A stretch of 62,662 nucleotides of DNA, the filler included, from Nemertoderma westbladi (lineage: Eukaryota > Animalia > Xenacoelomorpha): NCBI GenBank assembly GCA_032718475.1. It is 3 parts of 3 records of this genome, joined end to end, with 100 filler letters (N's around TTAATTAATTAA, not from the genome) between each part and the next. Parts side by side here need not be neighbours in the genome. Positions count along the whole stretch, not along the records: positions 1 to 31,423 come from JAUCBJ010002571.1; 2 more parts are not named here. One strand, 5' to 3'. The position numbers and the translations under genes were made by a program. A model generated the notes under the pieces. The model was not told the DNA's origin. It saw nothing but the letters and a program-made list of their open reading frames with translations, and did not search any database. How positions within the stretch are numbered: the stretch's first letter is position 1; the number at the start of each line of letters is the position of its first letter. This document shows positions 1 through 62,662 of the stretch, one piece after another.

Positions 1-109
1 TATAAATAAAACTGCACATAATAAAACAGGATAAAGTTGAACAGTGAATAAAACAAAACGATTTTACTATGGCAATGGCACTATTGATAATGAAACAATT
101 TATTACTGG

Positions 110-880
110 CGACACACAGGCCTTACAAGCTGATCTAGACGCTAGTGGAATGTTGTAACATTTGGAAGTTGGAGTTCAGCAGTTCAATGACTCCAAGTGC
201 AAGGTAATGCATCTAGGTACTATGTAGAAATCCCCAAGCAACTTTTTACACAATGAATGGACGGACACTTTTATCGGCAACCGAGGAACGTGATTTGGGA
301 ATTACATTTACACCAAACTTGTCCTTCACAACTCACTGCACAAAGACTGCAGCCCGTGCCATATGCGAGTCGTCCATTTAATACGAAGAACTTTTACATA
401 TTTGGAAGCTCCGATGTTTACCCTCTGACCCTGTTATACAAATCCCTTGTTCGGCCTCTCCTTGAATACGAATCGTCTTGAACAAGTACAACCTCGTGCC
501 ACAGATGTCATATGAAAACCGACTACGTGCACTCAAACTACCGACATTAATATATCGCCGTGTACTAGCCGACCTTATAACAACATACAAGTTTATCCAC
601 GGGATTGACAATATTGAGCGAAGTAATTTCATCCAGTTTCGTTCCGAACTCGACCAATACTCAACACGAGGCTCTTTCTTGGTGCTGTACAAAGTTCGAA
701 CTATAGGACTCAAAGGAAATGCAACAACTTTGCAGACAGCGTTGTAAACATTTGGAATCCTTTACCATTACGGGAAAGTGTTGTTAATGCACGTAATACC
801 CTTGGTACTCCATGCTTCAACACATTCAAAAATAGACTAGACTGCGAAATGTCCCTTAAAATGAATATATAGTGATACTC
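110..880 (+). pseudogene. CR1/L2-group LINE ORF2 3' fragment, frameshifted
   Basis: Motifs in several frames: LQADLD, FNDSKCKVMHLG, LYKSLVRPLLEY, SYENRLRALKLPTL..RR..ADLITTYK, typical of the C-terminal end of CR1-group RT. Confidence 0.8.
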
Positions 881-1229
881 CTGTGCGCCAAGTGGCAGTA
901 GCGAAAGCGATATCTTTCGGATATCTTTCGGATACAACACGATTTCTTTATTAAAATCTAGCTACAGTACCTATTATTTTCATTTTTCCAATCCCAACAA
1001 ATATTTTTTTGTATTATTTAGTATGGCCTACAGTCAAGGACTACTGAAGCAAGGACTGGCACACGGTCTGACGGTAAATAACCGGTAAATAACACACAAA
1101 GTTAGTGACATTCTGGTAAATATTAAATATATGTCTATTGAACAGTATTTGGGACATAAAATTATATTAACAGTGTAAAATGAAATTTAAAGTAGACTAA
1201 ATCGTGTGTAAACAAAACGTGCGCGATTG

Positions 1230-3050
1230 TCCATCCTTTCTTTGATGCGAAGATTATAGCAGACCCATAACGTAATGTAACGGATGCCCAATTTTCAAAT
1301 GTTTCATTTAATGTATCTAAGATTTTAAAAGCTATGAAGAAATTACCACTAAAGTACAGCCATTGTCCGGATGGCATACCAGTGGCTATTTTAAAGTTAC
1401 TGCGTTTTGAACTTGCTGCCCCTCTTGCTTATATCTTTCAGTCTTCCATTGACAATGGTTATGTGCCGTCGATGTGGAAAACCGCTGATATAATCGCGAG
1501 TTTTAAAAAGGGTGACCGTTCAATCCTCGAAAATTATCGTCCAATTTCGCTCACATCTTCTCTTTGTAGGTTATTTGAACTTATATTAGCGGTTGAACTT
1601 ATTGATTTCTTGAGTGCATATAACTTACTTACGGATAAACAGTATGGATTTTTAAGTAAGAAAAGTACTATTACACAACTAATTGATTGTATTAAAATTT
1701 GGGGTGATGCTACATACATAGGAAATTCTATAGTGACGTCATATATATATAGATTATGCTAAGGCATTTGATACTGTAGTCACCAGCAAACTTATAGCTA
1801 AGCTAGAATCGTACGGAATTACTGGTAATGTATTAAATTGGTTTAAAGTGCCTACTTACAGGACGCACTCAGCGCGTCAAAGTTGGTAACACATACTCGA
1901 AATACGTAAACGTTAAATCCGGTGTCGCACAAGGCTCATGCCTAGGGCCTCTGCTCTTTATATTATTTATGAACGACTTGCCTGATATTATTTATACAGA
2001 TACAAACGTGAGATTATATGCCGGCGATACTAAATTATTTTCTACTATTGACAATCCTTATAAACAGTTGCAATTACAAGCCGATTTAGATGAATTTTGT
2101 AGCTGGTCAAAGAAATGGCAGCTCAATATTGCCATTCACAAGTACAATGTGCTTACAATAGGAAATAATAATAATAATAATTGTAGTTATACAATTGATA
2201 ATCGTGTATTGTGCAATGTACTTAGCTGCCGTGATCTTGGTGTAGAAGTGGATAATAATTTACATTTTAAACAGCATATTGAAAATGTTACCACTAAGTG
2301 CTATAAAGTAATAAACTGTTTGTTCCGATATTTTGCTACAGCCAATTCTAATGCTATTTTACAAGCCTACAAGACCTATGCTAGACCAATTATTGAATAC
2401 GGTAGTAGTGTGTGGAATCCGTTCATTAACAATAAACCATTCATAGGACTCACAGACAAATTGGAGTCCATCCAACGTTATTTCACACGTAGGATTTTTA
2501 AAAGGTGCAATTTGGATTCCAATGCCGAATATTTAAAGCGTCTAGAAATTTTTAACCTCCAATCCTTAGAATTGCGCAGAATACACATTGACCTTACATT
2601 GGTATACAAAATTATTCATGGTATTGTCTCAGTAGATGTTAATAATATATTTCGTCGAGCCCCAACAACGACAACTCGTGGTCATTCGTACAAATTGTAC
2701 CAATTTAATTCTAGAACTGTAAATGTGCAAAATGTATTTAATAACCGTGTAGTCCCCGTATGGAACTCTTTAGAAGCAAACATTGTTAACGCTCCTACGC
2801 TGCAACAATTTAAGACAGATCTGTTATCTGCTGATTTTAGCTCATATATTAAATTTAACCGTATGTAATTGTAATTTGTACATTTAATTTTGTATTTTAT
2901 TTGATGTTTTTTTTTAATGAAATTTTTACTATACACTCGAACGCAACGGTCACATGTAAGCCAATCAGAAATCTGTGTCGTGTATTTTAAATAGATATTT
3001 TATATCATTGTTTTAATTTGCTTTGTGCCCGAGATGTCTCCTACATCTGA
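1230..3050 (+). mobile_element. 5'-truncated CR1-group LINE (RT), frameshifted, with 3' UTR
   Basis: ORF 1334-1762 (PDGIP, KKGDR...NYRPISLTS, QYGF), then AKAFD and SGVAQGSCLGPLLF, and ORF 1969-2868 with YAGD (degenerate YADD), DLGV, RPIIEY, RGH. Ends in (TAATA)n. Confidence 0.9.
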
Positions 3051-3227
3051 ATAATATAATATATAATATATTATGGCTCCGGACTGGTCCGGAGCCATAA
3101 TATATTATATATTATGCGTTCGAGTGTATAGTAAAAATTTCATTAAAAAAAAACATCAAATAAAATACAAAATTAAATGTACAAATTACAATTACATACG
3201 GTTAAATTTAATATATGAGCTAAAATC
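2833..3227. repeat. Fold-back: 113-bp inverted repeat (2833-2945 / 3115-3227) enclosing a perfect 29-bp-arm palindrome (3056-3115)
   Basis: Direct reverse-complement comparison. The hairpin core is TTATGGCTCCGGAC-TG-GTCCGGAGCCATAA. Confidence 0.9.
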
Positions 3228-3278
3228 TCCCTGGCTTTGATGAGAGTTTAGCATGTAGCCACAATAATTTATAATTAC

Positions 3279-4312
3279 CGCTGGTAGGTGCGAACTCTGG
3301 TCTCGCCACACAGCACACAGGGATTTACCCGCGTCGCGGCGTGTCATAGGCGCAGGGGAGGTGACGCCCACCTTCCACCTACCATACACTGATATACCAT
3401 ATATATATATTTATTCAAACTCGCATCAAACTCGATATGTCTCGATCTACTAAAACTTCTTCTTCCGTTAAACAATGTTCTCGAGAATAATACGATGTGA
3501 TCTCAAGAACGAATACGATGATGGCAGACTTTACTTGTGAATCTACCGAGCTCGCCCAAAGTATGTCATCCCGGATGGACCCCACGGGAAGTTACATCGA
3601 ACCCCCGATTAACCCGGAACAATATATCAATACAGCAATATCGCGAGTTTATCCTCAAGTATACCGAGCGCGATGGATGTTATCATACGACTTCCTTACA
3701 ACCGGTCACCACCCAGGAATTAAAGAATATTGATGGTCAACAGGTTGAATGGGACATGAAGATGTTCAAGCTTCCTTTGCAAAACTTATTTAAAGGCATA
3801 CGAGCCAACAGGATCTACAACCTCGCTTCCCAAAGGGCGTTCACCCCAACCCGTTAATGGAACTCAAACGACTCTTATCACTCCATGATGTGTTTAACTG
3901 AGGGTCGTCCACTTCCGGTTATCCCCAAATTGCCTTCTACGATATGGAGGAGTATAGTAAATCTGGTTCAAAGTCACCACATCCGAATAAAACTGACTTT
4001 CGCCTTTGGTACTTATGTAACCAGTGTCCTCATCCAAATCAACAAGTTTCCGCCACGCATGCGAACCATCCTCGTAAGCGATGCTCCCGCCATAGTTTCG
4101 TTAAACATACTTATGGTGGATTCAAAGAGGATCGTTTCAATGTTGATGAAACCCGACTGCGTAGCCTCCAGACGGTGAATAAACCGATGATTGACGTTCA
4201 GGAATTCTCACATGTCCCGATGTTACTGTTAGTGAAACCAATGATGCTATCCCCAACGGATCGGAGAATATGTATTTATATCTCCGAGACCTCGTATTGG
4301 AGGAACAGATAG
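3279..4312 (+). mobile_element. Old fragment of the BEL-family 3' accessory cassette
   Basis: GSYIEPP and DFLTTGH (3497-3733) match the 15734-16132 and 44599-45030 proteins. RLWYLCNQCPHPNQQ..HPRKRCSRHSF (3944-4312) matches 44313-44561. Upstream GGAGGTGACGCCC matches the family motif GGAAGCGACGCCC. Confidence 0.8.
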
Positions 4313-4828
4313 CACCACGATACTCAGAGGAGGAGTCAGTTTCCCTCCAGCATTCCATGGTTGGCATCAGTAGTGGGAGTCATTTACACGGTGAAGACTC
4401 TATGTGAACTTCCCCCTCTCGTTTTCACCGGAACATCGACAGTTAACCGCAACTATTTGGTAGCATGGGGGAGTGTAAGCGGATCCATTCCGCTGTATGC
4501 TTCCTACCTTAAAATGGGGGGAGCCAATTTATGACATTGGCTACTAAGGTATCCTATAGGGCATACCAGTAGGAGGATGATGCAATGTGACCAGCTGGGC
4601 AGTGTATTTTCCATAGACCCCAGGGGACATGGGCTAACTAAGGGCCTAAGGAAGGCAGCGGTCATGGTCATCTGGCCAATGAGAGGCCAGCACATGTCAG
4701 GGTTTTAGTACAGGTGTATAGATTAGAGGCCAACTACGTGTCAGCTTAATATTTCCCCCTTTCTATATATATTAACAGTATTTTATGAATTATATAGGCA
4801 TATATTATGACTAATTTAGAACTAAATT

Positions 4829-5344
4829 ACCATCGTTGACTTCCTCAACATTTCTCAAAAAAATATTGTGTTCTAGAACACAATATTAGCTAATTTAAGA
4901 ACATTAGCTAATAGCTACCACTAATAAAAAATCAAGGTATATTTTTTATATTTCTCCTCCCCACTAGTTCCGTGCTCCTCCCCACTAGCTACCATAAACA
5001 ATACAATTTTTTGCCGAGGGATGTTCTAGAACATTAATATATGTCAAAAACTGCTTAAATATAGCTTGTAAATTTTTTTCAAAAACACTAGCTAGATTAA
5101 AAATACTACAGTAGCTACCATAGAAAAACATTATATTTTTGATGCGGGATATGTTCTAGAACATTCAATGTTGATTGTATTATATTATTATATATATAAA
5201 TTATTATTATATTATTATAATAAAATAAAAAAAGATTTTAATGTATAATAAATCATCTTTTAAAAAATTACTAGCTAGTCGATTAGCTATTGTTCTAGAA
5301 CACAATATTTTTTTGAAAAATGTTGCAATGAAGTCAGTGGTGAT
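4829..5344. mobile_element. MITE-like element with ~50-bp imperfect inverted repeats
   Basis: CAACATTTCTCAAAAAAATATTGTGTTCTAGAACA recurs inverted at ~5291-5325. The palindrome TGTTCTAGAACA occurs four times. No TSD identified. Confidence 0.55.
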
Positions 5345-5670
5345 ATTAGGGCTTTCTATGCAAAAAGTACATCATTTAATTAATTAATATCAAAATATCA
5401 AATGCGACTGCATATGGAACTCTAGCCTTTTACTCATTATAGGCGGTGAACAGTTTTTCACCGTCAGCCGCAATTACTGTAATACTGTACATAATACTGA
5501 TTGTGCTATTATCATTTACCGGTAACTATATACCAACGACCTATTAAACATCAATAATTGTTAAGAACAGTCATCTTATTTACCGAGCTTTCGGCCTTCA
5601 GTATTCCCCAACGCGGCAACGCTTGGAGAACTTCTTCAGTTTATCCCACTCTTTTCACTTTATCCGGGCG

Positions 5671-6630
5671 GCGTATTCCCAATCCTTACACTAAACTAGG
5701 AACACCTCTTGCATTAACACCTGGGATTGGTTAATGAACTATTATTTGATTGGACGTTGAAATCATGTAAGGAATGGAAAGAGGGGTCGAACTAGTGTAA
5801 GTGTTTTTCACTTAGATGGCAGGTAAAAAGTTGGCTGCAGTTGGATGCACAAGAATAGCAGACTGTCTATTCCTAAGCAACTAGTACTGTACAGTACTAT
5901 AATCGACCTTCGACATTGAGATTCTATGCCAGCTTAATAAAACCATGCACTACCATGCAATCCACAATTGGCAAACCCAATGCAGCGTGCATTAAGAAAT
6001 CTATGCCGGCTTATCAACAAAGTTGCACTGCCACAACTCCCTATCCTTCATGACTTTTGCGAGATTATCCGTATCTTCAAGGCAGTGTCCTTTAGGAGGC
6101 GTCTCACCTTGGGGCTGTCCACCATGGGGCTGCCTAAGCACAATATTGTGCACAGGCTAGTCCTTAACGGCAAAAACAATGTCCAGCAAAGGAATGTATC
6201 CCTAGACACTAGTAGCCAATGTTCCAATCGTTTTAGCTTACTCATGCGGCCCTGTATAAACCATAACCCAATATTCTACTGCCTAGAATAGTACCACATG
6301 TTAGTCTAAGTCTACTCTTCTAATACTGTTGGTATAATAATTATTCCTTTACATGATTTCACCCGCTTTCTCCATTCCTTACAGCGTTTGGATCACTTTC
6401 CATCTGCCAACTGAGTATAAAACCCTTACACTAGTTCGACCCCTCTTTCCATTCCTTACAGCGTTTGGATCACTTTCTATCTGCCAACTGAGTATAAAAC
6501 CCTTACACTAGTTCGACCCCTTTCCCCATTCATTACATGATTTCAACGTTCAATCAAATAATAGTTCATTAAACAATCCCAGGCACCAATTCATGATGTG
6601 TTTCTACTAGTGTAAGGATTGGGAATACGC
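5671..6630. mobile_element. Non-autonomous Mutator (MULE)-like element
   Basis: ~160-bp TIRs (GCGTATTCCCAATCCTTACACTA...) and a perfect 9-bp TSD ATCCGGGCG at 5662-5670 and 6631-6639. Confidence 0.85.
5990..6290 (-). pseudogene. RTE-type LINE 3' fragment inside the MULE
   Basis: RRLLKDTALK and the downstream tail match the RTE 3' end at 28054-28236 and 38880-39040. Confidence 0.65.
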
Positions 6631-6836
6631 ATCCGGGCGGGATCCCAAGCCAACTAGGATCCCGCCCGTGCTCCACTCCCACTGGCAACACATGGCTCGT
6701 ATGTCATAAGTCGTTTTCAGATTTTGTCTGAGTTCGTATATCAAACGTATATCTCCCGTGCTCCACTGGTAAGTCGTCTTCTCTTAAAAAATATAAGATG
6801 AGTCTCACTTTTAATGGAACACTTGAACGTTTAGTG

Positions 6837-6946
6837 GGCGAAGGTTGCTTGCGGGCGAAGGTTTCCGACAGGCGATAGTTGCTCATTTTGAGGGCGAAGA
6901 TTGCTCCGGGCGAAGATTGGTCATGGGCGAAGTTTGCTGCGTACCC
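6837..6946. repeat. Array of GGGCGAAG(G/A/T)TT subrepeats, probably one end of a MULE-like TIR
   Basis: About six copies of GGGCGAAG spaced ~15-25 bp apart, ending GCGTACCC. No partner end found. Confidence 0.45.
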
Positions 6947-7447
6947 CTATTTCCTATGGTTACATATTTACTTAATTTGTACAGTAATACCCATTTTCCC
7001 ACCAAATGACATAAAATATGGAACAACGTTTCAAAATGAACTGTTGAATTTATTGTAAGGCCATTAAGTCGTTTGCAGTGTAAAAGTCCTCCTCACACAG
7101 GTTTTGATTAAAATCAAGCAGAGCGTTTGAAGCCACCAGTTATTGTGAGCTTGTTTAAATCAAATTGTTTTTCACTTTATTTCCTTCAATTTGCAGAAAG
7201 TTATTGAAAAAAGACCCAAAAGACCTTATCGAGCTCATAAATGGGCTCTTTTCCGAAGGCGTAGATCTTGTACTTTGTTTACCAGCCCCCCCCCCCCCCC
7301 CCCCCCCAATTAATGTAGAAAATTAACTTGCTGTAATAGATTACGACACTGCGTGTATTTGGTAGCTCCTTCTAATGTTGAACGTAATGTACAGTAGCTT
7401 GATTGTAACGCACGCACAGTAATGGACATCATATTGCACTTGCAGTT

Positions 7448-8369
7448 AATAGGGTTGGGGCGCGAAAAAATTGTTGGGCTGGAAACAATTGAATAAGGGG
7501 TAACAAGGTGTCCTGAATCGAGAGGCGGGTTGGTGTGTTTTTTTGTAAAAACACGTGGAAAAGATCTAAATGGCGGGTTTAAGTAAGCCCGGGAAGCCAA
7601 TTTTGAAAATCGGCTTTGACTGCTACATATTTGACGTCACTATGCAGTGCTCAGATAATTTCTTATATTGGTTTCTATGGAGGGTGATTTTAGATCCATT
7701 AAAATACATATTTAATCTCAATCATTTTACACGTGGCTTATATCAATTGGAAGCGGAGAGTCTTGTGCGTCTTTTGACACCACAATTAATTAAATTCATG
7801 GTGATAGCATTGATTAAATTAATAAATACACAATATAATTATAAACTTTATAATTATAAAATTATTATAAACTCGCAGATTGCCTGAATGGTATGCAAGC
7901 ACTCAACCACTTAGCCCTATCCACCTATTGCATTATTCATTGTACTGTAGTATCGGAGTATTGATGTATTGCAGCTTAAGTTCATTAAGTTGAAATGTGA
8001 ACCGGCTGACCAGTCACCGGTAGTGTAAGAGAGTGTGGCGTCAAAAGACGCGCAAGACTCTCCGCTTTCAATTGATATAAGCCACGTGTGAAATGATTGA
8101 GATTAAATGTGGATTTTATTTGATCTAAAATCACCCTCCATAGAAAACAATATAAAAAATTATCTGAGCACTGCGTAGTGACGTCAAATATGTAGCAGCC
8201 AATCACAGTCGATTTCAAAATTGGCTTCCCGCTCTTACTTAAACCCGCCATTTCGACCGTTTCCATGTGTTTTTATAAAAAACAAATCCCGCCACTCGAT
8301 TCAGGGCACATTGTTACCCCTTATTCGATTGTTTCTATCCCAACAATTTTTTCGCGCACAAACCCTATT
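7448..8369. mobile_element. Foldback/MITE with ~337-bp inverted arms (7448-7784 / 8034-8369)
   Basis: The arms are reverse complements; ORFs 7570+ and 8266- give near-identical peptides. Termini are AATAGGGTT...AACCCTATT. Confidence 0.8.
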
Positions 8370-8603
8370 GTATATAAATAACATAACACTGAAGTTTAAA
8401 CAATAGGCCTAGACCCCCTAATTATATTACATCAATATTTGTACTTTACAAATTCGCAAAAACAGTAATGTATCTTCCCTATTTAATTAATTATTCTTAC
8501 CAATTTTTTTACCTACACAATATTTCTTCATTGTAGTTACAGCGTCGTACTGTACTGTATAAACTACTGTATAGGCCTATCTGGATAGTCTGGTAACACG
8601 TGT

Positions 8604-8830
8604 TAAATAATTAGTTTTTGCAGCAAGTCCATATTACTGTACGGTATTATTAAAATATATAATATATACAGTAGTATATAGTAGGCCTAAATCGATGATA
8701 ATTTTAGCCCTCTAGGGGCCCTCTTCAAGTAAACTAAAACTTAAATTAATAGCTATAATTATCATCGATTTACTATATATATATTTGATTAATACCGTAA
8801 TATGGATTTGCTGCAAAAACGAATTATTTA
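8604..8830. mobile_element. Small palindromic MITE
   Basis: TAAATAATTAGTTTTTGCAGCAAGTCCATATTAC and AAATCGATGATAATT are both mirrored on the right side. Confidence 0.6.
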
Positions 8831-9041
8831 CATTATCATGAAGCTAACTCAGTTTGTTATTCTTTCATTAGTAACACGTGGTGCAAAAGGACTGTAGTAG
8901 CCTAAACACAGCAGATACGCAATTTAAACTACTGTATAGCGTAAAGCCTAAACTGTATGACTGGTTAACACACCACTCAGCACTCACTACAACGACATAC
9001 AGTATACTGAAGACTACGTTATTGAAATAGTAAATAATATA

Positions 9042-9634
9042 GGTACGTACTAAAAGGTAGAACGATCTATAACGGGCTATAACTTCCCATAAACAAGCCA
9101 ACCACTTAACGAGCTATAATATGAAAATTTACATTAAAAAACGCCCTTTGGGTGTGTTTGACTTTTGGATTAACACCAACACGGTGGTCTGAAAAATACC
9201 GCAGGTTAAAAATTAAGGTAGGCCTATCTGCCTATGCCTAATTTATACTGGTAAGTTTTTTTTATTGGACTATATTGCTCACTATATTCCTGTATTCTAT
9301 ATCGACCAGAAGCTAACAGCGGATAGCAGGATAGACAGAGAGATGGGAGACCTCTCCACTGCTGCGCTGCAGTAGTGGCATGCTGGCTAATGCAGTAATG
9401 ACTGATTTCGTGATAGGCCTACAGTATCACAAAGATGAAAAGCATTATGGACTAAAAAACCAAATTGCGTAATTAAATTACTGACTAGGAAAATAAATCC
9501 ATTCTAAAATATGTTTTTTATTGTAAATCTTCATATTATAGCTCGTCATAGGTGGTTAGCTTGTTATAGGAAGTTATAGACCGTTATGGATCGTTATAGC
9601 CCGTTATAGATCGTTCTACCTTTTAGTACGTACC
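9042..9634. mobile_element. MULE-like MITE
   Basis: ~90-110-bp TIRs starting GGTACGTACTAAAAGGTAGAACGATC and a perfect 9-bp TSD AATAATATA (9033-9041, 9635-9643). Confidence 0.85.
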
Positions 9635-12600
9635 AATAATATAAGAATATAACTTTATTACAGTGTAGTACTGTAGGCCTGTAATCAGTTAACTCGTTGT
9701 TTACAAAATTACTGTAGATTAGAACACAAGATTCTGATATACTGAAACAAAATTACTAGGCCTACGGTGCAAAATCTCAACAGAACTTGTTACCGGTAAC
9801 TAATTTACTGTTATACCAAACTATCTAAATTTATAACAAACTTAATAAACAAAAATAAATGAAGTATAATTACCTAAATCTTTTTTGGAAGAATATGCTA
9901 TACTGTCAATAGGGGGCCTAATGTAGGCCTAGCTACACTTATTAGTAAAACAATCGTAAGAAATTGTAGCAAATGCAACATGTAGCAAATTATTATGAGG
10001 CACAGTTACAATAACATACATACTGTAGTAGGCTAACATAATACGGTAGTTACTGTAGTTCGGCAGGCCTTTTTTTCATTGAACCTCCCATGGGAGTACA
10101 GTAGGCCCGATAGTAAATGTTTTCTGTGATTTTAGTAAGAAAATTTTATTGTCCTATGGGGAGTAGAGGTCTGGGGGGACCGCACTGGAAATAAGTCGTC
10201 AGACTTTGTGCGTAATCCCTGGCCTAGCGGCCGAAGAAAATTTATATTTTTTTTAGCAAAAGGGCATTTGATGGTGCCATTGCCACCAACCTTATTTATA
10301 TTGATAGCATGTTAAGTATAGGCCTACTGTACAATGATATAAAACTGATAGAGATCGAATGACCTTTTACCTTTCTACCGACGAATTCATCCAATTACCT
10401 CCATATATTTTTAGCAATAAATTCACTGTTGGAAATTAACAAATGGTACATAAACAGTATATTTCTACTGTATTATAATTAAACTTACTGTACAGGACTG
10501 GAATCTCATCTTATGGCACTCTTTGTTATGGCAATTTTCCTTTCACTATTACTGGAGACGATTATGTAAAGTTAGTTATTGAATGCATTTATGGCTGGAC
10601 TTTGAATTTAATATAGAGCGTACAATTTTGGAATGTTATCTTACTGTATATTATACAACCTTGAATCTAAAATTGATGTTGATGGAATGGTATGTTATTG
10701 AAATAATTTTGAAAATTAATTTAACTCTACTAAACTTAATTATCGTTACGATTTATCACTGGCACACTTTATAACCCCTGGGGAATCGAAAATCGTAATG
10801 CTTTTGGATATAAAGGTGATCGGGTGTAGAATTTGGTAACTTTTAGGAAAATCAGCAATGATGCCAGTTGGGCATTACAATAATACTGTACCTACCCGAA
10901 TCAGTTAAAACATTTACTATAGGCCTACTGTACATACTGTACTTCAATGCAAGGTGTAATGCAATATCTGACTGGACTAATAATTGTAGGTCTGTAGGTA
11001 GTTTATAATTATAGTGCTGCTGTAATACAAAATACACTGTAGCTGCACCAGCGAACAAACAGCTGGAGCGCTACTTTATGCACAAAAAAACTACAGATAC
11101 CGGTAGCTAAAAATGTTTCAGTTTAGGATGTAGGACACTTGCTTCTATAACTACTGTCATACTCTACAATCCAATGGCAATGAGGTCATATTATAAAGTA
11201 CAGTACTGGAAATTCATAATTCAGAAAAATATGGCGAATACCAATTCCAGACAGAAAACTGGTGGAAATTGGCAATTAGGTGTAAATTTTAAGTTATCCT
11301 GTAATTACAGTATAACTGCAATATTCGTGATTAAAAGGACGAATATATCATATTCCACGGATATTAAACGGCCTACTATAATATTGTATGGCTTACATAC
11401 TACTGACAAATTAGCTCATACCGTACAGTATAAGCGTGATATATGTATCAAATATGAATAATAACATATTGTAACTAACACAATAAGCTATACCCAGACT
11501 GCACTGTAAGTCCTACTACACAAAATACATTTATGTAGTACATAGGCCTACCTACTGTAAGCATTAAAAAATATATCAATCCCATATAAAATAGTACAAA
11601 ATCCCAAACAAATTGTCTGTTCCCATAAGCACATGTGGGTAAAGAAGACCCTTTTAAGATATTAAAGAATGAAAGAAAATTTGAGTAGGCCTAAAGATAC
11701 TGTAGAAGTCAAAATATTGAATTAAATTTAGAATTAGGCCTAGTAAATGCTATTGTGATACATTAAGTACCTACCGAAACGATTCTATTTTTTTAGAAGT
11801 TATCGAACAAAAAAATGTTTACGCAATCTTCAATTATTAATTAATTAATAGTCATTAATTATAGAGTAGCACTCATCGTAGTAAACTTGTCCTTTTATGG
11901 TGAGTTTCAATACTCTGTCTTTTTGGGAGGAGGTAGTAGGTCAATTTTAATCACATCTAATTCTTTGGACAATTTTTCAATATCGATATCTGAAATTATA
12001 GTAAATATATTGGAGTTAATAATAAATCATTATCTTTCTAATCTACTGTACTATTTGAATATAAGCATAGGCCCCCTGACAGATCAACCCTCATAAACAG
12101 ACACGACAACCAATCATAGGCCTATACGAAAAGTAGGTTAATTTACTGGACTTCGAGACACGCCCCACAACACTACTACTCCTATCCATTACTGTAGGCC
12201 TACATTAAATCAAAGTTACAGTATATATCATAAACACTATATAAAATAATTATTTACAGGACCTAAAATTTTTGTGCTTGTCTGGTGTGACGAAAAATAC
12301 AAGTAACATCAAATTTAAAACTGCCAAAAATTGAATTCGGTTGGATAATTTTGAAGCTATAGGGTATTCAAGGTCGCTAATCACGAAAGAACTTTTTATA
12401 AACTTTTTATTGAAGTGTAACATCAAATTTATTATAATTTGATTGTGCTACTTGTATTTTTTTGTGCCACATTGGCACATACAGCATTCAAAATTTCCAT
12501 AATCATTCAGAAACAACATTTTTTTAGAGTGTCATACTACAGTATTTCAGTAACCAAGAAAACCGATAAGGCCATAAGGTTAAGCCCATAAGGTTGATGG

Positions 12601-13230
12601 TTGATGTGTGGTAGTGATTGTTCGTATCATATTTATAGTATTGTTTTTTTAGTGCCTCATGGGGCGCATTCCAAATTACCAGAAATTTTCTGGAATGATA
12701 CAGTATGTTTGAGCCAGAAAACTGGCTCAAAAATACAGATGAATAACAAAAAAATTAAAAATGACACCCCCCCCCCCCCCCCCCCCCCGCGGGCGAAATA
12801 GGGTTATTAAAAAGTTTGACCCGATTGGATAACAAGCATTAATACAGTATACAGTAGGTTTATGAATATTCCTCGTCAATCCTCAATACAGTAACTATGT
12901 TGTACTGTATAGAAAATACAGTATATCACAGAGACAATATTCGGTTACATACTGTAGAACCTTTTCTTGCTAATGCTATATAATTTCTCACGTGGAAATG
13001 GTTAGTGTATGTGGTAGCCTACAGTACATAAGACTTTTGTGTCAACGTCTATTCGATTTTTATGCTACATACTGTACATAGTAACTACTGTAATATTCCT
13101 TCCCAAAAGTCAGTTAATACTGTTCATAAGATCACAGAACCTTATGGGAAAGTGAAGTAATTTCACAAAGGATTATTTTTGGGATAGTTATAAAACCCGA
13201 AAATAACGAAAAATACGAAATTATATATTT

Positions 13231-13388
13231 TTATGTAAGGCCTATGCTGTAGGCTATGCTGTAATGCAAACAACATTTTATATGGGAAATACTGTACATT
13301 GTTGCAGTACTAGTGTTGCATGTTGGGTTGTTCGGGTACCAGACCGATTCCTTCAACTTCTTCCCTTCAGGCTGTACCGGTGCTGTGC
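13231..13388 (-). CDS. Candidate downstream exon of the PEA15-like gene
   Basis: Acceptor ATTACAG|GC is phase-1 compatible with exon 26405-26548 and reads (G)TAPVQPEGKKLKESVWYP.... Similarity is weak and the 3' end is uncertain. Confidence 0.3.
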
Positions 13389-13504
13389 CTGTAATACACC
13401 AGTAGTAGGTCCCTACACTGATTGAATTTATTAATCTGAATTGATTAATCCAAACCGCCATTTGTCAACACCCAACAACCAACCAGCACACAGTATTCGG
13501 TATT

Positions 13505-14764
13505 TGTTCGCGCTTTTGAAGACCTTTAGCAGTTTAACCTGCCAAATTTTATATGTCTTTTAGTTAATTAAAACCACTTTAGCATACGACAATAATTTAT
13601 GCTAATACGCAAAACATTAGCCGAAATCAGCCCATGCGCGATCATTCACCCGATGGATCTACACCCGGGAGACTGAATTCGGATGCTTGAATTGTATTAT
13701 TACAGTGTAAGGTTGCAGTGTATACCTAATGTATTATTCGATAGATCGCTAATAATTAATCTCTGACAGATATTATTGGCTTTCGGGAAATATTAACAGT
13801 TCCTTTAGGACGTGGCGCTTTATCTATTTAAACAGAACTAGGACTTATACTAAACGCAACGATACTGCTTATGATTAAAGTATAAAGCGTATTCTTTAGG
13901 AAATACTTTGTTACCAATCACGATCGTACACACTATTCTGCCGACAGTCAGTACATTTGATCACACATAAAGAGAGCAGTAATTGACTCACGTAGGGTCT
14001 GCTAAATAACATTGGATTCAATACACACCACATTAATATAAATCGCAATTGTTATATATAGCCGGTCTCTCTAACCTGTAGTGTTATCAAGAAAATTGGG
14101 AATTGGGTGATTTATCCGTATTATCCAAATAGCAATATTTCCATCAACAAATATTTACAATTAATAACTGACGGTAAAATAACAGTACAAACAATATGAT
14201 TAATGCAATTAAATTAAGTGAGTATGTTAATTAAGATTGATCAATTAGTTAAGATTCGTTAGGTTAGGTAACAGTTTATACTTTCGATAATTCAAGCAGT
14301 TTACGGTACAGCAGTATCTATCCAAAATGCCGGTGTTTCTGGCTTAGACAGCAATAACAACAAAGTATCAAGAAAAAACAGTAAGACTGAACACTCTCCT
14401 TATGATCGACTAAAAGCTACACGTCGACAGGAAAAACCGCCCTGATTGGCCCAAGCCAAACAAAGAACCACGCGTCCAATGGCTGTTTCCATGTCAGCAA
14501 CCAGCTGCTAGATGTCGTAATATGAATCATCACGGCTAAGCTGTGAAAGGTGGTTGGTACATTACAAGTTTTTTGTCTTACCATGTCCGCCAAAACACGT
14601 ATATAGCAGAATGATTTTTATGTCCGTTAAAACACCTGTAAAGGTACCTTGCGGGCGAGGGGAATATATATACAGTTAGAAAACCTTTTTAGAGTATTCC
14701 AGCGCCTGGGGGGGAACTGGCCAGCAAAGGCAAACGTATCAGTTATCCCACAAAAGCTTTTACA
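13505..14764 (-). repeat. 3' LTR of copy 1
   Basis: Direct repeat of 24706-25965; no differences seen by eye. Confidence 0.97.
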
Positions 14765-14842
14765 CCGCTCCCAGAAAATGGGATTTAAGTCTATAAAATA
14801 TACAAAATCACAGTTTCTAAAATACAAAAATACTCTAAACAG

Positions 14843-16132
14843 TTAGTCTTTCTTGCGCGGACGGCGTTTACGCAGTTTTTTGAAGCTAGCAAGAGTCCTT
14901 TTCTCTTTGGGGCGAGCCACTTTACTAGGAGGGCTATAACTCCTGGGTGAAGGGTGCAATATGATTGCATCAGAAGGTATGGGATTGCGATCGGTATATC
15001 CGCCGGTCGAAGTACCGGGTTGATGGACATCAACGTCCGGGGAGAGGGGTCTAACGGCTTTGAGAGCTCGTTTCAAGACAGCCGCTCTTACGGGTCCTTT
15101 ACGAGTGGTCTGAACGAGGGCCGTGGGTGGACCATAGGCAGTTAGAAACTTCCTTGGTTTAATGGTTCTTTCCAACTCGCGTTCGCGGGCTTGGTACTCG
15201 TAAGGCCGTCGATATACTTCCTGTAACTCGATATGCGTGATTTCTGTTCGACAGAAGCGAATAGATAAGGATGGAACGCATAAATTCCTTCGTAAGCGCG
15301 TCCAGGATAATAGCGATGGCGCGAATCACGATGTAAATCAGCGTTCGCTTCCCAAGCTCTAATGTAACGTAGTGTGATCATTTCATCTACGCTTTCCAAA
15401 TCGCGATAAAAAAGGGCAATCGAAACTGGCGTGTCCCTTTAGTTGACAGTGGTGACATTGAGTCATAAATTGAGGGCAAACCGCAAAAATATGCAAATTA
15501 TTAAATCTGCGATACGCGCAATAAATTTCCATCGCCGGTTGTTCGTGGAAATAGGAACAGCGGACGTTTGTGTCCATGGGCGTAACATGGTCTCTCGATG
15601 CGCATAACCGACAACGTTGCCGAGAAACATAGTTGGCATGGCGATAATCGTACGCAGTGAGACACTGTGGACCTTGATACCATTCTAGGATGTAATCGTT
15701 GTCGTTGTTCCGAGCGCGATAGGCTGAATCTCTTCAGATTCCAGACATATTGGTTCGTCTTCCCAGTCTGTTACGAATAGAATTTTCGTGATCTATTCTC
15801 GGTTTATCGTTACGACGCCGCTGGGTATGATATTTAAATAGAACCATTTCCCTTTCGGTGTCTACATCGTCCGTATCATGTAAATCGATAGGATGGCCGG
15901 TAGTTAAGAAGTCCATATACGTACCATTACGATGCGTATAGCGAGCGGTTAATTTTCGATAGTCCAATTCACACGTAAGTTGCTCTTGGGACATCGGCGG
16001 TTCGATATAACGACCATCGTCCTCCGTAATAGTCGGATCGGCTTCACCGCGTATCAAGCTATCCACAAACGCTTGTAAAGGTAGAGTATATCGCTCTCTA
16101 ATACCAAGGTCATCTTCTATCAATTCCGTCAT
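14843..16132 (-). CDS. Accessory cassette of copy 1: overlapping short ORFs (132-aa acidic N-terminal ORF, CCHC zinc knuckle, basic C-terminus)
   Basis: ORFs 15734-16132, 15383-15577 (CHHCQLKGHASFDC = C-X2-C-X4-H-X4-C), 15142-15399 and 14843-15175 (KKLRKRRPRKKD). Homologous segments occur in the other copies. Confidence 0.6.
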
Positions 16133-16181
16133 ATCTGTTATCTGAGTTTGTTAATATCAATATAAGTTAATATTTTAGGTA

Positions 16182-16325
16182 AGCGGGCGTCGCTTCCTAC
16201 TAGGCCTTTTGCCCCCGGACAGTGGGTTTCTCAGCGCCGATGTACCGCTGTCGCAGTGTTTACGCCAACATGTAGCACAGCACGACAACGATAACCGGCA
16301 CAAGTCCCACCACTGTCCGTCCCAA
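16182..16325 (-). ncRNA. Conserved structured cis-RNA upstream of the accessory ORF
   Basis: Nested stems GGACAGUGG/CCACUGUCC, GUGCCGGU/AUCGGCGC and UAUCGUUGUCGU/GCGACAGCGGUA, with a covarying counterpart at 45078-45225. Confidence 0.6.
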
Positions 16326-17756
16326 AGGCTTGAATCCACTTGAGGTTATCTCGGTAGAGTTAGGGCTATTTTACAATTGCGATTAGCTACTGTAAACACA
16401 CTTTAGTAGTAACATTCACCTATAAACGCACAAATTCCATACAATCATTACTTACTGCACACATGCATACCATTTGTCCGTTAGTCAGTGTCTTCCAGAA
16501 TGTCACGTATTTACTATGTATCCTTGGATACTAATAGTGCGCTATGTATACTCTTATGCTACGCAATGGGGCAAGCCTTTTATTTTTCCCTTAACTTACT
16601 TCTAATTCTAGCGTGGGTGTTGCCATGGTGACATTATGGAAAACTAGCGGTAGAATTAGGGGCAATTCTCATGTATACAGATCTGGGATGTTATTTAATA
16701 GTAATTCTTTAATTGTCAATATCCTCTTTATGCATGATTTTATAAATTTTATCGGCTATTGACTATATGCTGGAGATTCTCACACTCTAGTACACTCAAT
16801 ATGAATCTCCGCTCCCATGATCTATTAATTACTGGGATTTTGGGAATGTTATAAATTGCACAAAATGACAATTTATGAAATTCATTTGAATATGAATTTA
16901 AATTTATTCCCGTGAATTTTATTATTTGATATTAAATTGACATAAATTTTATTCCAGAGCATATCTGGGAACTTAGGATCCTTAATTCTATAAAATAGTC
17001 CTTCTAAGAATATCGGTAAATACTGTGATATCTTAATTGACTAGAAATTTTAAAGGATCGGGATTTTACAGATTTTAACAAAATATTAAATTAATATTTA
17101 GGATGGGCACCATTTTATTCCAGAACTTGTCTGGGGACGTTAACCACTGATTCTAGAATTTGTCTTTCAAGTATATCGGTGGGTGCCACGATATCTTAAT
17201 CGACTAGAATTACAGATGGTCAAAAGTTTAACAGATTTATTTGCGATTTACGCTACTGTTAGAGGGACATCACGCTACTATATGTATTATTTGTTATAAG
17301 GTAGAAGAGCAATATCGCACGAAGCAATGTCAGTGTGAAGAGGCAAGTCGTTTCCAAGGTCTACCCAGAGCTTGGTTTAGCCGAGACACGAGGATCTGAA
17401 CTTTGCATTCCTAATACTCTGCCTACCAATAATACTTAAATATAGTAGTGGCTTTACTGTACTTTAAGAAGTACTGACATGTCATCTTACTATAGTCTCG
17501 CATTTATAATATAATACGGACAGTAAGGAAAGAGAAAATAATTACTTCTTGCCGTCGCACTAAATATATATTATAAGTAATTATGTACGTAATAAACACT
17601 AATATATTGCACTAATCTACTAAACATTCTAAAATAACATTTTACTAAATAAAATTAAAGAAAACGATTATAATAAAATTACATAATAATACATACATAA
17701 ATATAAAATAAAAACAAATATAAAATGATATAGTCACACGCCCACTCCATATGTTA

Positions 17757-20366
17757 TTACGTTATGGAGTCCCTAGATATTTGTCGGATTAGGGAAGTGG
17801 TCGTAGGAAGAGTATCTTGCCTTCCATAGTTTCCGGACAGTTTTCGGTCTCTTTCCAGTAAACATAAACGACTAGCTGGGCGATTGAGTGGTTGTGTTAG
17901 TTTCTCCGCTCCCTTGGCCTGTCTACTCTCCGCCGTGGTAAGATGAGGAGGCCATTCTTCTTCTTCTTTACTTAAGAAGTCGGATCCACCTAACCAGCCT
18001 GGAGTATCTATCAGTTCTTGAGGAGTTGCTCCTCTGGAAGCGATGTCGGCTGGATTAATCGTCCCAAGGCAATGTCTCCATTGATCTACATTGGAGTTAA
18101 TATCGTCATTATCTGAGGAGTATGGTGTTCCCTCAGTTGGGTCGTCCACATCACTGCTCTCCACTTCCCCCTTTACTTGGTATACCTGTTGTTGAGGTAA
18201 TCTCTCTTTGAGAGTTCTACGGGAAGGGCCAGTGAAGTACCAACCTACTCTAGTTCTTACCGCATAGGTTTGTAGTGGCTGTGGTTGAGCAGGCCGTTTC
18301 TCTAATGGCTCGAGCGCCTCATGCGCGTTTTGGCCGATGAGGATTTGCACTCCAGGATAATCGGTTTGGAATCGAGGTATCTCAAGATGTTGGATGCACT
18401 CATCCTCGTCCCAATTATAAGGTTCTGCTTGAGTAGTAGCAAAGTTCTTGATAGCCACCATTTTTACTGACCTTATACCTCGTGTTCCTAACTTATCCTG
18501 GGGGGTGGACAACACACCTACATAGTAATCTGCCGTTAGGGTAGATTTCCAAACCTGCATAATTCCTGACATATTCAATTTAGTCCGGAACTTGGGTTGT
18601 CCAGCAAAGATATCTTCGGCTAGTTCTTGATCGATGAATGTTCCTGTGCTGCCGGAGTCAAGTAGGGCGTTCACTATGTAACTCTTGTTGGGACCATGAA
18701 CTCGAACTTGCACTACAGGAAATTCTCTTATTCCTATGTTGGAAGTTGGAACTTTCCAAGATGGTTGTTTGTCAAAAGGAGTTGGAGTAAACTCATCAGT
18801 GTCCTTTTCATCCGTAAGTGCTCGATACACTGTGGTATTTATTAGATAACAGGATTCGTTGGCATCGGAGAATTCGTCTGTATAGAATCCTTCCCACTCA
18901 GAACCTTGGTCAGTGTCGTTCACATCACTGAATTGGACATGTAGTTCGGGCTCACTTACCTGACTCGGGTTGTCTCGTTCGAACTCACTGTGTAACAAGA
19001 TGTGATGTTTCGCGCCACACTTTGCACACTTTACGTCGGAGTAACAGGTTCGCCGTTGGTGTCCTGATCTGAGGCAATTATAGCATAGCCGCTTATTCCA
19101 CAGGACTGTACGTCTGTCTACAGGGGATTTCTTTAAAAATTCAGCACACGCACTCAAACGGTGGGGCCCGTCGCACAGCGCACATTTTGGTTTGATGTTA
19201 CTCACCTTAACTTGGTTAACGTTCTGCACTCTCGTTCTTTCTTCGGGCTTTCTTCCGTGAATTCTCTTAGGAGACATAGGAGGAGTTGTTGTTACCTGTT
19301 CTCTCCTGTCACTGGTTCGAGACTTGTATTTACTTACGTCTTTATAGGTCTTGTCAATATAATAAGATCGTTCGGTGTCTTTCCCGCTGTCTTCGTCTTG
19401 GGAAACTTGGCTTTCGCCGTCTTCAGTGTAACACACTGGTGTTACTCTTCTCCTGGAAGTGGGTTTCTCACTTACCTTATTTTCCGATGTTTTCTCTCTG
19501 GCTTGCTTGATGAGTTGTAGTCTGACTTCACCATCCAAGAACGACATGAGATCAGCCATGGTAGGGCTTCGTCGTTGTTGGTCATTCATGTACAACACTT
19601 TCTTGTCCCAGCGTGTACATACTCCACCCTTTGGTAAAGTAGAGACTACGGCTCCAATAACCATGGAACTCTGGTATTCGTGCGACTTACCTAACCAGTC
19701 CAGTTGTCTACAGATCTCTTGTATTTCATCGGAAAACTCTATAATCCCACTACTAAGGAAGTGTCGGGGGGCTACTAATTTTGTATACAAATACTTAGCT
19801 ATGTTATCTTTGTTACCATACCTGATGTTTAATGTATCCCAAACTTGTCTTAGTCCATCTGGATGTCCAATAAACTTTAACGCCATTAACTTGGGAGGTC
19901 CTTCCAAACATTTGATGAGGAATCTAAGTTTCTCTCCGTTAGATAGTACAGAGTTCTGTATGCTATCTTTGTAATATTCGTTGAAAGGTAACCATTTCAT
20001 CTCATCCCCATTGAATTTGACGATCTCTCCCACTTTGACCGCTTGGCGGGCTTCTGTTCTAGCCATCTGACGCGTAAAGCTTTCTTGGGCCATCGTGTTA
20101 TTTAATATCGAATTATCGGTATACAAATTTCTCGGATCATTATCAGGTCTATAGGGAATATCATCAATAACAGGTCTATAATCACCCTTAATAGGGTTTG
20201 CTATAGGAGTTTCAACTTCACTAGCAGTATAGATGCGTGTAGGCTCCACACCTTGCGCATGTGATACTTCAGACCTAACGGGTTGACTCAATGTTACCGG
20301 GGGCATTGGTATGCCTTTTTGTATATTGACTAATTTGTCGCGTTCTAGCGCGATACTTTGCTGCAC
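17757..20366 (-). CDS. gag-pol: BEL Gag core + zinc knuckles + aspartic protease, fused by deletions to an RNase H tail and the integrase C-terminus
   Basis: KFNGD..KWLPF and EKLRFL..CL Gag core; CALC..PH....C / CYNC...GH....C / CAKC...HH.LLH; ALLDSGS; ILIGQN; WRHC..INPADIASRG; RPASRLCLLE. Confidence 0.9.
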   Translation of the reverse strand: MQQSIALERDKLVNIQKGIPMPPVTLSQPVRSEVSHAQGVEPTRIYTASEVETPIANPIKGDYRPVIDDIPYRPDNDPRNLYTDNSILNNTMAQESFTRQMARTEARQAVKVGEIVKFNGDEMKWLPFNEYYKDSIQNSVLSNGEKLRFLIKCLEGPPKLMALKFIGHPDGLRQVWDTLNIRYGNKDNIAKYLYTKLVAPRHFLSSGIIEFSDEIQEICRQLDWLGKSHEYQSSMVIGAVVSTLPKGGVCTRWDKKVLYMNDQQRRSPTMADLMSFLDGEVRLQLIKQAREKTSENKVSEKPTSRRRVTPVCYTEDGESQVSQDEDSGKDTERSYYIDKTYKDVSKYKSRTSDRREQVTTTPPMSPKRIHGRKPEERTRVQNVNQVKVSNIKPKCALCDGPHRLSACAEFLKKSPVDRRTVLWNKRLCYNCLRSGHQRRTCYSDVKCAKCGAKHHILLHSEFERDNPSQVSEPELHVQFSDVNDTDQGSEWEGFYTDEFSDANESCYLINTTVYRALTDEKDTDEFTPTPFDKQPSWKVPTSNIGIREFPVVQVRVHGPNKSYIVNALLDSGSTGTFIDQELAEDIFAGQPKFRTKLNMSGIMQVWKSTLTADYYVGVLSTPQDKLGTRGIRSVKMVAIKNFATTQAEPYNWDEDECIQHLEIPRFQTDYPGVQILIGQNAHEALEPLEKRPAQPQPLQTYAVRTRVGWYFTGPSRRTLKERLPQQQVYQVKGEVESSDVDDPTEGTPYSSDNDDINSNVDQWRHCLGTINPADIASRGATPQELIDTPGWLGGSDFLSKEEEEWPPHLTTAESRQAKGAEKLTQPLNRPASRLCLLERDRKLSGNYGRQDTLPTTTSLIRQISRDSIT

Positions 20367-22460
20367 TTATTGCAACTCTGCTCTACTTTCCCTCACTGTT
20401 CCCTTAAGTTGGTGGACAGTCTCCTGCATCTGTCCTAGCAGAAGATTCATCCCCCGCCGTCCCTCTTCCACCCACTCAACCGCCGAAGCGGGAGTCGCCA
20501 ACATAGTAGCGGGCTGACGCGGGACGACGGGAGACAAATTATTGATTTCTCTCTCTGCTATCTGGACAGGGGTATTTGCATGGACTGTTCCACCGGGTAC
20601 AGGCAGTGTAGTGCTATGTAAAGGGAATTTAGAGTTAAGCTCTGGAAGTGCAGGGGTCTCTAGCATAGAAGTGACTTTGGGAATTACAGGCCTAATTATT
20701 TCAGGTTCATCGACTATAGTAGGGAGTCTTTTGACCTGGATAAATTGTTCTATAGGTTCCGCACTACCTAAATCTGTGCTAGTTAGCTGTCTTTTAACAG
20801 CTGGGGGCAAATCAGGCAATTTACGACGGTAATATGTTTTTCTACGCCTACTTAGATGAGATCTATCTCCTCCGCCTTCAGGGTCGGTAGTATCGCCTTC
20901 CTCCGATGAGGTGTACCCCTGGCGCTTGGGAGTAGATTTTCTCATCATCTGCATTTGATTAGCAGTAAACTGTTTATTTATACTGTCTTGTGTCTCTTGC
21001 AGATTTTCCAACTCCAGTTGGGTAGTCTGCTCAGAGGCTCTCCGTTCTGCTTCGGCCACTGCCCTTTCCGCCTTTGCTTCTGCCGCCGCTGCCTTTCTTT
21101 TTGCTTCTGCTTCTGCCGCTGCTGCCCTTCCTTTTGCTTCTGCTTCTGCCGCTGCTGCCCTTCCTTTTGCTTCTGCTTCTGCCGCTGCTGCCCTTGCTGC
21201 TATTCTTTCTGCTTCTACTTCTGCCGCTGCTGCCTTTCTTTCTGCTTCTGCTTCTGCCGTAGCAGCCGCCTTTTGTTCCTCTATCCTTCTTTTCTTTATT
21301 TGTTCTTCTCGGACTCTAGTGAGACGGAGTTTTTCATCACATTCAGCTTGGTTTGCAGCTAACATTTCGGTATCGATCGCGTCCAATATAAGCTTGGTTC
21401 CTTCACTATTAGGGGAAAGTCCATGTAGCCGTCTCCTCAACTCTTCGTCTCCTAGGAATCGCTGATAGTCGGACAAATAAATGTCGATAGCGTCTCTAGT
21501 TCGCGGTTTCTCGGCGGCCTCTTCGCTTTCCTCTTGAGCAAGGGTGACATCAGTTTGTTCGGAGACATCAGTTGGTTCCTCATAGATTGATCTCTCAGCC
21601 AGCTGGGATTTCCACTGGGCTGTTTCCTGTACTTTGAGATCTACTCGATGTAACCAAGTTTTGACAGCAACCTGCAGCGACGTGTCTTGTCTTCTTTTGG
21701 AAGTTTCCTCAAAGGCTGAGAGGATTAGTCGAATGCGTAGGGTTCTTTCGCGTATTTGATATAGCAGTTCTTCCTGCTCTTGAGGTCCGTGAGGTTGTCG
21801 AAACAGTTGTTCCTCCAATCGCTCCAAGGATCCGAAGAATCCCTGCACATATCCTGCTGCCGACCTCTTCCAAACAGCTGGATCCATTGTATCTTGAGCC
21901 ACTCCCATCCTGTGTATATCTTCCCAAGTAGCCTCGGACATATCAAACGGAAGTCCGAGTCCGGGAAAGTTCCATTGTGATTCAACAATAGATCTCAATT
22001 CTTCCCTGGCGTATCCCGCGTAATTATCTTGGGTCGCTTGCTTATTCTTCGCCCAGTCGGCTTGATGTTCCTCCACCGCAATGAGTATAGTAGTTAGCAC
22101 TGCAGCAGGAAGAGTAAGAAGGGGGTCCGAGTAGACTGTATCAGCCATCTGCACTCCATGTTCGGGAGTCAACTCTACAGTATCCGAACTGCTGGAGCTA
22201 TCTGGTCTCTGGGAAGTAGGTTCTTGACCAAGATGTTGCTGCGATAGGACAGCTGCCTCTTGGTCCCGTTTTACCTGTGCCCGAGTGCCTATGATGGACC
22301 TATGGTGGACTAGCCTAGGGTCTGATACTACTGGAGGGATGACCTTTTTTACAGTAGGAGGTGAGCCGAACCTCTCTATTATTCGCTCCACACTCCTATC
22401 TGAATCACAGATAGTGGTCTCGATCAGACTGTCCGACAGGTTTTGCTGAGTGTCAGACAT
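20367..22460 (-). CDS. gag: Long N-terminal Gag extension (697 aa, coiled-coil, AAAEAEAK repeats)
   Basis: In frame with 17757-20366 and separated from it by one TAA; homologous to 52018-53986. Confidence 0.8.
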   Translation of the reverse strand: MSDTQQNLSDSLIETTICDSDRSVERIIERFGSPPTVKKVIPPVVSDPRLVHHRSIIGTRAQVKRDQEAAVLSQQHLGQEPTSQRPDSSSSSDTVELTPEHGVQMADTVYSDPLLTLPAAVLTTILIAVEEHQADWAKNKQATQDNYAGYAREELRSIVESQWNFPGLGLPFDMSEATWEDIHRMGVAQDTMDPAVWKRSAAGYVQGFFGSLERLEEQLFRQPHGPQEQEELLYQIRERTLRIRLILSAFEETSKRRQDTSLQVAVKTWLHRVDLKVQETAQWKSQLAERSIYEEPTDVSEQTDVTLAQEESEEAAEKPRTRDAIDIYLSDYQRFLGDEELRRRLHGLSPNSEGTKLILDAIDTEMLAANQAECDEKLRLTRVREEQIKKRRIEEQKAAATAEAEAERKAAAAEVEAERIAARAAAAEAEAKGRAAAAEAEAKGRAAAAEAEAKRKAAAAEAKAERAVAEAERRASEQTTQLELENLQETQDSINKQFTANQMQMMRKSTPKRQGYTSSEEGDTTDPEGGGDRSHLSRRRKTYYRRKLPDLPPAVKRQLTSTDLGSAEPIEQFIQVKRLPTIVDEPEIIRPVIPKVTSMLETPALPELNSKFPLHSTTLPVPGGTVHANTPVQIAEREINNLSPVVPRQPATMLATPASAVEWVEEGRRGMNLLLGQMQETVHQLKGTVRESRAELQ

Positions 22461-23804
22461 GTTTAGTTATACAGTTGAATGTCTACTACTATAATTTCAG
22501 TTAAAGCAAGTCTAGTAATTCAGTATGACCGCAAGCTTAGCGATTTATTACCGGTACCGTTACTCAGTGGAACGTGATATATATACAATATATTAGAATA
22601 CCGGTATGCTTATAATATATAAGTATTATTACAGACTAGATTTGTCACAGAGTACCGGTATATAATTTTAGCACAAATATATATATATATATAGTAGGCC
22701 TATAATGAATACCGGTATACAGCTTACACTTACAGCATGTAAGTATAATTATGAACTAGAATTAATTACAGAGTACCGGTATGATTTCCGCTCAAATTTA
22801 TAGAGATAAATATAATAAGCCTATAATGAGTACCGGTATGTCAATTATTTTAGGATAATTGAATTTCTGAATATTTTGGGGTTACTTCGTTACTTTAACT
22901 TACTTTATTACCGTTATTTAAGCAGTAGTCCAACTGACAGTGAGACCTAGTTGTTGTATGGCAGGCCTACTATTTATAAATCGTTTGAGTTGATTTATAA
23001 TAGATATATACCCGTTTAAAAAGGGTTTTTGACAATATTTGAAATAAATGTTATTATTTCTGGGGAAGTCACTACACAGAAGCTGAGCGCTCTCAGTGAA
23101 GTGTTATTTATTTGACACTAAAACTGATAATTCTAATTTACCTAAGTTACTTAATACTACAAATTACTTACGATACGGGTGAGATTAATTCTCTAATTAA
23201 ACACAACAAAATATTACGGACGAAATTTTTAGGGTAATTTTACAGGAAGTCTACAAACCAGTCTAACAAAGGGTTAGATTTCTGGCTATTACAAAGGACA
23301 GGGTACTACGGTATTTAAATAATAAGTAGTAGTAAATATATTGTACTGTCCAGATAGGAAAATACCACCGCCTGACGACCTATAACCGTATCGCTATAGG
23401 TACAACGTTATGTATCACGGATTGTTCCTACCCAGAAGCTAATAGAGCTAACGAATGTGCCTATCAACCACTTTACAACACAAATATACTGCCTACACTA
23501 ATTACTTCGGAAGGCACTGTACTCTAAACCCTAAATTAGGTACAAGTACCGGTATAACAAATAATCAGTAGTTAAATATACTTGAACAGTTAAAAGAACC
23601 ACGGCATCTGCTGGAGTGACCGAAGCACAAAGTCGTCAGTCTTTACCTACGCCAAGCAGCCCTGATGTAGTACCGGGGTTAGTTTAACTATAACGGTATG
23701 TATAACAAGCACAATTACTGTAGGAATAAACTTGGGGACATGAATGTTGCGAATAATCGCATAAACTCTGAATAATAAATATTACGCTACCCGCACAGAA
23801 TACT

Positions 23805-24345
23805 CAAACAAATACAAACCAAAACGCTGGCAGACTACTATTAAGCCTAAACAAACTACTGTATGTGCAGATTCTGAAACTGTTAGTTAGTATGCGTTCT
23901 AACACGGTAGTACGACTTACTCTTTAAGAGGGGATTGACCTTACCGCTTATGGCTGCCCCAACTTACTAACGGCACTTGATCAGACCAACTCTACACACG
24001 CAGCAATCCCTTCAGACCTAAAAATAGCTAGACAACAATCCAGCCTACAAATATTTGAGTAATAACTATTACGGTACCTGAACAGACCACACAAACAAAC
24101 ACAGGCCAAAACACTGGCAGACCACGATCAAGCCTAAATAAACTACGGTATATGCAGACTCTGAAACTGTTAGTTAGTATGCGTGCTAACACGGTAGTAC
24201 GACTTATTCTTTAAGAGGGGATTGACCTTACCGCTTATGGCTGCCCCAACTTACTAACGGCACTTTATCAGACAAACTCTACACACGCCGTAATCTCTCC
24301 AAACCCAACCACAGTCAGACAGCAGCTCAGCCTACAATTATCTGA
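23805..24345. repeat. ~288-bp tandem duplication in the 5' leader of copy 1
   Basis: CCAAAAC(G/A)CTGGCAGAC... at ~23819 and ~24106; only one copy is present in element 2 (~55370). Confidence 0.8.
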
Positions 24346-24690
24346 ACAATCTGAGCAGGGTCACACGCCTTCTGCTCAATATTAGCCTACTAGTAAATAA
24401 AACCAACAGAAATAAGTAGAATCTCAAATAAAAAATCAGGGCGGCCGTTCCCTGATTAAGTACCAAGACCTACCGGTATACAACAATCAAAATCGAATAA
24501 TACTAATGTACTTGTACAGCAGTACCGATACCGGTGATGACAGTTAGGCCTACTGACCTACAAAGTACCGGTTCAGTTTTACCAGTCACTACGGTATTTT
24601 GCAACCCTATTGCCTACTGCAATAAGATTGTAAACCGTTACTGTTCGACAGAACAGTATTAAACTGTATTTAATGCTTACACTGCAATAC

Positions 24691-24705
24691 AGTATAAACT
24701 GTTAC
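24691..24705 (-). promoter_or_regulatory. Non-tRNA primer-binding site, complementary to LTR-internal 25469-25483
   Basis: Plus AGTATAAACTGTTAC is the exact reverse complement of GTAACAGTTTATACT inside the LTR. No TGG follows the LTR on the sense strand. Confidence 0.7.
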
Positions 24706-25965
24706 TGTTCGCGCTTTTGAAGACCTTTAGCAGTTTAACCTGCCAAATTTTATATGTCTTTTAGTTAATTAAAACCACTTTAGCATACGACAATAATTTA
24801 TGCTAATACGCAAAACATTAGCCGAAATCAGCCCATGCGCGATCATTCACCCGATGGATCTACACCCGGGAGACTGAATTCGGATGCTTGAATTGTATTA
24901 TTACAGTGTAAGGTTGCAGTGTATACCTAATGTATTATTCGATAGATCGCTAATAATTAATCTCTGACAGATATTATTGGCTTTCGGGAAATATTAACAG
25001 TTCCTTTAGGACGTGGCGCTTTATCTATTTAAACAGAACTAGGACTTATACTAAACGCAACGATACTGCTTATGATTAAAGTATAAAGCGTATTCTTTAG
25101 GAAATACTTTGTTACCAATCACGATCGTACACACTATTCTGCCGACAGTCAGTACATTTGATCACACATAAAGAGAGCAGTAATTGACTCACGTAGGGTC
25201 TGCTAAATAACATTGGATTCAATACACACCACATTAATATAAATCGCAATTGTTATATATAGCCGGTCTCTCTAACCTGTAGTGTTATCAAGAAAATTGG
25301 GAATTGGGTGATTTATCCGTATTATCCAAATAGCAATATTTCCATCAACAAATATTTACAATTAATAACTGACGGTAAAATAACAGTACAAACAATATGA
25401 TTAATGCAATTAAATTAAGTGAGTATGTTAATTAAGATTGATCAATTAGTTAAGATTCGTTAGGTTAGGTAACAGTTTATACTTTCGATAATTCAAGCAG
25501 TTTACGGTACAGCAGTATCTATCCAAAATGCCGGTGTTTCTGGCTTAGACAGCAATAACAACAAAGTATCAAGAAAAAACAGTAAGACTGAACACTCTCC
25601 TTATGATCGACTAAAAGCTACACGTCGACAGGAAAAACCGCCCTGATTGGCCCAAGCCAAACAAAGAACCACGCGTCCAATGGCTGTTTCCATGTCAGCA
25701 ACCAGCTGCTAGATGTCGTAATATGAATCATCACGGCTAAGCTGTGAAAGGTGGTTGGTACATTACAAGTTTTTTGTCTTACCATGTCCGCCAAAACACG
25801 TATATAGCAGAATGATTTTTATGTCCGTTAAAACACCTGTAAAGGTACCTTGCGGGCGAGGGGAATATATATACAGTTAGAAAACCTTTTTAGAGTATTC
25901 CAGCGCCTGGGGGGGAACTGGCCAGCAAAGGCAAACGTATCAGTTATCCCACAAAAGCTTTTACA
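24706..25965 (-). repeat. 5' LTR of copy 1
   Basis: Direct repeat of 13505-14764, lying upstream of gag. Confidence 0.97.
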
Positions 25966-26404
25966 GTATTAAATTACCTTTAAGGTCGAAAATGGGGCGA
26001 AATTATCGGATTTTATTAATGTAAAGTGAGATTTTGCAGATTGTTTCATAATTTCGATAATTTCGTTGATAATCTCGTCTTTTTCGTGGTTTATAGGTAC
26101 AGTAACTATCCCTGTTATTGTGGTTATACTGTATCTCCGAGGAGATAAGTTATAGTTTTAAGTTAGGACTGTTTACTGGCAGGAGTTTTATATCAATAAA
26201 TTGAATTGAAGTATCTACTGTATGCCCTATCTGCTTTATAAATTAATTATCTTGAACTTTAATAATCTGTTTTATTGATTAATGATATAAAAATGGTGTA
26301 GTAGTGATTTAAAAATAATTACAAGTGTAAGTGATTTATATTGGTGAAATTTATTGAAAAATAATTTATAGACTGTAAATGACTCCGTTAAAATGAAAAC
26401 CAAC

Positions 26405-26548
26405 CTATCCGGTATTTGACGGAATGGTTTCCCCTGGAAGGTGAATTATCCATGTCGTCCTTCATTTGCGTACGATAGTCCATCACCATGGTTACCAGAT
26501 CTGGACGGGCAATGGCCTCAAGCGCTCGTTGGAGATGGATAAGATTGT
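26405..26548 (-). CDS. PEA15: Internal exon of a PEA15-like death effector domain protein
   Basis: ATTACAG|...|GTTGG splice sites, 144 nt, phase 1-1. Translates (D)NLIHLQRALEAIARPDLVTMVMDYRTQMK...SVKYRI, versus human PEA15 [31 protein letters not shown]...SAKKYKD (recalled from memory). Confidence 0.7.
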
Positions 26549-28039
26549 CTGTAATGTTAATCGTAAATTATAGAATACTGAAACTAAAACGTTAAATTAC
26601 ATATTATTAAAACGTTGTTATTCGCATTCAGCGATATGCTTGCTATCAATAATAAATATACTGTATAATTACTATAATATATTTACATTATTTTTTTATT
26701 TTTATTTTATTTATTTATTTAATTTATTTATTTTTTTTATTTTATATTTTTTATTTATTTTTTTATTACTATAGTATATTACTATAATTGTCTGACTATT
26801 AAGCTAGAGCTCTCCAGGTTCCTCTCTCTTGGCTGTTACCTACAGTATAATACAGGGAGGGCGCCACACTGTAATTCCCTAGTGTGAATTTCCTAACTAT
26901 TAAAGCATTTCCCTCACAAGCCAGGTTTCCATTGCAACGTAAGTACTATGTGAAAGCGGTTTAGTCGCTGTGTCCATTCGGATTATGCGGTATGTTACAA
27001 TAATAGCAAAATACAGTAGCTTCCCTCTGCTGCCTAATCAATCATTTATTAATTATTAAATTTCTTATACGCAATTTGATTAACTGTGTATGTAGCTCAG
27101 CAGTACAGTAGTATTGTAGTATGTGATGTACTGTAAATAATTTAATTATTCATTATGACATACTGTAACATCAATCATTTTATTTTGTTTTCCTTTATTA
27201 AAATTGTTAATAATTATGTTGAAATTTGGTAATTAATATAGGATGGATGGCAATTCACACGGGATACCAGTAGAACAACCCCCCCCCCCCCCCCCCCCAC
27301 CGACTGCCACTGCATCCAGAGACAATGTATTTCTTGTACCCAGCTGCTTGGTGAAAGGCTGCATTACAGCGTGCAGAAATACATTCCCACGAGAGGGGAA
27401 TTAATCTAAAACACACAGCTGCCACGCTCATGCAGTCGGAGTTATCTATACCGATCTGCGATACCGAACCCAAACAAACGAGTAGGGCCTACATACTGTA
27501 TCGGTAAATAATGTACCACACAGTGTCAGTAAACATCACGCGACAGTAATTCCTGGAAACCTGATCTTACGCGCAATCAATCCGATCTGACCTTAATTGC
27601 GGAAAAGTTAATCTACCGAATAATGCCGAATATAATCAAGGATAGGGCCTACAGTACCATATGAAATAATAGAGTACTGTAGCTTAGCTAGCTACATAGC
27701 CTACTGTAGCGTGTTGTACTTAAGACGTACTGTACTATATACAAGGCCATGCCCTCGAGTTAACTGTGGGCGGTGACTGGGAGCAAGATTTTCTTAAGCT
27801 TTATAACAGAGATTTCCTTATGTTATTACAATTTATGACTAAAATGCGCTTTGTACTGTATGAGGGTGTATTACTGTAGTAATTATTGCAAGAAATGTGT
27901 CTTGTTAGTTTTACATTAAGGGATAATTTACCATTCAGAATGTCATTTTATAAATACCGTAGGCCTACTGAATTCAAGGCGTACTGTATACAAGGCCATA
28001 CCATCGAGTTACTACTACTACTAGGATCGGCATGCTGCA

Positions 28040-28828
28040 TTGCAACTGCATTTTTAAGAATGCTGTGTCGGCTTGTCAAAAAAATTGCGCCGCCACAACT
28101 CCCTATCACCTATCACATTTGCTAGATCATCCGCATCTTCAAGGCCAGTGTCCTTTAAGATGCGTCTCAAGAAAGTAATGGGCTGTCCACCATGCTTATT
28201 AACTCCATGAGGCTGCCAAAGTATAAGATTATGCACTGGCTGGTCCTCACGGCGAAAGCAATGTATATACTGTACAGTAGCGGAGGCGACATTGTTCGAG
28301 TGTCAAGCTTGGCGGAACCAATGAGACACCTCCTATGTTATATAGTGTCTCGTTGGAGATGTGTGCATTGTACTTGACACAATGAACACGGCGTAGCATT
28401 CTGTGAATGGGACATCCAAGAGATTTGGTGTCCTCAGCAGTTAGAGCCCAGCATGGACTCCCATAGAGGAGTACTGGACCTATTGCTGCTCTAAATAATC
28501 GGACATTAAGTTTCCGATTAATTCTCGGTGACCTCCAAATCCTGGAAAGCCTATTCAAGGCTGCCCATGCCTTTCCCTTACGTATTCGAAGGTCCTCACC
28601 TGACTTCCGGAGCCATGATCCCAGGTAACAGAAGTCGTCCACATGCTCAAGCATACCATCCTTTGAGCTTATGCTCATCCGGTCAGAGACTTGCTGAGGA
28701 CTTTCAAAGTTAACTGTCAAAATTTAGGTCTTTCTGGAGTTAATAAAGAGACCAACTCTAGAAGCAGCCTGTTCTAATGAGCTGAGGAGCCGTTGGGCGC
28801 CCTCTAGTGATTCTGAGAGTATTGATTC
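28040..28828 (-). pseudogene. RTE-clade LINE 3' portion, interrupted by BEL copy 3
   Basis: VGLFINSRKT, LEHVDDFCYLGS, KAWAALNRLSRIW, VLLYGSPCWAL, HISNETLY. Confidence 0.85.
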
Positions 28829-31423
28829 TGTTCGCGCTTTCAGACCTTTGGCAGTTTAACCCGCCAAATTAAGATGTCTTCTAGATATTAAATCGCTTTT
28901 TAGCCTATGACAAGTATTTGATTCACTACACTAGTCGAAACCAATCCGTGCGCGACCATTCACCCGCTGGATATTCCCGGGAGATTGGGTTCGACGGTTT
29001 AATTTTATTGCTATGTAAGCTTAATGTATTATTCGACTGACAGTATTATATAATCTCTGACAATATTATTTACCTTCGGGAATATTAACAGTTCCTTTAG
29101 GACGTGGCGCTTTATCTATATAAACAGAGTTATGACTTAAACTACTCACAACGATATGGCTTAATTATAATTCACATATATGGCGCATTCTTTAGGAATG
29201 CTTCTTTAACAGACTCACTCATACACAATGCTGCACAATACTGCACACTAATCTGCCGATCTTCACTGATTTTAGTCACATATAAAAGGAACACAGACTG
29301 ACTCATGTAGGGTCTATCAAATAACATTAGATTCACTTCAAACCACTTTAACATAAGTCACAATCGTTTATCTGTAACCTTTCTCTCTTACCTTCGGTAT
29401 ATCAAGAATATTGGGTTTCGGGGTTATTTCTCGTTATTCCAAATATAATAATTCATCAACCATATTATGAAGAACTGACAGTAAATAGCAGTATAACAAT
29501 ATAAAAGTATGCACAGTGTTACACAGTATGCAGTGTATGCAGTACTGCAGTATGCAGTGATTACGAAATTGCAGAGTGTTTGTTTCGTCAGTTAAAGGAT
29601 ATATGTCCTTGTAATTAAACCTACTAGTGTTGAGCTAAAAAGCAGAAAGCACAAAACACTAAAAAGCCGTTCTTTCGTGGCTTTGAAAAACTCGTGACTA
29701 CTGCTCTATACGAGGATACCAACTCCCTTATTCCACGAAGCTCCCGTTCAACACAGAGAAAGAGCAGTGAGATAGGAAATTTTCAGTTCAGTACTCTGTG
29801 ATAGGTCGAAATCAAGGCTAACTCAAATTCTATTGGGAGATACAAAACAAGGCTATGACGCAACCTCCCTAGGCTTGTTGGCCGATTAAACAGAGCCCAG
29901 ATGCCTGCGTACAGCAAATCAGCCAATAAGTTGGTAACTTGCACTATTTTTAGTTATAGATCACTTTGAGAGTATTCTTAGCGACTGGGGGGGAACTGGC
30001 CAACAAGGCAAACGAATCAGTTATCCCACAAAAGCTTTTACACCGCTCCCAGAAAATGGGATTTAAGTCTATAAAATATACAAAATCACAGTTTCTAAAA
30101 TATAAAAATACTCTAAACAGTTAGTCTTTCTTGCGCGGACGGCGTTTACGCAGTTTCTTGAGGCTAGCAAGAGTACTTTTCTCTTTGGGGGGAGCCACTT
30201 TACTAGGAGGGCCATAACTCCTGGGTGAAGGGTGCAATATGATTGCATTAGAAGGTTTGGGTTTACGGTCGGTGTCTCGTCCATTTCGATATGCTTTTCC
30301 TCGAGCTGATTTTCCTCCGCTTGTCATGGGATACGTTCGTCCAAAACTCTCGCAGAGAATAGGGTTTTCTAAGCTTGATATCTTCTTTGAGATTCGAGGT
30401 TTCCCAATCGAACTGAGATAAGGCCAATTCGTTTATCGATTGGACTTACTATTATAACTTACGTTTATCTGAACAAACGCAGGTTTCCTTTTTGATCTTT
30501 ATAGAATAGCGTTTAACTCGTTTCGTACAACGCTCTCCTTCACCTTGATGAGGGGTTGTATCGCGTTAAACGTGGACGACCATACGGTTGGATAGTGATA
30601 TTAGGTGCCCGCGTCACAATCCGGCTAGGTAAGATGGGCGGCTAGCTAGAAATCACTGTCGGAGTGTTACCGATTAATTGTTAGGGTAGCACTAGATCTT
30701 TGAACAGTGAATACAGTCCGCGAGGATCCGCGACACCACCAGGATCGCAGGTCTGAGGTCCAACTAAGGAATGAGGAGGTTTGACCGAGTATTCCGGGAC
30801 TCTGATCGTAGGTTTACTCTAGGATCGTTAGAGCCGAGTGAGCATAGGTGATACGTCAAACAAGTTTCGCTCGAAACTCCAGTAAATATAACGAACACAA
30901 CTGTGTTTATCACAACGTTTCCGTGGATGTTTATGTCTTTCCGTTTATTGGCTGGATCTAGGGCATTTACAGTAATAATACCAAAGACGCACGTTTGGTA
31001 GGGGAAACGCGGATGATATTTATTTGTTGTTACAATGCTTCTATCAAGAATTCCAAATATATGTTGGAGTTACCGCGTTTATTTGTTTCTTTAATGTCTT
31101 TTCTTTCGAGCCGATTTCGAATAGAATTTTCTCATTCGAATTTCAGCTTATGGTTCCGACTCCGCTGGGCAGGATATATAGTCGACATAGTCCGTATTGT
31201 GTAAATTGATAGAATGACCAGTAGTTAAGAAGCCCATATACGTACCATTACGCTGCGTATATCGAGCGGTGAATTTCTTATAGTCCAACTCACGCGTGAG
31301 CTGCTCTTGGGACATTGGCGGTTCGATATAACGACCATCATCCTTCGTAGTAGTTGGACTAGTATCACCGCGTATTAAGCTATCAACAAACGTTTGAAAG
31401 TAGAATATATCGTTCCCCGATAC
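28829..31423 (-). mobile_element. BEL family copy 3: 3' LTR (28829-30042) plus decayed accessory region, truncated by the gap
   Basis: TGTTCGCGC...AAGCTTTTACA LTR followed by the same PPT (plus CCGCTCCC). The KKLRKRRPRKKD, RLWYYC and YIEPPMSQ segments are present. Confidence 0.92.
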
Positions 31424-31523
31424 NNNNNNNNNNNNNNNNNNNNNNNNNNNNNNNNNNNNNNNNNNNNTTAATTAATTAANNNNNNNNNNNNNNNNNNNNN
31501 NNNNNNNNNNNNNNNNNNNNNNN
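31424..31523. other. Assembly gap with six-frame-stop linker TTAATTAATTAA
   Basis: 100-nt N block with a central linker; an identical one is at 59606-59705. Confidence 0.95.
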
Positions 31524-34500
31524 TGGGGCGGGTGGTAAAACGTCCTAAGTCAAATTTTCTCAAAATTCATGTTTTGAGTGAATCGGGTATAAAATTGAAT
31601 TTCCCTCCTTTCTACCAAAGGATTAGTGATAAAATAACAGTTTAACGGAGTTATTTGCAAATTTTCAGTTGTCCTAAGTTAAGGCTACGGATGGTAAAAC
31701 GTCCTAACTTTATACTTAAGGTGGTAAGTTGTCCTAAGTCGAAAAAACGATTACAAATAACGAATTAAAAGTGAAACATAGGACGTTTTGTCACGTTAAA
31801 GGTCAGTCCAGACAGGAGTTCCATTACTATTAATAGTTAGTATTTATTTTGTTGCTGAACAGCATTTAGTGATTCCAGAAAGACCAAAATGTCGCAATGT
31901 TTAGTAAGTATTCTAGACAGAACTAATTCAAGATTAATACTGATCAATTCTTTATATAACTTTTATAAAAGCCTGGAAGAACTACTGAGCTCATTTGACC
32001 TAGTACAGTAATACTGTAGTAGTAAGTAGTACATAGTGTGAGGGCAAACAATACTGTTATAAATGTATTGGTAGAGTAATAGTGGTTTTCTCTTTATTGG
32101 TTAAATTATCCTTATACATTTAATATGTTAGGTGTTAGCTCTATAATAGAGTTTTATTAGAACCTCGAGTTAGTCAGATACTACTACAGCACACAATATT
32201 AGACTATGAGTGGTAAGAGGTATAACAGTAGAGAGGCTCTACAAATATTAATGAATGAATCTGATTGTCCCGAGTTTGACAATTTTGGAGATTTAGAAGT
32301 CATGGATATCGATAATTCAAATGATAACATCGATGACTTACGAGATCTGGAAATAATGAATGTTTTTGATAACAGTAATGCAATACATATTTCGCCACCA
32401 ATGATAGAGGAAGATGGTAACATGGTGAAAAGTTTTGAAGATCCAGATATCATGGATAATTCATTTAATAACTTGATCAATGAAATAGGAGATGTAGAAA
32501 GTATGGATGATGTTGATAAGGATAACATTGAATACCTGAATATATTAATAGAAAACGAAAATATTCGAATTTCACCAACAATGTCGGAAGTTGGAAACAT
32601 TGTGAATAATGTTGATCATAGCTATGCTAGCCCCAAAAGTAAATCAGACCGTGGAAGACGATTAAAGCCGAAATACGGAAGGCATACTGTTAAATATCTA
32701 AGAACAAATAATAAGAGAGCTAAACTTAAAGGCTTGGCATATAGGAAAAAGAGAGGTAAGGGGAATATAGTGGCTCCAAAATCTGTGGTTGAGCTCAAGG
32801 ATAATTTTTGTTGTAAACGGCTTATGTGTGTTGACAAATTTTCACCAGAACAAAGGCAAGTAATTTTCGAAGAATTCTACGATCTCGGAAGTAGTAATGA
32901 AAAATATGCCTGGGTTGTTTCTCATTCAAAGATAATTCCTAAAAAAAGTGGAATAGTGACACTTGAACTGCGCAAGAGACGTCAAAGAATAGATAAACGT
33001 TTATTCTTTATCCAGAGTGGGTTGGAGGTAGAAGTATGTAAACCATTCTTCCTTACTACATTGGGATACAAGGCATCAAACAACAGGATACTAAAAACAT
33101 GTATGATGAAGTCGTGCGAGAGTGAAAGTCGATTTTTGGACCACAGCTTTGAAGAAAGTGGGGATCGACGTGGTAAAAAAGCCCCACCAAACAAATTATC
33201 AGATAGTGATAGGTGCTATATACGACAACACATCGAGTCTTTTCCATCATTACCATCACACTATGCTCGCAAAGGTACAAACAGGCTATATTACCAAGGA
33301 GATTTAACTCAGAAACGGATGATTGACGACTATAAATCAAAGTGCATGAAAGATGGGGTCAAGGTTCGCTGTGAAAGAGTATACAGAGATATTTTTAATA
33401 ATGAGTACAATATTGGATTTCATAATCCTCGCAAGGATGATTGTGCAAAATGTGCAGTGGAATTTATATTGAAGGGTGACGAAAGAGATCGTTATGTTAA
33501 AGAAGTAAAGGAACCCCACTTAGAACTGCATCATCAATGCCAAGCAGAAAAGGAAAAGGACAAGGTGATTTCCAAACAAAATTTATCATTTCGGTCGGTA
33601 AATTTTGATCTACAGAGTGTATTGCAAGCTCCATGTAGCAATGTGTCAAGCTTCTATTATAAGGGGAAACTTCAGGTGTACAACTTCACCATATACAACC
33701 AACGAAACCATGATGGTCATTGTTTTCTATGGGATGAAACAACTGGAGAACGTGGATCCAATGAACTAGCTAATTGTATATGGTGTTATATTAAGGGTCT
33801 TCCACCTGTGGTAAAACATTTAGCGACATTTAGTGATACTTGTGCAGGACAAAATCGGAACCAAAATCTTGCTGCTATGTGTTTGTACGCAGTCACACAA
33901 ACATCATATGAGACAATTGATTTAAAGTATCTTGAAAGTGGACATAGCTATATGGAAGGGGACAGCATGCACTCCGCAATAGAGTATGCTAAATCTAATC
34001 AGGTAGTATAAGTTCCTAATGATTGGACAAATATAATTCTAGGAGCGAGGCGAAATAATCCATATAAGATCACTTGGTTAAAACAAAGTGATATCTACGA
34101 TTTCAAGAAACTATGTAAGGTTCTTATTGTTAACCGTCGTGTAATAAGTGACATTAGTGTCAATGATACAGTTGAAAAACAGATCAGTGTGGAGGTTGGT
34201 GTAGGGAATGGTGGACAGGTGAATGGTGAACGAAGGTGTGAACGAATAGGTGAATGTAGTGGTGAACAGGTCGTTGAAGAAAGGGGTGGATTTATTGGTG
34301 GAAGGAGTGGTGAACAGGTCATTGAAGAAAGGGGTGGATGTATTGGTGGACAGAGTTGTGAACAGGTCATTGAAGAAAGGGGTGGATGTATTAGTGGACG
34401 GAGTGGTGAACAGGTCGTTGAAGAAAGGGTTGGATGTATTGGTGGACGGAGTGGTGAACAGGTCGTTGAACAAAGGGGTGGATGTATTGGTGTATTGCGA

Positions 34501-34842
34501 AACTTCATGGAAAAAAGTTTGTAAAATGTCCTATGTCGCATAAATATTTTAGTTGGTAAAACGTCCTATGTTATAAACATAAAAAATATTGGTTATAAAA
34601 TGTCCTATGTCGCATTAAAATATAAATTGGTAAAACGTCCTATGTTGCAAATTTGTCAAAAAGCCCTACAAGGAGACAGTTTATCTGTATTTCTGGTATC
34701 AGAAAACGATTCAACACCCTTTTAAAGTTAGAAAGAGAAATAAAACCGTGTAAATGTGCATTTTTGTTAAAATAGTAAACAAAAAACGTGTTTTCTCAGA
34801 ACAACTTTTTTAGACTTAGGACGTTTTACCACCCGCCCCACG
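31524..34842 (+). mobile_element. Sola1-like DNA transposon
   Basis: TIRs TGGGGCGGGTGGTAAAACGTCCTAAGTC (31524-31551) and 34813-34842; right flank ATAT fits an AWWT target; subterminal GGTAAAACGTCCTA repeats. Confidence 0.8.
32206..34524 (+). pseudogene. Sola1-like DDD transposase with one in-frame stop (34009-34011) and a C-terminal 16-aa repeat
   Basis: CCKRLMC, VCKPFFLTTLG, SHYAR, PRKDDCAKC, FDLQ, FSDTCAGQNRN, GHSYMEGDSMHSAIE. The frame continues VPNDW... and on into ORF 34189-34524. Confidence 0.8.
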
Positions 34843-35584
34843 ATATAATAGACTTGTTCGTCGCCATCATATACCTCTGGATTGAATAGACTCAGTTGTC
34901 CATCGCGATCGTTTCATTGTTTAAGTTTAATAATAACTTAGACTCCGTCGCCCGCCATCGTTCAGCAGTTCAGTGTTTTTAATCAAGCCAGAATTCCGGC
35001 ACCAGCACCACGATCAACGATTTAGGAAGTAACAGACTCCGCCAACAACTCTCGGGGTTTAAAAAATACGACTGGGGGCAACTTGTTAACTGTCACACTG
35101 GGCGATCATCTATCTGAGAGTTGGTATCAGATTATCTGACAGTTAACGACCCAGGGGTAAATCCTTACCCCTGGGCTGTTACCTCTCTAACCAGCTGACT
35201 GACAGCGCAACATCCCTTATAGCAGATAGTGGGCCGTTGTGTGACGTCATTCTGCAGGGGGGGGGGGGGGGGGGGGCAGCCTGCCCCCTGCTTCCTGCGG
35301 CCCTGGATGATACAAATTAATAATCTCAGAATCGTATCTTTCATTGCTATCTGACAACTTATTCAAAGAATTTGTTTATTGACAGTTCCATTCCATTTCA
35401 ATAGCGTTTTGTAATATATCACTACAGTAACCAACTACAGTTGTTGTAGGATTACCCACCACCTACTATACTGATGTACTGTGGCACCTAAACTGTACAT
35501 TGTACTGTGCTTGCTACATACTGAGTTAGTACCGGCAGACCGGTACGGTAAGACCGTAAGATACTGTAACAACGTAGTGGTGTA

Positions 35585-36140
35585 CCAGGCCGCAAAAAAT
35601 GCTGAAATGGAGTGCAAAAATCGCATGGCATTGCTGCATTGTGTGCGTGGATTTGAAATATTACGCGGTAAAAGTGCGCACAATTGAGTGAAAAACACCA
35701 AAAATGCGCGGTAATCCGGGCAAAAGATCAAAAGTCATAATGTGCGCGGGATGAGGTGTAAATGTAAAATAGTTTAAAGTGCATGCACGCACAGCTGCAC
35801 AGTGCTGCAGTCTGGCAGTGAATAACTGGAACTGCAGTGGAAAACTTTTTGCCACAAAAGAATTCGCTCGCATTTTTTTCATTTTGCATTGTTAAATTAA
35901 AATGTCTCAATTTCGCTCCGCTTCGCTTGCGTTTATTTTTCATTTACATTCTGACATTGTTAAAATGTGGTGTGCGCGTTTTTTTTTCGGTACATGCGCG
36001 GTATATAGTCCTATACGGTCTATGTGGTGTATTGTCGATAATTGCGCTGCTGAAAAATTGTACGATAAACGGAAAAATTGGTACACGGACGTTGTGCAGT
36101 TGTGCGCGGTTTAGTGGTGGTTCTGTGGTTTGCAGCCTGG
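35585..36140. mobile_element. hAT-like MITE immediately upstream of ENDOV
   Basis: TIR CCAGGC(C/T)GCAAA and an 8-bp TSD GTGGTGTA / GTGCTGTA (one mismatch) at 35577-35584 and 36141-36148. Confidence 0.65.
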
Positions 36141-36210
36141 GTGCTGTACAGATAGTGCAGTAGTGAGAGCTGACTAGCTGAGAGGGCGATTCGGTAGGCC
36201 TATATTGTAT

Positions 36211-37074
36211 ATGGCAGAGGCAGAGAGTATCGGTAGCCAAGTTAGTTCCCATCATAAAGATACTCTAAGCGATAACGACGATTGGGTGGCGTCTATCGAC
36301 GAAAAGTTAAAACAAAGATGGGAAAGAGAACAACAGAAGCTCCAAAAGGAATTAGTCCTGGAAAACAGGGAAGTTTGGCAGAACGACTCAGAATTTCAGG
36401 GTTTATCTGTTATAGCGGGAGCCGATCTAAGTTTCATAAAAGGGTTCGAACGCGACGCCGCTGCCTGCGTTGTCGTACTAACATACCCAGAACTGAAAGT
36501 CGTCCATTCCGACGTCATTGTCGGCGAAATCGACGCCCCTTACATCCCTGGATTCCTCGGCTTCAGGGAAACTCCTCTAATACTGAAGTGTTTGAAACGA
36601 ATCGAAAGTAAAACTGATTGGCGTCCGCAGGTATTGTTTGTGGATGGGAATGGCACTTTGCATCCTAGGGGTTTTGGTTTAGCGTGCCACCTCGGTGTTC
36701 AAAGTGGCATCCCTTGCGTGGGTGTCGCGAAAAATCTCTACATATTTGACTCGCACATGACTGATTATAAAACTAAATCTGAACACAAGATGGCGCATCG
36801 AGATATGGTTAGCAAGATGAAGTCCGGTTTATTAGAATCTGAACAGCCAATCAGAAACGACGATGGTGTGGTAGTGGGTAAAGCTATCCTCTCAGGGGCA
36901 AACTCCCGGGCCAATCCCGTCTACGTATCCCCTGGCAACCTTGTTACCATGGCGACCAGCGTCACTTTGACTCGAGCAGTGACTCGGTTCCGTGTCTGTG
37001 AACCTGTCCGGCAGGCGGACATTATTTCTAGACAATATCTCAGGGATAATTACCCTGGATTAATTAACTCATGA
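36211..37074 (+). CDS. ENDOV: Endonuclease V (inosine-specific nuclease), intronless, 287 aa
   Basis: IAGADLSF, PYIPGFLGFRE wedge, VLFVDGNGTLHPRGFGLACHLG, GVAKN, PVYVSPG, EPVRQAD. First ATG at 36211. Confidence 0.95.
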   Translation: MAEAESIGSQVSSHHKDTLSDNDDWVASIDEKLKQRWEREQQKLQKELVLENREVWQNDSEFQGLSVIAGADLSFIKGFERDAAACVVVLTYPELKVVHSDVIVGEIDAPYIPGFLGFRETPLILKCLKRIESKTDWRPQVLFVDGNGTLHPRGFGLACHLGVQSGIPCVGVAKNLYIFDSHMTDYKTKSEHKMAHRDMVSKMKSGLLESEQPIRNDDGVVVGKAILSGANSRANPVYVSPGNLVTMATSVTLTRAVTRFRVCEPVRQADIISRQYLRDNYPGLINS

Positions 37075-38090
37075 ATCATTTATAAATATAATTATTCTGT
37101 ATAAATATATTTTATAGTTTTATTTACCTCACATATTTGACTATAATTTCCACATTTATAAATTCTAAATATTGGTGCGTTTTGTTAATTATGTCTATAA
37201 TTTTTAATTTGAATATGTTAGACCATTTGTTTTTATTTTTAAATTATTATATTTTAATTAGGCCTACCGCTACCGGTACTATGTTTCACAATCACACATG
37301 ATCCATAACAACCACAGTAATTATGTAAGTATTGATCCGTTAAGTAAGTTATGTAAATAAGTATTTACCTGTAACCAATGGACGGTATCTCGTTATCTCG
37401 TTGGTGAAGAATTGACGACTTATAGTACCGGTATTGCCATTAAGTATTATACTTAGTATGGGTCCATTACATAATAAACGCCATATTAGTGCGTGAATGA
37501 AATGGAATGATATTGCCTTTTAATTATGTTTGTTATACTGTATATTAAATTAATTAACCCAGCACCACAAGTAATATAGTAACCGGTACCGGCGACAGTC
37601 TTACATAATGGGGGGGGGGGGGGGGGGGGGGCACTTTACATACTGTATAATAATTATCCACTCTATAGCACTAAACTAACCATTACTACTCTACATAAGG
37701 TGTCACTTGTAAAAAGTGTTAGTGGGTCACTTGTAAAAAGGTCTTCCTTCTCTATCCTATCCACTCCAGAGATTACTATGATACCTCCAGTAACCAGGAC
37801 GTGCTCTACATTTCAGAAATAATATATATAATAAGTTATGATTGTAGATCCTTATCGCCCCTTGGGTACCCGTTACATAACGCCCCTGGGTCTTTATCGC
37901 CCCCGAGTCTTTATAGCCCCTGGTCCTTTATCGCCCCTTTCATTATATACAGGCTACATTCCCTCAACTTTCCCATATCTGTCACATATATTTTAGTTAT
38001 AGTTTACAGTATAGATAAAGTCAAATTGTTTCAGTTTTAGAAGGCCTACAATTAATTTGAACATCCAAACCTGATATCAGATAGCTGAAT

Positions 38091-38523
38091 ATGGACTTCG
38101 GAATGGTAGAATATCGGTTAAGTAAAAAGAAAAACCCTCAACCGGTTTACCGTAGCAATGCGCATGAAGACACACTATTTAGATTTACGGTGAAAAAACG
38201 TAACAACGATGGCACAGTTAATATGCGTTGTGTTGGGAGCGACAATGTAAACCATAGACGTGCACAAAGGACACCATCTCGTACTAATGCAACAGCAAGA
38301 ATTCGTAATGACCGATAGATTACTAATCCAGATGAAGGAAACCATATTTGTTTAGATACACTCAATCAATCAACCGCAGTTATCACTGCTGTACACGAAT
38401 ATAGAGAGACAGCTGCGGGTTTACGTCAATCTGCCAAACGGCCTGCTCAGGCTCACAATGATACATTGGAGCGAGTTAACAAGCGCTACGGAAATACACC
38501 TGATTTGGAACGAGAAATACAGG
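38091..38523 (+). pseudogene. FLYWCH/MULE-transposase N-terminal-like remnant
   Basis: FRFTVKKRNNDGTVNMRC...ATARI...GNHIC pattern; the frame stays open past one stop to CAG|GT at ~38522. Confidence 0.4.
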
Positions 38524-38677
38524 TAGCTAAATAAAATAATAATAAAGTAAAATAAATTCAACATTATTTGTATGTTGTACAGTATAATAAATAATAATAC
38601 ATGTATAATATACTGTATGACTTGGAATGTACAGTATTTTTGGTCGAAATATTCATATTTAATTCATAGACTAAGCA

Positions 38678-38830
38678 GCAGTCGCTTTGTCTAGTGGTAA
38701 TAATATGGGCTTTCATTCAGGGGGTCCCAGTTCGATCTCTGGACGACGCAGCGTCCAGATTCAGTCTGTTTGGGCTTTAAATGCTGCAGACTAGCTCTAC
38801 CCAGATTGTCACCCTTCACTGGTCGATAAA
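38678..38830 (+). mobile_element. tRNA(Glu)-derived SINE-like head and body; inverted copy at ~39880-40028
   Basis: GTCTAGTGGT A box, CTTTCA anticodon loop, GTTCGATCTC B box, followed by CCCTTCACTGGTCGATAAAT. Confidence 0.6.
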
Positions 38831-39523
38831 TCAGATCTATATAAAATTTGAGCTTTACACTTTAACAAAGCCGACTCCAGTTTGCAGGACATTGCTTTCG
38901 CCATGAGGACCTACCTTGCACAATCGTGTTCTTTGGAGGAAATAAGCATGATGGACAGCCCATGACTTTCTTGAGACACCTCTTTAAGGACACTGGCCTT
39001 GAAGATTTGGATGATCTCGCGAAAGTCATGGTGGATTGTACTGTAGTAGGTCGATAAATGAAGTTGAGATTGGTAAACATAGTAGAAGGGTTTACTGTGG
39101 AAGATCACCCATGGTGGCGAACATGCATTCCACGGCTTAGTAAGTATAAACGTTTCTCCAATTCAAAATTTATATTTGTTATAGTGGCGATAAGTTACCA
39201 GGGGCGATAAAGACGCGGGGGCGATAAAGACCCGGGGCGATATATTCCCAAGCGGCGATAAAGGACCATTTGAGGGGCGATAAGTTCCCAGGGGGCGATA
39301 AGGGCCAGGGGCGATAAGGCCCTACAATCTTTCAGAAATAATATATATACATTATAATTGTAGGGCCTTATCGCCCCTTGCACCTTTATCCCCCCTGGGA
39401 ACTTATCGCCCCTTGGGTACCCGTTACATATCGCCCCCAGGTCTTTATCGCCCCTGGTATCTTATCGCCACTTTTACAAATATGAATTTTGAATGGGAGA
39501 ACCGTTTAGGCCTGGTAAAGCCA

Positions 39524-39840
39524 AGGAATGCCTGTTTACCGCCATGCCATGGGCATGGGTGATCTTCCACATTAAATCCCTCCAGTCTGTTTCCTAAAGG
39601 AATGCCTGTTCACCACCATATGGGTGATCTTCCACATTAAATCCTTCCAGTCTGTTTCCTAAAGGAATGCCTGCTCACCACCATGGGTGATCTTCCACAG
39701 TAAACCCTTCCACTCTGTTTCCTAAAGGAATGCCTGTTCACCACCATATGGGTGATTTTCCTCCACACTAATTCCTTCCAGTCTGTTTCCTAAAGGAATG
39801 CCTGTTCACCACCATTGGTGATTTTCCAGAGTAAACCCTT
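39524..39840. repeat. ~60-70-bp minisatellite, about 5 copies
   Basis: AAGGAATGCCTGTTCACCACCAT..GGGTGATCTTCCAC...CCTTCCAGTCTGTTTCCTA repeated. Confidence 0.85.
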
Positions 39841-41256
39841 GTAAGGCCAAATGGGAATCATTGTAAACAATGATTCCCATTTATCGAACAGTACAGGGTG
39901 AAAACCTGGGCAGAGCTAGTCTGTAGCATTTAAATGCCCGTGCCAAAACAGTACTGCGACGTCCAGGGATCGAACCTGGTACCTCCTAAATGAAAGCTCA
40001 GATTGCTACCATTAGACCAAACGGCTGCTTAGTCTTTGAATTTAATATTAATTTTTCTAATTGTAGGCTCCTCTAAAAGAAACTATTTTAGTATAAAAAT
40101 ATAACAGTAAACTTTTAATTAAAATATGTGACTGAGAGGAAGTGTATGGGAAAGTTGAGGGAATGTATCATGTATATAATGACAGGGGCGATAAAGACTC
40201 AGGGCGATAAGTTCCTAAAAACTCAGAACAGAGGGGTGATAAGTTCCCCACAAAAATGCAATTTATAGGGGCGATAGAGTCCCAGGGGCGATAAGGTCCT
40301 GCTTCGTAAGGTACACAAATATACCACTGACCGACCATGGGGCGAGCCATATTAATTAAGTCCACCACAGCGGTCCGTAAGTTCGTTTCGTTTGGGGTTG
40401 GTAATTTAGATTGTTGGTTTGACTATTTAAAGTGGGGGTTTATATTGGTTAATGATGTTAGTTTTCCCTGCTACTACAATCGTTCCATTACTGATGCGTA
40501 ATTTAATATGCGCATATACGTAAATGTCGGAGGCCACACACATAAATGTTTAACAAGGAGAATATCTTCGTTTAATTTGTCATCATTAGACTTAGGGCCT
40601 ACTTTTCAGAAAGATCTCGAAAATATAGATACACATCTAACGCGCCATATATTCCACTGTTGGACGACCCTAACCCTATCTCGCCGATCGAGGTCGATGG
40701 ACCTTTAGATGACTTGAAGGCTAACAAGTCAGCTACTGCGATACCGCCAAAGTTACTAAAGGATTTACCAATTGATGTGGTAATTTTTCTGACCTTCATA
40801 TTTAATATGATATTTGCAACCTCATCAATCCCTGTCCAACGGTGCTATAGTTTGTTATGCATATTGTATAAAAAGGGGAACCCTATGATATGCGATAATT
40901 ACCGTGCAATATCTGTATCCGACTCGCTAGCTAAGGTATTCGGCTATATTCTAGCAAAAAGATTAACTCAATGGATCAGTAGATGTCAAGCTGGAGGGTA
41001 ATAGTGTTATGAGCATATACATACTTACATTACGCATGTTAATCGACTATTCTATTGCTATTAAACATAAATTGTGTAAAATTGTCGTCGATTGTTCGAA
41101 GGCTTTCGACCGAGTGTCAAGATTTAAATTGATTACTAAACTATTAGCACTTGAGTGCGGTAAAAATATGATTAATGCAATTAAAGCGGTTATGTCAAAC
41201 ATTTTTGAAATTAAACTGCATTGACATTCGTATGGAGGCCGGGCCGGAGTAAGGCA

Positions 41257-43606
41257 TGTTCGCGCTTTTAGACCTTTAGCAGTTTAACCTGCCAAATTTA
41301 GGTGTCTTCTAAGTTATAAATGACAAGTATTTAATACACTACATTAGCCGAAGCCAGCCTATGCGCGACCATTCACCCGCTGGATTTACCCGGGAGACTG
41401 GATTCGGAAGCTCTGACCTTATTGCGGTGTAGGCCTACTGTATTATTCGATTGATCGTTAATATATAATCTCTGACAAATATTATTCACTTTCGGGAAAT
41501 ATCAACAGTTCCTTTAGGACGTAGCGCTCTAAGTATGTAAACAGAGTTATGACTTACACTAAACACAACGGGATGGCTAATGATTCACGTATAAAGCGCA
41601 TTCTTTAGGAGATGCTTTGTTATCTATCACACTCATGCACACTACCGCACAATGCTGCACACCGATCTGCCGACCTTCACTAATTTTAATCATATATAAG
41701 GAGAACGGCAACCGACACATGTAGTGCCTATTAAATAGCATTAGATTCACTCCAAAACCAATATAATGTAAGTCGCAATTGTAAATGCTTCTGTGGGATA
41801 TAACTGGCCCTTTTGCTTTGCAATCCAGTTCCCCCCCAGGCGCTGGAATACTCTAAAAAGCTCTCTAACTCGAATGATGCAAAGCGACCGGCTGATTGGC
41901 TGATTTGTTATACGAGGGGCTCTTTACTATGTTCTATCGGCCAACCAGAGCTATAGCAGCAGAGTATGCAACCAGGGCAACCGAGCGGAGTGACTCATTT
42001 TGTGTGTTGGCCAAGGGCTGCAAAAATCCTGATAGTTCGGCATTTAGATATTCGTGGAACCTGTGGAATCTGGTGTTCTGCCAATGAGAGCTATTCCTCT
42101 CTGTGTAAAAAGATACCTGCAACGGTGTTAGAGTCAGAGAGTTCTTGTTATAGTTTTGTTGTTTCTATCTAGGCCAGGAACACCGGCTCTAGAGTCAATT
42201 CGTTTCAGACTTTAGAAGAAACATTAGTAGGCTTAAGATTATAGAGTGTATAACTGTTATCAGTTCATATCATAACTTAACATACCGTCTTAATGCTTTT
42301 TACTGTTGTCATATTTTGTATCAGTTGGTTGAATATTATTTGGAGAACATCTATAAAGAACCCAAATTTCCCAATTTTCTTGATACACTACAGGTTAGAG
42401 AGACAGGTTACATATAGCGATTGCGACTTATAGTATTGTGGTTTGTAGTGAATTTAATGCTATTTGATAAGCACTACATGAGTCAGTTGCTGTTCTCTTT
42501 ATATATGATAAAATTCATTGACGGTCGGCAAATTAGTGAGCAGTATTGTGTGTTACCGGTAGCGTGCATGATTGTGGCTGATAACTAAGCATTTCCTAAA
42601 GAATGCGCCTCATACGTGAATCATAAGCCTTACCGACTTACCATTGTGATTAGTATAAGTCATATCTCTGTTTACCTAGATAGAGCGCCACGTCCTAAAG
42701 GAACTGTTAATATTTCCCGAAAGTGAATAATATTAGTCAGAAATTACTTATTAACGATCAATCGAATAATACAGTAAGCTTACACTGCAATAATAATCTA
42801 AGCCCTCAGAATCCAGTCTCCCGGGTATATCCAGCGGGTGAATGGACGCGCACAAGGCTGGCTTCTGCTAATGTTGTGTTTATTGGTATTAAATATTTGT
42901 CAATTTCTAAAGTCTATTTATAAACCAAAAGACATATAAATTTTGGCAGGTTAAACTGCTAAAGGTCTTCAAAAGCGCGTACAGCAATTGCTATATGTAA
43001 CCGGTCTCTTACCTTCAGTATATCAAGAAGATTGGGGTTTTATGATTATTTATCGATATTATCCAAATATAACAATATTCCATCAACTGATATAATTATT
43101 AACCGACAGTAAATAGCAGTAAAATAATGCGGTGTTTGTATGTGACCAGGTTTGTTATGAGTTCGTTAGATAGAATAACAGTTATACGTTTCTATGATCA
43201 AAGCCTTTCTAATGTTTGGCTAAAGTCTGAAACACAGAATAATTCCACAGCCGGTGTACTAGGCTTAGGGAAAATACACACTGACACATACTGATTTGCC
43301 TAGCAGGTTTACATAGGCTCAGTTTGTACATACAAAGAAAATCGCTCTGATTGGCTGAATTGGCTGAGCCGAACAAAGAACCAAAGCTCCTTGCAAAAAG
43401 CTCCACGTGGATACAGCTGATAGATGTCGTCATCTGAGTTCCGATGTTTAGAGTATTTGAGCTTATTGCGGAGAAAAATGGCTTTTTATGTCCGCTAAAG
43501 CACACATGCAGACATAGCGGGCAAAATCGCTTGTTATGTCCGCTAAAATACCTACTCGGTATATTGCGGAGAAAAATAGCTTGTTACATCCGCAAAAGCT
43601 TTTACA
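41257..43606 (-). repeat. 3' LTR of copy 2, interrupted by a solo LTR
   Basis: 41257-41779 plus 42989-43606 match 55901-57055 apart from a 14-bp deletion and a few substitutions. Confidence 0.93.
41780..42983 (+). mobile_element. Solo LTR of the same family, opposite orientation
   Basis: TGTAAA...GCGCGTACA with TSD GCAAT (41775-41779, 42984-42988); reverse-complement homology to the other LTRs. Confidence 0.93.
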
Positions 43607-43684
43607 CCGCTCCCAGAAAATGGGATTTGAGTCTATAAAATATACAAAATCACAGTTTCTAAAATATAAAAATACTCTAAACAG

Positions 43685-45030
43685 TTAGTCTTTCTTGCGC
43701 GGACGGCGTTTACGCAGTTTTTTGAGGCTAGCAAGAGTCCTTTTCTCTTTGGGGCGAGCCACTTTACTAGGAGGGCTATAACTCCTGGGTAAAGGGTGCA
43801 ATACAATTGCATCGGAAGGTTTAGGGTTACGGTCGATGTCTCGTCCATTTCGATATGCTTCTCCTCGAGCTGATTTTCCTCCGCTTATCGTTGGATGCGT
43901 TCGTCCAAAAACTCTTGCAGAAAATAGGGTCGTCCAAGTTCGATATCTTCTTAGAGATTCTGGATTTCCTGATCGAACTGAGATAAAGCTAATTCGTTTA
44001 CCGCTTGGACTTGCTGCTGCAATTTACGTTTCTCTCAACAATTATAGGTTCCTTTTCCGATCCTTTGACGAATAGTGTCTAACGCGTTTCGTACAACTCT
44101 CTCCTCCGCCTCGGTGACAGGTTGTATCGGGTTAAACAGGGACGATGATACGGTTGAATGGCGATATTAGATGTCCGCATCCCAATCCGACTAGGTAAGA
44201 TGGGCGAAGATCTAGGGAGCTCACAACCGGAGTGCCACCGACTAACTGTTCGGGTAACACTAGATCTTTGAACAGTGAGTACAGTTCGGGAGGATCCGTG
44301 ATACTATTAGGATCAAGAGTCTGAGGTCTTAACTAGGGGATGAGGAGGTCTGACCGAGTATTCCGGAACTCTGATCATAGGTCTAATTAAGGATTGTTTG
44401 AATCGAGCGAGCGTAGGTGATACATCGAACAAGTTTCGCTCGAAACTCCCGTAAATATAGCGAGTAAAACCGTGTTTAAAGCAACATCTCCGCGGATGTT
44501 TATGTCTTTCCATTTGTTGGTTGGGTCTTGGGCATTCATCGCAATAATACCAAAGACGCACGTCTTGTAGGGGAAACGCGGGTGATATTTATTCGGTTTT
44601 ACAACGTTTCTCTCAAGAATTCCAAATATACGTTGGAGTTACTGCGTTTATCCGGTTCTTTAATGTCTTCTCTTTCGAGTCGATTTCGAATATAATTTTT
44701 GCATTCGACTCTCAGTTTATCGTTCCGACTCCGCTGGGCAGGATATTTAAATAGTACCATTTCCCCTTCGGCGTCGACATCGCCCGCACCGTGCAAACCG
44801 ACAGGATGACCAGTAGTTAAGAAGTCCATATGCGTACCATTACGATGCGTATAGCGAGCAGTGAATTTTCGATAGTCCAATTCCTGGGACATCGGCGGTT
44901 CGATATAACGACCATCGTCCTCCGTAGTAGTTGGACTAGCGTCGCTGCGTATCAATCTATCAACAAACGCTTGCAACGGTAGAGTATATTTCTCCCTGAT
45001 ACCAAGATCATCTTCTATCAACTCAGTCAT
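43685..45030 (-). CDS. Accessory cassette of copy 2 (143-aa ORF, Cys/His ORF, decayed basic C-terminus)
   Basis: 44599-45030 MTELIEDD..., 44313-44561 RLWYYCDECPRPNQQ..HKHPRRCCFKH, and a KKLRKRRPRKKD tail ending at 43685. Confidence 0.6.
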
Positions 45031-46699
45031 AGCTGCTATATGAGTTTATCAATATTATAATTAGTTATAATTAGGCTAGCGGGCGTCGCTGCCTACCCCT
45101 CTCGGCCCCCGGACAGCGCAAGATCCTCAGCGCTGGTGTACTTTCGCCGATGTGCTTATCGCCAACGTAGTAGCTGCACAACGACCACAACAACCAGCGC
45201 GAGTCACTCCACCGTCCGTCCCAAAGGCTTAGATTTACTTCAGGTTCTTACTGGAGAGTTAGGGCTACTTTCACAATTGCGACTCGCTACTGTAAACACA
45301 CTTTAGTAGTAACATTCACCTATAAACGCACAAATTCCACACAACTGTCACAAACCGCACACATTCGGGCCATTTGTCCATTAGTCAAGTGCCTTCCAGA
45401 ATGCCACGTTATTATTGGGTATCCTGGGATACAAGCAGTGTGCTATTTTATTCCTTATGCTATTCAATGGGGCAAGCCTTTATTGTTCTTTTAACTCACT
45501 TCTAATTCTAGCGTGGTTGTTGCCATGGTGACATTATGGAAAGCTAGCGGTAGAATTAGGGTAATTCCCATGCATACAGATCTGGGATGCTATTTAATAG
45601 TAATTCTTTAATTGTCAATATCTCCCTTATACATGATTTTATGAATTTTATCGGCTATTGACTATATATTGGAGATTCTCGCACATTAATACACTTAATA
45701 GGATGAATCTCCGCTCCCATGATCTATTAATTAATGGAATTTTGGGGAATGTTACAAATTGTATAAAATGACAATTTATCAAATTCATTAAAAGATATGA
45801 ATTTAAATTTATTCCCATAAATTTTATTATTTAATATTAAATAGACACAATTTTATTCCAGAGCATGTCTGGGGACTAGGATCCTGAATTCTAGGAATTT
45901 GTCCTTTTAAGAGTATCGGTAAGTGCTACGATATCTTAATAGACTAGAATTTTAAAGGATCTAAAATTTGATAGATTTTGTAAATATTAATAATTAATAT
46001 TTAAGATGGGCACCGGTTTATTCCAGAACATGTCTGGGGACGTTAACCATTGATTCTAGAATTTTGTCTTTCAAGTATATCGGTGGGTGCCGCGATATCT
46101 TAATCGACTAGAATTACAAATGGTCAAAGGGTTTAACAGATTTATTTTGCGTTTTACGCTACTGTTAAAGGGACATCACGCTACTATATGTATTATTTAA
46201 TATACGGTATGAGAGCAATATCGCAAGAAGCAATGTCAGTGAGAAGAGGCAAGTCGTTTCCAAGGTCTACCCAGAGCTTGGTTTAGCCGAGACACGAGGA
46301 TCTGAACTTTGCATTCCTAATACTCTACTTACCAATAATACTTGAATATAGTAGGAGCTTTATTGTACTTTAATAAGTACGGACATTTCATCTTACTGTA
46401 GTCACGTATTTATAATATGATACGGACAGTAAGGAAAGAGAAAAAGAATAAGTAATTAAGTAATAAACGCGAATATATATGGCACTATTCTACTAAATAA
46501 TCGCTAAAATAACATTCTACTAAATAAAATTAAAGAAAACGATTATAATAAAATTACATAATAATACATACATAAGTATAAAATAATAAAAGCAAATATA
46601 AAATAATATAGTCACACACCCACTCCAGACGCTGTTACATTGGGGAGTCCCTAGATGTTGGTTGGATTAGGGAGGTGGTCGTGGGAAGAGTATCTTGCC

Positions 46700-47760
46700 T
46701 TCCATAGTTTCCGGAGAGTTCTCTGTCTCTTTCCAGCAAACATAAACGACCAACTGGGCGATTGAGCTGCTGCGTCTCGAAGACAATTCCCGGTTTCTTA
46801 AAGTTACGTCGCATGACGACGAGTTCTACCGATCGCACCAACCATCATCCGAGATATGAGTCTCGATGATACGACCTGTCTGCCACCGCTTACGTGGAAG
46901 ATCTGAATCCACAATAAGGACCATGTCTCCAGCGCTGACGTTTTCTTGCTGCGCAAACCACTTAGTTCGAAGTTGTAGTGTGGGCAGATAATGTTTTTCG
47001 AAATGGTCAGCGAAACGACGGGATAACAACTGCATAAGTTGCCAAGTTTGCCGGCAGTATTCGTCTCCGTCCGTGATTTCCGATCGTGGGAGCATGGCTA
47101 CAGGTTTCTTCAGTAGGAAGGGCACGGGTGTTAGCGCTTCCAGGGAATCGGGACTCGATGAGACTGGCATAAGCGGTCTCTCATTGAGATAGGCGGCGAT
47201 TTCCTCCATTAACATCCGCAAAAGTTCGTCGGTGAGATACGCGTGGCACGGCACTATAAAGTGAAATGCGGTCTTCACGCTCCTGATTAATCTCTCCCAA
47301 CTTCCTCCCCACCAAGGGGCGTCGGCGGCGTTGAAGGTCCAGCTAGACGCTGTTACCCTTAGCTGATCGTCCACCTGTCTTTGGTTCCAATCTTTGACGT
47401 AAGCCTTGATTTCATTGTTGGCGCCAATGAAGTTCGTTCCCTTATCAGATCTCATCGTGTTACTAGTTCCAAAGCGAGCGATCTGTCGTCGTAAGCTCAA
47501 TAGGAAGCTGTTGGTAGATAAATTGTTCACCATATCGAGATGGATAGCTCTACAAGTCATACAAACAAAGATGACACACCATCTCTTGACTATAGTCCTA
47601 GCACGATATACTTCAATAGGGCCAAATAAATCTACACCAGTATTAGTAAAGGGTGGTTCATAGAAGCTTACTCGTTCCCTAGGTAATTCTGCCTCTCGCT
47701 GTGTTAAAGGCCTACTGAATGCTTTCTTACAGGGTATGCAGTTCCTAAGAACTTGGTTCA
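46700..47760 (-). pseudogene. pol: BEL integrase
   Basis: TGVDLFGP, TCRAIHL, RSDKGTNFIGA, PWWGGSWERLIRSVK, LNERPL, RTKW, GDMVL, W..GRI. Confidence 0.93.
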
Positions 47761-49560
47761 GAGCTCTACGGGTTTATAAAAATAATAGCGAGTTCGAATT
47801 TCGCTAAGAACTCGTTCTCTACCAGCATGATAAAGTTTGCTGTGAACATCTACAATCATCTTGATTTGTATTTCAAGAGTTCTAATGAGTATGGGAAACT
47901 TAGTGTCAAAGGATAATGGAGCATTAGTTAATCTTCCTCCAACACGTATCAACCCATCTATCATTGTGCTAGAGAAACGATCCCTTAAGCGCATCTGTGG
48001 ATTTCTCAACAACAAGAAATACTTATCGGAATCCTCATAGCATTGCAGGAGTCTCAGTATCTGCTTATTGGTTTCTTCATGCTCCTGGTAACCGATCTTC
48101 TCCTTCAGAAACCTGTCGGATATCTTGTATTTGGGAAGATCTTTAACAACATGGACCTGCGCAGATGTCAGTGGAGCGGTATCACTAGTGGTCTTCGTCC
48201 TGGAGTAGTGATGATGAAAACATTGCTTTGAATATGTAACAACGGCCTTACAGAGCCGATTCCAGGAACTATAATGATGTATCGCTCTCTGCTCGCTGGC
48301 GTCTCCAAACACATGGAGTTGATAGGAATACGTAGAGAGAACATGACCAAAATATGAACGGGAAATTATAAAGTTCTCGATGGCTGGTAGAGAATCTTCC
48401 CATTTCATCCACTTGTTTAATAATTCTCCCTTAAGTGGATCGTCCCATGAGTGGTTTTCAAGCCACATTTGTTGTACTAAACTCCGAGCAATCAATATAA
48501 CTGGGCTAATAAATCCCAATGGATCGAAATAAGTGCTCAGGATACTTAGACAAATCCGTTTAGTCCGAACTGGATTATCTCGCTGTTTTAGCTGAAAAAA
48601 CAGGATAACTCTCTCTGTGTCCCATTTCAAACCAAGTGTCTTGGTTTCTGGAAGATCGTCTTTGATTAGGTCTAGATCTTTAACTCCTCGATCTTCTACC
48701 GGGATCGATTCCAGAAACTCACGGGAGTTGCTGGTGAATTTAGTTAATCGAAATCCACCTCTTTTCAAGCACTCTACCGTTCCTTTGGCGACATCAATGG
48801 CTTCTTCCACCGATGGGAGGGACTTTAAATTGTCGTCCATGTATATATCCCGTTTGATGTTGTCTATAACCTCTTTAGAGAAGGCGTCCCAGTTGTCATC
48901 AGCAGTGGTGCGCACCACTGAGCAGGCGTTTGAAGGGCTTGAGATGATCCCAAAAGCTTGGATGGTCATCCAATACTCCACCGGTTTCTGGTTGAGGTCT
49001 CCTTCAGGCCACCACAGAAATCGTAGGCTGTCTCGATCCCTATCCAGCGCTTTGACTTGTAAGAACATGCCTTCTATATCGGAGGCGAATGCGATTGAAT
49101 ATTGTCGTAATCTTAAGAGTATTCCCAACAAGGATTGGAGTAAGTTGGGTCCTGGTAACAACTCGGAATTAAGGGATTGGCCCATGTAGAGGGCGGAGCC
49201 GTCAAATACTACCCAGACTTCATTGGGTTTACCGGGTTTGGGAACGTAATGATGTGTTAGGTAGTACGTTCTCTCCGTTATGGGTGTTTCTTCCGGTACT
49301 CGCTCCGCATATCCCTTGTCAATAAATTTCTTCAACTGAGTTTGGTACATTTCCTTAGCTGAAGCATTTTCCGTAAGGCGTCGATGTAGTTGCGCAATTC
49401 TTTTCTCCGCCAAGGGTAGGTTGTTTATAAATTTAGGTTCTCGCTTTCGAAATGGTAGAACGATTTCATATCTACCTTGATCTTTAAGAAAACGTGTAGT
49501 TGTCTCCTGGATCTGCTTGGCTCTTTCTTCTTCTACCGATAGGGCCTTATCGTAGGAATT
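47758..49560 (-). pseudogene. pol: BEL reverse transcriptase with truncated RNase H
   Basis: YYLTHH, VVFDGSA, SLN..L.PGPNL, SDIEGMFLQ, FG..SSP, YMDD, KTLGLKW, FDPLG, FGDAS followed by a deletion. Confidence 0.93.
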
Positions 49561-49587
49561 GGGCTCTACAGCCTCTTGAGTAAAGAA

Positions 49588-52500
49588 TCATACGGCGTGT
49601 TCATCTCGAGTCTTCGCGTTGTAGCGGTCTATCACTTCATTCAGTTCGTCGTTGTACTCAACTTGTTCTGCCGGATGAATGAGGTGACATAGGTTCACTT
49701 GGTTTTGCCAAGTTTCGTTTTCTGTAAGGAGGTCGATGGTCTTCTCCTCATCAAAGAGTTGGTGGATGTCGTCATTATCTGAGGAGTATGGTGTTCCCTC
49801 AGTTATGTCGTCTACTTCACTGAACTCCTCTTCCCATTCACTTACCTGGTATACCTGTTCTTTGGGTAACCTTTCCATGAGAGTTCTACGGGAAGGGCCA
49901 GTAAAGTACCAACCTACTCTAGTTCTTCCCGCATAGGCTTGTAGTGGTTGCGGTTGAGCAGGCCGTTTCTCCAATGTCTCAAGTGCCTCATGCGCATTTT
50001 GGCCGATGAGTATTTGCACTCCAGGGTAGTCTGTGTTGAATCTAGGTATCTTAAGCTGCTGGGTGAAATCGTCCTCATCCCAGTTATAAGGTTCCACTTG
50101 GCTTGGCTGGTAGCGAAGTTCTTTATCGCCACCATTTTTATTGACCTTATACTGTGTTATCCTAGTTCATCCTGGGGGGTGGTCAATGCACCTACATAGT
50201 AATCTGCAATTACTGTAGATTTCCAAACCTGCATAATTCCTGACATGTTTAACTTAGTTCGGAACTTGGGTTGTCCAGCAAAGATGTCTTCGGCTAGTTC
50301 TTTATCGATGAATGTTCCTGTGCTGCCGGAGTCAAGGAGGGCGTTCACTATATAACTCTTTTTAGGCCCGTGGACTCTCAACTGCACTACGGGAAATTCT
50401 CGGATTCCTACATTGGAAGTTGGTGCTTTCCAAGATGGTTGTCGGTCAGGAGCAGTTGGGGGGAGCTCACTGTCGGTTTCCTTCTCATACGTAAGTGCTC
50501 GATACACTGCGGTATTTATTAGGTAACAGGATTCGTTTTCGTCGGAGAATTCATCCGTATAGAATCCTTCCATCTCAGAACTTTGATCAGTGTCGTTCAC
50601 ATCACTGAATTGGACATGTAGTTCGGACTCACTTACCTGACTCGGGCTGTTTCTTTCGAATTCAGTGTGCAACAAGATATGATGTTTCGTGCCGCACTTT
50701 GCACACCTTGCGTCGGAGTAACAGGTTCGCCGTTGGTGTCCTTGTCTGAGGCCATTATAACACAACCGCTTATCCCACATGACTTCACGTCTATCTTGTA
50801 GTGATTTCTTTAAAAATTTATCACACACACTTAAACGGTGGGGCCCGTCGCACAGCGCACATTTCGGTTTGATGTTACTCGCCTTACCTTGGGTAACGTT
50901 GTGCACTCTCGTTCTTTCCTCGGGCTTTCTTCCGTGAACTCTATTAGGAGACGTAGGAGGAGTTTTTCTTACCTGTTCTCTCCTGTCATGGGTTTGAGAC
51001 TTAAATTTACTTACGTCTTTAGACGCTTTGTTGACATAGTAAGATCTTTCAGTGTCTTTCCCGCTGTCCTCTTCTTGAGAAGCCTGGCTTTCGCCGTCGT
51101 CTGTATAACACACTGGAAACTTCTCCTAGAAACGGGTTTCTCACTTACCTTATTTTCCGGTGTCTTCTCTCTGTACTGCTTTAGGAGCTGTAATTTTACC
51201 TCTCCATCTAAGAATGACATGAGATCCGCCATGGTAGGGTCTCTTCGTTGTTGTTCCATCATATATAAGACTTTCTTGTCCCAGCGTGTACCTACTCCAC
51301 CCTTTGGTAAAGTAGAGGCCACGGCTCCAATAACCATAGAACTCTGATATTCATGAGACTTACCTAGCCAATCTAATTGTCTACAGATCTCCTGAATCTC
51401 ATCGGAAAACTCTATAATCCTGCTGCTAATGAACTTTCTGGGCGCTACCAATTTTGCATACAAATACCTTGCTATGTTATTCCTATTACCATACCTGATG
51501 TTTAATGTATCCCAAACTTGTCTTAATCCATCTGGATGTCCAATAAACTTTAACGCCATTAACTTGGGAGATCCTCCCAAGCACTCGATGAGGAATCTAA
51601 CTTTCTCTCCATTAGATAGCACGGAGTTCTGTATGTTATCTTTGTAATATTCATTAAAAGGTAACCATTTCATCTCATCTCCATTGAACTTGACTATCTC
51701 TCCCACCTTTACCGCTTGACGGGCTTCGGTTCTAGCCATTTGACGCGTAAAACTTTCTCGGGCCATCATATTATTTAATATCGAGTTATCGGTATATAAA
51801 TTTCTCGTTTTATTATCAGGTCTATATGGAATATCATTGTCAACAGGTTTATAATTACCCTTAATAGGGTTTACTATAGGAGTTTCTACTTCACTAGCAG
51901 TATAGATGCGTGTAGGCTCCACACCTTGCGCATGAAATACTTCAGACCTAACAGGTTGACACATTGTTACCGGGGTTGGTGGTATACCCCTTTGGGTATT
52001 TACTAATTTATCGCGTTCTAACGCGATACTCTCTGCAACTCTAACCTAATTTCCCTTACCGTGCCCTTGAACTGCTGAACAGTTCCTTCCATCTCCCGGA
52101 CCTGCTGAGAGGAGCACTTACGGTGTTCCCTCAGCTGCCCGAGCAGGAGACCCATCTCCCGTCGTCCCTCATCTACCCACTCTACCACCGAAGCGGGAGC
52201 CGCCAACATAGTAGCGGGCGGACGAGGGACAACGGGCAACAAATCATTGATATTTCGCTCGGAGTCGAGGACAGGAACTGTCTCAGGGGTTGTTCTGCTG
52301 GGCACAGGTAGTTTAGTACTGTGCAAAGGGAATTTAGAGGTAGGTTCTGGGAGTACAGGTGTCTCTATCACCGAAGGGGTGGCTTCGAGAACAGGCCTAA
52401 TTATTTCAGGCTCATCTACTATAGTAGGGAGTCTTTCTATTTTAATAATTTGGTCTGTGGGTTCTGTACTACCTAAGTCTGTGCTAGCTAGTTGCCTTCT

Positions 52501-53986
52501 AACAGCTGGGGGCAAATCAGGCAATTTCTGACGGTGGGACATTCTTCTATGTCTACTTAGACTAGATCTATTTCCTCCACCTTCAAGATCGGTGGTATCG
52601 CCTTCATCAGATGATGTATATCCCTGTCTTTTGGGAGTAGATCGACTCATCATCTGCATTTGACTAGCTGTTAACTGTTTATTTATGCAGTCTTGATTCT
52701 CTTGAATATTTTCCAACTCTAGTTGGGTGGTCTCTTCAGACGCTCTCCGTTCTGCTTCTGCCACTGCCTCTGCCACTGCCGCTGCCGCTTTTCTTTCCGC
52801 TTCGGCCGCTGCCACTGCCGCTGTCTTTCTGTCTTCTATATGTTTTTTCTTTACCTGTTCTTCTTGGACCCTAGCGATGCGGAGGCATTCGTCAAATTTA
52901 GCTTGGTTCGCAGCTAACATTTCCGCATCTATTGCGTCCAACACAAACTTGGCTCCTTCACTATTAGGACGAAGTCCAGCCAGCCTTCTCCTCAACTCTT
53001 CATCACCTAGAAATCGTTGATAGTCTGACAGATAGATGTCAATAGCGTCCCTCTTATGCGGTTTCTCTGCTGTCGCTTCACGTAGCGTCTGTTGATTCTC
53101 CATGGGTTGAGCGCTCAGCCAGCTGAGATTTCCACTGGGCCGTTCCTTGAACCTTGAGACTCACCCGCTGAAACCAAGTCTTTACGGCAACTTGCAACGA
53201 TGTGTCTTGTCTTCTTTTCGAAGCTTCCTCAAAGGCCTATAGGATTAGTCTGATTCTTAGAATTCTTTCTCGAACTTGATAAAGCAGCTTTCCCTGCTCT
53301 TGAGGTCCCTGGGGTTGTTGAAACAGTTGTTCCTCTAATCTCTCCAAAGAGCTGAAGAATCCCTGTACATATCCTGCTGCCGACCTCTTCCATACAGCTG
53401 GATCTCTAGTGTCTTCTGTCACTCCCATCCTGTGTATGTCTTCCCAGGCAGCTTCCGATAAGTCAAACGGGAGTCCGGGTCCGGGGAAGTTCCATTGCGA
53501 CTCGACAATAGACTTCAGTTCCTCCCTTGTGTATCCCGCATAACTGTCCTTGGTCGATTGATTACTTCTCGCCCAATCAATTTGGTGTTCCTCCACCGCA
53601 ATCAATACCCTAGTGAGTACGGCTGCAGAAAGAATGAGAAGGGGATCCGAATAAACCGCATCTGCCATCTTTGCTCCGCGCTCGGGTGTCAGCTCTACAG
53701 TATCCGAACTACTGGAGCTATCGGGCCGCTGAGAAATAATTTCTCGGCTCGAGTGTTGCTGCTGTTTAACAGCTGCTTCTTGGTCACGCTTGACTTGGGC
53801 TCGAGTGCCTATGATAGACCTACGGTGTTGGACTAGCCTAGGGTCTGATACCACTACTGGAGGGATGATCTTTCTTACAGTAGGAGGTGAGTTGAACTTC
53901 GGTCTCACACGTTCCACACTCCTGTCTGGATCACAGATGGTTGTATCTAGGAGACTGTCTGACAGGTTTTGCTTTGTGTCAGACAT
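49588..53986 (-). pseudogene. gag: BEL gag-protease, frameshifted
   Basis: ORFs 53237-53986, 52018-53103, 51011-51964, 50157-51113 and 49588-50097 are collinear with copy 1. Confidence 0.92.
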
Positions 53987-55888
53987 GTTTGTTTGTACAG
54001 TTGAATGCCTACTGCTATAATTACAGTTAAAGCAAGTCTAATAATTCAGTATCACTGTTAGCCTAGTAATTAATTACCGATATCGTTACTCTAGGTAACG
54101 TGATATATATACAATATATTAGAGTACCGGTATACACTTATAGTATATATATAAGTATTATTACAGACTAGGTTTGTCACAGAATACCAGTATATAATTT
54201 CAGCGCAATATATATAAATATATAATAAGCCTATCGTGAATACCAGTATACAACTTACACTTATAGTATATAAGTATAATTATAGACTAGAATTAATTAC
54301 AGAATACCGGTATATAATTTCAGCTCAAATTTATAGAAATAAATATAATAAGCCTATTGTAAATACCGGTATGTCAATTATTTTAGAATAATTGAATTTC
54401 CGAATTTTTAGGGGTTACTTGGTTACTTTACTTTACTTTATTACCGTTATTTAAGCAGTAGTCCAACTGATATTAAGACCTAATTGTTGTATTACAGGCC
54501 TACTATTTTATAAATCGATTTGAGTTGATTTATAATATATATACCCGTATAATGGGTTTTTGTCAATATTTGAAATAAATGTTATTATTTCTGGGAAATA
54601 GTCACTACACAGAAGCTGTACGCTCTCAGTGAAGTGCTACTTGTTGGACACTAAAACAAATAATTCTAATTTGCCTAAGTTACTTAATACTACAAATTGC
54701 GTACAATACGGGGTGAGATTACAATCTCTAAATAAACACAAAAATTACATGTACGAATTTTTAGGGTAATTTTAGAAGAAGTCTACAAACCAGCCTAACA
54801 AAGGGTTAGAATATCTGGTTATTACAAACGGACTGGATAATACGGTATTTGAAAATAATAAAGCAGTAGTAAATATACTGCGTTGTCCAGATAGGAAAAA
54901 TACCACCGTCTGACGACTTATAGCCATAACGCTATAAGTACTACGTTATGTATCGCGGAGTGTTCCTACCTAGAAGTTAATTACCGCGGCCTACCAGAGC
55001 CAACGTGCCTATTAACCACTTTACAACACAAATATACTGCCTACACACTAATTACCTTCGGAAAGCACTGTACACTAAACCCTAAATTAGGTACAAGTAC
55101 TTATACAACAAATAATCAGTAGTTAAAAATACTTGTACAGCTAAAAGAACCACGGTATCTGCCGGAGTGACCAAAGCATAAAATCTCCAGTCTTTACCTA
55201 CGCCAAACAGCCCTGATGTAGTACCGAGGTTAATTTAACTATAACGGTTTGTATAACAAGCACAATTAATGTAGGAATAAACTTGGGGGTATGAATGTTG
55301 CGAATAATCGCATAAACTCTGAATAATAAATATTACGCTACCCTTACAGACTACACAAACAAAAATACAGACCAAACGCTGGCAGACTACTATCAAGCCT
55401 AAATAAACCAGAGTATATGCAGACTCCGAAATGGTTAGTTAGTATGCGTTCTAACCGAGTAGTACGACTTATTCTTTCAGGGGGGATTTGATTTACCTTA
55501 CAGCACTGGATGCCACCCACTTTCCTAACTAGTACTTTATCGGACATACACTCTACACACACTGCAATCTCTTCAGACTTAACAACAGTCAGACAACAGT
55601 CCAGCCTACAAATTATCTGTACAATCTGGGCAGGCTTATACGTCTTCTGCTCAATATTAACTTATAGATAAATAAAACTGACAGAAATAAGTAAAATCTC
55701 AATAAAAAACCAGGGCGGCCGTCCCTGATTAAATATTAAGACCTACCGGTATATAATTATCAAAAACGAATAATACTGCTGTACCTGTACTGCTGTAAGT
55801 ACCGGTTCGGGTGGTTAGGTAGTCAGGCCTATTGGTTACCGGTCGACCGGTACTTTTGCCCTTTATTGCCTACGTGCAATAAAGAAGC

Positions 55889-55900
55889 TATAACTGTTAT
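55889..55900 (-). promoter_or_regulatory. Non-tRNA primer-binding site, complementary to LTR-internal 56624-56635
   Basis: Plus TATAACTGTTAT versus ATAACAGTTATA inside the LTR. Confidence 0.7.
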
Positions 55901-57055
55901 TGTTCGCGCTTTTAGACCTTTAGCAGTTTAACCTGCCAAATTTAGGTGTCTTCTAGGTTATAAATCGACTTTAGCCTATGATGAGTATTTGATACACTAC
56001 ATTAGCCGAAGCCATCCTATGCGCGACCATTCACCCGTTGGATATACCCGGGAGACTGGATTCGGAAGCTCTGACCTTATTGCGGTGTAGGCCTACTGTA
56101 TTATTCGATTGATCGTTAATATATAATCTCTGACAAATATTATTCACTTTCGGGAAATATCAACAGTTCCTTTAGGACGTGGCGCTCTAAGTATGTAAAC
56201 AGAGTTATGACTTACACTAAACACAATGGGATGGCTAATGATTCACGTATAAAGCGCATTCTTTAGGAGATGCTTTGTTATCTATCACACTCATGCACAC
56301 TACCGCAGAATGCTGCACACCGATCTGCCGACCTTCACTAATTTTAATCATATATAAGGAGAACGGCAACCGACACATGTAGTGCCTATGAAATAGCATT
56401 AGATTCACTCCAAAACCAATATAATGTAAGTCGCAATTGCTATATGTAACCGGTCTCTTACCTTCAGTATATCAAGAAGATTGGGGTTTTATGATTATTT
56501 ATCGATATTATCCAAATATAACAATATTCCATCAACTGATATAATTAATAACCGACAGTAAATAGCAGTAAAATAATGCGGTGTTTGTATGTGACCAGGT
56601 TTGTTATGAGTTCGTTAGATAGAATAACAGTTATACGTTTCTATGATCAAAGCCTTTCTAATGTTTGGCTAAAGTCTGAAACACAGAATAATTCCACAGC
56701 CGGTGTTCTAGGCTTAGGGAAAATACACACTGACACATACTGATTTGCCTAGCAGGTTTACATAGGCTCAGTTTGTACATACAAAGAAAATCGCTCTGAT
56801 TGGCTGAATTGGCTGAGCCGAACAAAGAACCAAAGCTCCTTGCAAAAAGCTCCACGTGGATACAGCTGATAGATATCGTCATCTGAGTTCCGATGTTTAG
56901 AGTATTTGAGCTTATTGCGGAGAAAAATGGCTTTTTATGTCCGCTAAAGCACACATGCAGACATAGCGGGCAAAATCGCTTGTTATGTCCGCTAAAATAC
57001 CTACTCGGTATATTGCGGAGAAAAATAGCTTGTTACATCCGCAAAAGCTTTTACA
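55901..57055 (-). repeat. 5' LTR of copy 2 (1155 bp)
   Basis: TG..CA termini; matches the interrupted 3' LTR. Confidence 0.95.
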
Positions 57056-57447
57056 AGGCAAGGTGCACCTTCAAGTTTATTTCTCTTTACGTTATACAGT
57101 ATATTGATGTTGATAACAATGTTTAACGAAAGATGGTCTTGTTGTTTATGGACGATACTGCGATTTTCGCTTCATCACGTGAAAAATGTCAGCATAAATT
57201 AGAAATCTTATTACAATTTTGAACTTCTCATAACATGGTTACTGTATTCTTAGTAAAACAAAATTTATGGTTATAAATTTTAGTGAAAGAGATAAATTGC
57301 CATTGACTGTAGAAGATACAGAACCGGTAGTAAAAAATGCAAAATTCTAAGTATATCTCGGTGCGATTATTTCCGAGGAATGTCAAATTGCTACAGCTAT
57401 TAAGATGCATGCATGATACTGTATTGTAATAAATTGTTCGAAGATGG

Positions 57448-57565
57448 AAAAAATGAGAAAGCGCGTCACCGGGGGTTGAACCAGAGCTATAAGTAGGTTT
57501 CGGCCTATCAGGCCTCATCAGTACGGAAAACAAGTGCATAAATTTACCATCTTCTGCGCCACTAA
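57448..57565 (-). ncRNA. Pol III-like short element containing a hammerhead-ribozyme core (degenerate)
   Basis: Minus strand: A-box-like TGGCGCAG..TGG, CTGATGA-GGCCT-GAT-AGGCC-GAAAC (57497-57521), B box GGTTCAACCCC, T6 run. Confidence 0.6.
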
Positions 57566-57814
57566 TTGTAACATGACATTTTTCTTAAAGTTAAGTGTTC
57601 AATGGTGCTATATTATCTAGTATATACTGTATTCTTGTAACACATGGCTCTCTCCGTGCAGTATGTAGATAACCAATAAATGACTTGTATATTAGATTGG
57701 TTAAGATTTTACTCTATGTCAGAATCACGACACCTAATATTTGATGTCTTACCGAATTAAGTCTGCCTGATGTAAATTCGTTTAATGATGCTATTATTAC
57801 TGTAAATCATTTAA

Positions 57815-59004
57815 GACCCCGGTAGCGCTACTTCAATAATTTTTTTTAATTTCATCTAGAACATATTTTTATCAAGATTTCAAATTTGAAAACCGTTTTG
57901 CAAGATCTGTCCTACTTCTCGAGATGTTGCTGTCTGTCCGTTTTACTGTCGGTTTGTCCGTCAGTATGTCTGTCCGTCAATAAAAAACATAAGATATGTC
58001 TAAAAATTCCCTGTATGGGTTTTCGTGGTCGGTGACTTCAATTCTGATGTCATTAATCAAATTTGGCCTCGTCGGTTCTGTCTGTATGCCTGTCGGTCTG
58101 TCTGTCAAAATATAACTGAAAGCCAAACAGACAATTTGGAAGTCATCAAATGTTAAAATTGACACTCGAAATGAATTCTGCGACCAGGAAAATCCCTATA
58201 GCTAAACTTTTAGCTCAATGCTGTGCCTTCTTCTAATATTTGAAAGACAGATAAGTCGGATGGTCAGAAAGACCGACAGACAGACATACAGACAAACTAG
58301 ATTTCATTAAAATTGAAAACTTACCTCTGAAATGAAATCTGTGACCAGGAAAACCCCCTTAGCAAAATTCTTAGCATGGATTTATGCTTTCTTGTGGATA
58401 GATATATATTGACACATATTGACTTTCTCACATATTAACACTAACAGACAATTTTTGCGCGGGAAGGTTCAAATTTTAAAGGCAATTATCTCGGAATGGT
58501 ATTTTGTGGCCTAAAAAAAGCTTCAGACAATTCAATTTTCAATAAATTTTCAAAAATTTTGCTCAGAGGGGTTCCTGATCGATCTCGAATTCTGATTGTT
58601 TTATTCCAATATGGAAATAAATGGCCAAAATTGAATAAAATATTGATAATTTTTAATTTGTCAAAATTAAACAATAAACAAAACAAAAAATAGCACCAAA
58701 ATGACAAAAGTTAATTAATTTTTGAAATTTTGCTTCGAGATATCGAAAGAGCATACAAACATTTTTTATGCGATTTGAAAAATTAGAAAGAAAAATACTC
58801 AAGATTGAATCTGCTGAAGGTTTTTGGATTTTTGTCCAAAAATTTGTCAATATTTTTCCAAATTTTTGAAAAATTAGAATTTTTTATTTTTATTCATAAT
58901 TACAAATCTTCCATTGACCTTCATACAAAGTTATGGTCGTTTCTAACAATGAGAAGTTGCTCAAGGCAATATAAAAATTATGTCCATGTAGCGCTACCGG
59001 GGCC
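57815..59004. mobile_element. TTAA-targeting non-autonomous DNA transposon (Kolobok-like)
   Basis: TIR G(A/G)CCCCGGTAGCGCTAC with TTAA on both sides (57811-57814, 59005-59008) and RR..YY termini. Confidence 0.7.
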
Positions 59005-59605
59005 TTAAACGGCAGACTAGTATTTAGAACAAGGATGACCCTTTATTCATCGTTTACAATATGTGTAGGACTAGTAAAGCACCGTGTATTAAATACCTAG
59101 ATTCCGTACTTAAATCTGAGTGCAGTATTAAAACTAGTTGCGATAATATTAAAATCGAGATTCGTAATAATGAATTAACAAAATCGAAATTTGGTACATA
59201 CTCAGAAGTCAATCCTGACCTTACCATATATGTAATATTTACACTTCTAGTGCCGCTTACATTCCAGATAATTTGAGAGTAATGCAACTCGTTAGAGACT
59301 CAGCTCCCATAGACGTAAAATCGAGCTCGGACGTTGGTCGCGTATCCCCCGTGAGCAGCGTCTTTGCAGCTGCGGTCTATCGGTACAAAATCAACTACAG
59401 GTATTACGAGATTGTAAGATTACTCTAAGCGTCAGGCAGAGATATAGAAGCATCGTTTATGATAAACTCAATGAATTTTTTGCATGTGACCCAAAGATCG
59501 TTTCTGCTACCTGTATATGTACTGAAATTTTCAGTGCCTTGGAATTATGATCAATTATTGTGTCTGTGCTATTTATGTATATTTATACGGGACTGCGATA
59601 ATTTA

Positions 59606-59705
59606 NNNNNNNNNNNNNNNNNNNNNNNNNNNNNNNNNNNNNNNNNNNNTTAATTAATTAANNNNNNNNNNNNNNNNNNNNNNNNNNNNNNNNNNNNNNN
59701 NNNNN
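59606..59705. other. Assembly gap with linker
   Basis: N block containing TTAATTAATTAA. Confidence 0.95.
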
Positions 59706-62662
59706 TGTATGGGGATTGTAGGGAACATTGAATTTCCACTCAACATTTTTTGTAAGAAGATTGGATTGAATCTTACTAGCATCCTTATTAAGGCATTTAA
59801 TGACTTCCTCAAGCTCGGAATCAGCACCGACGAAGTTGCTGCCACAGTCACTGTACATTGTTATCACGTTACCACGTGCACAAATGAAACGATGGTAAGA
59901 TGCAAGAAATTTATCAGTACTGGCATCCTCAGCTATGTCTAGCCATACAGCTCGGGTAGTCATACAAGTATAGATAACTCCATAGACCTTAAGACGAGTG
60001 CGTTGTCTCTTAAGGATAATTGGTCCCCAGTAATCGACACCTGTTCCAGCAAATGGTCTACAATTGTCTGCAAGTCGATGACTAGGAAGATCAGACATGC
60101 GAGGATGTAATAGTTGGTGCTGAATGATCTTACAAGTAATACATTTCTTGAGTACTTCACGAATTCTCGGACGAGCGTTAATTATCCAGTACTCCCTACG
60201 GAGTTTTGCAAGCACATGATCCTCGCCTCTATGTATCAGAAATTTGTGTGTGTCTTGTATTAAACCAGTAATTATTAATGATTTCTTAGGGATTATAATT
60301 GGTTCAATAGTAGATTGTGGTAAACACTTTGCTCGCTTGATCCTAGAATCAACAACAAGAATTTGGTCTTTGTTTAGTTTAGGACACAAAGTGTTCAAAG
60401 AGGAATTCGGACTAATGGGTTTATTGTTACTTAGTGAATCAATCTCAGAAGAGAAATGTTGAGATTGTTCATAGCGAATAATACACTTAGCAGAAGTTCT
60501 TAGTTCGGAACGTTGTAGTGTTTGGTGAGATTCAATGTATTCCTTCTCCTTGTATGAAGAAGATTTACGATCAATGCGCCACATGATGAAGCGCTTAAAC
60601 CAAGACAATGCTCTGACTGTCTTAGTGAAAGAATTAAAGTATGAAAGTAGACGATTAATAAGATGTTGTGCAAATGTTGCAACTGTGAAAAGGTTTATTA
60701 TAATGTCAGGTTTCAGTTCAGCATCATCTGGTAATTTGGAAAATTCGTTATTCCCTTCAATAGATGGGATGTTAAATTCCATATCCGTTAGGAATGATGG
60801 ACCATTCCACCAGTTTGTGCAATTTAGCAATGTGTCTGCTGTCAGTCCCTTCGTAAGGTGATCAGCAGGGTTTATTGACGTGTCCACATGATGCCACTGT
60901 GAGGTCTCCGAATTGGTTGATATTTCTAGAACACGGTTGGCAACAAACATTTTATACCGTGCTTCTCTGTTACTGATGTATTGCAACACTGTGGTCGAGT
61001 CTGAGTAAAAATAGTGCTGTAAAGGAATTATTGTGAGTTTTAGTTCTTTATCTACTGTATTGCCATTTCGAATTGCAAGTACAGCTCCTTGCAATTCTAG
61101 CCGGGGCACTGACAACTGTTTCATCGGTGCCACTCTCGCCTTTGACATTACAAAAGCTATTTCAACCTTATCCGTGTCTGTAATCTGTTTTGGAATTCTG
61201 CGTAAATATGTAACAGCTCCAAAAGCATTTTCAGAACCATCACAAAAATGATGAATGTCATACAAATCATCATCTTTCCGTTGTGAAAAGTATGGTCTCA
61301 AAATCTCTATTTCCACAATATTATTTAGTTCTACTCTCCACTGATCCCATTTGGTCAGTAGATTATCTGGGACTTTCTCATCCCATTTAAGTTTTAGTCT
61401 CCACATTTCACGAGATATAAGTTTTCCCTTTAAAATTATTGGTGTGAGGAAACCAATAGGGTCATAAATAGTATGTAAGAGGCTTGTAAATCCTCTCAAG
61501 GTCGGTTTGTATACTTGTATGTTAGTACTGTATGTGAACTTATCGGTTGCGGGAATCCACTTGACACCCAGGGCCCTGGATGTGCCAAGCGGTTCAAGCG
61601 AACCTTCTGAAGAAGTCAAGTCAAGTTCAACTTGCTCCTCCGGTGAATTTGATACTGATTCTATGGATGGTTTAATGACTTTACTTGATGGTAATAATTT
61701 CAATAGTTCAGGAGAGTTTGAAATGAATTTTGTGAGATTAAACCCCTTATTTGCTAATAACTTAATGACATCAGTAGCTAGATTAAACGCTGATTGTACC
61801 GTAGGTTCTGAATCTAGCAAATCGTCAACATATAAACTGTCTTTGATACATTCTATGACTCTAAGAGAGAATATATCAACTTGATCTAATGCTGACTGCT
61901 GCAAGGCAAAGCTTGCAATACATGGTGAGTCACGTTTTCCAAAACAATGTCGTAGCATTTTCAGTACTTGTATTTTTGATAAGTCACCAAGATTGGGATT
62001 GTATTCTAATGGTTGATCAGCCCATAAAATTCTCATAGACTCACTGTCTTCATCAGTCGTGCAGACCTGATGAAACATTTTCTCAATATCAGCCATAAAA
62101 CATATGGCATGGCGCCGGAAACGAAGTAATACACCAAGAATTTTGTTGTAATGGTTTGGTCCTTCCATTAAATATGAGTTTAAGCAACGGCCTTTATAAA
62201 GCGCAGCTGCATCATTGACTACTCGGAATTTTTTACTAGTTTCTACAAAATGTGTAGGTAAGTAGTAGGTCTTATTATTGGTAGTTTGAATCTCTTCCTG
62301 TGTCATTAGTTTTGCATGACCCTGATCTATGTAACCCTGTAATGTTTCTTTGTACTTAGGAATTGCATCTGGTCGTTTGCTAAGTCTCTTATGTAATCCC
62401 TTAAGTCGCATTATGGCTAGAGGCTTGTTATCTATTAATTGTGGATTAGGGTCTCTCCACAACATGGCAACTTGGTAGTGACCATTGATAAATTTAATCG
62501 ATTCTGTCATAATTTTTATACTCTTAATATCCTCTTGAGAATATCCCGTTTCTTTGTCTGATATATCATGCGTTTCTTGTTCCCAAAAGGTTTTCAAATA
62601 TCGTTCATAGAGTTTGTCAGTTGCTTCATTCTCAGAAACATCATTGATGACTGGTTCATCTT
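59706..62662 (-). CDS. pol: Intact partial pol (RT-RNase H-integrase) of a second BEL/Pao family
   Basis: Uninterrupted frame from the window edge to the gap: ADIEKMFHQ, YVDD, HFCDGS, SVPRLEL, YSDS, NPAD, HHCC, GVDYWGP, SDCGSNFVGA. Confidence 0.95.

Follow-up and report, generated by a model that had tools for sequence, protein, structure and literature searches.

A BEL/Pao retrotransposon family of Nemertoderma westbladi with a candidate self-primer in its own LTR

Element copies and other features of the window

The window, by which we mean the whole stretch of 62,662 nucleotides from the Nemertoderma westbladi genome that was analyzed, consists of joined contigs with N linkers at 31424-31523 and 59606-59705. 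It contains two full BEL/Pao copies, both on the minus strand, together with a solo LTR nested in one of them and a third copy that is cut (Table 1). Gag-Pol protein families (Pfam matches to Peptidase_A17, 3e-22; DUF1759, 2e-12 and 7e-11; DUF5641, 3e-16), the protease-RT-RNase H-integrase order in copy 2, TG..CA LTR ends, a purine tract and a target duplication identify copies 1 and 2 as BEL/Pao elements by sequence. Protein searches gave 462 matches; all of the 120 that were listed have Peptidase_A17, at 34-44% identity, and the named relatives among them are from aquatic animals. The Pfam search found no chromodomain in the window element.

Copy 1 has kept the Gag and protease region and is devoid of RT, most of RNase H and integrase. 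Its LTRs are 100% identical, with TG..CA ends, and its 5-bp target duplication is intact, so that its last copying was recent and took place with its present primer site. Because it was recently copied and yet has no RT of its own, this site likely works with enzymes supplied in trans. Copy 2 comprises protease, RT, part of RNase H and integrase, with several broken frames, and is colinear with relatives. Its LTRs agree at 620 of 623 and 512 of 523 aligned bases, in the halves on either side of the inserted solo LTR. Copy 3 is limited to a 3' LTR and 1.4 kb, cut by the N linker at 31424, and its primer site is unreadable since the 5' part of the element was lost at this assembly linker. The sequence-only reading of this DNA had counted on a third copy with a motif of its own: a diverged motif does lie in register close to the position it had given, but there is no usable full copy. 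The primer site predicted for copy 3 has no exact match elsewhere in the window.

Four LTR types can be compared in the window. About 700 nt at the LTR 3' end (24706-25400 and the homologous parts) are 73-80% identical between types, whereas the U3 parts barely align. The R-U5 in the region of 24706-25400 is unusually long and conserved and has no Rfam match; an Rfam search over 23500-26200 gave a single match with an E value of 4.7.

Several further features accompany the copies. The copy 1 ORFs at 20367-22466 and 17757-20366 (both minus strand) are a 699-aa ORF and, in frame with it and separated by one stop codon, the Gag-protease ORF; the 699-aa ORF contains an alanine/glutamate repeat and has no Pfam match. 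Extra short ORFs, one with a weak zinc-knuckle match, lie between pol and the 3' LTR (14843-16150, minus strand) and are conserved in copies 2 and 3. The copy 1 leader carries a 287-bp tandem duplication (23769-24345, minus strand) that is single in copy 2. Elsewhere, there are an uninterrupted endonuclease V ORF (36178-37074, plus strand; Pfam 1e-53), a 602-aa ORF with a weak DUF7869 match that adjoins a 48-bp tandem repeat (32203-34011, plus strand), and fragments of another reverse transcriptase (1271-2868, plus strand). At 59706-62662 (minus strand), an open frame for RT, RNase H and integrase represents a different BEL/Pao family; it has no LTRs and is cut by the linker and the window end. 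Long inverted-repeat pairs at 2833-3227, 5671-6630, 7448-8369 and 37918-40204 resemble miniature DNA transposons.

Table 1. Coordinates of the BEL/Pao copies and of their observed or predicted pairing segments, counted along the window.
Feature	Position	Strand	Remarks
Copy 1	13505-25965	-	non-autonomous BEL/Pao element; LTRs, 5-bp target duplication, Pfam matches
Copy 1 5' LTR	24706-25965	-	1260 bp
Copy 1 3' LTR	13505-14764	-	1260 bp; short purine tract just upstream in sense
Copy 1 putative primer-binding site	24691-24705	-	directly adjoins LTR terminal CA, no gap; no TGG
Copy 1 candidate self-primer	25469-25483	-	LTR position 483-497; exact complement of site
Copy 1 second U5-end/primer-site-like copy	24631-24647	-	in leader, 64 nt downstream of site
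Copy 1 leader segment	24676-24689	-	predicted outer flanking duplex with 24899-24912
Copy 1 LTR partner of leader	24899-24912	-	within 16-nt stretch absent from copy 2
Copy 1 inner-duplex site	24836-24845	-	predicted pairing with last 10 nt of LTR; conserved in four LTR types
Copy 2	41257-57055	-	BEL/Pao element with 5-bp target duplication; solo LTR interrupts its 3' LTR
Copy 2 5' LTR	55901-57055	-	1155 bp
Copy 2 putative primer-binding site	55889-55900	-	adjoins LTR; no TGG
Copy 2 candidate self-primer	56624-56635	-	LTR position 421-432; complement of site
Copy 2 leader segment	55868-55883	-	predicted outer duplex with 56077-56092; also one arm of local hairpin
Copy 2 inner-duplex site	56020-56029	-	predicted pairing with last 10 nt of LTR
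Solo LTR, same group	41780-42983	+	own 5-bp target duplication; nested within copy 2 3' LTR
Copy 3 3' LTR	28829-30042	-	diverged motif in register at 29591-29603

Primer sites that pair with the own LTR

The premise of the sequence-only reading, that BEL/Pao elements are generally described as tRNA-primed, matches the ICTV description of the Belpaoviridae, according to which an 18-nt site is complementary to the 3' end of tRNA-Arg or tRNA-Gly, a host tRNA primes, and replication is poorly understood (PMC8742986). The window element is like these viruses in its LTR of about 1.2 kb, short purine tract, protease-RT-RNase H-integrase order and Pao-type families, but unlike them it is without a tRNA-Arg or tRNA-Gly site. 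In both copies, the bases next to the LTR confirm the claimed lack of a TGG, and thus of a site of the tRNA type (18 nt, tRNA 3' end, as ICTV has it). No tRNA gene lies within the window.

The bases that adjoin the 5' LTR are complementary to the LTR itself. The pairings that had been proposed, 15 nt in copy 1 and 12 nt in copy 2, are both exact and correctly placed, and each has a counterpart in the 3' LTR: the copy 1 motif recurs identically at 14268-14282, and the copy 2 site also pairs with 43175-43186. The motifs of copies 1 and 2 share one column block in an alignment of the four LTR types, and the solo LTR retains the copy 2 motif at 42249-42260, as had been claimed. A G/A substitution and a 1-nt indel separate copies 1 and 2, and we find both mirrored in site and motif, in line with the earlier reading. 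An equally long anchored complement arose by chance in 0 of 20,000 dinucleotide-type LTR shuffles for copy 1 and in 11 of 20,000 for copy 2. The polarity of the pairing suits priming, because the motif has its 3' end paired with the base that adjoins U5.

Contigs of other family members diverge from the copy 1 site beyond about base 12-13, and skip 60-71 nt at the duplicated site in the copy 1 leader. A rare form of the site with one T fewer has a depth of 304 of about 71,000 in the contigs of X2. In the contigs aligned to the window, no variants at or above 1% are listed inside the motif at 25469-25483, and many unlike loose ends start at 25453-25468, just 3' of it. A 20-nt LTR pattern had no match in metagenome, viral or genome contigs, and Pol queries found no relative in viral contigs.

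Folding gives different pictures for the two copies. Under a pseudoknot-free model, the primer helix of copy 2 has a mean probability of 0.51-0.98 in 6 of 6 folded windows, while that of copy 1 has a probability of 0.00-0.04 in 6 of 6; in the structure printed for copy 1, the motif pairs with the duplicate site 64 nt downstream instead. The self-priming retrotransposon Tf1 needs two more duplexes, in which sequence beside the primer site pairs with parts of the LTR downstream of the primer (accessible text of PMC10085805), and the window copies have candidates for both. For the outer duplex, the best leader pairing falls at homologous LTR positions in copies 1 and 2 and involves different letters in each (14 and 10 of 300 shuffles; p 0.007 and 0.086 in a second test), and the copy 1 leader also pairs over 15 bp with the homologous site of the solo LTR. 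For the inner duplex, the last ten bases of the LTR pair best at a homologous inner position (p 0.079 and 0.126 for copies 1 and 2); with a 30-nt query the signal is not significant in either copy (100 of 300 shuffles in both), and the best site of copy 1 lies elsewhere. The predicted inner and outer duplexes are nested and cross the primer helix, a pretzel layout that is beyond the pseudoknot-free folding program. In 17 relatives, neither duplex gave a signal (Fisher p about 0.9 for both). We tentatively suggest that the window copies may form Tf1-like flanking duplexes, and that these would be peculiar to the family with the long loop.

Primer sites of related elements

Covariation across the family had been named as a check on self-priming, and we addressed it with 99 relatives that were fetched by RT alignment. 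Of the 560 stretches confirmed in metagenomes, the best 80 were taken, and of those in genome contigs all 19. The 19 contigs with L081-L099, which are animal-type BEL/Pao elements, are filed under bacterial MAGs and likely represent host DNA that entered the bins. Usable relatives were the 21 of 99 in which the LTR 3' end is fixed by the point where two LTR copies diverge. Scoring covered contiguous as well as spliced complements in one test against 300 leader shuffles, with only GT required at the donor. The primer site is a 10-15 nt complement of the own LTR in 18 of these 21 relatives, at no more than 5 of 300 shuffles each, a count in which 11 of the 18 positive loci stem from one accession series and L012 and L013 are one family, and for which the permitted offsets were extended, once the results had been inspected, from 0-3 to 0-6 and the LTR end of L020 was shifted by 8 nt by hand. 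The letters of these sites are unrelated, and each site fits its own LTR. Between the sister loci L084 and L085, the positions that differ in the site are also those that differ in the partner. The outcome of the check speaks for self-priming.

Only 5 of the 18 have a contiguous complement like that of the window element. In the other 13 (L003, L009, L012, L013, L019, L020, L024, L027, L052, L053, L084, L085 and L090) the complement exists only across a GT-AG intron of 76-511 nt inside the LTR, which is retained in the 3' LTR DNA. The donor reads GTRAG in 10 of the 13, though the scan asked only for GT. The partner ends in A-pyrimidine in 16 of the 18 relatives, as do both window motifs, and lies upstream of the poly(A) hexamer of the LTR in 15 of 18. 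Site and partner are separated by a loop of 44-204 nt in relatives, versus 720-760 nt in the window copies. Among the three remaining usable relatives, L036 has a TGG-type site and no self-complement, and L088 and L098 could be assigned neither a self-complement nor the TGG class. In 13 further loci that were scanned without a fixed LTR end, a spliced complement of 11-15 nt was the best match in 6. A splice-junction primer was also considered for the window LTRs and rejected (best match in copy 1 of 7 nt, p 0.26; none in copy 2); on their pairing, the window LTRs are of the contiguous kind.

We built an RT tree with FastTree from 95 rows, which holds the window element and unnamed relatives only. 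Contiguous forms are scattered among spliced ones, with 5 changes; several of the spliced calls on this tree stem from a blind scan, from identity with a sister locus (L015) or from a match that is imperfect (L088). This pattern is compatible with repeated intron loss. Neither site label clusters beyond shuffles (47 and 176 of 500). The RT of the window forms a long branch, and among rows whose site is known the closest to it is L036, of the TGG type, with support of 92.

A model for priming and its alternatives

From the exact pairing, its polarity, the covariation and the 18 of 21 relatives, we infer that the window BEL/Pao element probably uses its own LTR motif as minus-strand primer, in a manner like Tf1, as the sequence-only reading had proposed. 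This would likely be a known mechanism at work in a superfamily for which it has not been described. In Tf1, a motif at the RNA 5' end anneals to the site, RNase H cuts, and RT extends (accessible text of PMC7175516 and PMC5341516); the primer has 11 nt and is cut by RNase H, which agrees with the earlier statement that about 11 nt of the own RNA are used (PMC7175516, same text). According to the available parts of PMC6317226 and PMC4600332, the Tf1/sushi and Tcn1 groups are self-priming, and the TAR copia lineage is predicted to be so.

In Tf1 and Tf2 of Schizosaccharomyces pombe, in Tj1 and Tosmo, and in the Tf1/sushi and Tcn1 groups generally, there is, as here, no tRNA site, and the site just past the 5' LTR complements the LTR. 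Tf1 also shares the short primer and, going by the accessible descriptions, possibly the two flanking pretzel duplexes. The differences are that Tf1/sushi elements are Ty3/gypsy chromoviruses, whereas the window element has BEL/Pao proteins without a chromodomain match, that the Tf1 primer of 11 nt compares with a complement of 12-15 nt and a loop of 720-760 nt, and that a start site and cleavage are predicted for the window element. Most of the BEL/Pao relatives, moreover, need splicing to make the primer, which the Tf1 literature, as far as accessible, does not describe. The TAR lineage of plant Ty1/copia elements (Houba, Osr-1) is alike in that self-priming was predicted from sequence outside gypsy, but belongs to the Copia superfamily of plants; it is the second superfamily with the proposed trait in the accessible text of PMC6317226, and BEL/Pao would be the third. 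Our literature searches turned up no self-priming BEL/Pao element; an earlier mention may exist in subscription papers, Repbase entries or supplements. The accessible text of PMC3601003, PMC13524379, PMC8220671 and PMC6934838 does not report it, and that of PMC3118150 and PMC6238403 contains neither the word "primer" nor "tRNA".

The model for the window element would run as follows. Transcription would start at or upstream of the motif, not necessarily just before it, so that the motif comes to lie near the RNA 5' end and could fold onto the site across the 720-760 nt loop, probably with the help of two flanking duplexes like those of the Tf1 pretzel. RNase H would then cut 3' of the duplex, after A-pyrimidine, and free a 3' end for extension by RT. 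In retroviral replication generally, plus-strand copying of the primer regenerates the primer site. Here, plus-strand synthesis would copy the primer into the site of the next generation, which would explain why the indel is mirrored in both partners.

The motif could alternatively be a TATA box, present on the RNA only in its 3' LTR copy. The pairing would then be a 5'-3' contact serving to circularise the genome, for strand transfer or packaging, and priming would be achieved by other means. The resemblance that the sequence-only reading had pointed out is real: three LTR types have TATAA within the motif and the fourth has TATAT, none of the four has another TATA box 25-35 nt upstream of it, and a CCAAT box is found about 180 nt before the motif end in three of four. 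Because the motif has TATAA and no other TATA box precedes it, the start site is not readable from the sequence. The fit to the TATA consensus is nevertheless poor in three of the four LTRs. The contact reading is weakened further by the relatives, whose partner sequences, in the equivalent functional position, do not resemble a TATA box, end at a fixed A-pyrimidine and in 15 of 18 cases precede the poly(A) signal. A TATA-like word within 90 nt upstream of the partner occurs in 3 of 17 relatives, in two of them at -31 and -26 from the first base of the partner. In 13 of the 18 relatives the complement requires intron removal, and the intron is still present in the DNA of the 3' LTR; the simplest view is that the copy in the 5' LTR does the pairing. 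A TATA box would, finally, leave the element without a primer, and we consider this explanation unlikely.

Another possibility is that RNA of the element does prime, but in a way unlike Tf1, the source of the primer being the 3' LTR copy, a second RNA packaged along with the first, or an LTR-derived small RNA. The long loop and the failure of the cis helix of copy 1 to be predicted speak for such a source, and the many LTR copies of the family in the genome could yield such RNAs. Against it, the helix of copy 2 does fold in cis, and the candidate flanking duplexes suit a cis structure, so that we regard a primer of this kind as improbable. Priming by a host tRNA fragment or other host RNA, or by a leader hairpin, a proposal made for fungal GalEa, with the LTR match as a secondary structural switch, is very improbable: half-tRNA priming exists in Copia lineages (accessible text of PMC6317226), the one TGG-type relative among 21 is near the window element in the tree, and a hairpin follows the primer site in both copies as it does in GalEa (accessible text of PMC6934838), but two copies in one genome differ by a substitution and an indel that a host RNA would not track, nor would it match the sites of 18 relatives, which are unrelated and each fit their own LTR.

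Self-priming from the own LTR may not be confined to the window family. It is conceivable, though we hold this with less than even confidence, that self-priming is the normal mode of a large BEL/Pao branch of aquatic animals in which the primer is usually made by splicing an LTR intron. The window family would then have branched off without the intron and would span a loop of 750 nt by means of a Tf1-like pretzel that evolved separately.

If self-priming is true, a third LTR superfamily, including most of the relatives that we sampled, would have tRNA-independent priming. LTR finders that insist on a tRNA site would overlook or wrongly annotate such elements, and host control by tRNA fragments would not reach self-priming BEL/Pao elements. 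The primer site would itself predict the transcript start and the position of the cut. In the spliced relatives, host splicing would gate reverse transcription.
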